A stretch of 64,000 nucleotides of DNA from Cyanophora paradoxa CCMP329 (GCA_004431415.1 QPMI01000114.1:62001-126000), one strand, 5' to 3'. Shown: positions 1 to 64,000, numbered from the stretch's first letter. Numbers and translations are program-made. Notes: generated by a model not told the origin, from the sequence alone.

Positions 1-3000
1 GTATTTGAAGTACCCGTCCTCGAATGCGCCCCTCAAACCGTACAAGTTCAAAGCGCTGGAGCGCCGCCGGAAACAGATCGGCAGCCTCCTGCACCAATGG
101 GAAGGCCTCAGATGGGGCGTGCGACTAGTACGACTCAGGCAATTAAACTCCAAACCGCCAATACCTGGCCTTCCCCCCCTCCCAGGGGACGGTCTCGAAG
201 GGGGGGGGTACCTGGAACGACAGTGACTGGGTGAGGGCACGGAAAGCGCTGCAACGGGAGTGGCGCCGGATAGAAGACTCGATAAGCGCAAAGGGGAAAG
301 AGATGAAGGACAAGCAGATCAGAGAGGCCCTCGATCTAAGAAGGACATGGTTCCGCCAAGAGCTAGGCAGGTGCCTCGATCGGTTGCTAGGACGCACTAG
401 GGGCAGCCTGGCTTTCTCGACACTTGCACTCCGGGTCCCGGGAGAGGAACGACCTCGAATCATCGATAATGTAGATGAGCTAAAAGCGGAAGTCGCGACG
501 GCCTTCAAGAACTGGGTACCCCCGCGTCGACCCCGTCTCCCCCAAACGGGCCACCCCCTTCCACCACACTGGCAAAGACGCTACGAGAGACAAAGACGAC
601 TGCAGTACCCGAAGCTTATGAAGCCAATCACCGAGCAGGAGCTTAAAGACTACCTGGGACGCCTAGCAGCAAACACAGCGGCAGGTCCCTCAGCAATGGC
701 GGCAGCCCTTTTAAAAAAGCTACCTCCAGCAGGGATGACGGCTCTGCTCGCCCTCCTGAACACCATACTTGTACACGGCCACCCGCCGGATTTCCTCATG
801 GATGCAGTGATCTGTGCGATCCCAAAATCAGCTGAATGGGACGGGTTTGCAGACAGTACACGCCCAATCACGCTGCAGGAAGTGGTGCTTAAAGCCCTTA
901 CAGGCATTCTGGGAAGGCGGCTTATGGACGCCCTCATAGAACAAAAAGCACTCAAGGGGAAAAACTATGCCTTCCTTAAAAACATGTCTACAGACGAACC
1001 TCTGCACATAGTGAACGCGATCCTTGAAGAAGCAAAGCGACGCAGAAGCGAAATTCACATCATTGCACAGGATATCAAGAAAGCCTACGACTCAGTCAGC
1101 TGGGCAAGCATGGAATTAACTTTTGAACGCTTCAACATACCAGAGGAATACGTGCGCCTCCACGAACACATCTGGCACCACCGAACAGCCAGAGTACTGA
1201 CCGCATATGGCCCCTCGGATGAGTTCTCCCCGGCGTGTGGGCTCCCTCAGGGCGCGCCCGAATCCCCGCTCCACTGGCTCCTCTTCTATGATGCCCTTCT
1301 CTGCGAACAGGAGTCTCAGGCAGAGGCAGAAGGACCAGACTCAGAGATCTCAGGGGTACAGATCGCACCTGCTCCGGGTGAACCACCAATCAGCTTGGCG
1401 GGAATTGCCTATGCAGATGACACAGACTGGTTTGCAAAAAGCCGCCGGGGGATCGAACTTAGAGCAAAAATCTCCACTGAGTTCTGTGAACTACACGATA
1501 TAGAGCTAAATGTGAAGAAGACTGAATATACAAACAATAGAGGGAAAAGCGTCTACCCGGAGGCCCCAAAAATGGGTACCCCACCCGAGACGATCGCGAT
1601 ATACCTCGAGCCCTCAGAACCCTTTAAGCTACTAGGAACCTATTTCACATGCAATTTAAACTGGAGCCGTCACAAAGCCCACACTTTCAATAAGGTAAAG
1701 AGCATTGTGACAGCTATCAAGGGGAAGAGAATGACAGCAGAAGAGGCAGTATATATCTGCAATGCAGTAATTGGAGGCAGTCTAAGATACGCTTTCAAAG
1801 TAGCGAATTTCTCGGACACAGACCTTAAAAACCTACAGGCTCTCTTCATGACGCTAGTAAAACATAGTGGGGGGCTCAGCAAAGCTACGGCAAACGCCTT
1901 TATGATGATGCCGGCTCCCTTTGGCTTGCTTTCGGTCCACTCAGTACAAGCAGAGGAACAGATATCCAAGCTACGAGCACACCTCATCTCTCCAACCTTG
2001 GTAGGATCTATCCGGCGAGCACGAATGTATGACCTCCAGGAGCAGCGTGGTATGCTTGTACCCCCGACAGCACTCCCCTCGGCAACTTCAAGAGGGTGTA
2101 TTGGCAACCTGGTGGCGCGCGTGATTAAAATAATGAACGAAGTTGGGCTGACAATAGAGGCACCCCCAACGTCGGCGTGGAACAGCCTCCTTGCCAACGA
2201 GCGACCGCTTCAAACCTGCCTCCCATGGCCTATCTTCGATGAAGTGGGACCTCACCTCCGCAAACACGGACTGTGGACGCCCCGGGACCTAGAGGACGCT
2301 CTCAGGCCGGGGTATATGAAAACGTGGAATTTGGTGCGCACGAGCCCAACGCAGCAACTCACCCCCCGATGGTTCTCCCTGCTAGAAGAGCACGTGCTAC
2401 CAGACGGCCGGCCCCCAGGCTGCCGGCGTTTGCGCCAGGAACTGCTGGGTGACGGAAGGATGCAAACAGAGACGAAACCCGCAGCGGTCTGGGCCCTGGT
2501 AGAAGCCATGCAAAAAAGGGTCAGTGGGCCAAAGCGGCAAGGAGAGGAACCAGTGCTAGCTTACGTAGACGGCTCTACTTATGAAGCCGAGTCCCGCAGC
2601 GTCCGCAGCGGATACGGGGTTCATTTCCCTAACGGAGAGTACCCCGACGTGAGGGAGCGGATAGGGGGCCAGATAACAAACTACAAGGCCGAACTCACTA
2701 GCATACTACACGCGGCGGTGACGGTGGAACCGGAGCGGGACCTCGTGATCCACTGCGATAACAAAGGAGCAGTGATTGCAGCAAATCGTTTCTCTATGAA
2801 CGGCTCGCCGCCTCCGGGAACAGCACTTCTGCAAGCACCGTTACATGAGACGCTGAAAGCCCTCGCTGAAACTATAACAAAGCGCACGGGGGAGACGAAG
2901 ATCATCTGGGTAAAGGGCCACACGAAAGAGCTCCCGCACGGGCCCAGGAACGAGATGGCGGACAGAAGAGCGAAAGAAGGCGCGATGCTCGACGAGGAGG

Positions 3001-4943
3001 TTCGTGAAGTGAAGTTCCTCCCTGCAGCGTGGACCTTCGTTATGTGCTATAGAGGCCCGGCGGGCCCGTGCCCTACTGGCCCCGACGGCACCTGGAGGCT
3101 AGAGAATGACGCGGCGGGAGCGATCCGCGACATCTACCACACGCGATACGCGTACGTCTGGGCCTGCTCAGTGCGTCAGATGAAGGAAGGGGCGGGCCGC
3201 TGGGCCCTCGCGCACGGCGCGGAGCTGCAAACGATCTTCTCGATCATAGACATCCACAAGAACCGCAAACCTCTATCAGATAAGATGCAGCGTTTCAGAA
3301 AGCTCGTCATCCAGCTCCTAGACGATCGACTGCCTCTCCTACCGCTGCGACTGCTTCACCAGCCAAACCTGTACGGGCCGCGAAACAGTCAAGGCCGATG
3401 CGCACGCTGCGGCGAAGTCCGTGAGACCATTGCTCACCTGTTCCACTGCGTGAAAGCGCGAGACGCGCTTCGGCAGCTCCAGGATGAGGTCGATGTGGCG
3501 GTCAAGAAAGCTGTAGGGCAGTGGCCGGCGGGCAGGAACGTCCCGAGTACGTTTCTGAGCATGCTCGACTTTACAAACCGCTTTGATGCGGTGCGCGCGC
3601 CTGGGCCGAAATGCTACCCGAGGTCGCCCGCTCAGAAGGCGCTGGATGGCTTCGAATCGCTTTGGGTGCTGCGCGGGGCTCTGCCCGTGGGTCTAGATCA
3701 AGTGCTGCTCGAATGGAAGGCTAAAGAACCTGAGCTAAAGAACGTGAGCGCCTTCCTCAAGCGTATCAAACGCAAACTTCTAAGGACTCTGATGCGGGGG
3801 GTGCAGAAGCTGATCTGGGTTCCCCGCTGCACGGAGACGGTCAATTGGGAGGGCAAAGTTGGCATCACGGCTGCTGCGAAGCGACTAGGACGCAGTGCGG
3901 TGGCCCAGCCGGCCCCAGCCGAACGCAGAAGCCGTCGCCGCACGGACAGCCAGACGCCAGCTGCAAATTTGATCGCAGCAGCCACAGCAGCTGCAGCCGG
4001 AACCACGGCAGCCGCAGCACCGTCAAACGCGGCCCAGGTGGATAACCAAGCAAGGGCTAACGCTCGCCCCCGAACTGTGAGTACGCGAGCAAACCCGGCT
4101 AGCGCTGCAGCTGACGTACCAACAAGATCGGCAAGCGCTACCGCCGGAACGACAGTGCGCAGACCGTTAGCAAACATTGGCAACGCTTGCCCCCAAACCG
4201 CCTTGGGCACAGCCGCCTCGAGAGCGACACGGAAGCGCCCCAATGCAGCCACGACCACAGATCAAATCCCAAACTTGAGCTCAAACCCGAGCTCCAGGGC
4301 CCGGACAACCGGCGCCCCCGCAGCCCCGCAAACAGTAGCTGTGGCTATAGCTAACAACGATCGCGACCGTGAAAGAACTGAAGCACATGTACAGCCGCAG
4401 GGCGCAATGGCGCCGGCGCATGCAATTAATATTCCGAATCCCGAAATCGAAGCTGTGCAGGCACTTTTACAGCTCTCGGGCTCGGCCGCGACTGCAGCCA
4501 GTGCTAGCTCTAGTGAACAGGCCACTGAAGTTGCAAGTGGATCACGGGCACGCCGGAGCGTCATTTCACAACGGAAACGAGCACTGGAGGAGGCTAAGGA
4601 GCTCAAAAATAACAGTGGTCGCTCGCGATGCAGGATATGCAGGGGGAAACTGACGCCGAATGATGACGAGCAAGCACACGTGTGCTGGAACAACCCACCC
4701 CCAGATACAGCCCTCTGGAACGCACACATTACAGTGGAAAGGCTGCTGAAAACAGGAGAGCTACCAGTGCTTATGCCCCACAGGTAACCTGCCTAAGCCA
4801 GCTGCAAAGTCTTCCCCCGCCTCCTACATGTGGGAGGAGCTCCCCCCTATTGGCTTTCACGCCGTAGGGGCCCGGGTCAAACCGGGGAAGGAGTGAGGGG
4901 GACGACTATAAACCGGGCCCCTAGGGGTACCGGAGCACACACA
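1..4943 (+). mobile_element. Non-LTR retrotransposon E1 (RT-RNase H-Zn fingers); 5' part lies left of the window; ends in a short (CA)n tail
   Basis: The ORF carries RT, RNase H and CCHC-like motifs. The 3' junction is defined by the empty paralogous site: identity to 37459 onward starts at 4944. A terminal stem taggggcccgg/ccgggccccta lies at ~4865-4923. Confidence 0.92.
231..4787 (+). CDS. E1 polyprotein: reverse transcriptase, RNase H, zinc fingers (probably continues upstream across a frameshift at the G-run 200-208)
   Basis: RT motifs RPITLQE, QDIKKAYDSV, GLPQGAPESP and YADD. RNase H motifs YVDGS, KAEL, HCDN, WVKGH and NEMADRRAK. Zn fingers CARC..ETIAHLFHC and C-terminal CRIC..H.C. Confidence 0.93.
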   Translation: MRARKALQREWRRIEDSISAKGKEMKDKQIREALDLRRTWFRQELGRCLDRLLGRTRGSLAFSTLALRVPGEERPRIIDNVDELKAEVATAFKNWVPPRRPRLPQTGHPLPPHWQRRYERQRRLQYPKLMKPITEQELKDYLGRLAANTAAGPSAMAAALLKKLPPAGMTALLALLNTILVHGHPPDFLMDAVICAIPKSAEWDGFADSTRPITLQEVVLKALTGILGRRLMDALIEQKALKGKNYAFLKNMSTDEPLHIVNAILEEAKRRRSEIHIIAQDIKKAYDSVSWASMELTFERFNIPEEYVRLHEHIWHHRTARVLTAYGPSDEFSPACGLPQGAPESPLHWLLFYDALLCEQESQAEAEGPDSEISGVQIAPAPGEPPISLAGIAYADDTDWFAKSRRGIELRAKISTEFCELHDIELNVKKTEYTNNRGKSVYPEAPKMGTPPETIAIYLEPSEPFKLLGTYFTCNLNWSRHKAHTFNKVKSIVTAIKGKRMTAEEAVYICNAVIGGSLRYAFKVANFSDTDLKNLQALFMTLVKHSGGLSKATANAFMMMPAPFGLLSVHSVQAEEQISKLRAHLISPTLVGSIRRARMYDLQEQRGMLVPPTALPSATSRGCIGNLVARVIKIMNEVGLTIEAPPTSAWNSLLANERPLQTCLPWPIFDEVGPHLRKHGLWTPRDLEDALRPGYMKTWNLVRTSPTQQLTPRWFSLLEEHVLPDGRPPGCRRLRQELLGDGRMQTETKPAAVWALVEAMQKRVSGPKRQGEEPVLAYVDGSTYEAESRSVRSGYGVHFPNGEYPDVRERIGGQITNYKAELTSILHAAVTVEPERDLVIHCDNKGAVIAANRFSMNGSPPPGTALLQAPLHETLKALAETITKRTGETKIIWVKGHTKELPHGPRNEMADRRAKEGAMLDEEVREVKFLPAAWTFVMCYRGPAGPCPTGPDGTWRLENDAAGAIRDIYHTRYAYVWACSVRQMKEGAGRWALAHGAELQTIFSIIDIHKNRKPLSDKMQRFRKLVIQLLDDRLPLLPLRLLHQPNLYGPRNSQGRCARCGEVRETIAHLFHCVKARDALRQLQDEVDVAVKKAVGQWPAGRNVPSTFLSMLDFTNRFDAVRAPGPKCYPRSPAQKALDGFESLWVLRGALPVGLDQVLLEWKAKEPELKNVSAFLKRIKRKLLRTLMRGVQKLIWVPRCTETVNWEGKVGITAAAKRLGRSAVAQPAPAERRSRRRTDSQTPAANLIAAATAAAAGTTAAAAPSNAAQVDNQARANARPRTVSTRANPASAAADVPTRSASATAGTTVRRPLANIGNACPQTALGTAASRATRKRPNAATTTDQIPNLSSNPSSRARTTGAPAAPQTVAVAIANNDRDRERTEAHVQPQGAMAPAHAINIPNPEIEAVQALLQLSGSAATAASASSSEQATEVASGSRARRSVISQRKRALEEAKELKNNSGRSRCRICRGKLTPNDDEQAHVCWNNPPPDTALWNAHITVERLLKTGELPVLMPHR

Positions 4944-5020
4944 CACAGTGTGTGACCACACACAAACACGTCGGTACCGCCGGGACGAGTCCGTGCTGCG
5001 TGGCGATTCAAATTCTGGCG

Positions 5021-6260
5021 ATGCCGTCGGAGGGGCAGACCGACGCGCAGATCGCTGCCTGGTGGGAGGTGCGATCTGTTCGATTCGGACAGCCCACCGG
5101 CGCTCCTAACCGGCGACCAGCGGAAGTACGAGGAGGCCGTGGAGTTGTGGGGCGAATGCGAGCGGAGAGCGACAGCGCTGCACGAGGAGAACAAGCGGTT
5201 GCAGGAGGCGGTCGAGAAGCTACAGGGAGACGAGCGCGCCTCGAATCGAGCTCTAAAGAAAAAGCTGGATGCTAGCGAGGTGCTGTTCCAGCGCCTGCTG
5301 GAGAACGTGGAAGACGAGCGTCGCCAGAACCAGGAGCTGAGGGAGTGCGGTGCGGCGAACCGAGCCTCCGGCCGGTCGCCCCTTGCTCACGGTCGCCCGC
5401 AGCCAAGGCTTCAGAGCGGCGCAAGCGGGAGGTGGAGGGAGCGTTCCAGCAGATCCTCGAGGAGGCGGAGGCGCTGCGGCACTCCAACAACGAGCTTGCA
5501 ATGTCGTCAGCCGAGGTCCTGAAGGTCCAGACGCCGCGGCCGGACGCGCCGCGAGGGCCGCCCCAGCGCCGCCGCAGGTGAACGAGGTGCTGCACGAGCG
5601 CGTGAGGCTGTTGGAGGGGCATGTACAACTACTCCAGGTCCGCTGCCGGATCGGGACCCGAGTGCAGCGCGACCCTCAGGCGGGTGTCGCAGGAGCAGCT
5701 GGAACAGCTCCGCGGCGAGAACGCGGAGCTGAAGACCGAGGCGCGGTCCTCCGCGGCTGCCGCGGCAGCGGCCGCCGCCGCCGCTTCCGCCTCCGCGTAC
5801 CAGTGTGACTGCCGCTACTCGGTTCCGGCCCCTGCGCCGCCGCCGCCGCAGCCTCCGGTTCGGTATGCCTCGGACAGGATCGAGGAGGAGATCAACAGGC
5901 GCCTGGGGGCGATCCTGGGGAGCCTCGAGCGGCTGCACACCAGCGCTAGCGCCCCGGCGAGCCCGGCACCGCACCGCGCCCGCCTCTCCCTTTCCCCCGC
6001 CCGGCCCCTCTGGTCACCCCAGGCGGCCGCCGCGCGCGCCGTCTCCGCCCCGCCCCGCCGCCGGCACGAGGAGCTGGAGGAGGTGGCGTATCCCGCCGAG
6101 GAGGGGGAGGGCCCAGAGGAGGCCGAGGACATTGACGCCCTCGCGATCGCCGGGGACGTGCGACGGGCGCTCCGCCAGGGCACCCGGGACGCCAGCCAGG
6201 CAGCCGCCCCGGCCCGGCGCGCCCCGACCCGGCCCCCTCTCGACCTACCCACCCCAAAGC
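5021..6260 (+). CDS. Multi-exon coiled-coil protein (hypothetical); 3' end uncertain
   Basis: ATG at 5021. GT-AG introns of ~50 nt (e.g. 5069-5120) join in-frame E/K/R/L-rich exons (RKYEEAVELWGECERR..., QEQLEQLRGENAELK). Duplicated at 37536. Confidence 0.65.
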
Positions 6261-7772
6261 CTAGGGGTACCTCTTCGCAGGGGGCGGCGGCGGGGGCGCA
6301 CCGGCCTCCCGCCCCGCCGCCGAGTCGCCGGCGCGCGCCGCCGCCGCCGCCGCCGCCGCTTCGGCCGGCGGCTCGGTCGGAGGGGTCCTCGGGGGTACGG
6401 GCCGTCGGAGGGCGAGGCGGCCGCGGGGCCCCGCCGGAGCCGCCGGAGCCGCGCCACGTGGGTCAGCAGCTCGCCCGCCTGAGGCGAGGCTCCTTTCCCT
6501 TCCGCTTCGCCCCTTCTTTCTTTGTCTTGCCTGGCCTCTCCGGCAGCATCGAGCGCGAGGTGCACGCCAACATGCACCTCGGCAGCGTCGGGGCCCGGGC
6601 CCGCCTCGGCATCCTCCTGCGCCTGCGCCTGCGCCCCGCCAGCGGAGCCCCCGCCCCGCCAGCTCAGCCGCCGGCCCCGCCGCCCCCGACGGGGCCCGGG
6701 GCCCGCGCCGCCTGGAGCGAGCCTTCTCCGACGCCCGCTCCCTCCCCGACGAGCCCACACCTCCCCCGTACCCCGTCGTCTGAGCGGCGCACCCCCCAGG
6801 GTTCGCGGAGCTGGTGCGGGGGCTGGACCCGGACGTGCTGGCGGGGTACAGGGTGCAGGGCGGCTCGCTGGGGTATCGGCATCGACCTCCAGCGGTGCGG
6901 CGTCCTTCGCCTTCGGAGGGCCTCTCTCGCCGGTGCTCGACCCTAGGCTGACGTCTCCGGCCGGTCCGCCCCTCTCCCCCCTCCTCCCTCCCCCTCTCCC
7001 CGGTCTGATCGCCGGCGGGCGCGTGCTGAACGTGCGGCGGCTGATGCGGGGGGAGCTGAAGCACTCCCTCGAGAGCGTCGAAGAGGGACGCGGGGCCGCA
7101 GGCAGCGGGCGGGGACGGCGCTCGCCATCCTCGGGGCCGTCGACCTCGTCCGCCCCGCCCCGCCCCGGACCAGGGTTCCCGGCTGGCTGCGCGACGCGGC
7201 GAAGCCCGCCTCCCCTTCTCCCGCCCCCCTCCCCCCGGCCCCGCCCGACGCCCCGCGCGGGTGCGGCGGGCGTCGGAGCTGGCGCGCACCTGCGGCATCC
7301 ACCTCTTCGCCAACCTCGCCCGCGGCTCCGGCTCTCATACGCCCCAGTGCAGTCGCTGTGCCCCTCGACGGCGATCGCGCACAACCTCTGCTTCACCACC
7401 CGTCTCGGCAAGGCCCGCCCCGCCCCTGCCCCCCCTCCCTCCTCCTCGGGCCCTCGCGCGCCCTCGGCCTCGCAGCTGGGCGGGCCGGCGGCGGGGCGCC
7501 CGGCGCCTCGGGGTCGACCCCCGCTGCTGGCCCCCGCCACTGGGCCCCGAAGGGCCGGCCCCGCCGCCCCCGCCCCCGGGCCGCGCCCCGCAGCTGGGCC
7601 CCCCTCGCGCCTCCCCCGCAGGGCGCTGGGGAGCTCGAGGCGCCCTCTTCGTCGGGCCCGAGGGTGCCCCCAGCGCCACCCCGCCCCCTCCATCCCCGCC
7701 GCCTCCTCCTGGGCGCGCGGGCGCCGACTCTGCTGCGCGCGCACGCGCCGACTCTGGGCCATTCATGGCCAT
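6261..7772 (-). CDS. Possible low-complexity hypothetical gene ending ...PAKRYP*
   Basis: ATGs at 7772/7762 lie next to an AT-richer intergenic stretch. The same stop context recurs at 15643 and 38771. No recognisable domain. Confidence 0.3.
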
Positions 7773-8467
7773 CTCCCACTATAGCTAGTAGAATGGGGCA
7801 GGAAGTGACACTGTCCTGACAATATTTAATGTAAATAGTGTCAGATTAAAAGTGTCGGCCGGCCTGACACTACTTGGAGCGGGGCTTCTCTTCTAGTGAT
7901 CTACAGCAGTCACTGAGTCTCCTACTGCACTAAACAAGAACTAACGAACTAACGAACAAAATGAACGAGGGAGGAGTGATCAGAGAGGGGCACACATATT
8001 ACAGACGTCGACAGGACAAGTATTGAATTGCACTGCAGCGGGCCACGAACGGAAAGCGACCGGCCGCGGGCCGAGCTCAGGATCAACGCGAGCAGCTTCG
8101 AATTCGCGAGCACTGGCCATGGGGACCTGGCCGGGCCCTCCGCAGGACCCGCCCCGCTGCGCATGCTCGGGGCCCCAGAGGCGAGGCGCCAGCAGCGGGT
8201 CGACCCGCGGCCGCGCGGGGCTGCCGGCGCCGGGGAAGGCCGCGCGGGCCGCGCGCCAGGAAGGCCGCCGGGGCGGGGCGGCGGGGCGCGGGGCGAGGAT
8301 GGTGGGGCGTCGACGTCGGTGGCGAACGAAGGGGGTGGACTCCGGGAGGGGGTCTGCGGGACGGGCGGGGTGGGCGGGGCGGGCGGGGCCCCGAGAAGCC
8401 AAGGAGGAGGCGGACGTGGGTGAAGGAGCAGGGGCGGGGGGGCGCGGGTTGGGGCGGGGCCGGGCGG

Positions 8468-10703
8468 TCAGGGCGGGAGGAAGAAAGTGTCGTCGAGGGA
8501 GACCACCTCGCCCCGCACCTGCCGCCCCCGCCCTCGGCCCGAGAGGCGGGGGCGGGGGCGGGGCCGGCGCGCGCCCGCGTGTGGTTGTGCCGCAGGAAGG
8601 TCGCCAGCTCGGCGACCAGGCGCCCGATCTGCAGCGCGGAGCGGGGCGCTCGGCGGGGCGGGGCGGGGCGGCGGGGCGGCGGACGTTGCTTGAGAAGGTG
8701 ACGACGGAGGCGCCGCACGTCGCCAGCGCCACCACGTCCACCATCGCCGCCTGCCCGCCCCGCCCCGCCTCGCCCGCGGCCCCGCGGAGGGGCGCGGGGG
8801 GGCCACCTTCCACTCGCGCGTGCGCGTCCCGCCCCTCCGCCGCTCCCGCAGGTGGCTCGCGTGGTCGAAGACCTGCCCCCGCCGCCCTGAGACGCGGCTG
8901 GCCATGGCCGGCGGGGCCCCGCCCACCGCGCGGTCCTTGTCGGGGGCGTGGAGGAAGGTGTAGCGCGGCCCGTACGCCCCCGCCTCCTCCCGCAGCACCG
9001 CTGCCTCGTCTGCCCCGCCCTCGCCCCCGGCCCCCGGAGGGGGGCGTGGGGGCAGGCGGACCCGTTGCGACGAAGAAGAGGGTCGTGTTGAGGGCGCGGA
9101 GGAACGGCTCCGCCCGCTCCACGTACTGGCCGGGCCGCCCCCCGGTCGGCCCCGCCCGCGGGGGCGCAGCGGGCGCCGCACCCGGGCCAGCGGCAGCGGC
9201 CTCGCCTCCGACCTCTTGTCCTGCCGCCTGCCCCGCCCGCTCGGCGGCGGCGGGCGTGGGGCGCAGGGGCGGGGCGGGGCGGACCGGACGTGGATGGAGA
9301 CGCAGGGGCGCCGGGGGCGAGGCCGGCGGCGCGAGGCCCTCCTCGAGCCAGGCCGCGCCCGCGCGTTGGAGCGCAGCAGGGAAGCGTCGGCCTGCCGCGC
9401 GGCCACGTGAGGGGCGCCCGGGCGGGGCGCTCGCCCGGCCTCCAAGGCGCGCCTGGGCGCGGGCCCACTCGGGGCCCCACTTCTCGAAGCCCGGGGGCCG
9501 GGCCTCGCCGGGGGCCGCCACGGAGCGCGCGAGCGCCGCGTCGCTCCACGCCGCGAAGTCGTAGTAGAGGACCGTCTTGTTCGCCTGCGCCCCGCTGCCG
9601 GCTCGCCCCGAGGCGGGGGGGCGGGTGGGCCGGAGCGCGGCGCGCCTCGTGGTTGCGGAGCGAGATGGGCGCCGCCCCGCTCTGCAGGTCCCCCAGGTCC
9701 GAGAGGCTGCCCCGCGCCGGCGCGTGAGGCGGGCTGGGGGAGGTGCGCCGCGGCCGTCACCGCGTGGCCGCGCCGGCGCACGAGCAGGTGGAGAGCGGGA
9801 GCATGTGGCAGTCGAGGCTGCGGCACTCCTCCGCGCAGAGATCGTGGTCCGCGTACCTGCCGCCGGGCCGCCCGCGGCCGCCCTCGGCTCGGGCGGGGCG
9901 GGGGCAGGGGTCAGCGGGGGCGCGCACAGCCAGTCTTGGTGCGGGGCCACCAGAAGCACGCGCCGCGTCTCGAGGGCGAGCCCCAGGGCGTAGGCCATGT
10001 GGTGGAGCTCCGAGCCGAACCCTGCGCCCGCCGCCGACCCGGGGTCACGGCCGCGGGGCGTGCGCATGCGGGATGCGGCGCGCGCGCCTGCGGCGCCGAA
10101 GCGAAAGAGGAGGAACTGCGACACGCGGGGGCTGCAATCCTCGCGGGCTCGTAACTGGTTCCGGTAGATGACGCGCTGGGGGCGTCGGCGCGGCCGTGGG
10201 GCGACGTCAGACGCGTACTGCGGCCGCCGGGCAGCTCGCGATCGGGTCGACGCCGCAGCAGGTCGGACGCACCCGAAACTCACGCATCGCTTCCAGCTGC
10301 TCGTCGTTCGCGCGTCCCGAGTCGAGGACGAGCGAGTACAGGAAGTCGTATCGCGGGATCGGCAGGAACTTCGAATTCGTCTCATTTGACGAAACCGAGC
10401 TCGACTTCGAATCCGAACGCGCTAGCTGCGCGCAGGAGGAGCTCTGCAGAAGCTTCAGCGGCGTCCTATCTCCGTGATCGATGTCTGGAGTGGGCGTCGG
10501 CCCTGGCAGGCGCGAAAGCTCCGAATCCAGCGCCCGCCTGACCAGCGAAGCTGCGCGCGTGTGCGCGAACCGTCGGTGCTGAACACCCTCGACGCAGCGA
10601 GCGCAATCGCACCCAAATGAAAGGAGCGTAGGGCCAGAATGATGAGCGGCGCGGCCAGCAGCAGCTTCAACCAGCGGCCGTAGCACCGTGGCCGGAGGCG
10701 CAT
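8468..10703 (-). CDS. Alpha-1,6-fucosyltransferase-like glycosyltransferase (GT23/FUT8-like), multi-exon type II membrane protein
   Basis: N-terminal signal anchor WLKLLLAAPLIILAL. FUT8-like motifs occur in order: GFGSELHHMAYALGLALETRRVL, SIHVR-RQDKRSEA, FFVAT, DVVALATC..VVTFSSN-IGRLVAEL, VSLDD. Confidence 0.82.
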
Positions 10704-11077
10704 CGCCGAATCCCTTGTGTAGGTGCCGCAGGGCGCGCCCGCGGCTGGCGCTAGATCACCCGCGCGCGCAGCAGAGTCTTCCGGCCGGTCCCGGCCTCCA
10801 CGCCTGTGGGGGTGCTGCCAGTAATTCCAGCGGTTGCAACACGCTGTTGCTGTGACGAACGCGCGCTCAGCGACGCAGCGCGGACGCTGGTGATTGGGGG
10901 TAGTTGTAGTCCTAATTCAGGGGGTAAGCGAACACAAGGGAGCTGCCTCTGTGGATCCGGAGCTGTGCACCAAGCAACACGGCAGTTTGCACCAAGCAAC
11001 ACGCCAGCTCTCGCTGAGCCGTGACCGAGTCCCGAAGTCCGGAAGTTAAACGACCTCGCTCAGTCCGGCGGCCTGCC

Positions 11078-12447
11078 ATGGAATCCAGGTGCGCGAAAGC
11101 GCGCCCGCCCGCGCATACAAGTTCTCAGAGGCGCAGCCGCAGGCGGGCGGCGAGCTACATCGAAGAGACCGCACGCCTGGCACGCTTGGCCCTCGGCCCG
11201 ACGGGCGCGCCCTTCGAAGTCCCGCGGCACTCCTTCGCCGCGGCTGCGTGTGCGCGGGAGGCCGCAAGAGTCGCGGCCTGGGACGCTCCGGTGCGCTTGC
11301 CCGCCCCGCGCCGCGCTCGGGGGCCCGACCGGGCGCGCGGCGCCTGCGCTCGCGCAGGCGCCCGGCAGCCGGCTCCTCGACGGCCCCTGGGTCAGGGGCT
11401 ATCCCTTGCCGGGGCCCCTCTATGGCGCCGAGCTCCAGCCGCCCGCGCCGCCGGCCGGAGCAGGCCCCTCTCCCGGCCGCCTCGGGGCCGGGGCTGTGCC
11501 CGCGGGGCCGAGGGGCCCGAGTACGCAGGCCCGGCCGCCCCGCTCCCCGCCGCGCACGTGCGCCCCCTCCGCCCCCGGGGCCGCGCCTGAAAGCCGTTCG
11601 ACGTTTCACAGCCCTGAACGTGCTAACTCTAAATTCGTTAGTTCTTGATACGCACTGTTTCGTAACTCTGGACCTGTTAACTCTAAATTCGTTAGTTCTT
11701 GATATGCACCCATAAAGCCTCGAAGTCGACGAAGGGTTCCAGTTTCATCGAACGAGCCCGCCCCGCCCCGCGCCGCCTTCGGCCCTCGGCGGACCGCGCG
11801 GCTGCGCGCCTCCCGCCCGCCCTCGGCACGCTCACCCCCGCCCCCGCCCGCAGGGCCGGCCCGGCCGCCGCCCACGCGGGAGGACATCGCGGACCTCTTC
11901 CACCTCCCCGTCCCCGTGCCCGCCCCGCCCCGCCCCGCCCCGCCCCGCCCGGCGCGGGCCGACGCTCGGGCAGGAGGCGGTGCGGGCGCTGGGCCTGGGG
12001 ACGACGACCTTCAAGCGGCTCTGCCGGGAGGCCGGCATCGGCCGCTGGCCCCACCGCAAGCTCGACGCCCTCGCCCGCTGGGCCGCCCGCGCCGACGTGC
12101 CCCGCCCGCCCCGCCCCGTGAACGCGCGCTCGACGCGGGGCGGCAGGCTGCGCTGGCGCTGGGGCCGGGGAGGCGCCCCGGGCGCTCGACCGCGCGGCCC
12201 TCGCGGCGGCGCGGCGCGCGCTGCTCGCCGCCGCCGCCCGCGTCCGCGCCGACCCCGCCGCCTCCGGTGCGCCCCGCCGCCCCCGCCGGCCCGCGCCCGC
12301 CGCGCCGACGCGCGCCCCGGCAGTGCGCGGGCCGGTGTTGCTCGTGAGGAAGATCCTCGGGCCCCACGGGCTGTAGCTGGCGCTGGGGCCCGCCCCGCCG
12401 GGGCCGGGGCTCCCTCCGCCCCCAACGCCGCGGCATGCGCGTTCTGA
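11078..12447 (+). CDS. RWP-RK domain transcription factor (multi-exon; boundaries approximate)
   Basis: EDIADLFHLP (~11880) followed by EAVRALGLGTTTFKRLCREAGIGRWPHRKL (~11975-12063), a canonical RWP-RK signature. Confidence 0.78.
11590..11756. repeat. AT-rich ~165 bp insert within the RWP-RK locus with a 32-bp direct repeat
   Basis: taactctaaattcgttagttcttgataYgcac at 11624-11655 and 11678-11709. Sharp GC drop relative to the flanks. Confidence 0.7.
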
Positions 12448-15400
12448 TTGAAGATATGATTATTGCAATGGGCACATCCCCGCCCCGATCATGATCAAGA
12501 GACGGGCACACTGTGACACACATGTTAATGACAAGCCGGAACGGACAGAACTGCACTGCAGTCTGCAGCTGCCACAGGCGACGAACACAAGCTCAAGAGG
12601 GGGCGGGGGCGGGGGAGGCCGACGGTGCGCACGCTGCGGGCCGCCGCGCGCCGCGCTGCGCCCCGGGGCGCACCGCGCCGGCCTGCCCGCCCACGCCCCG
12701 TGCGCTCGCAGACGCCCGCGGCGACGCGTCAGCGGTGCTCGTGATCGAGGGGCGAGCCCTGCCGGAGGCGGCGCCACTGCGTCAGCCGAGGCGGGTCGGG
12801 CGCCGATCGCGAGGTGCGCCCGGGGCCGCCGCCGGCGTGCGGGGGCCGCCTGGCGCGCCCCACAGGCCGCCGAGCCCGCCCCGGAAGGGAGCCTCGTCGG
12901 CCGGCCAGCCGGGGCCGGCCCCGCCGGCGGCCGCCTGCGCGGGACCGGCCTGCGGCCTCCGGCCTCCGGCGCCCACCTCCAGCACCCTGCGCGGGGGCGG
13001 CGCGGGGCGGGGTCGCGCGGGGGTTGGAGGGGCGAGGCGGGGGGCGCGCCGGCCGTCGGAGAGGTGGAGGCGGCGGCAGCCTGGCTCGCGAGCGCGCGAG
13101 CCTGGCTCCCACGGCCTGCGGCGCGAGGGCGTGGGTCGGCCGCCCACGCGACCGGCCCGGCGGCCCGCCCGCGGCCGGCCCTCCCTGCGCATGCGAGTAG
13201 CGTCAGCGCCGCCCGCAGCGGTCGACCGGGGCCCGGGAAGCCCGGTGGGGCGCACGTGCACGGGGGGCGTGAGGGATCCGGACGCGGCGAGGAGGGCGGG
13301 TGCCAGGGCCCGGCGGCAGCGGCGGCCTCCGGCCCGGCGGGCACCAATGCACGCGGGGGGGTCGGGCGGAAAATTTCGAAAACATTCAAGCAAATATTTT
13401 CACGATACAAACTTTTCAAGTTACTTGCAAAGCGAATCTGCTACATCCCTCCACACAGGGGCACGGCAGACACGAGAGGGACTGCCTACTATGCGATCTA
13501 AAGCGAAAATCAACTATCCGCTGTGTCTTCATGTGTTCTAAATCACATCTCAGCCATCCGCTATGTCGTCGCCGTCGGCGGAATTGGAAGCGAGCAACCT
13601 GCGGAGCGCAGCAGGGGGGCCTCCTCCTCCTCCTTGAGCTTGCCCTCCTCGTTGAGGACGGTGAGCAGCCAGGAGCGCTGCTGCGCGCCGGGGCCGGACT
13701 GCGAGCCCGAGGGGCCGGCAGGCACCGTCTCTTTGCCTCTGAACTCCCTCCCGCCCCGCCCCCGGCTTCGTTCGCGCCCGACGCCGGCGTGCCTCGCGCC
13801 GCACGCGCCCCCGCCAGCCGCCCGCGCCCCCCGGGCCCGAGCTCGCGGGCTCCCCGGCCTTTCTTCGTGAGAGGTTGCCCCTCCAAGCCGCCGAGCCTCG
13901 GAGCTCCCGATCCCACTCCCGCACCCCCTCCCTCCCTCCATTCCCCGACGACATCGCCCCTCCTCTGCGCACTAGCTTCAACCTCCAGCCTGCTGCGCTC
14001 CAACCCCCGCAGCTCAGCAGCCCCGCGACCCTCACACCGCCGAGCGGGCGGCGGCCCGGGCGGGCTCGCGCTCGGCCGGCGGGCCCTCCTGCAGCCCCCG
14101 CGGGCCGGCGCCCCCGCCCCCGGCTCGCCCCCCGCCCCGACGGCCGCATGCGCGGGGAGGCGGCACGGCCCGGGGCGTTCCGGCCAGCCCCGCCCCCGAT
14201 GCCGCCGGCGCCCCCCTCGCTGGCCCCCTCGACCTGGCGCCGGCCTCTGACCCGGGCCCGAGCCCGAGCCCGAGGCCGGAGGCCCCGTCTGCCGGCCCTC
14301 TCCTCTCCCCTCAGCCTCCGCCCACCTTCCGTCCTCCCGGACTTGGTGCGCCCCAGGGATCCCCCCGAGCACAGTGTCCCGCGCGGGAGGGCGCGGGCGG
14401 CGCCCACCAGCGCGCCCCCAGAGGTCCGCCCGCCCTCTCCGCCTCTCCCTTCGGCCCTTCTCCGCCCCCCCCCCCCCCCCCCTCCCCTCCCCGAGTCTGC
14501 TGCGCTCCTGTACCCAGACTCGGAGCGTTGCGCGGGCTGCTGCTCGGAACGCCCGTTCCGCGTCAAGCCGCTGCATGAGAAGCCGACGCCTCGATGGGCG
14601 CGGCGGCGCACGGCGCGACGCCCGCCCGGCCGGCGGCCCCGTCGCCGATCTCTCCCCCGCCTCCTCCTTCCCCCCCCTCCTTCCTTCCCCCCCGTCCTCG
14701 TTCCACTCCCTGACCTCCTTTCCTCCATCTCCCCTCTCACCGGGCAGCGGCAGGGGGCCGCCCCGAGGACGACCCCTCGCGCCCCATCGCCTCCTTCGGT
14801 GCGTCCCGCCCCTCTCTCGCCCGCCCGCCTAGCCCTCGCCTGGCCCGACCCCAGCCGCCTCGGCCTCTGCCGCCGCGCCGCACGCCTCACCGCGGCGGCC
14901 GCGGTGCCCGCCCGCGGAGGAGGCCGGCGGCGGCGACGACGTCCCTCGGCGAGGCGCCCCCGCCCAGGCGCCCGCCCCGCCCCGCCCCGCGCCCCACGCT
15001 TGCGCCCTCCTCTGAGCCAGGAGGCGGGTGTGCCGCGAACGGGCGGGGGCGCGGGCGTGGCTGGAGCGCGAGGCCGAGGGCCCCCCGCCGCCCCCGGCGC
15101 AGCGCAGCCAAGGCCCGCGCATCGTTCTATTGGGCATTCATTGAGGGGCCGCGCGGCGAGGGGCCCCGGCCCCCTCGCCACCGCGCGCGCCCCAAGAGGC
15201 CGCCTCTCTCGATTCCCGCCCCTTCCCTTCCCCTCCACTTCTTATCGTCTTTGTCCTCCTCCCTCTCTCCGCCCCGCCCCGCCCGCCCCGCCCGCCCGTT
15301 TCGCCACGGCTGAACCTTCACTCGCTTTGCAGCTCTCGCTGCTGACGGGGCCCGCGCCGGCCGCCGCAGCGCGCGCCTCTCGCTCCTCTCGAAGCGCGCC

Positions 15401-15640
15401 GCGGCGGTGGCCTCGGCCGCCTCGAAGCGCGCCGAGACCGCCCCGGCGGTTCCGGGGGCAGCTGTGGCGGCGGCGTGGTCTGCAGCAGAGAGGCAGGGAG
15501 AGAGGTGCGCGCGAGCCGCCCCCTCTCCCCCGCGACGCCCGCCCTGAGCTGACTGCTGGGCGCAGGGTCACGCCGCCGAAGCGGAGCGCCGACCCCGGGG
15601 CGCCGGAGGGGAGCGGCCGCCCTCGCCCAAGCACTGCGAG

Positions 15641-15984
15641 GCCTAGGGGTACCTCTTCGCAGGGGCGGCGGCGGGGCGCACCGGCCTCCCGCCCCGCCGC
15701 CGAGTCGCCGGCGCGCGCCGCCGCCGCCGCCGCCGCCGCTTCGGCCGGCGGCTCGGTCGAGGGGTCCTCGGGGGTACGGGGCCGTCGGAGGGCGGGCGGG
15801 GCCCCGCCCGAGCCGCCGAGGCCGCACCACGTGGGCCAGCAGCTCGCCCCCCTGAGGCGAGGCTCCTTTCCCTTCCGCTTCGCCCCTTCTTTCTTTGTCT
15901 TGCCTGGCCTCTCCGGCAGCATCGAGCGCGAGGTGCACGCCAACATGCACCTCGGCAGCGTCGGGGGCCCGCCTCGGCATCCTC
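15641..15984 (+). repeat. Dispersed duplicate of 6259-6616
   Basis: Near-identical from gcctaggggtacc to cggcatcctc, with small indels. Confidence 0.88.
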
Positions 15985-16653
15985 AAGCTCCTCCACTTCC
16001 GCCGTCTCCAGCACCCTCGAAAACCCCTGTCTACACCTCTTGGGCAATTCTTGCATACGGCCGAAATCTAAATTCTGGCTTCGGGTGGAAAACCGCCGGA
16101 CCAATTGCAAGTAATGCACTTGAACATGAAAGTCGGAATTGGATCATCGGATTCGGATCCGGATTGGAGGGCCGGCCGGGTGCCCGGCGGCCGGGCAAGA
16201 ACTTCGGAACTTCGGGAAAGGCATGCACATGCGTATGTACAGGCCTAGGCGTTCATGAGCGCTCAAAGAACGAAGGCGAGTGTTTAAAATGCATATGATC
16301 AGCTGCAGACACATTTTTTCATGATCAGAAAGCCCATATCAAGGGCGCCTGTTATATTAGTTCAGTGACTTCATCGATCGTATAGCTATATATATATATA
16401 TATAGGCACTACCGGTTCGCGTTAATTCGAACTCTGGGTCAGCTCGTAACCAGCTTTTCTCTCTCCTTTCGGCCCACGGGGCTCACTTTTTTAGCCACTG
16501 GGCCAGGCAGCTCAGTGAAGCAATGCCACGCGCGCGTGCATGCTACAAACCACCTGTACGCGGGTCCGGATAGACCAGAAAGTATCCGTAGTAACAGAGT
16601 TGGCACCCAGCTAGCCCCAAGCCCCACCCCTCCTGCCACGCCCTGTCCTCTGA

Positions 16654-19600
16654 GACTTCTGGACAACGCTGCTCTACGATTGGCGACTGACCGACCTTGG
16701 CACGCCTGGTGACGTTACATGGGTCAAATCGGCAAGGCCCCATGCTGAAAACCCGGAAACTCCAGCCCCACAGCGCCTCCACACGGCTGCCAGGTTGGAC
16801 GGGGTGATGGCGTCCGAAGCCTTAGCAGCGCGCATGCAGGCCACTCGAACACTCTACACAGCCCGAATCCTCACTGCAATCCGCTCCGACCACTTCCCCG
16901 TGATCGCCTCATTCAATATTGAGGGCCTCCTCCCCTCGCTAGATAACGAAGGGAACACAGTTCGCCCTAGTGTCCGCCCCCAAGCCCAGCCCCTTCCCCC
17001 AGTCTTCTCCTACCTGGCGCAACCAGCAGAGACGCGAGTCAAAGCAAAGATGCACGTCCAGACCTGGCTCGCTCGTTCCTCGCACCTAGTCAACCTCATC
17101 CTCCGTCCCGCGGAACACCAGCGAACGCATCCGAAATACCCCACACGGGTTAAAAGGGCAGTCCACACGCTAATGCACGCCCTCGTGGAAGCGATTAAAT
17201 ACGCAGCCGAGTCGCCCGACCTCAGTGACGCCCAGCTTCTCCAATACCGCCAGCGCCGCGACCGGGCCCCAAGCGTTTTCACCCCAGGGACAAAGGAACA
17301 GGACTCCGGCATCCTGCTACAGGTCCAGGGCTGCCTCTCAGCGTGGGCGCGCCACGCCGACAAGTCTGGCCCCCCACCAGCACTAGCCCCTGACAGTGCA
17401 AACGATTCCAGTTCATCCCCACTACACTACCTTACACAGCTCGAGCAGACAGTTGAATTCCATAATTTTGAAGTAGCCCAGCGCCCTGAGACGGAATTCC
17501 ACTACTACCCCGTCCCCCTAGAAGCCGCCCCAATTTTCCCGGGCGCCTCCGACCGCGCGACGCCTGAAGAATGCTGGTCGCGCTACTTTGCCGCTCAGCG
17601 GCACATGGCAGCTCTTGATGCACACCGCCAAGGCTTCCAGACCGACAAACTATCCCGCAACATCGATGCCCGCCGTCACATGCTCTCCCGCTCGTCCTCG
17701 ATGGGACAAGCGATCCAAATTCTGTTCGACAAATTCAGAAGCACTGTCAAACCGTACCTCACAAAATTGGTGGACGGCATCGTGCACGTCATAACAGCGC
17801 CGCAAGCTGTGCTGACCGAATATAAAGAATTTTTCGATGAGCGATTCTGGTACCCACGCGATGCCGCCGTCACACCAGAGCGCATCCGTGCTCGCCTGGC
17901 CCTGCACCCCGAACGCGCGGAACACTGGATCCGCCAATACGCCCCCCTCCCACACGTTCAGCTCGCTACATTCGACGGCATGACGGACATGCCAGACGAC
18001 CGCGAACTCTCCGCCCGACTCGCAACCACATCAGACGGAGCCGGCGGCCCGTCGGGTCTCACTAATGGCATGCTTAAAATGATATTCTTCCCCCCGCGCC
18101 TCTCAAAAGCAGATCGTCAGCTTCTCACCCTTAAGCACAGCCACGCCGAAGTCGATGCATGGGCCAGTACTGAATTCTGGACCACTTCCCGCGATGTCAT
18201 AAAGGCGATAGTCAAAGCCACGCTTGAGGGCCATATATGCGACCACCTTCTCCGCGGACAGGTCTTTACCATCCCCAAACGCGACAACGCCACTGATCTA
18301 GGCTCCCTTCGCCCAATCACGCTACAGGAAGTTCTCTGGAAGCTTGTTACGGGCATCCTCACCGACAGGCTCGACTCCCGTCTGGAAGACCACCAGGTCC
18401 TGCGAGGACCCAACTACGGCTTCCGCCGACACGAATCTACCGACCCGGTCCTGTACGCAGTCCGCGCGGCCCTTGAGGACGCCCACGACCACCGCAAACC
18501 AATATACATCGGCCTAGGTGACATAGCTAGTGCGTACGACAGCGTCTCCTGGGAAAGCATGGAAGCCAGCTTCCGCCGGCTACGCATGCACGAGCACCCC
18601 GCTGGCCGCGCATACATCCAACTCCACGCCTACGCAGCTCGACATCGCACGGCCGCCATCCTCACGCCCCATGACCGTACAGAATGGTTCCAAGTCCGCT
18701 GCGGCCTGCCGCAGGGAGGGATTGAAGCCCCCCTTCACTGGCGCATATTCTACGACACGGTGCTCACAGCAATTGATGAAGAAGCACGGACAGCCAATAT
18801 TGGGTACCGCATGGGCCCCCTCCCAGGTACTCCCTCCGGGAAGCTCCGCGACTTTGCCCCAGGCACCACAGGCGCCGCGCGCCCCGGGGAGACTTATAGA
18901 GTCCCAGCTGGGCCCCGTTCGTTCCTATCGATCCTGGCCTACGCGGATGATACGACGATGTTTGCAGACTCCCCACACACCCTCCAGCGCTTCTTCCAGT
19001 GGCTCTCAGAATTCCTACACATTCATAACATCCGCTTGAATGCAAAGAAGAGCGAGGTAGCTTTCTGGCGACCAGACTGGCGGCCATCGCGCCCGCTTAC
19101 ACTGGCACCGATCAAAGTGGGATTGGGCCCCCAGGCCGAACCCATCGGTACCATCCATCAACCAAACGATGCCTTCCGAGTCCTTGGAGTATTTTTCACA
19201 GCGTCGCTTGACTGGGGGCACCAATTTCGCCTCCTCCTCTCACACGCACGCACCGCAATGCACCTCCTTGGCCCAAAATATCTCTCTGTTGACGAATTCC
19301 GCACTGTCTTACACCGCGTTATCTATCCTAAACTGGCCTACCCGATGCGAATCATGACGCTTAGTGCAGCCCGATGTGCACAACTGGAGCGCGTCTGGTC
19401 CGAAGTGTTTAGACATGCAGCAGGCCACGCTAAGTCAACCAGTACACCAGCACTCTACCTCCTTTACCAGCTGCGCCACGTCTCCACGCTCCTGCTCCAG
19501 TCTCAGACACTCGATGAGCGGCTCCGGCTCGAAACAACCTACATTCTCCCGGACTCCCTAACCGGACAGCTCCACCGCCAACGCATACTCGATACCCAAG

Positions 19601-22600
19601 CCCGAAATGGGCTCTGCCTGCTCCCCTACGAATACTCGAATTTAATACCGACCCCCCGGCAAGAGGACACACATCTGTGCCTGTCCATCACACGGGCCCT
19701 AGCCGCGTCTGATCATGCCTTCGCCAACTGGACGGCGTTCGCAGCGAACGGATGGGTGCTAGGCCTCTCAGGGACGGAAACTAAACTTGACCGTCGTTTC
19801 ATCCTGACTTCCCAACTTTCTCCCGCCCTCCTAGCCAGGGCCGGCGTCTTTCTCATGGAATGTGGCCTCTTCACGATGGCCCACATCACAGTTCGGATTC
19901 ATGGCGAAGTCTGCATCCCAACCTGGTCAGAGCTCTGGCAGCTTTGCCGAGTCCCCTACACAAAACGTAAACAGCCGGAATGGTGGGATTGGCTACGCGA
20001 AGAACTGTCCGAACGCGAACACTGTGACGAAGCGGAGGGCCCCACCTGGCCCCGCCCGATCCGCGCAGAATTTTGCATGCCTCTACTCTCCCGCCCCCTT
20101 GATATTCGCCAAGCAGTCCGCACTAGCCCCCTCATCGCCAAGCTCACCCCCGGCACGCCGGTCTGGACTTCAGCGGGCTATCTAGCCGAGGTCGTATCCA
20201 CGCCCCTGATAGCAGACCCGGATGCGGCGAACCTTGATCCAGAGGCAGCAGCGGAGACTGAAAAGGTCTACATGGTTCACCTGCGCCACTGGCGGCTGGA
20301 CGACTCTGAGCTCCGTGACCGCAATGAAATTATCGCAGGGACCGCTGGGGAGAAGGCTTGCTTTGTCCCCTGTCCAGCGCCATCATACTGCGGCAGCGCC
20401 CGCCTGCACAAGCACCTCGGCCTAGCTACTGATGTGTGCGAATGGCACGAATGGGCCACCCATGTACGGGTGGCTCGCATCGCTGATGCAGGCCCGCCGG
20501 GGCATCCTTCCAAGCGCTCTCGCCGTGCAGCCGACGTGCCGTTCGTCCCCCCACGGGCGCTCAACAGACGCAACAAACCCGCCCCTGAGACTCTCCCACC
20601 TGCAAACCTGACCCAAACACTCCCGACCGCGGCACAGAAACGGCTCGCAAGGCTGAACAAAAAACTAGCTTTTGTCGGGCTCCCGACGAACCGGCAAGAC
20701 TTCCGCTTAGCCTCCGGCCCCCGCCCACGCCGAATCCGTTCCCTGCCCCCGCGGCCGGTGCACGACTCGGAGTCAGAGGGTGCCGAGGCACATGCACAGC
20801 CCCGCTCGATTTACTACGAAGTACCCGAGGGGGCCGCCCGCTCCATCTGGCTCGAGCTGGCCCCCTGGTGGGAAGAATTCCAGGACGAAGCGGGGCAGCT
20901 CGACGTGGCTGAAGCGAAGCCCCCCCCCCCTGCGCGACGTGAAGACCTGAATCCATTTCTTATTCCATCGGCCCACAGGAACACAACGAACCCGCCGGCG
21001 GCACTAGCTCGGGTGATCGAGGCTACACACGCGCCAGCATCCGATGCACTCGCGACCTCAATCTGGACCGACGGGAGCACTCGACACGCAGGGAAATCCA
21101 CAGCTGCAGTCAGAACGACGTTTGGAGTGTTCATCCCCGCAGCTCGTAATCCTCAGTTGCGCTCCACAGTAACTTTCTCAGCTCGTGTTAGCGGAGTCCA
21201 ATACAACATCGGCCTCGGCGAGCTTGAGGCTGTCATGCTCGCGCTCACGTACCTCGGCAAGGATGGAGGCACCCTCACGCTCGACAGCAAAGGCACAATC
21301 TCGCTTCTGCTGCGCTTCTGCCTTACGGGAAGCAGTCTTCTCCTTCGAAAAATCCTCCGTAGCCCGTACTGCGACACAATCCTGGCAATACGTGCTATTG
21401 TCGCAGCCCGTGAACGAGCAGGCTACGTCCCCCTACCGACTCTTAACTGGACCCCAGCCCACGAGCCGAAAACCATCCCTAAAGCTGAACTTGAGCCCCG
21501 ACTAGCCCCCCTGGGACCAACCTGCCAGCCCTCAGGGGCTGCCCCGCCACGCATGCCTTTCGACGCCACCCGCCCCTACGTCGCGCGCCCTGGCCCCGCC
21601 CCGCCTCCACGCAGCCAGCCCTCTCCAGCGGAGGCCACGGCCCGGGAATATCGCAGTGTCTATGGCGGGCTAAATTTTCCCATTGCCTATCTCCACGACG
21701 GGCCCCCAGATGACGAGGGGCGTGCCCACGTGTATATTGCCCCCCAAACGCTTGGCAAATATGAACAATACTTGGCAAACCCTGAAATCATAGAGCTTGC
21801 TCAATTTCGAACGCCGCACCACCTCCTACTTGACCTTGCCGCGGCTACCCCCGATCTGGCAGCACACCCAGACAAGCAATGCATAATCTGGGAGACTGCT
21901 ATTCGCATTCCGAAGGCCCACACACGAGTGCTGCCCGATAACTCTCTCGTGATAACGGCTCCAGCAGACTTCCTACGCCGCTACTCGACCTGGCTCGCCG
22001 CCCTTCCGCATCAATATCGCAACCGTATCAGTCTCCACTGCACCTCCCCCATCAACCCCATATTCTGGCCCGAAGTTGACGTGTCCCTCCCAACAACAGG
22101 CCCGTCACGCACGGAGTACTGGGATGCACTCGCAGTCCGAGCGAATGCACGTCGCAATTACCCTCTCACTGGCCCTCCGTCCCCGACCGGGGCACGGCGC
22201 GACCAGACCACCTGGCTCACCTCGCCGCCTCGATGGCAGCTGGCTGAAAACGGTTCATTCCCGGCTGAACACCCCGCCTGGCACTGGGACGAGGACCTGC
22301 CCCTGTCCCCCAGCGACCCCACGGCAGCGTATCACCGCTGCGACCCGGACCGCCCGTGCACTTCCCTTGATTTCGTCCTTCAGGACTGGCGAGCGGGCCC
22401 CGCCCCCCTGTGCACCTTGTGCCACCCGCCCGTCTTGCCCAACACTCCTTGCCCAATCCTGCCCGAGCGGCCCTCGCATGGCAAGTTCACAGATGCAGAC
22501 GCACTCCGTGCATACCACCCGCCCCCGCCCACTGTGGGGGCCTCAGCCGCCTACCCCAACTACCGTGCTGCGCCGCTGCCGCCAACTCTACGCCAGCAAC

Positions 22601-25600
22601 TGCAGGCGGCGTCTATGCGTAACCCTCTCACGCTCTCCAATCATGAAGCCGCATCTGCGCTCCTACTTCAAGAACATCCCCTTCACGAGCAGCACGTAAT
22701 TGCGTTCCTCCGCCTCGTAGCTCGTCGAGCCGTACACGAACGGGCCCGGACGCCAGGCCTCCCCAACTGTATTTTCATCTCTCCCCGGGCAGCCAGACGG
22801 GCCCTCCTGGACCCCGACTGCCCTCCGGAATTCATTTGCTCAAACAAAGCGACTCTCCGGCCGAACGACGTTGACTACCTCCTGCTCCCCCTCCCGCCCA
22901 TCCCCGGGCCTGATGGTCGAGCACTTCTTCGCCACTGGCGCCTGGCGATTATTTCTCCACGCACCCGAGTTATACGGGTCATTGACGGCTCCCACACGCC
23001 CTGCTCCGATGTCCTCCCCGAGCTTCAAGCCTGGGCAAACGCGTGGCAGGAGCAAGCCGGGGGCCCAGCCCCGCAATGCCCCCGCTGGTTCTGCGACGCT
23101 AGCACCCTCAACTCGCCGAGCTGGCCCGGTGCAGAACACGGCGAAGATGCCCTGCTAGTAATGGCGGCCGCGGACTACATCGCATCGGGCTACATCTCAC
23201 GCATGACTGGGGCTGCCCCCGGCAAATTATCGCGCACAATTCTCCCGGCAATCCGGCTCCGGTACGCCGCTGCTCTCTACCTTTCAGACCTCAGCCTCAC
23301 TGGACAAGGCTACAAGCCAACGAAGCCTTCCTTCCCCGCTGACTGGTCCGGGCCCACTCATGGCCACCAATCCGAATTCGAAGTGGACCTGCCAACCGCG
23401 ACGACGGCACTACCGGAGCCCCCGTCGACACCCGTACCGAGCTTTGCACCGGCACCCGCGTTCACCGACATGCCCTCACCGATACCAGAGCTTGCAGCGT
23501 GCTCGGTGTCTCCTCCCACCCCGCCACCGGTCTCCTCCGTGCAAGCACTGGCGGCGGGCCCTCAGGTGCCGCCCCCTGTGCCGCCCCTCCCTCGAACTCT
23601 CTCAGAGGCCGAGAAAGCCCTGCTTCCCCAAATCCGCATCATCTGGGGCCCAGCCCTCAACCGAGGTGACTACGCAGCGGAGCACGCCGTCGTTGGGTAC
23701 CCACGCGCTCACACTACGCCAGAGAGCCGGCCATCCCGCTCGCCGGCCCCGGCACTCTACGTCGCAGACCTCGCCTGCCTCTACACAGACCTACCCCCTG
23801 CGACAAGAGGCGGACGCACTAGATATAGGACCATCGCAAGCGCTCTACCCCGTGGAGTTCCGGATCGAGTGGTCGATGCCTTCCTCGACGTCCTGGCAGC
23901 CCGACCGGCGTGCAGCGGGGGCGACGTTTGCTTCCTCCCCACTGCAATCTCCACGGCCGGTGCAGGTGCCCAACCTCACACTCTTAACCCCGCACAGACC
24001 CTGCAATATCTGCCGCCACGACCATTACGGTCGTATCGCATGGTTTTCTTCCCCGCTCTGGTCCCGTCCCGCCTCCCGCACCGGGAAGGGGACCCAGCCG
24101 ACCACTGGGTCCTCCTCCTCATTGCCCCCAGACAACGCTCGATCAGCATCTACGACGGCGGCAACCGGAGCCGACCAGACCGGACTGCCTTAGGCCTTGA
24201 CCTTGTCCGAATTTGGCTTCGACGGGATGATGAACCCTTCGCCCCGTCTCTCTGGACATCCTTCTCGACAGATGCCTGCGACGGCCCCATTCAGATCGAC
24301 CGCTCCTCCTGCGGGATCCTTCTTCTCATGACAGCCTACGTCCTCTCTGGCGACCCGTCGACGCAGCGCCTCAGCACACTCATCAGGGATTCCCCGGAAC
24401 GGCTTAGGACCTACACCCAATTCATTGTACTTGCCCTTTACCTCGGCACCACTGACATAGGCCCTGACCCCTTTCCCACGGATCAGCTCACGCTTGCAAC
24501 TCCAGAAACAGCCTGTGCTCCACCGCTCGGCAGTCGGCGCCGGCGAACCTTGCACCGCGGTGGCACGCTGCCGACGCCGCCTGAATCTGAAGTCGGTGAA
24601 GACGGCGAGACCCGCTTAACACTTGAAGACAACTGGCAGGAGAGCGACAGCGAAGAGGGCTCCCTCGTGGCTCACTCCTGCCCTTCCTCGCCAACGCTCA
24701 TCACATTGCCAGACCCGGCAGCAGACCCCCCGCCTAAATCCGATGAAGCTGCCTTCGCCCAGGTCGTAGGGAAACTACAGAGAGAACGGAGGCTGCACAT
24801 GCCTCGCGCCGAAATTCTCTCTAACCTTACCCGCCCGGCATCGCTCCGCGCAGCTGAGGTGGCCACCCTTGCCGAAGAGGACTCGAAGCCGCCCCCACCG
24901 GCCCCCGCCCCTGACCCGACCAAGAAAGACCGTGCACGAGCCCGCCGGGCGCCGGGAGCGGAACTAGTTCCCAACCCAGCGTACGACTGTTACAACGACC
25001 AGGCCGACCGCCTCGCGAAAAGCTGCAACGATGGGCCTTCCCCTGCCCTCCTATACCTTCCCGCAGGATGCGGGTCTACTACCCCACTCATACGCTACGG
25101 CACCAAGTCTGGATCTGCGGAGCCGCCAACCGGCACAGAAAAGTACGCCGGCCACCTCTTGGCGTACCGTGTGAACGGCGACCCGCGCAAACACATGGAC
25201 GAGGAAGCTCACCTTGTGGACTTCATTCAGTGGAGCTGTCAGCTCGAAGCTGGTAGACTCCTGCGCTTCACTGGCGGCCAAATCGACGCCGCCCTCGCCC
25301 TCATGTCAGCACACCGCAAAGATGGACGCCGCAAGACCCAAGCTGGGGTTCAGCTTCGCGCGACGCGCTCAAAACTACTGACTGCATCTTTGGCCACACT
25401 GCGAGTTCGTGCTTGCACGCGCCCGGACATCTATGCGGCAATCTGCCCCGAGGGACCAATTTGCCCCCGCTGTCGCCTCGCCGAGGAAGACTTCGACCAC
25501 ATCTGGGTATGCCCTGCCGCCGCTACTGCCGTCAACACCTTTCGACTAGCCGCCCGCGAGCACATCCTCAAACACGTGATGCAGCACAAGCCGACTGGAC

Positions 25601-27174
25601 TCTGCAGCTCCTGGGAATCGCTATTCCCCTTCCTGCTAGACCCTGACATGCCCAGCCCTCCGCTCGAGTTCGCTCCGGACTGCCCACTAGGCCAAAAACT
25701 AGCAATTCTCGAAGCAGCTGACCTCCTTCACCAATTCGAATTCCGCGCTCTCTTCCAGCTTGTCGCCCCGCAAGGAATTCACGCCCTACTCCGCGCATTC
25801 GGAGTTCGAGCTCTAGCCACGACCTCGAAGCAAGCAGTGAACGGCTTGGTGCAACTGGCGGACGAACATGCACGGACCATTTGGAAAACCCGCTGCGACG
25901 CAGTCATAGCCTGGGAACAGGAACACGGCATCACGTCGGGCAAAAAACGCACCAAGCGGGCTCAGGCCTCGATGCTGGCCCAGGCCTCTACTACGCCGGC
26001 CCCGGCACCAATTCCTCTCAACCCGACTACCCGATGCTCCTCGCTCGAACGCCAACAAGTCACAATCACGGAGTACCTCGGCGGGGCAGCCCCCGCCCTG
26101 GCGGCCGAGCTGGCGACGTTCACCTGGAAGAAGCCGGAAGAGGAACCTACTCAACAGCCTCCCCGACGCAGCGCCCGCCTCCGCGAACTCGACGCGCGAC
26201 GCCCTCGCTGCGACACCTGCGGGACACGCTTTGCCTCCGCCCGTCTGTGCCTCCGCCACCTCGCTACAGGTCTCTGCGTCGACAGCGCAGCGGGAGTCGG
26301 ATTCCAGCTCGTCCGCAATCCTAGCCCCTCCCAGCCCACGCCCCCGACGAACGACCTGGAACTACCTCTTCTCTACCCCCCGCAGCCCCCCGCCCGCGTA
26401 GCAAAGCGGCCTGCGGTCACGCCTGCAGCGCCCCCAACATCAGCTAAACGCTTCAGAGACGAGCACGGGGCCCCGCAGCTCCCGCCACCGTTCACCAGCA
26501 GGCCCCCACCCGCTGGCTCCAAACGTACGGCGGAGGATGACGGGGCAGCCCCGGCCTCCAGCGCCAAACGTCGCCCAGGGATAACGCCGTCAGAACTAAG
26601 CCACCCTCCGAGCAACAAACGCAAACACGCCCCGGCCCCTCGGAAGCCCCCAGGAAAGAAACGCGGCAAGCGTGACGCCTCAGCCCCCCCACCGGACCCC
26701 ATCCCAGGGCTCCCTGCGGGCTCCATCTTCAACTTCTTTGCCCCCGGCGAATGGAATCCCGCGGCAGAAGCTACAGAGCGGCCGCCTAGCATGCGCACCC
26801 CTGCGGGCCAGGCAACCCCGAAACCCCGGAAAAAGCTCCGACACCGCCAGCCAACCCGACTGGAAGAGCGGCCCCCGCTGCCCCAGCCGCCGCCACCGCC
26901 GCCGACGCCGCTGCCGCCGCCCCCCCCCAAGCCGCACACACCTCGAAAGCCCCGCAGCATACTCCAGTACCTCCCAGACATGTGCGCAACCTGCGGCTGC
27001 CGCCGCATCCACCACGACGCGCTCACCCCTCCTGGCCCGGCCCGTCTCCCTAACCTGCTCTGCCCATCCCGGCACGCACGCCAGCTTCTCAGCTCATCAC
27101 TGCGACTGTCAGCCACATACCACTTCCTCCATGTCGACCCCTCGGGACACGACATCCTGAAATACAAGGGCTAG
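16654..27174 (+). CDS. E2 polyprotein: C-terminal part of APE, RT, split RNase H with two inserted Ulp1/C48-like protease domains, zinc fingers
   Basis: The frame is open from 16654 (DFWTTLLYDWRLTD..VTW..ARLDGV..SDHFPV, the end of APE). RT motifs RPITLQE, DIASAYDSV, GLPQGG and YADD. RNase H WTDGS..WTPAH, then NDQADRLAK. Protease HW/D/Q/C motifs. Zn finger CPRC..EDFDHIWVC. Confidence 0.93.
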   Translation, partial: DFWTTLLYDWRLTDLGTPGDVTWVKSARPHAENPETPAPQRLHTAARLDGVMASEALAARMQATRTLYTARILTAIRSDHFPVIASFNIEGLLPSLDNEGNTVRPSVRPQAQPLPPVFSYLAQPAETRVKAKMHVQTWLARSSHLVNLILRPAEHQRTHPKYPTRVKRAVHTLMHALVEAIKYAAESPDLSDAQLLQYRQRRDRAPSVFTPGTKEQDSGILLQVQGCLSAWARHADKSGPPPALAPDSANDSSSSPLHYLTQLEQTVEFHNFEVAQRPETEFHYYPVPLEAAPIFPGASDRATPEECWSRYFAAQRHMAALDAHRQGFQTDKLSRNIDARRHMLSRSSSMGQAIQILFDKFRSTVKPYLTKLVDGIVHVITAPQAVLTEYKEFFDERFWYPRDAAVTPERIRARLALHPERAEHWIRQYAPLPHVQLATFDGMTDMPDDRELSARLATTSDGAGGPSGLTNGMLKMIFFPPRLSKADRQLLTLKHSHAEVDAWASTEFWTTSRDVIKAIVKATLEGHICDHLLRGQVFTIPKRDNATDLGSLRPITLQEVLWKLVTGILTDRLDSRLEDHQVLRGPNYGFRRHESTDPVLYAVRAALEDAHDHRKPIYIGLGDIASAYDSVSWESMEASFRRLRMHEHPAGRAYIQLHAYAARHRTAAILTPHDRTEWFQVRCGLPQGGIEAPLHWRIFYDTVLTAIDEEARTANIGYRMGPLPGTPSGKLRDFAPGTTGAARPGETYRVPAGPRSFLSILAYADDTTMFADSPHTLQRFFQWLSEFLHIHNIRLNAKKSEVAFWRPDWRPSRPLTLAPIKVGLGPQAEPIGTIHQPNDAFRVLGVFFTASLDWGHQFRLLLSHARTAMHLLGPKYLSVDEFRTVLHRVIYPKLAYPMRIMTLSAARCAQLERVWSEVFRHAAGHAKSTSTPALYLLYQLRHVSTLLLQSQTLDERLRLETTYILPDSLTGQLHRQRILDTQARNGLCLLPYEYSNLIPTPRQEDTHLCLSITRALAASDHAFANWTAFAANGWVLGLSGTETKLDRRFILTSQLSPALLARAGVFLMECGLFTMAHITVRIHGEVCIPTWSELWQLCRVPYTKRKQPEWWDWLREELSEREHCDEAEGPTWPRPIRAEFCMPLLSRPLDIRQAVRTSPLIAKLTPGTPVWTSAGYLAEVVSTPLIADPDAANLDPEAAAETEKVYMVHLRHWRLDDSELRDRNEIIAGTAGEKACFVPCPAPSYCGSARLHKHLGLATDVCEWHEWATHVRVARIADAGPPGHPSKRSRRAADVPFVPPRALNRRNKPAPETLPPANLTQTLPTAAQKRLARLNKKLAFVGLPTNRQDFRLASGPRPRRIRSLPPRPVHDSESEGAEAHAQPRSIYYEVPEGAARSIWLELAPWWEEFQDEAGQLDVAEAKPPPPARREDLNPFLIPSAHRNTTNPPAALARVIEATHAPASDALATSIWTDGSTRHAGKSTAAVRTTFGVFIPAARNPQLRSTVTFSARVSGVQYNIGLGELEAVMLALTYLGKDGGTLTLDSKGTISLLLRFCLTGSSLLLRKILRSPYCDTILAIRAIVAARERAGYVPLPTLNWTPAHEPKTIPKAELEPRLAPLGPTCQPSGAAPPRMPFDATRPYVARPGPAPPPRSQPSPAEATAREYRSVYGGLNFPIAYLHDGPPDDEGRAHVYIAPQTLGKYEQYLANPEIIELAQFRTPHHLLLDLAAATPDLAAHPDKQCIIWETAIRIPKAHTRVLPDNSLVITAPADFLRRYSTWLAALPHQYRNRISLHCTSPINPIFWPEVDVSLPTTGPSRTEYWDALAVRANARRNYPLTGPPSPTGARRDQTTWLTSPPRWQLAENGSFPAEHPAWHWDEDLPLSPSDPTAAYHRCDPDRPCTSLDFVLQDWRAGPAPLCTLCHPPVLPNTPCPILPERPSHGKFTDADALRAYHPPPPTVGASAAYPNYRAAPLPPTLRQQLQAASMRNPLTLSNHEAASALLLQEHPLHEQHVIAFLRLVARRAVHERARTPGLPNCIFISPRAARRALLDPDCPPEFICSNKATLRPNDVDYLLLPLPPIPGPDGRALLRHWRLAIISPRTRVIRVIDGSHTPCSDVLPELQAWANAWQEQAGGPAPQCPRWFCDASTLNSPSWPGAEHGEDALLVMAAADYIASGYISRMTGAAPGKLSRTILPAIRLRYAAALYLSDLSLTGQGYKPTKPSFPADWSGPTHGHQSEFEVDLPTATTALPEPPSTPVPSFAPAPAFTDMPSPIPELAACSVSPPTPPPVSSVQALAAGPQVPPPVPPLPRTLSEAEKALLPQIRIIWGPALNRGDYAAEHAVVGYPRAHTTPESRPSRSPAPALYVADLACLYTDLPPATRGGRTRYRTIASALPRGVPDRVVDAFLDVLAARPACSGGDVCFLPTAISTAGAGAQPHTLNPAQTLQYLPPRPLRSYRMVFFPALVPSRLPHREGDPADHWVLLLIAPRQRSISIYDGGNRSRPDRTALGLDLVRIWLRRDDEPFAPSLWTSFSTDACDGPIQIDRSSCGILLLMTAYVLSGDPSTQRLSTLIRDSPERLRTYTQFIVLALYLGTTDIGPDPFPTDQLTLATPETACAPPLGSRRRRTLHRGGTLPTPPESEVGEDGETRLTLEDNWQESDSEEGSLVAHSCPSSPTLITLPDPAADPPPKSDEAAFAQVVGKLQRERRLHMPRAEILSNLTRPASLRAAEVATLAEEDSKPPPPAPAPDPTKKDRARARRAPGAELVPNPAYDCYNDQADRLAKSCNDGPSPALLYLPAGCGSTTPLIRYGTKSGSAEPPTGTEKYAGHLLAYRVNGDPRKHMDEEAHLVDFIQWSCQLEAGRLLRFTGGQIDAALALMSAHRKDGRRKTQAGVQLRATRSKLLTASLATLRVRACTRPDIYAAICPEGPICPRCRLAEEDFDHIWVCPAAATAVNTFRLAAREHILKHVMQHKPTGLCSSWESLFPFLLDPDMPSPPLEFAPDCPLGQKLAILEAADLLHQFEFRALFQLVAPQGIHALLRAFGVRALATTSKQAVNGLVQLADEHARTIWKTRCDAVIAWEQEHGITSGKKRTKRAQASMLAQASTTPAPAPIPLNPTTRCSSLERQQVTITEYLGGAAPALAAELATFTWKKPEEEPTQQPPRRSARLRELDARRPRCDTCGTRFASARLCLRHLATGLCVDSAAGVGFQLVRNPSPSQPTPPTNDLELPLLYPPQPPARVAKRPAVTPAAPPTSAKRFRDEHGAPQLPPPFTSRPPPAGSKRTAEDDGAAPASSAKRRPGITPSELSHPPSNKRKHAPAPRKPPGKKRGKRDASAPPPDPIPGLPAGSIFNFFAPGEWNPAAEATERPPSMRTPAGQATPKPRKKLRHRQPTRLEERPPLPQPPPPPPTPLPPPPPKPHTPRKPRSILQYLPDMCATCGCRRIHHDALTPPGPARLPNLLCPSRHARQLLSSSLRLSATYHFLHVDPSGHDILKYKG

Positions 27175-27342
27175 CAAGAAGGTCCGGGGGGGAGGGGGGG
27201 GACGGGGGGGGAGGGGAGGGGGGGGGGGGGGGGGCGCAGGTCTCGGAGCGCGGCGTCGAACTCGTCACGCTGGTCGGAGCTGGACTTCGAACGGCGGCGG
27301 CGACTGCGAGCGCACCGGCACCGCGGACCCCTTCCTCCTACC

Positions 27343-30300
27343 TAATTCAATGAATTCGCACACACCGAGACAATACGGCTAATGATAGAACTGAGGTGTC
27401 CGTAAAGTGTCAAGTCGAAAGATGAGCCTACTGGTTACGCCGGGTAGGGAACCTAACAGCCATCGGACAGGGTGGAGCTAGTCAAGGAGACGTAAACTAA
27501 AGCAAAGCTAACCCAGAGCAGAGAGCTACTACCTATACATCTAGCCTAGCTTAGGACTAGGCTACAGAGAGGACTACCCAGGGGTCTACGAGTGCTGCCT
27601 GCTAGTGCTGCCTGCCTAGGGACCGTCGGGACGTCCGGAGCTCGCGGGCTGTTCTACTGTACGGTAGGAAAGCCAGGACGGACCCGCGGTCTAATCTGCC
27701 TACTCTCGACGCGGCCGCGACTACAGTTAGCGCGGCGGGCTCCGCGTCGAGGGGGCCGCTCGCCCGAAGCGCGGGTGGAAGCACGTCGGCGTAGAGGGGC
27801 CGAGGGGAATGAGGCGAGGGGGACGTTGCGGGGAAGAAGTGGGGCGGGACGGAGAAGGTCGGCGCCGGCCGTGGCGGGGGGGGGGAGGGTCGGATTTCTC
27901 GGTCAGCAGGGCTTCCAGCCTCGAACCAGCCGCCGCACCCCGCCGCGGGCAATTGCGAGCCCCCTCCGCGGCGGTCCTTCAACCCACGGTCCTGGCACGA
28001 TGGCCGGGGTATCTGGTGGGTGCAACGACCAGCCGAAGCCTTCCGCCAAGCCTTCCGGTCCATCGTTCCCTCCCTGTCGAGGCGCGAGGAGCGTTGGCGA
28101 GGTCGTGAGTGGGAGGCAGGGCCAAGAGAGCGAGCAGGAGGGCAGAACGGGAGAGGGAGGCAAGGCAGGCGCTCGCTTGGGCGGGCCCAGCGAGTCGGAC
28201 GGGGCGGCTATATCTAGTGTGTGCGAGGCTAAGAGTAGAGCAGGGAAGTTTCTCGAGGACTAGGTATGGTGAAGTAGTAGGTAGGTGGTGTCGAGAGTCT
28301 CCTCCCGACGTAGCCCCCCCCCCCCCCCCCCCTTTCGCGCGACTCGGGTACCGTTTAGAGCGGGCTAGGATGTGGCTCCCAAGGGCGTACCTTGACGCAA
28401 TCGTAGAGCTCTTGGGCGCGGAGCGCCGCCTTCCAGCCCGCGTACTCCGGTGGGCAGTCTGCGTTCCGAGCGGCGTTGAGTAGATTGTGAAGGCGAATCG
28501 GCCCGTCGCAGGCGGCGCAGACTTCCTTACAGGTCCGGGGCCGCGGGCCCGCTCTCGGGCGCGGGCGCCCGTGCGGGGCGGGCGCGGTCGCTTCTTTGAG
28601 GCCTGGGAGACGCGGCAGTCGCGTTCCCACTCCGCGTTGATTTCGCAGCGACGTGACCAGAGGCGTCGGGCCCGCTCCAGAAGCGTCTGCCGAACGCGTT
28701 TAGCTGCGCGTGCCGCGTACCGGGGTGCAAGGTTCAGGCAGCGTGCGAGGGCGCTTTCTAGACTCTGCGGAGCAAGGCCCTGGAGCACCCAGAGGCGCGG
28801 GTACGCGTACGGCCTACCATCGTAGCTGCGCGCCTCGGCGTCGTCGTCCGCGACGCGGAGGAAGATTGGGACCAGGTCGGGGGCAAGGAGGGCTCCTGCT
28901 GGCGGCGCTGTGAGTCCGTGGGCCTCTCTGTATGCGCAGAGCAGAAGTCGGTTCAGTTCGCGAGCAGTCTCCGCGCGGTGCGCGACCGCATGCGGACCCG
29001 GGCACAGGAAGACGTGCGGGAAAGTTTCAGTCGGGCCTGCGGTAAGAGCCGTCGGTGCCCGGTTCGGGCGGCTGGGGCCCGCTGCTGGTTGGGCATGCGA
29101 GGCCTCTGGTGCAGTCTGGCTGTTCTGTGAGGCTGTCGGGCCGCTAGTCTCTGCACGAGGGAAAGGCGTTCTGGTGGCGCAGCCCGCACAGCGTCCCCCA
29201 GGGTTGCAGGCGGCGTAGAGTTCCTTCTGGTCACGTACCCGGGCTTCGTTCGCTGGTAGCGAGCTACAGAGCAGCTGCGTCCGAAACTTGAATAGCGCGT
29301 TGCGGGCTCCATTGGCGCCTTGGAATCGGGAGCCTACGCTCGTTTCCGCATATAGCCCTGCTATGTCTGCGCCGTCGGCGCCTCGGCGCAGGAGCGCGCC
29401 AGCCAGCGGTTGTTGGGTCCAGGCAAAGTGCGTCTGGTGCTCGTGAAGTGCGTCCATGTGTGCCTTGGGGTCCCCTTCCACCCGTCGTGTGCGCCCGTCG
29501 GGGTCGCTGATGGTGAGCACCGCAGGCATGCTGAAGGCCGGCGGCAGAAAGAGAGGTTCATGCCGGTTTTCGTCCGCCAGATCCAGGTCGGCCGCCACGT
29601 TCGCTCCGGCGTCCGCGATGTCGTTGTGGGGGTCGCGGGCGTCGCCCTTCGCGTGCGCTTTGACTTTGACGAGTTTGAGCGGCCGCCCGCGCTCCTCTAG
29701 CATTGTCCTGAGCTTGCTCCATGCGTACAGTTCCGCGGAGCAGGCGTGCCGGATGTATTCCGCGGGCTGCGGCAGCTCGCGTGCTGGACGAAATCGGAGT
29801 ACCAGCGGATCGCGTTCATGTTGTCGACGTGTAGAACCGCTCCGAAAGGCGAGAGCAGGTCAGCCATGAGCACCGCCTGGAGTTCCGCCTTGTTGATCTC
29901 CTGCAGGCCCCGGAGCCGGGCAAAGAAGTCCGTGAGGATACCCGGCGGGTGCAGGCTTGCGCCAGTTCTGAGGTCCGTTTCCGGCCAGTGTACTGCGTAG
30001 CCCGCGCGAGCGTTAACCGTCTGGCCCTCTTTCAGGCTCCCGTCCGTCCAGGCGTACGCTGGGGCGTCGGCCACGTATGAGCCGCCGGACGCCGCCTCGG
30101 CCTCCAGGTGCTCTTTGCGGTAGCGGGCTTCGAGGCCCTTCCAGGTCTCCAGGTATGCAACCCAACTGTACGGATCGGCCTGATAGTAATATAGCTCGCG
30201 CGCCTCCTTGTTGGAGCTGACCGGGGGCGCTTCATCTTGCGGCAGGGGGGCAAGTCGGGCGGGTTCGCCTCGAGCGTGGCGAGGTGAGCGGCGTCGGGCT

Positions 30301-33300
30301 CGGAGAGGAGGTGCCAGTTGACCCTCTCATCGCCCTCCTGCTTTGCCTGCAGCAGCATCCGCCATCGGTGCGCAGTGATGGTCGCGGCCGCCTGCCTGAA
30401 GGGCTTGAAGTATTCAAGACGGGCTTGGCGCAGGACCTGGCGACTGGCGCGCCCGAGCGCGTCTGTACCTGCCCTCGCATTCTTCCACGGGGGCGCCCGA
30501 CACTTCTACTAGCTCCACCGTGCCGGGGATCGTGCAGAGTGCGGACGCGTGCTCTACCCATCCTCCCACCGCCGTCCCGTACTTGCCCTCGTCATCGCAG
30601 GTGCTCGTCGCCCGGCAGGCCGCGCCGGCGCCTTGAGGGCAGACGTGGTTGTCGTGCCAGTGGCGGCGGCCCTCTCCCGGTACGATATTAAAGCGGCGCG
30701 CAGCTGGGGCGGGCGGCCCTTCGCGGGGTCCGAGCTGACAGTGGCCATCGCAGCGGCAGTAGGCTCCGTTGGCCTCGTCGTCGGCCTCTTCTGGACGGGG
30801 ACCCAGTGCTCCAGCCGGCACTCCGTCGCTACTAGGCTGCCGGCCTCGGCCTCAGCGGAGCGGACCCGGCCGATTTCCGGTACCGCATCCGTCTCGTGAA
30901 TCGTTGCGAGGTCGTAGTAGCAGACGAAGTCTCCCGGTTGGTGAATTAACTTCCTTGCCCCGCCCGGAAGCTGTACCATGGCCGAGGAAGGGGTACCGGG
31001 CGGTTGCCGCATGGGGTATCGGAGGGCGCCCGAACCGCGCCCGTCGATCGTGAGGGCCTTGGCCACCGCCTTCCACCAGGCGGGCGCTGCCCAAGGGAGC
31101 GTGCCGCGGGGGGCGCGGAGGTGCAGGTCTCGCCAGGTGCAGAGGCGTTCCCCATCGCGCGCCGTGACGTCGGACATCCAGTAGAGCCGTGCGCGGTGGA
31201 GGGCGGGCGCAGCCGTGCTGAACACTTCCCGGGGAATGTGTGAGGTAAGCACGAATTCCCGGCGCAGTTCCGCGGGGTCGGGCCAAGTGGCTGCGGGGGG
31301 GTACGGCGTGAACAAGAAGCGGGCGTGGTTGGACTGGATCCGGTAGAGCCGGCGCTGCAGGAGCGGCATCACTGCGGCGATCGCATTCGATCGAGCAAGC
31401 TGGCGTGACACTGGGGCGTTCAGGAACTCGGTCGGCAGCAGCGGGACGCCTAGCTTGCGCTGGAGGTCCCGGATGCGGTGCATCATCACCTGAGATAGCA
31501 GCTCTTCCGGCTCGCCACAGAGGCGGACGAGCAGATCCGTGATTTGGTTCTTGGCCATCATGTGCGCTGTGCGCGGCAGGCTGTACGTGCCGTGGCTCCA
31601 GAGCGCGTAGTTGGAAGTCGATGCCGCCAGGCCCCCATGGTGCTTAACCACGCGCATCCAGATGGCATCTAGGCGATCGCACTGCCTCTCTGTGAGCGGC
31701 GTCACTTTGAGCCCGTAGGCGATCCGCGCCTGCACGACGGCCTCGACAACGTAGCAGGCCTCTTGCGCGGTCAGCTGCTTACGAGCTATGACCGCCACCG
31801 TCTCGCGAGCCTGCGTTTCCATCTGTCTGATCTGCTCCTTCCACGACAGGTTCGCGGTCAGGTAGACGCCGAGCAGCTTGAAATGCTCGCCCGGTTTCAG
31901 CTTCTTGCCGACCGGGACGCGGGGATTGCCGAGCAGCGGGGGTTCAGGCTCGGGTGAGACGTTGTTGTACGCAAACTCTGTTTTCCGCGCGTTGACGGCG
32001 ATGTCGTGCAGGCGGAAGAATTCAGACGCCACGTCCGCGAGCATCTGGATCCCTTCGGCCGATCCGCTCATCCACTGCGTGTCGTCCGCGTAGGCGCTCC
32101 CGGTCACCCGTGCGGGGGCGAAGTCCGCGTCGTCTTCGCCCATGCCCATGACGTACGCGACCCCCGCGCCCCCCTTTTCCTGCTCGAGCCTGTCCAATTC
32201 TTGTTGAGCGCAGAGCAAGGCATCGTAGAAGATGAGCCAGTGGAGCGGGGATTCGATGCCGCCCTGCGGGAGCCCACATTCGAGTTCAAACACGTCTGAC
32301 AGTCCGTGGCCCGTGATAGCTCGCGCCCGGCGTCGTTCGAATATGTTGCGGTGCAGGTCGATGTACGTCTCGGGGGCCCCGATGCGTCGGAGGGAGAGCT
32401 CCATGCTGGCCCAGGAAACTGAATCGTACGCCCGTCTGATATCCTGTAGCAAGAGGTAGATGGGCTTGCGGTGCTCCTTAGCGTCCTCTAGAATAGCGAC
32501 CATTAGGTGAAGGGCATCATCGGTCGCCTTAGCCTTCCTGAAGCCATAATTTACCCCTTAAGGATTCCGTGCTTCTCGATGGCCTCGGCTAGCCGTTTCG
32601 TGACGAGGCCCGTCGTTAGCTTGAGGCCAACTTCCTGCAGCGTGATCGGGCGGAGGTTCCCTTCAATGTCTCCGTCCCAGCTCCCGTTCTTGGGGATCCC
32701 GAAGATATTGCTCTCACACATCTCGGCGGGCAGGTCGCGCAGGCGGAGGGCCTCGCAGACGATGGCCATCAGGAGCCGACGACCGCGGGGGGGGTACGCC
32801 TCTGGATCCATGGCGTCCGGCAGGTCGGGGTTCCAGAGCGTCTTCAGGATCGCGTTCGTGCAGTTGGAGGGCCCTCCCGCTCCATCCGTGAGCGAGCGCA
32901 CGTGTGCCCCTAGCTCTTCGTACGTAGGCTCAGCCATGACTCCCGCGAAGGCTTCCGCGGTCGCCACGTGCGTCCGAGGGGGCGGTAGAGCGCGCGCCAG
33001 AAGTCGGGGGGCAGGAAGGCTAGCTGGGAGTCGGGTATTAAGTCCGCTGTGCACCCTACCAGGGGGTTTCTCTTCGCACACCACTGACGCCAGTGCTCCG
33101 CCATCACTGCCTTCACCTCCTCGGGGCCGTGTAAATTTCATAGAAGTTGCCTTCGCGCGCGAGGCGGGTGACGTGCATGATCGGCTCCCCCTGGACCGCT
33201 CCAGAATGGAGTCTAGATAGCTGCGCAGCTTGCGCGGGTCTGCAAACCGGGCCTGGCGCGCAGTAACGAATTCCTGGATCTGTCGCTGCTTCTCTGCGCG

Positions 33301-35621
33301 CGTCTCGTGTTGGTGGCGCCGGCGGACGCGGTTGCGCCATGCGTTCAGCGACCGGAAGTACAGCCGCCACGCTACGTAGCGCCCCGGGAACGGCGCCTCG
33401 TCGTCAGCGTCGCGTACGGGGCGGCGGGGCATGGGTTCGGGTCCGGGGACGAGCCCTTTGATGAGAGCCTCCAGTTTCTCGATCCGGGCGACCAGCGGGG
33501 CCGACGGCAAGCCTCCGGGCGCTTCAACAGTCCATCCAGCGATCAGGCGCTCCACTTTCTTGGACATGACCAGCTGCCACGGCACCGCTCTGCGAGTGGG
33601 CGGGCGCGATCCGCGGGCTTTCAAGCATTTGTGTTCCTTAGCGAGTGTCAGCACCGCCTCCGTGGCCTGTCGGTAGAGAGAGCTGACCCGGTCCCTGCGC
33701 TCTTGTTCCGTGCCCGCCGCGCCTAGCGCTTTCTCAAGATCGCTTTCCAGGGCTTGCAGACGGTCTTCTACAGCCTTTCGGAAGGCCGGCAGCTTCTCCT
33801 TCTCAGTAGGTGCGGTGCGAAGAGCGGCGGCGGGTGCGCCGGGCGGGCATCGCCCGCGGGCGGTCTGGCGAGTTCGGCTTTGAGCAGATCGTAGTCGGCC
33901 ATGACCGGGAAGTGGTCAGAGGGGTGCGGTAGCGCACCTCTGGCGGCAGCGGGTGCACCGCCAGGAGCGCTGGCGCGAGACCTGCAGAGTGCAACACCGC
34001 ATCGATACGTCCTGCCGAGATGACCGCGGCGCCTTCGGCGACGGCGGGCCCGTCCATTTGCTGGTCCTGTTCCGAGTCCGAGTCGTCGGCGCCGTCGTCC
34101 CCGCCATCCTCTTCGGCGCCGTGCTGGCTCGGGCCGCGCCTGATGAAGGTAACTTCGTGTTCGTGGCCTTTCTGTGTCGCCGCGTCAACTAGTGCCCAGG
34201 TGCCGGTCAGTTTTCCCCACCACTCGCGTTCCGGCGTCCAGGACTGGACGAACCGTCCCGCGCGGATGCGGGACGTGGCCGGCGTCTTCACGGAGTTCCA
34301 GTCGCCGAGAAGGATGAGGTGCGCGGTCGAGCGCGATCGGAAGTCCGCGTAGATGCGCTCGATGCATTCGAGGAGCGCCGCCTGATCGGTCTTGTGCTCA
34401 GGCTTCCGCTGGGTGGCCGGCATGTATACGCTCACTACGAAGAGCTGGCGGTTTCCCTTAAAGCGCATTTCACAGCCGGCAAGCCGGCCCGGGTAGTGAT
34501 AGTGGCGCGCGATGTGCCGCGCCCAGGGCGCCGCCACCCATAGCGCCGCTCCGTTTCCTTTCGGTTTTGTTTTCTTAATTGAGTGGATTAGGCGACCCCG
34601 CGTGATCGAGCTCTTGGGGGGCTCGCCGGGCTCCGCTGCCGGGGTGAAGAGCGCCGAGTGCAGTTCGGCGCGCGTGACTGAGAGCTCTTGGAGAGCCATC
34701 ACGTCGACCCCCCATTTCACGGCGAAGTCTTCGGCCTGCTGAAGCCGGCCCTCGGACGTGCCCCGCACGTTAAAGGTCATCATCCTGAGATTCCCCTCCG
34801 GCTTGTGGCGCATGAGCGATGGGGGCGGGCCTATGAGGGGGCTCCCTGAGGCGTAATGGGTGGTTGGGAAAAGGTCGCCAAACGAGATATGCCCCGGAGC
34901 GTTAGTGTTGACGTCTACAGCGGCAGACACGTTAGGGGGGTCGGACAGCGTCTAGGGTTGGAGGATGTCTGTGCTCGGCGGGACGCGCGCAGCGGTCCGA
35001 CTGATCAGCTAGTTGGTCACATCTGGCTGCCCAGAGATGCGCGTGCACGTGGTTCCAGGCGTGCGTGTGCCTAGCCGCCCCGGACCCGTCGCCTGTGCGC
35101 CGCATCGTCCAAGTCTCAAAAGTCTGCGGTCGGGAAGCCGTCAAATTACAGCTGACACGTACAGTAGCGGCCTCGCAGGAAAGGGGCGCTAAATGCGCGT
35201 CTGGGCGGGAAATGGGCGATGCGGCTTGCCCAGCCTCAGCGACTTGGCGCTTGGGGGAGGAGGAGGAGGCGGGTCTGAGAGCGGGTCGGTAGAGAGCGGG
35301 TCGGCAGCGGGTGTATGGCGAGGCGTGGCCAGGGAGGCCAGACGTAGCTCGGCAAGGAGATTGATTCAAGAGGGCGGTCCAGGGTGTGCGTGAGACGCGG
35401 TAACTGCTTGCAGTTACATCACCCAGGGACTCCCGGGCGATGTTGCCGCGTTGGCGGGGCGGTTTGGAGAGAGTGGCCGGCATACCTACGCAGACATCGC
35501 GGCGGACGCTACCTAGGCTGTCGCGGCCTCTACTCTCGCACTGGTGATCGCGCACGCAGCGCTACGCTGCGAGCTAGGCGGGTTGGCAGGCGCCTTCCTG
35601 TTTTTTTCCCACGGGGGGTAT
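27343..35621 (-). mobile_element. Apparently full-length non-LTR retrotransposon E3 (APE-RT-RNase H-Zn fingers), no polyA tail
   Basis: Perfect 21-bp TSD cgcggaccccttcctcctacc at 27322-27342 and 35622-35642. The 3' end is shared with the copy at 53990. Confidence 0.93.
28355..35483 (-). pseudogene. E3 single ORF broken into several frames (the shift checked lies in a homopolymer; possibly assembly errors)
   Basis: APE motifs TFNVRG, LQE, SVYMP, LGDWN and RID. RT motifs RPITLQE, QDIRRAYDSV, GLPQGG and YADD. RNase H motifs WTDGS, NKAEL, HVDN and VKAH..NDIAD. Zn fingers. One G is missing at ~32555 (LKG-VNYGF). Confidence 0.85.
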
Positions 35622-36461
35622 CGCGGACCCCTTCCTCCTACCGCTCCTCCTCCAATCTTAGAGATTTAGGATAGAGCGCACCACGGCCACATTCTACGAG
35701 ACATCAAGCGGGCATCTAGGACCGTGCAGCTCACCATGCCACGCTCACTGCTAGAGGACCGGCGCATATTATGTTCTGGAGGCGACTCGGTAGACTACAG
35801 CTAAAGCACCAGCTCGACACGACTACTAGCTGTAGCACTCTTGTCACCTATCTCCTCCTGCAGTCAGCATCCCAGTATCCGGTAGGCGAGGAGCGGGGGA
35901 CTGTTGTCAAGTGTGTACGAATGCAACAGGATTTCCAAAAAAACACGCCCTGTCCTCTGATGTTCTCACAGGGCGGCCGCCCCGCCCGTGCCTGCCCCCC
36001 TCCCTGGAGCCCCCGTAGACCCCCTCTAATAGGATAAAACACCAGGCGCCCCAGACGCAATAATTATAAGATCTAGACCCGGGGGCGCGCCCGTGCGCTT
36101 AGCTCGCGCCCCCCCCCTACCCCTCCCTCCCCCCCCCCCCCCCCACCCCCTTATCAGCTGCAGTCACATATCATAGCGGCTATCGCAAGCTACCTAGATG
36201 CCCTACCCCGCCCCGCCTCCGCTCCGCCCCCTCCGGGCCCCCGGTGGGGGTACGCCTTCGCCGGCGTCTTGGAATCAGTCGTGCTGGAACCCGGCCACAC
36301 CTGGCCTGGGCCCTCAGGGGGTCGGCGCAAGCCTGCAACAGGTGCAAACGTGACCGCCTCGTTCTCATTGATGCGATGTAGTACCTTGACCGTAAATGGA
36401 GGAGCACCCAGAGCTCAAAAAAGCGGCGCCATCGAGGTCCTTCCTCGATTCCTGATCACGA

Positions 36462-37295
36462 TCACGGTGGCAACTTGAACTCTTCCAAGTAGTCTTGCAA
36501 GATCTTCCCATGGTCGAAAGACATTCGATCCCTGCAGGCACGTTTATGTTGAGCTTCGAGAATGGACCAATTGCAAAGAGGTTGCAAATCTTGCATTCTG
36601 GAGTCAGGGCCAGTTGCTCACCAAGGGATAGAGTCCACTGGGATCGCATGTACTTCCCGTGCGTCGTCCTTGGCTTTCATCGTCCCTCTCGCCTTTCCAA
36701 CGAACACCAAGGAAACTGTGTGGCGCCTCGGATCCCGCTTTGGATCACTATAAGTCCTCCACTGTCTGAAATCGTACAGATGCAGATTTGTTTCTTCGTG
36801 GGTCTCTCGTTGTGCTGCGTCCTCCATCGACTCGCCGTAATCCTGAAGAATTCAGAGAGAAGTGCGGTAGTTGGTGGCGCGTGCCCACCACGAAGCCACC
36901 CGGCAGCGCCAGGCCGAACGGAGGGTTCAGGCGCTCTCCCAGAACGATCGCGCGCTTGCCGTCCACGGTCATCTCGATGATGGCATCGACAGCGAGGAAG
37001 GGACCTGGGGGACGCGGGAGAGCGCTTTAGTGGCTCGGAGTGGCTCTGAGCATGTTCATCGGACCGGTGTTCACGGCGAGCATGCCCGACGGGATCGCCT
37101 GCACATGCGCTCATCAGAGATGCATGCGCTCGATCGCGATACACATGCGCGCCGGCGCCGGTGCGTGCGCACCCTGCAAAAGCTGAGGGCCAGCCGCGGC
37201 GCATACAGGTATCCGACAATCGCGAGTGCCAGTGCCGGCGCCGCGATGAGCCAGGCGCTGCGCGAGGTGCCCGCCGGCCGCGCCTTTCCCGCCAT
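36462..37295 (-). CDS. Nudix hydrolase (ADP-ribose pyrophosphatase-like) with N-terminal hydrophobic segment, multi-exon
   Basis: ALPGGFV..MEDAAQRETHEETNL (Nudix box), YSDPKRDPRRHTVS, AKDDA, and last exon MSFDHGKILQDYL. Confidence 0.88.
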
Positions 37296-37535
37296 GCGCG
37301 TGTTAAGCGCTCCAGACCCGATATAAGCTTAGCTGGGTTCTAGCTGGCAACGCTGGCTAACTTAGCCTAACTCAGGCTAACTGGCTAAAGCGGGTACACG
37401 AATCAAAATTCAAATTCTAGCGATACCGATCTACCCAGGTCTCTCACCACACTGTGACCACAGTGTGTGACCACACACAAACACGTCGGTACCGCCGGGA
37501 CGAGTCCGTGCTGCGTGGCGATTCAAATTCTGGCG

Positions 37536-38770
37536 ATGCCGTCGGAGGGGCAGACCGACGCGCAGATCGCTGCCTGGTGGGAGGTGCGATCTGTTCGATT
37601 CGGACAGCCCACCGGCGCTCCTAACCGGCGACCAGCGGAAGTACGAGGAGGCCGTGGAGTTGTGGGGCGAATGCGAGCGGAGAGCGACAGCGCTGCACGA
37701 GGAGAACAAGCGGTTGCAGGAGGCGGTCGAGAAGCTACAGGGAGACGAGCGCGCCTCGAATCGAGCTCTAAAGAAAAAGCTGGATGCTAGCGAGGTGCTG
37801 TTCCAGCGCCTGCTGGAGAACGTGGAAGACGAGCGTCGCCAGAACCAGGAGCTGAGGGAGTGCGGTGCGGCGAACCGAGCCTCCGGCCGGTCGCCCCTTG
37901 CTCACGGTCGCCCGCAGCCAAGGCTTCAGAGCGGCGCAAGCGGGAGGTGGAGGGAGCGTTCCAGCAGATCCTCGAGGAGGCGGAGGCGCTGCGGCACTCC
38001 AACAACGAGCTTGCAATGTCGTCAGCCGAGGTCCTGAAGGTCCAGACGCCGCGGCCGGACGCGCCGCGAGGGCCGCCCCAGCGCCGCCGCAGGTGAACGA
38101 GGTGCTGCACGAGCGCGTGAGGCTGTTGGAGGGGCATGTACAACTACTCCAGGTCCGCTGCCGGATCGGGACCCGAGTGCAGCGCGACCCTCAGGCGGGG
38201 TGTCGCAGGAGCAGCTGGAACAGCTCCGCGGCGAGAACGCGGAGCTGAAGACCGAGGCGCGGTCCTCCGCGGCTGCCGCGGCAGCGGCCGCCGCCGCCGC
38301 TTCCGCCTCCGCGTACCAGTGTGACTGCCGCTACTCGGTTCCGGCCCCTGCGCCGCCGCCGCCGCAGCCTCCGGTTCGGTATGCCTCGGACAGGATCGAG
38401 GAGGAGATCAACAGGCGCCTGGGGCGATCCTGGGGAGCCTCGAGCGGCTGCACACCAGCGCTAGCGCCCCGGCGAGCCCGGCACCGCACCGCGCCCGCCT
38501 CTCCCTTTCCCCCGCCCGGCCCCTCTGGTCACCCAGGCGGCCGCCGCGCGCGCCGTCTCCGCCCGCCCCGCCGCCGGCACGAGGAGCTGGAGGAGGTGGC
38601 GTATCCGCCGAGGAGGGGAGGGCCCAGAGGAGGCCGAGGACATTGACGCCCTCGCGATCGCCGGGGACGTGCGACGGGCGCTCCGCCAGGGCACCCGGGA
38701 CGCCAGCCAGGCAGCCGCCCCGGCCCGGCGCGCCCCGACCCGGCCCCTCTCGACCTACCCACCCCAAAGC
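37536..38770 (+). CDS. Second copy of the coiled-coil gene (some indels)
   Basis: Same exons as 5021-6260. Confidence 0.55.
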
Positions 38771-40903
38771 CTAGGGGTACCTCTTCGCAGGGGCGGCGGC
38801 GGGGGCGCACCGGCCTCCCGCCCGCCGCCGAGTCGCCGGCGCGCGCCGCCGCCGCCGCCGCCGCCGCTTCGGCCGGAGCCGCGCCACGTGGGCCAGCAGC
38901 TCGCCCGCCTGAGGCGAGGCTCCTTTCCCTTCCGCTTCGCCCCTTCTTTCTTTGTCTTGCCTGGCCTCTCCGGCAGCATCGAGCGCGAGGTGCACGCCAA
39001 CATGCACCTCGGCAGCGTCGGGGCCCCGGGCCCGCCTCGGCATCCTCCTGCGCCTGTGCCTGCGCCCCGCCCAGCGGAGCCCCCGCCCCGCCAGCTCAGC
39101 CGCCGGCCCGCCGCCCCGACGGGGCCCGGGGCCCGCGCCGCCTGGAGCGAGCCTTCTCCGACGCCCGCTCCCTCCCCGACGAGCCCACACCTCCCCCGTA
39201 CCCCGTCGTCTGAGCGGCGCACCCCCCAGGGTTCGCGGAGCTGGTGCGGGGGGTGGACCCGGACGTGCTGGCGGGGCACAGGGTGCAGGGCGGCTCGCTG
39301 GGGTATCGGCATCGACCTCCAGCGGTGCGGCGTCCTTCGCCTTCGGAGGGCCTCTCTCGCCGGTGCTCGACCCTAGGCTGACGTCTCCGGCCGGTCCGCC
39401 CCTCTCCCCCCTCCTCCCTCCCCCTCTCCCCGGTCTGATCGCCGGCAGGCGCGTGCTGAACGTGCGGCGGCTGATGCGGGGGGAGCTGAAGCACTCCCTC
39501 GAGAGCGTCGAAGAGGGACGCGGGGCCGCAGGCAGCGGGCGGGGACGGCGCTCGCCATCCTCGGGGCCGTCGACCTCGTCCGCCCCGCCCCGCCCCGGAC
39601 CAGGGTTCCCGGCTGGCTGCGCGACGCGGCGAAGCCCGCCTCCCCTTCTCCCGCCCCCCTCCCCCCGGCCCCGCCCGACGCCCCGCGCGGGTGCGGCGGG
39701 CGTCGGAGCTGGCGCGCACCTGCGGCATCCACCTCTTCGCCAACCTCGCCCGCGGCTCCGGCTCTCATACGCCCCAGTGCAGTCGCTGTGCCCCTCGACG
39801 GCGATCGTGCACAACCTCTGCTTCACCACCCGTCTCGGCAAGGCCGGCCCCGCCCCTGCCCCCCCTCCCTCCTCCTCGGGCCCTCGCGCGCCCTCGGCCT
39901 CGCAGCTGGGCGGGCCGGCGGCGGGGCGCCCGGCGCCTCGGGGTCGACCCCCGCTGCTGGCCCCGCCACTGGGCCCCGAAGGGCCGGCCCCGCCGCCCCC
40001 GCCCCGGGCCGCGCCCCGCAGCTGGGCCCCCCTCGCGCCTCCCCCGCAGGGGCGCTGGGGGAGCTCGAGGCGCCCTCTTCGTCGGGCCCGAGGGTGCCCC
40101 CAGCGCCACCCCGCCCCCTCCATCCCCGCCGCCTCCTCCTGGGCGCGCGGGCGCCGACTCTGCTGCGCGCGCACGCGCCGACTCTGGGCCATTCATGGCC
40201 ATCTTCCACTATAGCTAGTAGAATGGGGCAGGAAGTGACACTGTCCTGACAATATTAATGCAAATAGTGTCAGATTAAAAGTGTCGGCCGGCCTGACACT
40301 ACTTGGAGCGGGGCTTCTCTTCTAGTGATCTACAGCAGTCCGACGGTCACTGAGTCTCCTACTGCACTAAACAAGAACTAACGAACTAACGAACAAAATG
40401 AACGAGGGAGGAGTGATCAGAGAGGGGCACACATATTACAGACGTCGACAGGACAAGTATTGAATTGCACTGCAGCGGGCCACGAACGGAAAGCGACCGG
40501 CCGCGGGCCGAGCTCAGGATCAACGCGAGCAGCTTCGAATTCGCGAGCACTGGCCATGGGGACCTGGCCGGGGCCCTCCGCAGGACCCGCCCCGCTGCGC
40601 ATGCTCGGGGCCCCCAGAGGCGAGGCGCCAGCAGCGGGTCGACCCGCGGCCGCGCGGGCTGCCGGCGCCGGGGGAAGGCCGCGCGGGCCGCGCGCCAGGA
40701 AGGCCGCCGGGGGCGGGGCGGCGGGGCGCGGGGCGAGGATGGTGGGGCGTCGACGTCGGTGGCGAACGAAGGGGTGGACTCCGGGAGGGGGTCTGCGGTC
40801 GGGCGGGTGGGCGGGCGGGCGGGGCCCCGAGAAGCCAAGGAGGAGGCGGACGTGGGTGAAGGAGCAGGGGCGGGGGGCGCGGGTTGGGGCGGGGCCGGGG
40901 CGG

Positions 40904-41050
40904 TCAGGGCGGGAGGAAGAAAGTGTCGTCGAGGGAGACCACCTCGCCCCGCACCTGCCGCCCCCGCCCTCGGCCCGAGAGGCGGGGGCGGGGGGCGGGG
41001 GCCGGCGCGCACCCGCGTGTGGTTGTGCCGCAGGAAGGTCGCCAGCTCGG
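40904..41050 (-). pseudogene. 3' fragment of the FUT8-like gene
   Basis: Only ELATFLRHNHT and GEVVSLDDTFFLPP* are retained before the duplication breakpoint. Confidence 0.75.
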
Positions 41051-41542
41051 CTGCACTGCGGCAGGCCCCCTCCCCCGGGCCCCACGGTGGCCTCCCCGCG
41101 GCCGCCGACGGCGACGTCGGCCCCGCTCCCGATGCGCCCCTCGAGCTCGCGGCCCCCGTCCTCGCCCGCCAGTGCAGCGCATCGATATCCGGAGCTCCCG
41201 CCCCCGCGGCCGCCACATGCGCCTCCGCCGGCCGCGCGGTCGCGAGCTCGAGGGCGCCCTGCCGCCGGCTGATGCGGGCGCCTCGCGCTGCGGAGCTTGA
41301 CCGCCGGCGCAGGCCTAGGCCCCGGGGCCGCGGGCCCCCGCGGGGCCGGAGCTCGCTCGGACCCCGCAGCCTGCAGCTGCCGTGAGCTAGCGCCGCCCCG
41401 GCGGGCGCCGGCGCCGCCAGGACCCGGGCGCCCACGCCTTGCGCTTCCGAGGTCGAGGGCAGCCAGCGCGCGCTGAACTCTTTCTCACTAGTTTTCCAGC
41501 CCAGTTTCGTTTTCGTTCTAGCTATATAGGTATATATCATAG

Positions 41543-44040
41543 GATTATAGGATTCCGGTACCCCCGAAAATTGCGCGAAGGCCCGCGAGCGAGTAAGCCG
41601 GCGCAGTGGGGCTTTCCCCAACGCGGGTGCCTGTTAGCACTGCACGTGGCCGGTCCCAAAACTCGCGGCGCCGACGCCCTACGATCAGCACAGCCCGAAC
41701 GCGCAAAGTAGGTCAGCCGGGCGGGCGACGACAGCCGCAGCGACACCACGGACATCTAGAAGAGCAGTCGCGCCCCTGGTGGCACCGCGACCCGCGCCAG
41801 CTCCCGCGGCAACGTGTTTGAACGGGCCGGTCCCCGCCGCCCTCCCCTGCCACTCAGAGCGCGCCCGAAAGACGTCACACATGTTCTAGAACCAGTATGC
41901 GCTCTATAGAGCTCTCGTCCTCGCTCCGCCCGCCCTCCCGCCAATGCACGCCACCCGTGCATGCACGGCTCGCCTGAGCTCATGCCCACAGCGCACGACG
42001 AACGACTCGACTCCGTGCAATCGGACCCGCGGCTCCGCCAACGCACCTGGAACGCCGGCGCCGGCGACGCGCGCGCGGGGCCGCCCGCACCAGCACGACA
42101 TCCAAGCCCCACGGGGGATCCTGCGAACCCTCCCCGCGCCCGTCATCTACGCCCTTCGCTCACGCCTTTTCAATATGAACTTTGACGCCTGCCGCGCACC
42201 GCCACAGAGCACGCCGGCGCCGGCGACGCGTGCGCGGAGCCGCCCGCGCCAGCACGACGTCACAGGACCACGGGGCCGCATCCCCACGCTCACTTGGCTC
42301 TCCGTGACGCGCGCGCGACGCCCGCAGGCCTCTGGTGGGACGCGGTGCAAGCGCCCCAAGACACGGCGGCAGACAGAGCCCTCTGCCCCCCCTGCGATGC
42401 CGCCTCTGCCGGCGCCGCCGGCGCTGGCATGCGCACCGAAGACCACTACCCGGGCGCACGAGCACTCAAACGCTCGCCCAGCTACCACCGCGGGTCTGAG
42501 CCAGACGGCGCTCGCCCGCTCCAGGGCCCGGCCTCGCCGGGACCCGCCCCCGCGGGGTCAGAGCCTAAAGGAGCTCGCCCGCTGTCGGACCCGGCAACCC
42601 CGGGCTCCCCTGATGCATCCTCGGAGGTGGACAGCACACCCCTGGCGGTCGTCCCGATCACCAGGCCCCGCGCCGCCCGCCCCTCGTGCACGCCGGCCCC
42701 TCTCCCGAGGCGACCGGCCCCCCGCCCCCACCCCCGCTGCAAGCCTCCTATACGGTCGGCGAGCCTGAGGGGCACCTGCGATATATACCTAAATAGGTTG
42801 ACTGCGCCGAGCTCAAGGGAGGTCGGCGCCACAGTCGAACTTTCCTTAGCGCTCGGGACATCCTTGGCCCCCCTAGAAGCGGAGGGCTCTATAGCTAAAA
42901 TGCACGAGGGAGCTAGGCACCCTCCGAGGCTCCTCGAACTCGCACGCAGCGGCGCCAGATGCAGTGCACAGGCACGAAGAAGCCGCACGTGCACAGGGTC
43001 CATATACATATATGCACACACACAGCAAGCGCATCCAGCCCGGCCTACTAGGCTAGGCCTGGACATGGCATGCGCGCGCAAGACCACCGAGGAGGCCGCA
43101 AAGATCTAGCCGCTGAGCTATATATATATATATATATATATAGATCCCCGGGCCCGGCCCCCGCCCCCGGCCCTGGGCTGGCCACCATCTCGCTTACCAA
43201 CTACCAGGCGGCCCAGCGCGTGCTCGCCGAGCTCACCTCGGCCCTCGGGGGCCCCGCCGCCATCGAGGCCCTCCTGGCCGGCCGCCGGGCGGCCGCCGCC
43301 GACAACGCGGCAGCGTAGAAATTTCCTCTCTCGGCACTTTTACCCTTTCGGCCCCCGATCTCTTTCTCTTTCCTCTCTCTACAATTTGCGGTAGCATGAC
43401 TGCCGAAGAAAGGGGCCTTGTGACAAGCCCGCCGCCCTCCTCTCTGAGTTAGATCGCTCCATGAAGCAATGACACCCCCCTACCCGCCCTCGCATTAAGC
43501 CTTGCCCGCCTACGGATCCGCCCCACCTCCCTAAGCATCTCTCCGGCCCGGACGCTTGCGACAGACTAGCTCCACGGCCTGCGCCTTCGCCACGCCCCTC
43601 TGTCCCCTGTCCCCCCTAGGGTGCCCACCCCGCCCGCCACCGCCCGTCCCCGCGGCATACCCGATCCAGCCCCTACCCGGCCCACACTCACCCCGCGCCC
43701 CACACGCAATAAAAATCGGGGGGCGCGCCCGCTACCCTAGCCCGCGCCGCCCCCCTCCCCCCCTCCCTCCCCGCCCCGCTCTCCCCTGACTGATAAGCTT
43801 GGCCCCCACGGCACCACGACTCCCAAATGTACGTCTACACTCACACCTACGACCCCCTCCCACGCCTCCCCCCACAAGAGAAACGCTCAGCTGTAGCGTC
43901 GAGGCGCCTATCCCTGTGTTCCGGCCTCAGGTTATGCTCTGACCCAGAGTTCGGCCTATTCCGAACCGGTAGTGCGTACGATGATGTTACTGAACAAATA
44001 CACTCGTCCTGGCCCTTGATATGGGCTTTGTGAAAAAAAA
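41543..44040 (+). mobile_element. 2.5 kb non-autonomous polyA retroposon Y
   Basis: 15-bp TSD aggtatatatcatag at 41528-41542 and 44041-44055. A8 tail, no RT motifs, internal (TA)n at 43119-43142. Confidence 0.85.
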
Positions 44041-44397
44041 AGGTATATATCATAGTATACGTAGTGCGCTATTTGCTGACAACTTTAGTGTCTTCAAGGC
44101 TTTGCCACGTGCACTTCAGTACTTTCCGGAATTAATACTGTTCCACTTTATTCGAAATGCATAAGGTGCCTGCATACAGCCATATGCATGCCAAAAAGTT
44201 GTCATGGTCAGCTTCGAATTCGAATTCAGATTGTCGAGATATCGATTAATTGATTTAGAACGTAGATCGACATGCATGGATTGCAATTGCTCGTCTTACT
44301 ACTACGTACGAGGTTATAATTATCAATCGCAGCTTGCCCCATATACGAAGCTGCTCCGAGGCTCAGCGGCTGTACATAGAAATTTCAAGCGGAATTT

Positions 44398-46839
44398 TTA
44401 AAAGTTCGCTGTCTGTTTCTCTGCGTTTCGCGGGGAGCGCGATGCCATGATGGGGTGGCCATGGGGAATCACATTGAGGATTCGGATCCGGGCTCTAGAC
44501 CTCGCGAGTTCGCAGCTTGCAATTGCGCAATTGCGAGTTCGCAGCTTGCTTGCTTCGACGCCTGCGGCGCCTCGGATCGGAGGGCTCTCGATGTAGGGGC
44601 CGACCTGAGCGCGGGGCGCGGGGCGCGGGGCAGGAAGCGTCAAGGGGGGTACGCCGCCCGGCGGGAGCGGGGGCACGCGCGCCTTCTCCCAGAAGCGCTC
44701 CGGGGGGATCTTGGTGTTCGACTGGGCCACCGTGAAGCAGCCGGGCTCCTTCGGGTCGAACACCTGGGGGTACCGTGTAAGGGGGGCGAGGGTGGTAGAG
44801 CGATCCGAGGGGGCCTAGAACTCGGGGGTACCCGCTTCATGTCCCACGTGTCGATCATGCTCGGCCACCAGACGCCGAGAGCGAACCTGGGCAAGAACAG
44901 GGGACACGGGGAGCGGTTAGGGGGTACGAAGGCCCCCGACGTCGACCACCGCCACGCCGCGGGCAGCGCACTCTTTGTACACCCCGTGCTGCGTTTCAAC
45001 TGCAGCGGGGATCTCAGAGGGTACCCGGAAGCGCGAAGAAGAAGGGCCCGGGCGGGGTGGAACCGTGGTACTTGTGGAAGAGGCCCGTGGCGGCGGCGTA
45101 CGTGAAGTAGACGCCGTACTCCGTGAACGAGTCCCACCTGGCGATCGGATCAGATCTGAGGCGGCCGGGGAGGGGCGCGGGCGAACGCACACGCGGTCGA
45201 CGAGGTGCTGGCGCCAGCAGAGGCCGAAGCGCTCCTCGATGTGGCGCCCCACGCCCCGCGCCACCTGCCCGGGGAGGTCGAGCCCAGGCCCGGGCCAGGG
45301 CGGGGGCGGGGGCGGGGGCCCGGCGGCCTAGGACAGGCCGGGCTTTGGGGGGCGCGAAGGGGGGGTAGGGGAGTTCGCGCACGCTGGTGCTGAGGACGGC
45401 GGGTGTGACCCCGAAGCGCAGCGCCTGGCTCGCGGGGACCTCCATGCCCAGCACCTGCCCCCGCCGCCCCGCCCCTCAGCCCCCGCTTGCGCTCGAGCTA
45501 CCGCTCCGGTCGGACAGTGCCCGCGGGCCTCTCGCCCCTAGGCCCCGCCCCCGCCCCCGCCCAGAGCACCTTGCCCGAGCCGTTGTACCAGGCGTGCACC
45601 GTCTCGCTCAGCGCCTCCTTCGGGAACATGTTCGTCTTCGCCTGCCGGGGGGGTACAGGCCGTTCGGAGGTCCCCGGGCGGGGTACGCAGATTGTCGGGG
45701 GGAGGGGGGTACGCGCGCCTTCCCGTCCACAAAGAGCTCCGCGAGGCCGCACCTCTTGACCGCGATAACGTCCTGGGAGGAGGGTGGACGGGGAGGAGGG
45801 TACAGGATCGGGCGGGGGGGGGGGTACCGCGTCCAGGGCCACGTAAAACTTCGTTCGAACGTGGGCGGCCATCGAGAGCTGCGCACGGGTGGGTTCGAAA
45901 TCGGCTTTCTGACGGGAACCGTACAAGGGGGGGAGGAATGGAGGGGTACGACACGCGCCTTGATGATCTGCTGGCGGATCCAGTTCGGGACCTCCCACCT
46001 GCGCCCGGCCCCCGCAATCGCCTCATTCGGTCCCCTCGGTCGTCCTAACAGAGGGCCGGGGCGGGGCGGCGCACTGCGCGAGCTCGGGGACGAGCACGTT
46101 CTCGCGGACGACCCGCGCGTGCGGCGCGAGCCACGAGCCGGCGACCTGCGCCAGGAGGTCGGGGGAGCGCTGGCGCCATAGCCCGAGGGCCCGAGTAGGG
46201 GCGGGGGCGCGCACGGCGCGTGCGACCTCGTCGGCCTCCCCGTCCACCGCGACGACCAGCGCCTCGCACACGCCTGCGCCCGGCGGGGGGCTTCAGGAGC
46301 CGCGCCCGATGCCGGCTTCGGCTAGATCATGCGCCACTGTAGCCCTTCTCGCTCTAGATCTGGGCGTCATTCGAATTCTCGGATCGTGCCGGCGGACCCG
46401 CCATGTCGAAGAACTTTTTGAGGCTCTTGTCGAGGATGGCGAAGCGCGCGGCGTCCTTGAGGGCCATCGGGAGGACCAAGGAGACCGCCTCGTCCGCCGC
46501 GCAGGGCGGGAGGCCGTCCCTGCATGCGCGCTTCGGTGAGGCGAGGGCGAGCGGATGGAGCGGGAGGGCGCACGCCGCGCGCTTGGCGAGGCGCCCGCCG
46601 AGGAAGACGTGCGCCTCGGGCGCCGCCGGGCACCGCCCCGAGCGCCACCGCAGCGGCTCGATGTCGCCCGCGGCCGCGCCCGCGACCTCTCCCGCCGCGT
46701 CGGCGCCGGCACTGGAGGCGTGCGTCTCGCCGCTACGGCGCGCGAGGGCCCAGAAGCCGAGCTGCGCTGCCACGAACGCCGCGAGGAAGCGCAGGGCCCA
46801 GCGCTGCGCCGGGGAGAGCCTCGGGAGCCGCCGCGCCAT
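44398..46839 (-). CDS. Type II membrane GT-A-fold glycosyltransferase-like protein (DUF6492-like), many introns
   Basis: TM segment RWALRFLAAFVAAQLGFWAL. Motifs VSLVLP, WIRQQIIK-LSMAAHVRTKFYVALDA-DV (DxD), FGVTPAVL and FTEYGVY. The exons checked join in frame. Confidence 0.7.
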
Positions 46840-48067
46840 CCCGGCTCCGCGCGGGATGCCTCTGCGTTGCGCTCGCCCAAGCTAAACTGCTGCTAAAGGT
46901 GAGGGGGGGTACCAAGCCCCGTCCCTAGCTCAAACGCTGTAAAGCGCCGGCGCCGCGCTGAAAGGCGGAAGCGGACGCCGACAAGACTGAGGCGTCAGCT
47001 CGCCCCGGACAGCGGCCGTGCGGGGGCGGGGCCCAGCGGGGGCGGCCGGGCCAGGTGCGCGGCAGCAGCGGCGGAGCGAACCTGGAGTCGATGACGCTGA
47101 AGCATGCGCAGCCGGCGAGGCGGCGGGCGAGGAAGCGGGCGGAGGGGCAGGTGGCGCCGGGCCCTGCGCATAGCCTGCGCGCGCAGGGCCGAGGCGTCAG
47201 CTCGCCCCGGATCGGACAGCCGCGGCGCAGGGGCGGGGCCTAGCCCGGCGCGACGTACTAGGAGCAGCTGCGAATGCTGCGACGCCGCGGCCGCCACACT
47301 CTGCTACGGAACGCCGGCCGCGGTTCAGGCCACGCATACGTGGGGCCGAGGCGTGCAAGTGGCGACCCGCCCCGTGCTTGAACTGCGCTTGAAGAGCTTG
47401 ACAACATCGAGCTGGATCCGGAGTCTGCTTGATCATGAATCGGAGTCCGTCAGAAACCGAGAGCGCTAGCGTTGGCAAAACGCCGCGGCCGCGGGAGCGC
47501 ACACAGCCGGCGTCGCGGCGTCTCGGGCGCCTTCTTCCTGCACTCTCGCGGCGCTCTCCGCCACCAGGAGCGCATCCGCGGCTGTTCCCGCACGGTGCAG
47601 GTGTCGCCGCCGAGGCCGCAGCCGGAAGCGCACCGGAACGCGACGTTGCGGGCGCGCCGCTCCGGCGCGTGCTCCGCATGCGGATCATCGGATGCTCGGC
47701 CCCGGCCCGCGACCTCGACCTCTGGCATGTACATGTGTACCCAGCAAAAACTGAAACTCTCAGGAGCACTTTTTTCCGGCGCCCGGTACAACAGGTACTT
47801 GAGGCGGCCTAGCGCGCCACGCGCCGCTTCTCGAGCCCAGGCATGTATGACTGAGTTTGTAGAGCGCATTGGTAGCATTCAGGAGCACGTGGTCCGGCGC
47901 ATATAGCAATAGCAGGTGAGGAGCGGCTTCGACATGTTTGCGCAGCCCCGCACTTGCATTTTTTTCGCCGCTCGCAGCGGCTACGATGCGATCACACCTA
48001 TACGAGAGCGCATGCAAAGAATCTTATCTTACAAAAATTGCTAACACAGAAAGTACGCCGCACCAAT

Positions 48068-48145
48068 TCACCAGGGGAGCAAGGGAGGGGGTACCCCCCC
48101 TTGCAATCACCAGGGGAGCAAGGGAGGGGGTACCCCCCATTGCAA
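48068..48145. repeat. Two tandem 39-bp units, each an imperfect palindrome centred on GGTACC
   Basis: tcaccaggggagcaagggagggggtacccccc..tgcaa at 48068 and 48107. Confidence 0.85.
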
Positions 48146-48230
48146 TTACCACTTCCCAAAAAAAAGGCTGATACGCGATCGCAGCTACCGTATAACACAA
48201 TATTAATGCGCTCAATATTAATGCGTTTTT

Positions 48231-51200
48231 GGACCCGGAAGCCTTGCGGCACCTCAAATCGGAGCTCCAGCGTCGCGTACGGGCCTGGGAGCTTGGTGAG
48301 AAGCGCAGGCAGAAGGATGCCTATATCTCTTCTGTCCAAGCCCTCGAAGCTCTCATCCGTCGCCACGCCACCGGTTCTATTGACGATATCGCTTTCCGTT
48401 CATTGCGCACTTCTATGATGCGCACCTTAAATTCTCTCGTGTCTGAATATGCCAGACAGCATTCGCGCAACGAGATTCGTTTCGCCGCTGCGCAAGATGG
48501 TCGGTCCAGTAAAGCCTTTTTCGAACATTATTTACCGGATTCTCATGCTCAGTTCACCGAGGGGCTTCGGGCCCCGGACACCGAAGGCCCGGAGGCCGCG
48601 TCAGACGACCCCCGTACTTTGCTTGAGCTTTCTTCCGCCTATTACGCTCATCTATATGACGGTGCTGCAGCTCAGGCCGCGGTTGATCAGTCGTTAGCTG
48701 AGCGGTCTGGCGTTGCCTCTCTCTATTCCCTCACCGCCTGCTCCCTACTGAGTCTGCTGATCTTGACTCTGACCTATCGCCTGGAGAGCTGCTTCGCGCT
48801 TTTAAGGAGATGTCTGGCGGCGCCAAGTCCCCTGGCATTGATGGCCTCCCTGCTGAGTTTTACGTTCGCTTTTTTGATGAGATTGGCCCCGACTTCTGTG
48901 CTTATATCTCTGCTATGTACGAGTCCGGACAAGCTTCCGAGTCTTTGCGGCACGTCCTTATTACTCCTATAACTAAGCCGGCTACGGACCCTACTTTGAT
49001 CGCAAATCGCCGCCCAATTTCCCTCTCTAATGTTGAGGAGCGTGCAATCGAACGCGCCCTTTCCAATCGTTTAACGCCACTCATGCCTGGCCTTGTATCC
49101 CGCTTTCAGTCTGGCTTTATTCATCGTCGCTCCGCAGTGCACCAGGTTATGCTCGTCTATCTTTTAATGCATTACGAGGGCGGTAATCCTGAGCTTGAAC
49201 AGCTGTGCTTCGGATTTCTCGATTTTTCAAAAGCTTATGACCGCGTTAACTGGAGCTTCCTTTTTTGGTCGCTTGAACAGTTCGGCTTCGGCTCTCAGTT
49301 TATTAAGTGGGTTCGCTTGCTCTACTCCGATCTACAGGGCTCTGTTCACATTAACGGCTGGAGATCGGCCCCTTTCCCCATTCGATGCGGAGTGCGTCAG
49401 GGTGGCCCCCTATCGCCCTATTTATATAATCTGTGCACGCACCTGTTAGCCCTTTTGATCAATGCTGACGTGCGTATACGAGGCGTCCGCCTTTCTTCTA
49501 GCTCTCTCTGTAAGGTACTCCAGTTCGCGGACGATACTGTTCCTTTAATTTCTTCTTTTGCCGAACTGCCCTTCTGGAAAGAGTGCTTTGATAAATATTG
49601 CCGGCTGTCTGGTGCCCTAATTAATCTCGAGAAGTCTAACCTTCTTCCGCTCCGCGATATTCCTGCGGACGTGTGGCCTAGCGTCGAGGACTGTCCCTGG
49701 CGGCGTCTCCAGGTGACGGATCTCCCTCCCGCTGAGAAAATTCGCAAGTACTTGGGCTTTCCGCTTGAGCCCAATCTGTCTCGATTCTGGCGTAAGAAAA
49801 ATGCTGCTCTTGATATTCGTGTGCAGCAAGCGAAAACCTATCGCATGCCGATGCGCTCCGGCGTTCTCCTTGCCTGGGCGGTCTTTATTGGATCCCTGCA
49901 TTATGCTCTGTATTTGCTTGACCCCCCCGATGCCCAGTATACTACATGGCAAGAGAAGCTTCGCTCTTTTGCCGGCGTGAGTGGGCAACTTTCGAAGTAT
50001 ATTTCTCCTCTGCCGTGGCGTCAAGGTGGTCTCAATTGCCCTGATATTCGTGTCTTTTCTTTATCACTGAAAATGAAGTGGGTGGCCTTGTTGGCTGACC
50101 CGTCCTGTTCGGCTCCTTGGAAGGAGTACCTCTTGAGCAAACTGGACGTTCAGCTGGCGCCCTTTTCCTACGGCCCCGCCTTTATCTCGCTTCGTCTCCC
50201 ACTTGGCGGTCTTGACTTGCCTCCTATTTGGAAGCAGGCTTTCTCGGAGTGGGCTCAGCGCCAGGGCGTGTGTCAACCTCGTACTTCACTCGAAGTTTTA
50301 TCCCAACCTCTTTTCTTTAATCCCTTGTTCGATGCTCCGGGTGCCGAGGTTGACTGGAGTCGCTGTGCACGGTCTGGCTTGCTGCGGGTCTGCGATATCT
50401 GGGATTGTACCACCCGGCGATTCCGGACTCCACCAGCTGCCTCCTCCGCCCTCCATTCATTTTTTCCTCGTCTGTGCTCCGCGATCCCAGCAGCATGGCG
50501 ACAGGTCCTTGAGGCCCTCGCCCGCCAACTCAACATCTCTGGTGGTCTGGACCGGACACCTCGGTTGCTCTTCTCCGGGGCCCGAGCGGTACTTTTGTTG
50601 CCTTCCCCGTTCGCGATAACCAGATAATTCCGCGGGTGCTGGATTACGTGCCGCGTGTTCCTCGCCGCCCTGCGGCTTCCCACCCTGTGGGCCCATCCTC
50701 CAATTCAATTTTGTCTCGCTTGCTCCCGCTGCACGTTTGCTTTAGCGCTGTCTTTCTCTCTCTGCGCCGCGGAACCCTGCCCGGTCTCTTCATTCTTGGT
50801 GCAGGCCCTTCTGCCTTCCTTTCTTTTGATAATCTTGCATTCACGTTTGCTCGTATGCTTCCTCTCCGCCTCTCATCTGTTCGTCGCTTCTACTGCCTCG
50901 AGGTCCAGCGGCGTCGCGATGTATCTAGCCACGCTCAGATGCCCGATGCTAAGTGGGGGTTCCCCGGCGCCTTGTCTCCGTCCCGTCTTCCTAATCTTGT
51001 CGTCCTTCAGTGCTTCCCGATGCTTTGGATCGATGCTGTTTACCGTCTACATTTCAAATTGTATCGTTTGGGCGAACACTCGCCCCGCCGTCGTTTCTGC
51101 CGTGTTTGTAATGACGGTTCTGCTCGCTCTCACGCGCACGTTTTTTCTGAGTGCCCCCTTTCTCGTTCGTTCTGGGATTTCATTCGAGAACGCCTGCAGT

Positions 51201-53783
51201 TGTGGGCGTCTGCTCTTCCGCCTGATGAGCGTGAGGAGGTCGCGGTGCCTGACCTCTCTCTCCTCCACATCCTCTCGGTCCCAGATTTTTCTGGACCCAT
51301 TTTACGCAGTACAGTTAACCCCACCTTCTGCCTTCGATCACTTGGAGCAGTCCTCGCTGGCGTATTTTCCATACAGCAGGTTGCTCGCGCTCGGTGCGAT
51401 CAAGAGGAGGCTGACGTTGATGCACCTTCTTACAACCGTGCCGCGCTTGTTGCCGCCTGGGACAGAAATATGTCATCCCTAGAGTTCACCCTTCCACAGG
51501 CCTCGGCCTTGTTGGAAGAGCGGCGCGCTCGTTTGGCTGCTGCTGATGCTGATGATCAGGTTGCCACGGATGATGACGAACATAATTCAGAGTCTAGTGC
51601 CGGTTCTCATCGTTCTAATTCAAGCTCTGATTCTGACTCGTCCGGCGCTCCTTCTTCGGGCGGCGCTGACGACGACCTCGTCTCTTCGCGTGACATTAAT
51701 TCTGTCCTCCGGAATCCAGCGGAGTTCGCCGTTCGTGGGGATGTCCCGTTGGGGATCCCTGGTGGTCGCCCGCCTCCTGCGCCCTCCCCTCCTGTCCTGG
51801 CCCCTATAGTGACCCTCGGGCCCGTCCCCATTCCAGCTCTAGCTGCCCCTCTCGACGCTCCTTTCCCCCCATTCCCTGCGGTCCCGATTCCTGTGCTCCT
51901 TGGACTGCTGGCCCCGCCTCTACCTCCTCCCTCCATACAGCTTGCTGTCACGGGGCCTCTTCACTTGCCAGTTCCCCGGCAAGTCCCTGGTCATCTTGCA
52001 GCGCCGTACCCCTTCTGGCCTCTTCCCCTTGCTCCTCCACTCCCGCCCCCGCGCGGCACTCTTTCTGACATACTCCTGGTTCAGCCCCCTCTTCAGCCCA
52101 TCCTTCTTGCCCCTGCTTCTGCAACTGTGACGCCGAGCGGCACTATCTTTTTGAATGCCCCTCCCGCTGCTACGTCCCCGGTCTCTTTACGTCTGCATCC
52201 ACTTTCCCGGATCCGAGTGCACGCCTCCTCGCCTCCAGAGCTCGCCATCACTCCGGCCTCCCTCGCCTCTGCTCTTGATTCTCCATACCCTTCGACCAGC
52301 CACACGATATCTCCTCCTCCACGTGCACCCTCCCTTCCCCCCTCGAGCTCCTCGGCATCTGCCCCGCTTCCGAGTGTCGGCGAGACTGTCCTCTTTTCGG
52401 TCTCCCCGTCATTCCGACTCCCTGCTCCCCCTTCAGCGCCTCGGGTCCCTTCTGCAGGTCCTGTCCCACTTCCTGGCGCTCGTGAGATTCGCCGCCGGCG
52501 CCCTCGTCGGGCCCTTGCGCCCTCGAGCCCGTCTCTCTCTGCGCCGCCCATGGCCCCCGTGTCGTCTGATCCGGCGCCACCCGACCTTCCTTCTGTTTCG
52601 CTGCCCTCTCTTCGGCGCCGGCAGCGATCCTCGTCACCTGCTCGTGACCCTTCCCCTGCCTCCGACCCCTCCTTGGCTCCCTCCTTGCCTCTTCCGCCTC
52701 GTAGACCTCCGCCGTGTTCCCGTCGTCGGATCTCTAGATCGACCCTCGACTCTCCGCCTTCCGCTGTCTGCGGGGTTCCTCCGCCGCCGTGCTCAGCGCC
52801 GGCAGTCAGTGCTTTTCTCGATAACCCCCCCGTCTTGGCTCCTCGGGGGCCTCTTCGTCGTCGTCGTTCGCTGGGTTCCGGCTCCGGGTCAGATTTCTCG
52901 CCGGGCTTCCCTTCTCCCGGCCCTGCTCCCGGGCCCTCAGCTCCGGGACCGGCTTCTCCGCTCTCTTCCCGGACTCATGGTCGCACCCGTCGCCGGCTTG
53001 CCGAGCCTGCGTCTTCTTCTGGTTCTCTCCGGCGGGTTGCCGGGCCGGGCCCTCCGGTCCTTGTCCTTGGCGCCGAGCCGCCGCCTCTAGATCTGGCTTC
53101 GAATTCGTCTTCTGCTTTGCTGGTCGTATCCCGCCGACGCCGGCGTTCTCCGACTAGTTTAGTTCGGTCTGATTCGGATTCCGATCGTAGTGTAGATGCT
53201 CGAATTACTCTCCGTGCTAGTCCTTTTACTCGACCTGTCGTTCGCCGTCGTTGCAGTTCGATTGCCCGCCTCGGCCCCAGCCGACTTTAGTGATTCCTTT
53301 GACTGTCCTTCTGCCTGTTTTTGATCCGCCTAATCCGTCTTCTGTATCCTCCTCATGCCGTAGCTCTGCCCTTTCGCATCGTCCTGCTTTGCCTCAGCCT
53401 CCACATCGTCTTGTTGTTCCGCTTACCTGTCTGCTTCCTGTGATTTATCTTTCTCAATTCTGTCTTCCGCTTGTTAGTGATGTGGATCACTTCGCTGTTG
53501 ATGGTATTTCTAGCTCTAGCTCTCCTTCTTGTCTGTCGTCCTTTAAATCTACTTCTAGATCTGCTCCGTCTGGTTCGCTTACTGTGTCTTCTCGATCCGC
53601 GCATTTCATTGTCTCTAGATCTGCGTCTTTCCTTTTTATTGTCGATTTTGGCTCTTTGTCTTGTCTTTCTTCGTCATATTGTCTTAGTTACTTTGCTTCG
53701 AGTCTTTTGTCTATATGCCCCCTGGGCAGCCCCCGCAGTGCTGGTGTCTAGAGACTGTGGCCGGTAATTCACCAAAAACAAAA
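48231..53783 (+). mobile_element. 5'-truncated L1/Tx1-like LINE
   Basis: Frameshifted ORF2 pieces at 48229-48972, 48810-50627 and 50636-53290. Pyrimidine-rich 3' region ending aaaaacaaaa. Lies between the two MITE halves; no TSD seen. Confidence 0.85.
48810..50627 (+). pseudogene. L1/Tx1-type reverse transcriptase segment; zf-RVT-like finger follows at ~51098
   Basis: KSPGIDGLPAEFY, RRPISLSN, DFSKAYDRVNW, GVRQGGPLSPYLY, QFADD and KYLG. Downstream CRVC..HVFSEC. Confidence 0.9.
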
Positions 53784-53989
53784 TTGCGGCACCAAATTAA
53801 TGCGTTTTGAAGCCTTTTCGCTGCCGCAGTGCTGTAGGGGGTACACACCGCAGTTTCTTAGCGCTTCTATATTAATGCGCCCCCAAATTAATGCGTTTTG
53901 CCAGCGGAAAACGCATTAATTTGGGGGCGCATTAATACTATGTGCGCACTAATATTCTGTTATACGGTACACTGATATCAGTATCGGGA

Positions 53990-56500
53990 TCAATGAATTC
54001 GCACACACCGAGACAATACGGCTAGGAATAGAACTGAGGTGTCCGTAATGTGTCAAGTCGAAAGATGAGCCTACTGGTTGCGCCGGGTATACGTAGGGAA
54101 CCTATCAGCCATCGGACAGGGTGGAGCTAGCCAAGGAGACGTAAACTAAAGCAAAGCTAACCCAGAGCATAGAGCTACTACCTATACATCTAGCCTAGCT
54201 TAGGACTAGGCTACAGAGAGGACTACCCAGGGGTCTACGAGAGGGAGGTAAATCAAAACACTACTACTGCTAGTGATGCCTGCCTAGGGACCGTCGGGAC
54301 GTTCGGAGCTCGCGGGCTGTTCTACTGTACGGTAGGAAAGCCAGGACGGACCCGCGGTCTAATCTGCCTACTCTCGACGCGGCCGCGACTACAGCTAGCG
54401 CGGCGGGCTCCGCGTCGAGGGGGCCGCTCGCCCGAAGCGCGGGTGGAAGCACGTCGGCATAGAGGGGCCGAGGGGAATGAGGCGAGGGGGGACGTTGCGG
54501 GGAAGAAGTGGGGCGGGACGGAGAAGGTCGGCGCCGGCCGTGGCGGGGAGGGGGAGGGTCAGAAGTCTCGGTCAGCAGGGCTTCCAGCCTCGAACCAGCC
54601 GCCGCACCCCCGCCGCGGGCAATTGCGAGCCCCCCTCCGCGGCGGTCCATCAACCCACGGTCCTGGCGCGATGGCCGGGGTATCTGGTGGGTGCAACGAC
54701 CAGCCGAAGCCTTCCGCCAAGCCTAGGCCTTCCGGTCCATCGTTCCCTCCCTGTCGAGGCGCGAGGAGCGTGGGCGAGGTCGTGAGTGGGAGGCAGGGCC
54801 AAGAGAGCGAGCGGGAGAGCAGAGCGGGAGAGGGAGGCAAGGCAGGCACTCGCTTGGGCGGGGGGGCCCAGCGAGTCGGTCGGGGCGGCTATAACTAGTG
54901 TGTGCGAGGCTAAGAGTAGATCAGGGAAGTTTTTCGAGGACTAGGTATGGTGAAGTAGTAGGTAGGTGGTGTCGAGAGTCGAGAGTCTCCTCCCGACGTA
55001 GCCCCCCCCCCCCCCCCCTTTCGCGCGGCTCGGGGTACCGTTTAGAGCGGGCTAGGATGTGACTCCCAAGGGCGTACCTTGACGCAATCGTAGAGCTCTT
55101 GGGCGCGGAGCGCCGCCTTCCAGCCCGCGTACTCCGGTGGGCAGTCTGCGTTCCGCGCGGCGTTGAGTAGATTGTGAAGGCGAATCGGCCCGTCGCAGGC
55201 GGCGCAGACTTCCTTACAGGTCCGGGGGCCGCGGGCCCGCTCTCGGGCGCGGGCGCCCGTGCGGGGCGGGCGCGGTCGCTTCTTTGAGGCCTGGGAGATG
55301 CGGCAGTCGCGTTCCCACTCCGCGTTGATGTCGCAGCGGCGTGACCAGAGGCGTCGGGCCCGCTCCAGAAGCGTCTGCCGAACGCGTTTAGCTGCGCGTG
55401 CCGCGTATCGGGGTGCGAGGTTCAGGCAGCGTGCGAGGGCGCTTTCTAGACTCTGCGGGGCGAGGCCCTGGAGCACCCAGAGGCGCGGATACGCGTACGG
55501 CCTACCATCGTAGCTGCGCGCTTCGGCGTCGTCGTCCGCGACGCGGAGGAAGATTGGGACCAGGTCGGGGGCAAGGAGGGCTCCTGCCGGCGGCGCTGTG
55601 AGGCCGTGGGCCTCTCTGTATGCGCAGAGGAGAAGTCGGTTCAGTTCACGAGCAGTCTCCGCGCGGTGCGCGACCGCATGCGGACCCGGGCACAGGAAGA
55701 CGTGCGGGAAGGTTTCAGTCGGTCCTGCGGTAAGAGCCGTCGGTGCCCGGTTCGGGCGGCTGGGGCCCGCTGCTGGTTGGATGCGAGGCTGTTGGTGCAG
55801 TCTGGTTGTTCTGTGAGGCTGTCGGGCCGCTAGTCTCTGCACGAGGGAGCGGCGTTCTGGTGGCGCAGCCCGCACAGCGTCCCTCAGGGTTGCAGGCGGC
55901 GTAGAGTTCCTTCTGGTCACGTACCCGGACTTCGTTCGCTGGTAGCGAGCTACAGAGCAGCTCCGTCCGAAACTTGAATAGCGCGTTGCGGGCACCATTT
56001 GCGCCTTGGAATCGGGAGCCTACGGTCGTTTCCGCATAGAGCCCTGCTATGTCTGCGCCGTCGGCGCCTCGGCGCAGGAGCGCGCCAGCCAGCGGTTGTT
56101 GGGTCCAGGCAAAGTGCTTCTGGTGCTCGTGAAGTGCGTCCATGTGTGCCTTGGGGTCCCCTTCCACCCGTCGTGTGCGCCCTTCGGGGTCGCTGATGGT
56201 GAGCACCGCAGGCATGCTGAAGGCCGGCGGCAGAAAGAGAGGTTCATGCCGGTTTTCGTCCGCTAGCTCCAGGTCGGCCGCCACGTTCGCTCCGGCGTCG
56301 GCGACGTCGTTGTGGGGGTTGCGGGCGTCGCCCTCTCTGGCCCTCTTTGGCCCTCTTGACCAGACGAAAGCGTTAACGTCAAAGTAGCCCGCGCGAGCGT
56401 TAACCGTCTGGCCCTCTTTCAGGCTCCCGTCCGTCCAGGCGTACGCTGGGGCGTCGGCCACGTAGGAGCCGCCGGACGCCGCCTCGGCCTCCAGGTGCTC
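53990..56500 (-). mobile_element. 5'-truncated second copy of E3 with an internal RNase H deletion
   Basis: High identity to 27347-~30112. Same 3' terminus (tcaatgaattcgcacacacc on the + strand). Confidence 0.93.
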
Positions 56501-56589
56501 GACTGGATTTCCTGACGCCAGGCCATGCGACTGTCGTGGCAGACTTGTTTTTCTGATGAAGGATTATGCTCCGGCCTGCATGCCTCTGC

Positions 56590-57110
56590 CCCACCCGGCG
56601 AGCCGCACCGCCGTCCGGCGGCCCGTGGCGCCTCCGGTCAGTCCACCAAACCACGTTGCCAGCCCGTTGCGCTTGGAGGCTGCGTCCCACGCGGCGAGCC
56701 ACAGCGCCTGCCCCGCCGGGCCGTCCGACGGTCCACCAAGCCATGCCGCCAGGCCGCCGCGCTCCGAGGCTGCGCCCCACCCGGCTAGCCACGACGTCCC
56801 GTGGCTGCCCGCTGCGCCTCCGCCCATACCGGTGCACCTGAGCAGCCGCTGAGCCAGGACATCTGCTGGTGCGTATGCGAGCCGTGACTGCTGCGGGCCT
56901 GCATGCGGGCCTGCGAGCCGGCCCGCTCCAGCCTCGAGCCGGGTCGAGCCGGGCTCCAGCGCTGTACTTGATCATGAGCTCGAGGCAATTGCAGAAATTG
57001 AGGGGAGAGGCTCGAGGATCCGGAGAGTCGGCCGCGGGTCGAGCCGGGCTCCGAGGCTCGATGCAGCACTGTACTTGAGGTCGAGGCAATTGCAGAAATT
57101 GAGGGGAGAT
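56590..57110. repeat. Degenerate ~90-100 bp minisatellite units leading into the array
   Basis: ccacScggcKagcc at ~56591, 56687 and 56777. tcgaggcaattgcagaaattgaggggaga occurs twice. Confidence 0.6.
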
Positions 57111-60100
57111 CTCCTCGTCATTAAGGGGATGGGCGAGGTTCCGGCGCAAATATATACTATTAACGTGCAGCTGCATGCAGGGCTGCGGAGGCGAGCTCGC
57201 TCGCGAGGGCGCACGGAAATATGTCCAGGCCTGTCCAGGATCGAAAATTTGCCAAGTTGGTGTCGGCTGGGTTCTGGTGCTCTTTCGCCCCCAGAGAGCT
57301 TGCGCAAAGCTTGGAAAAGCTCTCAAATGCATACTGTAGCGATGGGCATGCGGGAGGATGCGAGGGCGCGCAGAAAGATGGACACGTTCGTCAAGGATCG
57401 AATTTTCGGGGTCGGTTGGGTCCTCGCGGCCCGGCGCATCTGTAAAGCATGCAGATTGCTTTATCTTCATCTGAAATGCATATACTATTGTTCCGCGCAT
57501 GCGCCGCGGCGTGGGCGCGGGGAAAGATGTCCGGGGCTGGGCAGGATCGAATGTTTGCCGCCGGGCACCTTGCTGCCCTGTTCCGCTTCGAAAAGCGGAT
57601 TCCTGGAGTGCGCAGGTGCTACTATGTCTATGCGCACCAGTACGTATCGATTGCGCGCGTCGTGGGACCATTCGGAACCGGCTGGATCAAATTTTCGGTC
57701 GACTCTTAAAAAGGTTCGGGCTGGAGCGTCGACGGCGGCCGAGATCGAGCTTGCAGCGGTGCGCGCGCCCTCCGCTCTCATTCTATACCGCTCTGGGGCG
57801 TCCCTGGCGTGCTTTCGTCGCGGGACCGGGCGGGACCGGGTCCCACTTTTTGGAGTTTCGCGATCGAACCGTGGTATATACTATGATATACTGGAATCGA
57901 TCCAGGAGGGAGAGCGATCGTCTTAGGGGAGCCAGGATCGAAATTGATTCTGGATATGGCGGCATGCAAGCCGGAGATTTGATCCATGAGAGGAATTGGA
58001 TGGGTAGTTGCGTGATGTCAGTGCATCATGTCACTGTTGAGGTGAGTGCGTGAATTGATCCAGGACGAGTTCGGGGCGAACACGTGGGACGGACGTTTCT
58101 CGGACGTTACAGGAATTTCGGTCGCCGATCTGGATTTCCGACAAGCCCTGGGCCCTGCGGGTCCCAAACATCGGGCGAAGCCCTTGCCGCCCCTTCGCGT
58201 CCCCCTTTTTCATCGCGGCCCGTCGCGGCCCGCCCTCGCTGTGCTCTATCTAAATCATGACTCGCCCCGGTCCCCGTCCCGGCCCCTTATTTATCGTGGC
58301 CCGTCGTGGCTCTCAGTGGATGGCCATGCATGGGTGGGGCTGGGAGTGAGAGGGGATTCGTAGGGAGGGCTTGTGAGAGGAAATATAATAAGGGAAGGCG
58401 TTGTCCTGAGAGCAGGTGTCCTGGGAGAATATAATTATGGTATTAGGGAAATTGGTGGGGCGGATCGAGAGAGAATATAATGAGGGGAGGAATGGTGCTG
58501 CCAATCAGCTGCAGGTAGTTATAGCTGTGATTGCAATTGGGGCAATTCCAGCAATTGAGGGGAGAGTGTTGAGAGGAGAGGCGAGATTGTGGCGTGCAGG
58601 CCGCCGGGCGCATGCGTAGAGCTTGCAGATCGGTTAAACAGAATCTCGAATGTATAAAGGATCGATGTGCAGGGCTGCAGAGGCGAGGGCGCGTTGAAAT
58701 ATGTGCAGGCCTGTCCAGGATCGAAATTTTCGTGTCGACTGGGTTCTCGTGCTTCGTCGCGTCCGCAGAGCTTGGAGAAGGCTTTGAAAAGATGTTAAAT
58801 GAATACTGTAGCGATGGGCATGCGTGGGGCTGCGAGGGCGCGCGAAAAGATGTGCAGGTTCGTGCAGGATCGAATTTTCGGGGTCGGCTGGGTCCTCGCG
58901 GCCCGGCGCATTTGGAGCCCGTGCAAAAGGCTTCGTCTACATCTCGAATGCATATGCTATTGTTCCGCGCATGCGCCGCGGCGTCGGCGCGCGGAAAGTT
59001 GCCCGGGACTGTGCAGGATCGAATTGTTGCCGCTGGGTACCTTCCTGCACTGTTCCGGCTCCGAGAAGCGGATTCCTGGAGTGCGCAGGCCGTGCTATGT
59101 CTATGCGCGCGAGAACGCATCGATTGCGCGCGTCGTGGGACCGGGCGGGATCGGCTGGGTCGAAATTTCGGCCGACTCTTCGCACTGGAGCATCGACGGC
59201 GGCCGAAATCGAGCTCATGGTGATGTGCGCGCTCTAATCTGTAACTCTGCATCGCTCTGGGGCGTCTATGGCGGCCTTTCGTCGCGGGACCGGGCGGGAC
59301 CGGGTCCCACTTTTTGGGGTTTCGCGATCGAGCCGGGGTATAAATACCGGAATTGATCCGTGAGGGAAATGCGATTTTCGCGCGACGCTCACGGGCGGAA
59401 TTTTAGGGGAGCTATGACTGCGAAAAAAAATCAGTGGAGGTTGGCCGCCTGTCAGTTCTACTGTGTCACGTCGGAGACCGTTCGCCTTCATTGCGGAGGT
59501 TGCGACTCTGGACGCTCGGACCAATTGGACTCGAGTGGAAAACAAATAGATCCGCCCGTTCACCATTGACATACGGAAGAGGCTTCACCCGACAAGCCCT
59601 GGGCCCCTGCGGGTCCCAAACATCGGGCGAAGCCCTTGCCGCCCCCTTTGCGTCCCCCTTGTTCATCGCGGCCCGTCGCGGCCCGCCCCTTCCCGTGCCA
59701 TATTGATTTCATGAGTCGCCGCGGTCCCCGTCCCGGTCCCCTTATTTATCGCGGACCGTCGTGGCTGGGCCGGGTGGGGTAGGGTGGGGTCTGGCGGGGC
59801 GATGAAATTAAAGGGGAGGGGAGGGATCCTGAGAGGGAGCAGAATTAGGGGAGGAGTTGTCCTGAGAGGAGTTGTGTTCAGAGAATATAATTATGTAATT
59901 AGGGGAATTAATATTGCTGGGGCTGAGAGATCGAATATAATGAGGGGAGGGATGGTGCTGCCAATCAGCTAGCTGTAGTTGACCTGGAGGCGCTGAGGAA
60001 ATTGACAGGAGAGTGTTGAGGGGAGGATTGAGAATCTCGCGGCGAGGCGCATGCGTAGAGCTTGTGAATTGCTTAAACAGAATCTGGAATGCGCTCTCTG

Positions 60101-63100
60101 TCGATGTGCAGGGCTACGGAGGCGAGGGCGCGCGAAAATACATGCAGGCGCTGAGGAAATTGACAGGAGAGCGTTGACGGGAGGATTGAGAATCTCGCGG
60201 CCAGGCGCATGCGTAGAGCTTGTGAATCGTTTAAACAGACTCTCGGATACATACATGATCGATGTCCAGGGCTGCGGAGGCGAGGGCGCGCGAAAATACA
60301 TGCAGGCCTGTCCAAGATGGGGAATTTGGCGTCGGCTGGGTTCTCGTGCTCCGTCGCGTCCGCAGAGCTTGCGAAACGCTTTGAAAAGATGTTTAATAAA
60401 TACTGTAGCGATGGGCATGGGTGAGGACGCGAGGGCGTGCGGAAAGATGCGCAGGTCCGTCCAGGATCAAATTTTGGGGTCGGCTGGATCCTGGCGGCCC
60501 GGCGCATCAGTTAAGCATGGAGAATGCATTTTCTACATCTCCAATGCTTATACTATTGATCCGCGCATGCGCCGCGACGTCGGCGCGCGGAAAGATGTCC
60601 GGGGCCGTGCAGGATCGAATTTTTGCCATCGGGCACATTCCTGCGCTGTTCCGGCTGCGCAAAGCGGATATCTGGAGTGCGCAGGCCCTGCTATGTCTAT
60701 GCGCGCCAGTACGCATCGATTGCGCGCGTCGGGGGACCGGGCGGAACCGGCAGGATCAAAATTTCGGCCGACTCTCTGGAGTGGAGCGTCGGCGGCGGCC
60801 GAAATCGAGCTTGCCACAATGCGCGCGCTCTTGGCTGTCATTGTGACCGTTCTGGGACATCCCTGGCGCGCTTTCGTCGCGGGACCGGGCGGGACCGGGT
60901 CCCACTTTTTGGCGCTTCGCGATCGAACCGGGGGTATAAATACCGGAATCGATCCAGGAGCGAAATTCGATTTTCGCGCGGGGACCCAGGAGTCCGGACG
61001 GAATTTGAGGGGAGCCACGAGTCCAAAAATAAGTGTAATGTCCGTGTTCAGCTATGTAACGTCGGAGACCGTTCGCCTTCATCGTGGAGGTTGTCAAGCT
61101 CGACGCTCGGACCAATCGGATTCGAGTGGAAAAAAATAATTTCGCCCGTTCACCATCGACCTACGGAAGAGGCTTCGCCCGACATGCCCTGGGCCCCTGC
61201 GGGTCCCAAGCATCGGGCGAAGCCCTTGCCGCCCCCTTTGCGTCCCCCTTGTTCATCGCGGCCCGTCGCGGCCCGCCCCTCGCCATGCCCTATTTAAATC
61301 ATGAGTCGCCGCGGTCCCCATCCCGGTCCCCTTATTTATCGCGGGCCGTCGTGGCTGGGCCGGGTGGGGTAGGGTGGGGTCTGGCGGGGCGATGAAATTA
61401 AAGGGGAGGGGAGGGATCCTGAGAGGGAGCAGAATTAGGGGAGGAGTTGTCCTGAGAGGAGTTGTGTTCAGAGAATATAATTATGTAATTAGGGGAATTA
61501 ATATTGCTGGGGCTGAGAGAATATAATGAGGGGAGGGATGGTGCTGCCAATCAGCTAGCTGTAGTTGACCTGGAGGCGCTGAGGAAATTGACAGGAGAGT
61601 GTTGAGGGGAGGGGCGAGGTTCTCGCGGCCAGCTGCAGGCGCATGCACAGAGTTCATGCATCTCTTAAACAGAATCTCGCGGATGGGAGGATTGAGAATC
61701 TCGCGGCGAGGCGCATGCGTAGAGCTTGTGAATTGCTTAAACAGAATCTGGAATGCGCTCTCTGTCGATGTGCAGGGCTACGGAGGCGAGGGCGCGCGAA
61801 AATACATGCAGGCGCTGAGGAAATTGACAGGAGAGCGTTGACGGGAGGATTGAGAATCTCGCGGCCAGGCGCATGCGTAGAGCTTGTGAATCGTTTAAAC
61901 AGACTCTCGGATACATACATGATGGATGTCCAGGGATACGGAGGCGAGGGCGCGCGAAAATACATGCAGGCCTGTCCAGGATGGGGAATTTGGCGTCGGC
62001 TGGGTTCTCGTGCTCCGTCGCATCCGCAGAGCTTGCGAAACGCTTTGAAAAGATGTTTAATAAATACTGTAGCGATGGGCATGGGTGAGGACGCGAGGGC
62101 GTGCGGAAAGATGCGCAGGTCCGTCCAGGATCAAATTTTGGGGTCGGCTGGATCCTGGCGACCCGGCGCATCAGTTAAGCATGGAGAATGCATTTTCTAC
62201 ATCTCCAATGCTTATACTATTGATCCGCGCATGCGCCGCGACGTCGGCGCGCGGAAAGATGTCCGGGGCCGTGCAGGATCGAATTTTTGCCATCGGGCAC
62301 ATTCCTGCGCTGTTCCGGCTGCGAAAAGCGGATATCTGGAGTGCGCAGGCCCTGCTATGTCTATGCGCGCCAGTACGCATCGATTGCGCGCGTCGGGGGA
62401 CCGGGCGGAACCGGCAGGATCAAAATTTCGGCCGACTCTTCGCACTGGAGCGTCGGCGGCGGCCGAAATCGAGCTTGCCACAATGCGCGCGCTCTTGGCT
62501 GTCATTGTGACCGTTCTGGGACATCCCTGGCGCGCTTTCGTCGCGGGACCGGGCGGGACCGGGTCCCACTTTTTGGCGCTTCGCGATCGAACCGGGGGTA
62601 TAAATACCGGAATCGATCCAGGAGCGAAATTCGATTTTCGCGCGGGGACCCAGGAGTCCGGACGGAATTTGAGGGGAGCCACGAGTCCAAAAATAAGTGT
62701 AATGTCCGTGTTCAGCTATGTAACGTCGGAGACCGTTCGCCTTCATCGTGGAGGTTGTCAAGCTCGACGCTCGGACCAATCGGATTCGAGTGGAAAAAAA
62801 ATAATTTCGCCCGTTCACCATCGACCTACGGAAGAGGCTTCGCCCGACAAGCCCTGGGCCCTGCGGGTCCCAACCATCGGGCGAAGCCTCTGCCGCCCCC
62901 TTCGCGTCCCCCTTATTCATCGCGGCCCGTCGCGGCCCCGCCCGTATTTATTTCATGAGTCGCCGCGGTCCCCGTCCCGGTCCCCTTATTTATCGCGGGC
63001 CGTCGTAGCTGGGCCGGGTGGGGTAGGGTGGGGCCTGGCGGGGCGATGAAATTAAAGGGGAGGGGAGGGATCCTGAGAGCGAATATATATAATTAGGGGA

Positions 63101-64000
63101 GGAGTTGTCCTGAGAGGAGTTGTGCTCAGAGAATATAATTATGTAATCAGGGGAATTAATATTGCTGGGGCTGAGAGAATATAACGAGGGGAGGGAAGGT
63201 GCTGCCAACCAGCTAGCTGTAGTTGACCTGGAGGCGCTGAGGAAATTGACAGGAGAGTGTTGAGGGGAGGATTGAGAATCTCGCGGCCAGGCGCATGCGT
63301 AGAGCTTGTGAATTGCTTAAACAGAATCTCGAATGCGTAGAGGATCGATGTGCGCATGCAGGGCTACGGAGGCGAGGGCGCGCAAATACATGCAGGCCTG
63401 TCCAGGATCGAAAATTTGGCGTTGGCTGGGATATCATGCTCTGTCGCGTCCGCAGAGCTTGTGAAAGGCTTTGAAAAGATGTTAAATACATACTGTAGCG
63501 ACGGGCATGGGTGAGGACGCGAGGGCGTGTGGAAAGATGCGCAGGTCCGTCCAGGATCGAATTTTCGGGGTCGGCTGGGTCCTCGCGGTCCGGCGCATCT
63601 GCAGAGCGCGCGGAAGGCCTCTTCTACATCTCAAATGCATATGCTATTGATCCGCGCATGCGCCGCGGCGTCGGCGCGCGGAAAGATGTCCGGGGGTGTG
63701 CAGGATCGAATTTTCGCCATCGGGTACCTTCCTGAGCTGGCCCGGCTCCGAAAAGCGGATATCTGGGATGCGCAGGCCCTGCTATGTCTATGCGCGCCAG
63801 TACGCATCGAATGCGCGCGCCGCGGGACCGGACGGAACTGGCAGGATCAGATTTTCGGCCGACTCTTCGCACTGGAGCGTCGACGGCGGCCGAAATCGAG
63901 CTTGCAGCGATGCGCGCGCCCTGCTCTGTCGTTCTGCATTGCACTGGGGCGTCCCTGGCGCGCTTTCGTCGCGGGACCGGGCGGGACCGGGTCCCACTTT
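57068..64000. repeat. Head-to-tail macrosatellite, ~5 units of 1.43-1.66 kb, continuing past the window
   Basis: Anchor cgggaccgggcgggaccgggtcccacttt at 57821, 59285, 60880, 62544 and 63972 (periods 1464, 1595, 1664, 1428). Confidence 0.95.

Follow-up and report, generated by a model that had tools for sequence, protein, structure and literature searches.

The window analysed here, i.e. the whole stretch of 64,000 nucleotides from Cyanophora paradoxa CCMP329 (GCA_004431415.1 QPMI01000114.1:62001-126000), carries the retrotransposons E1, E2 and E3. Gene models with Cyanophora-style (EukProt) names match the window at 98-100%, for which reason a Chlamydomonas host was rejected. In E2, the RNase H domain is interrupted after its catalytic-site histidine by 1,177 in-frame codons that include a predicted protease, and its last helix follows beyond them. 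This raises the question whether the RNase H of E2 is a discontinuous domain that is maintained with its insert, a relic, or the product of an intron, a nested transposon or an assembly artefact.

The E2 element

E2 belongs to the non-LTR retrotransposons (LINEs) and is a copy that was retrotransposed and truncated at its 5' end; its domain order is APE endonuclease, reverse transcriptase (RT), RNase H and CCHC region. The reading frame (16654..27174, plus strand) is uninterrupted between the copy's first base and a TAG codon at 27172-27174 and comprises 3,506 codons plus the stop; the ORF listing places the start at 16795, and the 'stop' just 5' of the ORF is a TGA inside the left TSD. All hallmarks of a LINE insertion are present: a perfect 17-bp TSD (CACGCCCTGTCCTCTGA; left copy 16637..16653, right copy 35944..35960), an A7 tail (35937-35943) and truncation within the APE domain. 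The preliminary description had taken perfect TSDs and an A-tail as evidence that the insert was already in the RNA when it was retrotransposed, and the TSD, the tail and the 5' truncation indeed support retrotransposition of this copy with the insert already present. Since it is 5'-truncated, the copy is not autonomous itself.

The two ends of E2 lie far apart because a separate LINE, E3 (27343..35621, minus strand; APE, RT and an unsplit RNase H, frameshifted), is nested in the 3' UTR of E2 and is not part of the E2 sequence. E3 has its own 21-bp TSD (27322-27342 and 35622-35642), and the E2 3' UTR is found on either side of it on the plus strand, as a first part (27175..27342) with a G-rich run at 27186-27234 that terminates in the 21-bp target of E3, and as a second part (35643..35943) that ends in the A7 tail.

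The APE domain of E2 is a C-terminal remnant (16654..16960, plus strand) with an S-D-H motif at 16885, and it aligns to residues 205-329 of P0001, a 3,720-aa relative encoded on an independent contig of a metagenome; roughly 210 N-terminal residues are missing through the 5' truncation, and the domain is complete in P0001 (Pfam Exo_endo_phos at 13-292, 33 bits). The RT core (18271..19185, plus strand; ORF residues 493-797) matches Pfam RVT_1 (E 2.6e-20); its best matches among PDB sequences are R2 proteins (E 2.5e-7), and no match to L1 ORF2p reached E 0.01 there. A conserved region follows the RNase H (25036..26100, plus strand), in which the CCHC residues C2890, C2893, H2902 and C2906 (25462-25512) and an IW..RC.....WE motif align among E2, P0001, E1 and E3. 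No conserved PD...(D/E)xK motif was found after the CCHC in this four-sequence alignment, and a PDB profile search gave no match to R2 or to a nuclease. The Cys/His-rich C-terminal end of the ORF (26953..27171, plus strand) is conserved as well (44% identity to P0001 3648-3720).

The split RNase H domain

The RNase H N-segment (21061..21474, plus strand) comprises the elements b1-b2-b3-aA-b4-aB-aC-aD-b5 and carries the motifs WTDGS (21064), GELEA (21217), TLDSK (21277) and WTPAH (21448), with the active-site residues D1426 (21070), E1476 (21220), D1497 (21283) and H1556 (21460; His codon 21460-21462). The C-segment (24994..25035, plus strand) is the last helix, whose motif N-D-Q-A-D-R-L-A-K supplies D2738 (25006), the fourth acidic residue. 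All five motifs thus lie where the preliminary description had placed them, as do the normal 9-residue spacings that it had read in E1 (KGH-9 aa-NEMAD) and E3 (KAH-9 aa-NDIAD). The five residues D1426, E1476, D1497, H1556 and D2738 align with E1, E3 and P0001 in the Asp-Glu-Asp-(His)-Asp pattern of RNase H1-type active sites, and the strand and helix order b1-b2-b3-aA-b4-aB-(aC)-aD-b5-aE is that of the RNase H1 type, in which aE is assigned by homology to the post-insert helix, next to a model of low confidence (pLDDT 51).

The Pfam scan of the two E2 segments gave no RNase_H match at E up to 10, so the gathering score was not reached, and the N-segment alone found no RNase H in the PDB profile search; the family link of E2 is based on profile-profile comparison and fold instead of a Pfam score. 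In hhalign, the N-segment matched the unsplit RNase H of E1 (E1/P0006) with 95% and E 3.5e-8, in an alignment that pairs the D, E and D of both, and the E1 domain is itself Pfam-positive (RNase_H 2.8e-10, 41 bits). The predicted model of the N-segment, which is of low confidence (pLDDT 51), shows b1 to b5 in RNase H1-type order; its top Foldseek and VIA matches were RNase H domains exclusively, and it superimposed on residues 435-547 of HIV RT with Z 8.1-8.5 and an rmsd of 3.5 A over 111 aligned residues, a match that stops at the His loop, before aE. The nearest protein-language-model neighbours of the N-segment were PF00075 families.

As judged from the alignments, E1 and E3 have homologues of the C-segment in their last helix and downstream region. 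The N, D and A of the helix and a later L-P are invariant across E2, P0001, E1 and E3, and the resumption of homology past the insert, which had been noticed before, could be placed to the residue: the tblastn match of E2 to E1 begins exactly at N2734 of E2 and N907 of E1. A closer N-x-x-A-D helix that might complete the fold was looked for, and none exists in the stretch 3' of the His, which is proline-rich and in which H-[EQ]-PKTIP alone is conserved. Whether the two halves pack into one RNase H, as had been proposed, was addressed by docking: the N- and C-segments scored 0.49-0.51 (0.00-0.02 for the controls), with runs that shared at least 49% of their contacts and a partner pLDDT of 46-51, and this amounts to weak support for packing. 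The comparisons support an RNase H in E2 that is truly discontinuous, with an insert that is integral and coding.

The insert

The insert is located in the b5-aE (His) loop (21463..24993, plus strand) and consists of 1,177 in-frame codons with zero stops and zero frameshifts, in agreement with the gap described earlier. The probability of finding no stop is ~5e-12, because ~26 stops would be expected from the base composition; the longest open run in the other five frames across the insert is 328 codons. Codon-position GC is even across E2 and the insert. These observations support the insert being coding and integral to E2.

From its N-terminal end, the insert comprises a Pro-rich linker, a conserved domain (domain X), a dead Ulp1-like domain, a linker, a complete C48 protease and a long linker; the linkers are long, poorly conserved, and Pro-rich or acidic. 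The term protease cassette used in the preliminary description holds for one complete C48 domain, and the rest is a dead duplicate, domain X and long Pro-rich linkers. Domain X (21787..22494, plus strand) is Cys/His-rich with the motifs IWE..IR.P, CTSP.NPIF, PAW.WDEDL, AYHRC and C.LCHPP; it is 42% identical to P0001 and 34% identical to a Cyanophora gene model (P0002), and no Pfam, Atlas or fold match was obtained (model pLDDT 38, at which the Foldseek rows are meaningless).

The degenerate Ulp1-like duplicate, or pseudo-protease (22615..23340, plus strand), matched the active domain in hhalign with E 3e-4 and a probability of 40%. It lacks a C48 triad: an Asp (D2118 at 23146, in GEDA) stands in place of the Cys, and P0001 retains neither H2047 (22933) nor the Asp of the triad. 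The second module (23770..24480, plus strand) is predicted to be an Ulp1/SENP-type (C48) cysteine protease with the complete catalytic set, i.e. the His-Asp-Cys triad and the oxyanion Gln in family order (H2437 at 24103, D2454 at 24154, the Gln of PIQ, and C2506 at 24310), all kept in P0001. When scanned alone, this region passed the Pfam Peptidase_C48 cut-off on the borderline (22.4 bits vs 20.7); the score was 18.1 bits within the whole E2 ORF and 16.9 for the P0001 domain. A C48 profile matched SENP1/SENP8 (E 0.004), and the His, Asp, Gln and Cys fell in matching columns.

Conservation in a relative and in family copies

P0001 is colinear with E2 and has the RNase H residues D, E, D, H and D with a span of 1,176 residues. 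Identity between E2 and P0001 is 35-58% per module and 45-49% in the RNase H segments, and the helix N-D-Q-x-D-x-L-A-K hardly varies. Comparative depth is limited, because one full-length relative (P0001) and one fragment were the sole relatives among 1.84 billion representative proteins. Protein searches by word index, for which the N-junction alignment and the RNase H region with its insert served as queries, gave no match, nor did two scans of metagenome contigs or, as expected, a search of phage DNA, and the stretch was absent from all RNA runs searched.

The E2 family is multi-copy in three Cyanophora DNA runs. Indels of the diverged family copies in these runs were 6, 6 and 114 nt, all in frame, and 30 of the 40 listed substitutions fall on third codon positions (p 8e-8); for the N-segment, the figure is 18 of 23 listed substitutions. 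Family copies that lack the insert were looked for, and no contig in the three runs skips it; independent assemblies agree on the insert. The colinear relative, the in-frame indels and the mostly third-position changes support a split layout that is selectively maintained, and the persistence of such an odd layout in a distant relative therefore points to an evolved design, not damage.

Interpretation of the split domain

The whole is probably best explained by a nested insertion of ~1,170 residues in a surface loop that joins b5, the strand of the catalytic-site His, to the final helix with the fourth acidic residue. Both parts of the RNase H would fold together as one active domain from which the cassette loops out on flexible linkers, and the RNase H would still clear the RNA once it has served as template for reverse transcription. 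For the protease embedded in it, a separate task is likely, either on host or element proteins that bear SUMO-like modifiers or in polyprotein processing. The insert lies in the His-bearing loop and could therefore couple the RNase H activity to the function of the cassette. Under selection, a catalytic domain of ~150 residues that keeps a nested cassette of 1,170 residues would be an extreme case of natural domain insertion.

Proteolytic maturation is possible but unlikely: the C48 protease, acting in cis or in trans, would cut the linkers on either side and so release the cassette or divide the polyprotein, and the RNase H would reassemble non-covalently and tie APE-RT-RNH(N) to RNH(C)-CCHC. 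The complete and conserved catalytic His, Asp, Gln and Cys, the long, poorly conserved Pro-rich or acidic linkers that border the folded modules, and the docking of the separate segments above controls are all consistent with such a process; other members of this protease clan cleave viral polyproteins after a Gly-Gly. However, neither junction shows a conserved Gly-Gly or other cleavage motif in the alignment (that of a GG-T in the linker downstream is unreliable), the conserved junction motifs H-[EQ]-PKTIP and PNPAY are unlike known sites, SENP-type enzymes usually require a folded SUMO-like substrate, none of which was detected, and the docking support is weak. A stricter form, which we regard as a little more doubtful, is an RNase H in two pieces by design, in which the Ulp1-type protease would cut the linkers and fragment complementation would join the APE-RT and CCHC halves. 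Only once proteolytic maturation has taken place would the RNase H become active and second-strand synthesis follow, which would give a LINE a retrovirus-like maturation switch.

It is quite improbable that the insertion inactivated the domain, with the segments remaining as scaffold or linker and a host RNase H being used as in many LINEs. The missing Pfam match of the N-segment and its low-confidence model would fit such a relic, and many non-LTR clades are without RNase H (the clades that have it are listed in PMC4640811); against it, the five active-site residues are kept in E2 and P0001 although overall identity in these segments is no higher than 45-49%, the last helix has hardly changed, and third positions dominate the substitutions listed for the N-segment of the family copies. 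The length and position of the insert between the halves of a known domain, and the nesting of LINE E3 elsewhere in E2, might suggest an intron or alternatively spliced segment, an independent transposon or an assembly artefact, a highly improbable reading that is largely refuted by the absence of a GT within ~40 nt 3' of the His codon in E2 or L001, the lack of any TSD or terminal repeats of the insert's own, the retention of the insert in a retrotransposed DNA copy, with no contig that skips it, its open frame and protein-level conservation in P0001, and the concurring assemblies and uniform codon-position composition.

Relation to known elements

The nested insertion that we favour is placed in an element whose domain order and R2-nearest RT fit a Dualen/RandI-like assignment: E2 shares with Dualen/RandI a single giant ORF, an N-terminal APE (an SDH-bearing remnant in E2, complete in P0001), an RT that resembles R2 more than L1, an RNase H, and a CCHC in the C-terminal part. 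In E2, however, the protease modules are embedded in the RNase H fold itself, past the His and ahead of the last helix, the restriction-like endonuclease (RLE) that defines Dualen is undetectable after the CCHC, and the host is a glaucophyte. Dualen elements with an added cysteine protease were reportedly described from Chlamydomonas by Kojima and Fujiwara in 2005; these elements, compared here by their description, may have an equal nesting that went unremarked. Cryptophyte Dualens carry a C48 peptidase, which in Dualen-1_GCr is N-terminal to APE (PMC5029228), and a figure legend in PMC9977147 names a Josephin-related cysteine protease, which probably belongs to Dualen-4b. LINEs with both RNase H and a cysteine protease are already known in Dualen, and what may be new in E2 is the nesting of the protease within the RNase H.

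The LINE polyproteins of NeSL/Utopia also contain an Ulp1/C48 cysteine protease (PMC4640811). There, the protease is a separate N-terminal domain, an RLE is present and an APE absent, and RNase H is lacking except in oomycete Utopia, where it precedes the RT (PMC4640811); in E2 the protease is nested in the RNase H. Ulp1-type proteases recur in transposons without an established role, and E2 provides a defined structural context for one, adjoining a dead paralogue and the conserved domain X.

The RNase H of E2 resembles E. coli RNase HI, the HIV-1 RT RNase H and B. halodurans RNase H1 in strand and helix order and in the D-E-D-H-D pattern; in known RNase H1-type domains, a single flexible loop places the last Asp ~10 residues from the His, whereas in E2 the distance is 1,181 residues. 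E1 and E3 are alike to E2 in element type and in the post-RNase H and CCHC regions; unlike E2, they have no protease cassette, and their RT identity to E2 is 28-34%. E2 also documents LINE diversity in glaucophytes, which has hardly been described so far.

Reading frame and RNase H motifs of E2

The insert in element E2, a 5'-truncated LINE copy, is probably a domain insertion into the RNase H His loop that selection maintains, with a distant helix completing the RNase H fold. The reading frame of E2 is open throughout on the plus strand, from 16654 to a TAG at 27172-27174 (the ORF as listed starts at 16795 and comprises 3,459 aa). An apparent stop upstream is the TGA of the 17-bp repeat that flanks the element, hence the ORF is intact from the first base of the copy. 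The copy is truncated at about residue 210 of the APE endonuclease, whose tail is retained (S-D-H at 16885); an RT (ORF residues 493-797; Pfam RVT_1, E 2.6e-20), the split RNase H, a CCHC motif (25462-25512) and a Cys/His-rich C-terminal end follow.

The RNase H motifs lie where the preliminary description had placed them, i.e. WTDGS at 21064, GELEA at 21217, TLDSK at 21277 and WTPAH at 21448 (His at 21460), with the NDQADRLAK helix at 24994. The gap from His to Asn is exactly 1,177 codons and free of stops, and the observation of split RNase H motifs is confirmed as written. About 26 stops are predicted by base composition within this gap, so that the probability of none is about 5e-12. In the remaining frames across the insert the longest open stretch is at most 328 codons, and the GC content of the insert equals that of the rest of the element at all three codon positions.

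Conservation of the insert

The insert was searched by exhaustive HMMER against 1.84 billion representative proteins, which yielded two proteins, P0001 and P0002. P0001 (3,720 aa; encoded on the 11.9-kb ENA metagenome contig L001) is a full-length relative of E2 with the order APE, RT, RNase H N-segment (WHDAS, GEVAA, VLDSK, WVASH), a span of 1,176 residues, NDQVDKLAK and CCHC, and its C-terminal end matches that of E2. Between the two, the RT is 58% identical, the RNase H segments 45% and 49%, and the insert modules 35-42%; neither has lost any of the five RNase H residues or those of the C48 (Ulp1/SENP-type) cysteine protease family. P0002 (tig00020553_g10726.t1) is a Cyanophora paradoxa gene-model fragment with domain X, a Cys/His-rich domain of the insert, at about 34-37% identity, which suggests a second, diverged cassette-bearing family in the C. 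paradoxa genome.

Over 20900-25400, E2 was compared with contigs from three DNA runs of its organism; no RNA run contained this stretch. The E2 family is multi-copy in these runs, with copies about 90% identical across the whole insert, and one contig (21226-21839) bridges the junction of His and insert. None of the contigs from the three runs skips the insert. The indels among the copies (6, 6 and 114 nt) are all in frame, and P0001 has a 2-residue gap at the site of the 6-nt deletion (21101); third codon positions take 30 of the 40 listed substitutions (binomial p 8e-8).

RNase H in two segments

In E1 and E3, the LINEs of the window with unsplit RNase H, the His is separated from the N-[DE]-x-A-D helix by nine residues, as had been described. 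In E1 (231-4787), the RNase H passes Pfam with 41 bits (E 2.8e-10). For the N-segment of E2, the part before the insert, a Pfam scan of the segment alone gave no match, and a two-sequence profile found no RNase H among PDB sequences. Its identity as RNase H is nevertheless supported by four further findings. The profile of E2 and P0001 aligns with an RNase H profile of E1 and P0006 at a probability of 95% (E 3.5e-8), with catalytic columns 1-3 coinciding.

AlphaFold models the N-segment with low confidence (pLDDT 51, pTM 0.51) and in the exact order b1-b2-b3-aA-b4-aB-aC-aD-b5. The best 50 Foldseek matches of this model are all RNase H domains (HIV-1 RT, human RNase H1, MLV), the best with E 2e-3 and TM about 0.48. 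In VIA-align, 111 residues are aligned with Z 8.1-8.5 and an rmsd of 3.5 A; the span corresponds to HIV RT 435-547, i.e. it reaches the His loop and stops before the last helix, and B. halodurans RNase H1 matches likewise. Protein-language-model neighbours of the N-segment, taken as a lead only, all belong to PF00075 or PF13456 clusters (score 0.92).

Homology had been noted to resume after the insert, and a tblastn alignment of E2 with E1 starts exactly at N2734 of E2 and N907 of E1; N, D, A and a later L-P are invariant in a four-way alignment around the last helix. A closer substitute helix is ruled out, since the stretch directly after the E2 His is Pro-rich and cannot supply one; the sole conserved stretch there is H-[EQ]-PKTIP. 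When the N-segment and the C-segment with the distant helix were docked as separate chains, scores were 0.49-0.51 versus 0.00-0.02 in three controls; the runs share at least 49% of contacts with a partner pLDDT of at least 46, which the tool rates as weak support.

Contents of the insert

Modules were delimited by the alignment of E2 with P0001 and by module-wise identity. A Pro-rich linker (21475-21786) is followed by domain X (21787-22494), which has conserved Cys/His motifs and 42% identity to P0001, and for which no family match and no fold match was found. The first Ulp1-like module (22615-23340) duplicates the second in degenerate form (hhalign E 3e-4, probability 40%): Asp replaces its catalytic Cys in both lineages, and its His and Asp are not conserved. 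After a variable, Pro-rich linker (23341-23769), the second Ulp1-like module (23770-24480) scores above the Pfam cut-off for C48 if scanned alone (22.4 vs 20.7 bits); its profile matches SENP1 and SENP8 at E 0.004, and the alignment brings His, Asp, Gln and Cys into register. The third linker (24481-24951; about 160 residues) is Pro-rich and acidic. The cassette would thus carry, on flexible tethers, one predicted live protease, its dead paralogue and domain X.

In both E2 (24600-24640) and P0001 (about 2790-2800), the variable linker past the predicted active protease contains a Gly-Gly-Thr; MAFFT leaves the two unaligned, and they may be coincidental or mark a site of cleavage.

Alternative explanations

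The preliminary interpretation, a functional discontinuous RNase H possibly regulated or matured by its own protease, holds for the discontinuous domain, which is kept with its insert in P0001 and in the family copies; RNase H activity and the role of the protease we infer. It is an attractive idea that the embedded candidate protease excises the cassette or divides the polyprotein; however, no cleavage motif is aligned at the insert junctions. A relic RNase H in E2 is possible, but is a poor fit, as all five catalytic residues are retained at 45-49% identity. Removal of the insert from the RNA by splicing is unlikely, as no GT follows the His codon within about 40 nt in either E2 or L001, the insert is conserved at the protein level, and the DNA copies retain it. 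Independent assemblies agree on the insert, which lacks repeats of its own; it is therefore not a nested transposon and not an artefact.

Insertion history of E2 and E3

E3 (27343-35621, minus strand; APE, RT and unsplit RNase H, the latter with at least one frameshift) is inserted in the 3' UTR of E2 and flanked by a perfect 21-bp repeat (27322-27342 and 35622-35642). In a self-comparison of the window its 3' part (27347-29648) recurs at 53990-56334, which places the end of E3 at about 27343, so that the 3' UTR of E2 must run on beyond it. E2 continues from 35643 up to a terminal A7 (35937-35943), and a perfect 17-bp repeat lies on either side of it (16637-16653 and 35944-35960). This target-site duplication and the A7 tail support the earlier proposal that the insert was already part of the E2 RNA when that RNA was reverse-transcribed.

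The 3' end of E3 is without poly(A) (own-strand terminus ...GAATTCATTGAATTA). Within the 3' UTR of E2, 12 nt past the stop codon, about 50 nt (27186-27234) are G-rich.

Relation to known element families

The best PDB sequence matches of the E2 RT are R2 proteins (E 2.5e-7), and no L1 ORF2p is among the matches at E 0.01. Judged by its domains, E2 resembles Dualen/RandI elements (R2-like RT, APE, RNase H, C-terminal CCHC); their defining restriction-like endonuclease is not detectable in E2. The abstract of the 2005 Dualen paper (Kojima and Fujiwara) reportedly lists RT, RNase H and a cysteine protease. Dualens carry both endonucleases (PMC9977147, PMC4640811), and in those of cryptophytes APE is preceded by SET and C48 domains (PMC5029228), whereas the C48 domain of E2 lies inside RNase H. 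Similarly, the Ulp1 domains of NeSL and Utopia are N-terminal (PMC4640811), in contrast to the Ulp1-like modules inside the RNase H of E2. A protease nested in RNase H is not described in PMC9977147, PMC4640811 or PMC5029228; the 2005 paper may describe such nesting.

Other elements in the window

E5 (53990-56830, minus strand) belongs to the E3 family; it carries an internal deletion and shares 95% identity with 27347-29648. Two EukProt gene models with names in the Cyanophora paradoxa style, P0003 and P0008, derive from E5 (98-100% identity per exon, 55207-56827), and these 'genes' are thus transposon fragments. Together with the Cyanophora label of P0002, they make C. paradoxa, a glaucophyte, the very likely source of the window. 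Two segments of about 3.6 kb (4944-8613 and 37459-41051) are duplicates at 98-99% identity, very GC-rich (about 75-80%) and with long spurious ORFs on both strands. A further retroelement at 48810-53290 (plus strand) has two adjacent ORFs, the first with RVT_1 (E 2.9e-29), and is only distant kin of E1-E3. From 57203 to the end of the window at 64000 extends a tandem array with units of about 1.5-1.65 kb that are mutually 76-96% identical.
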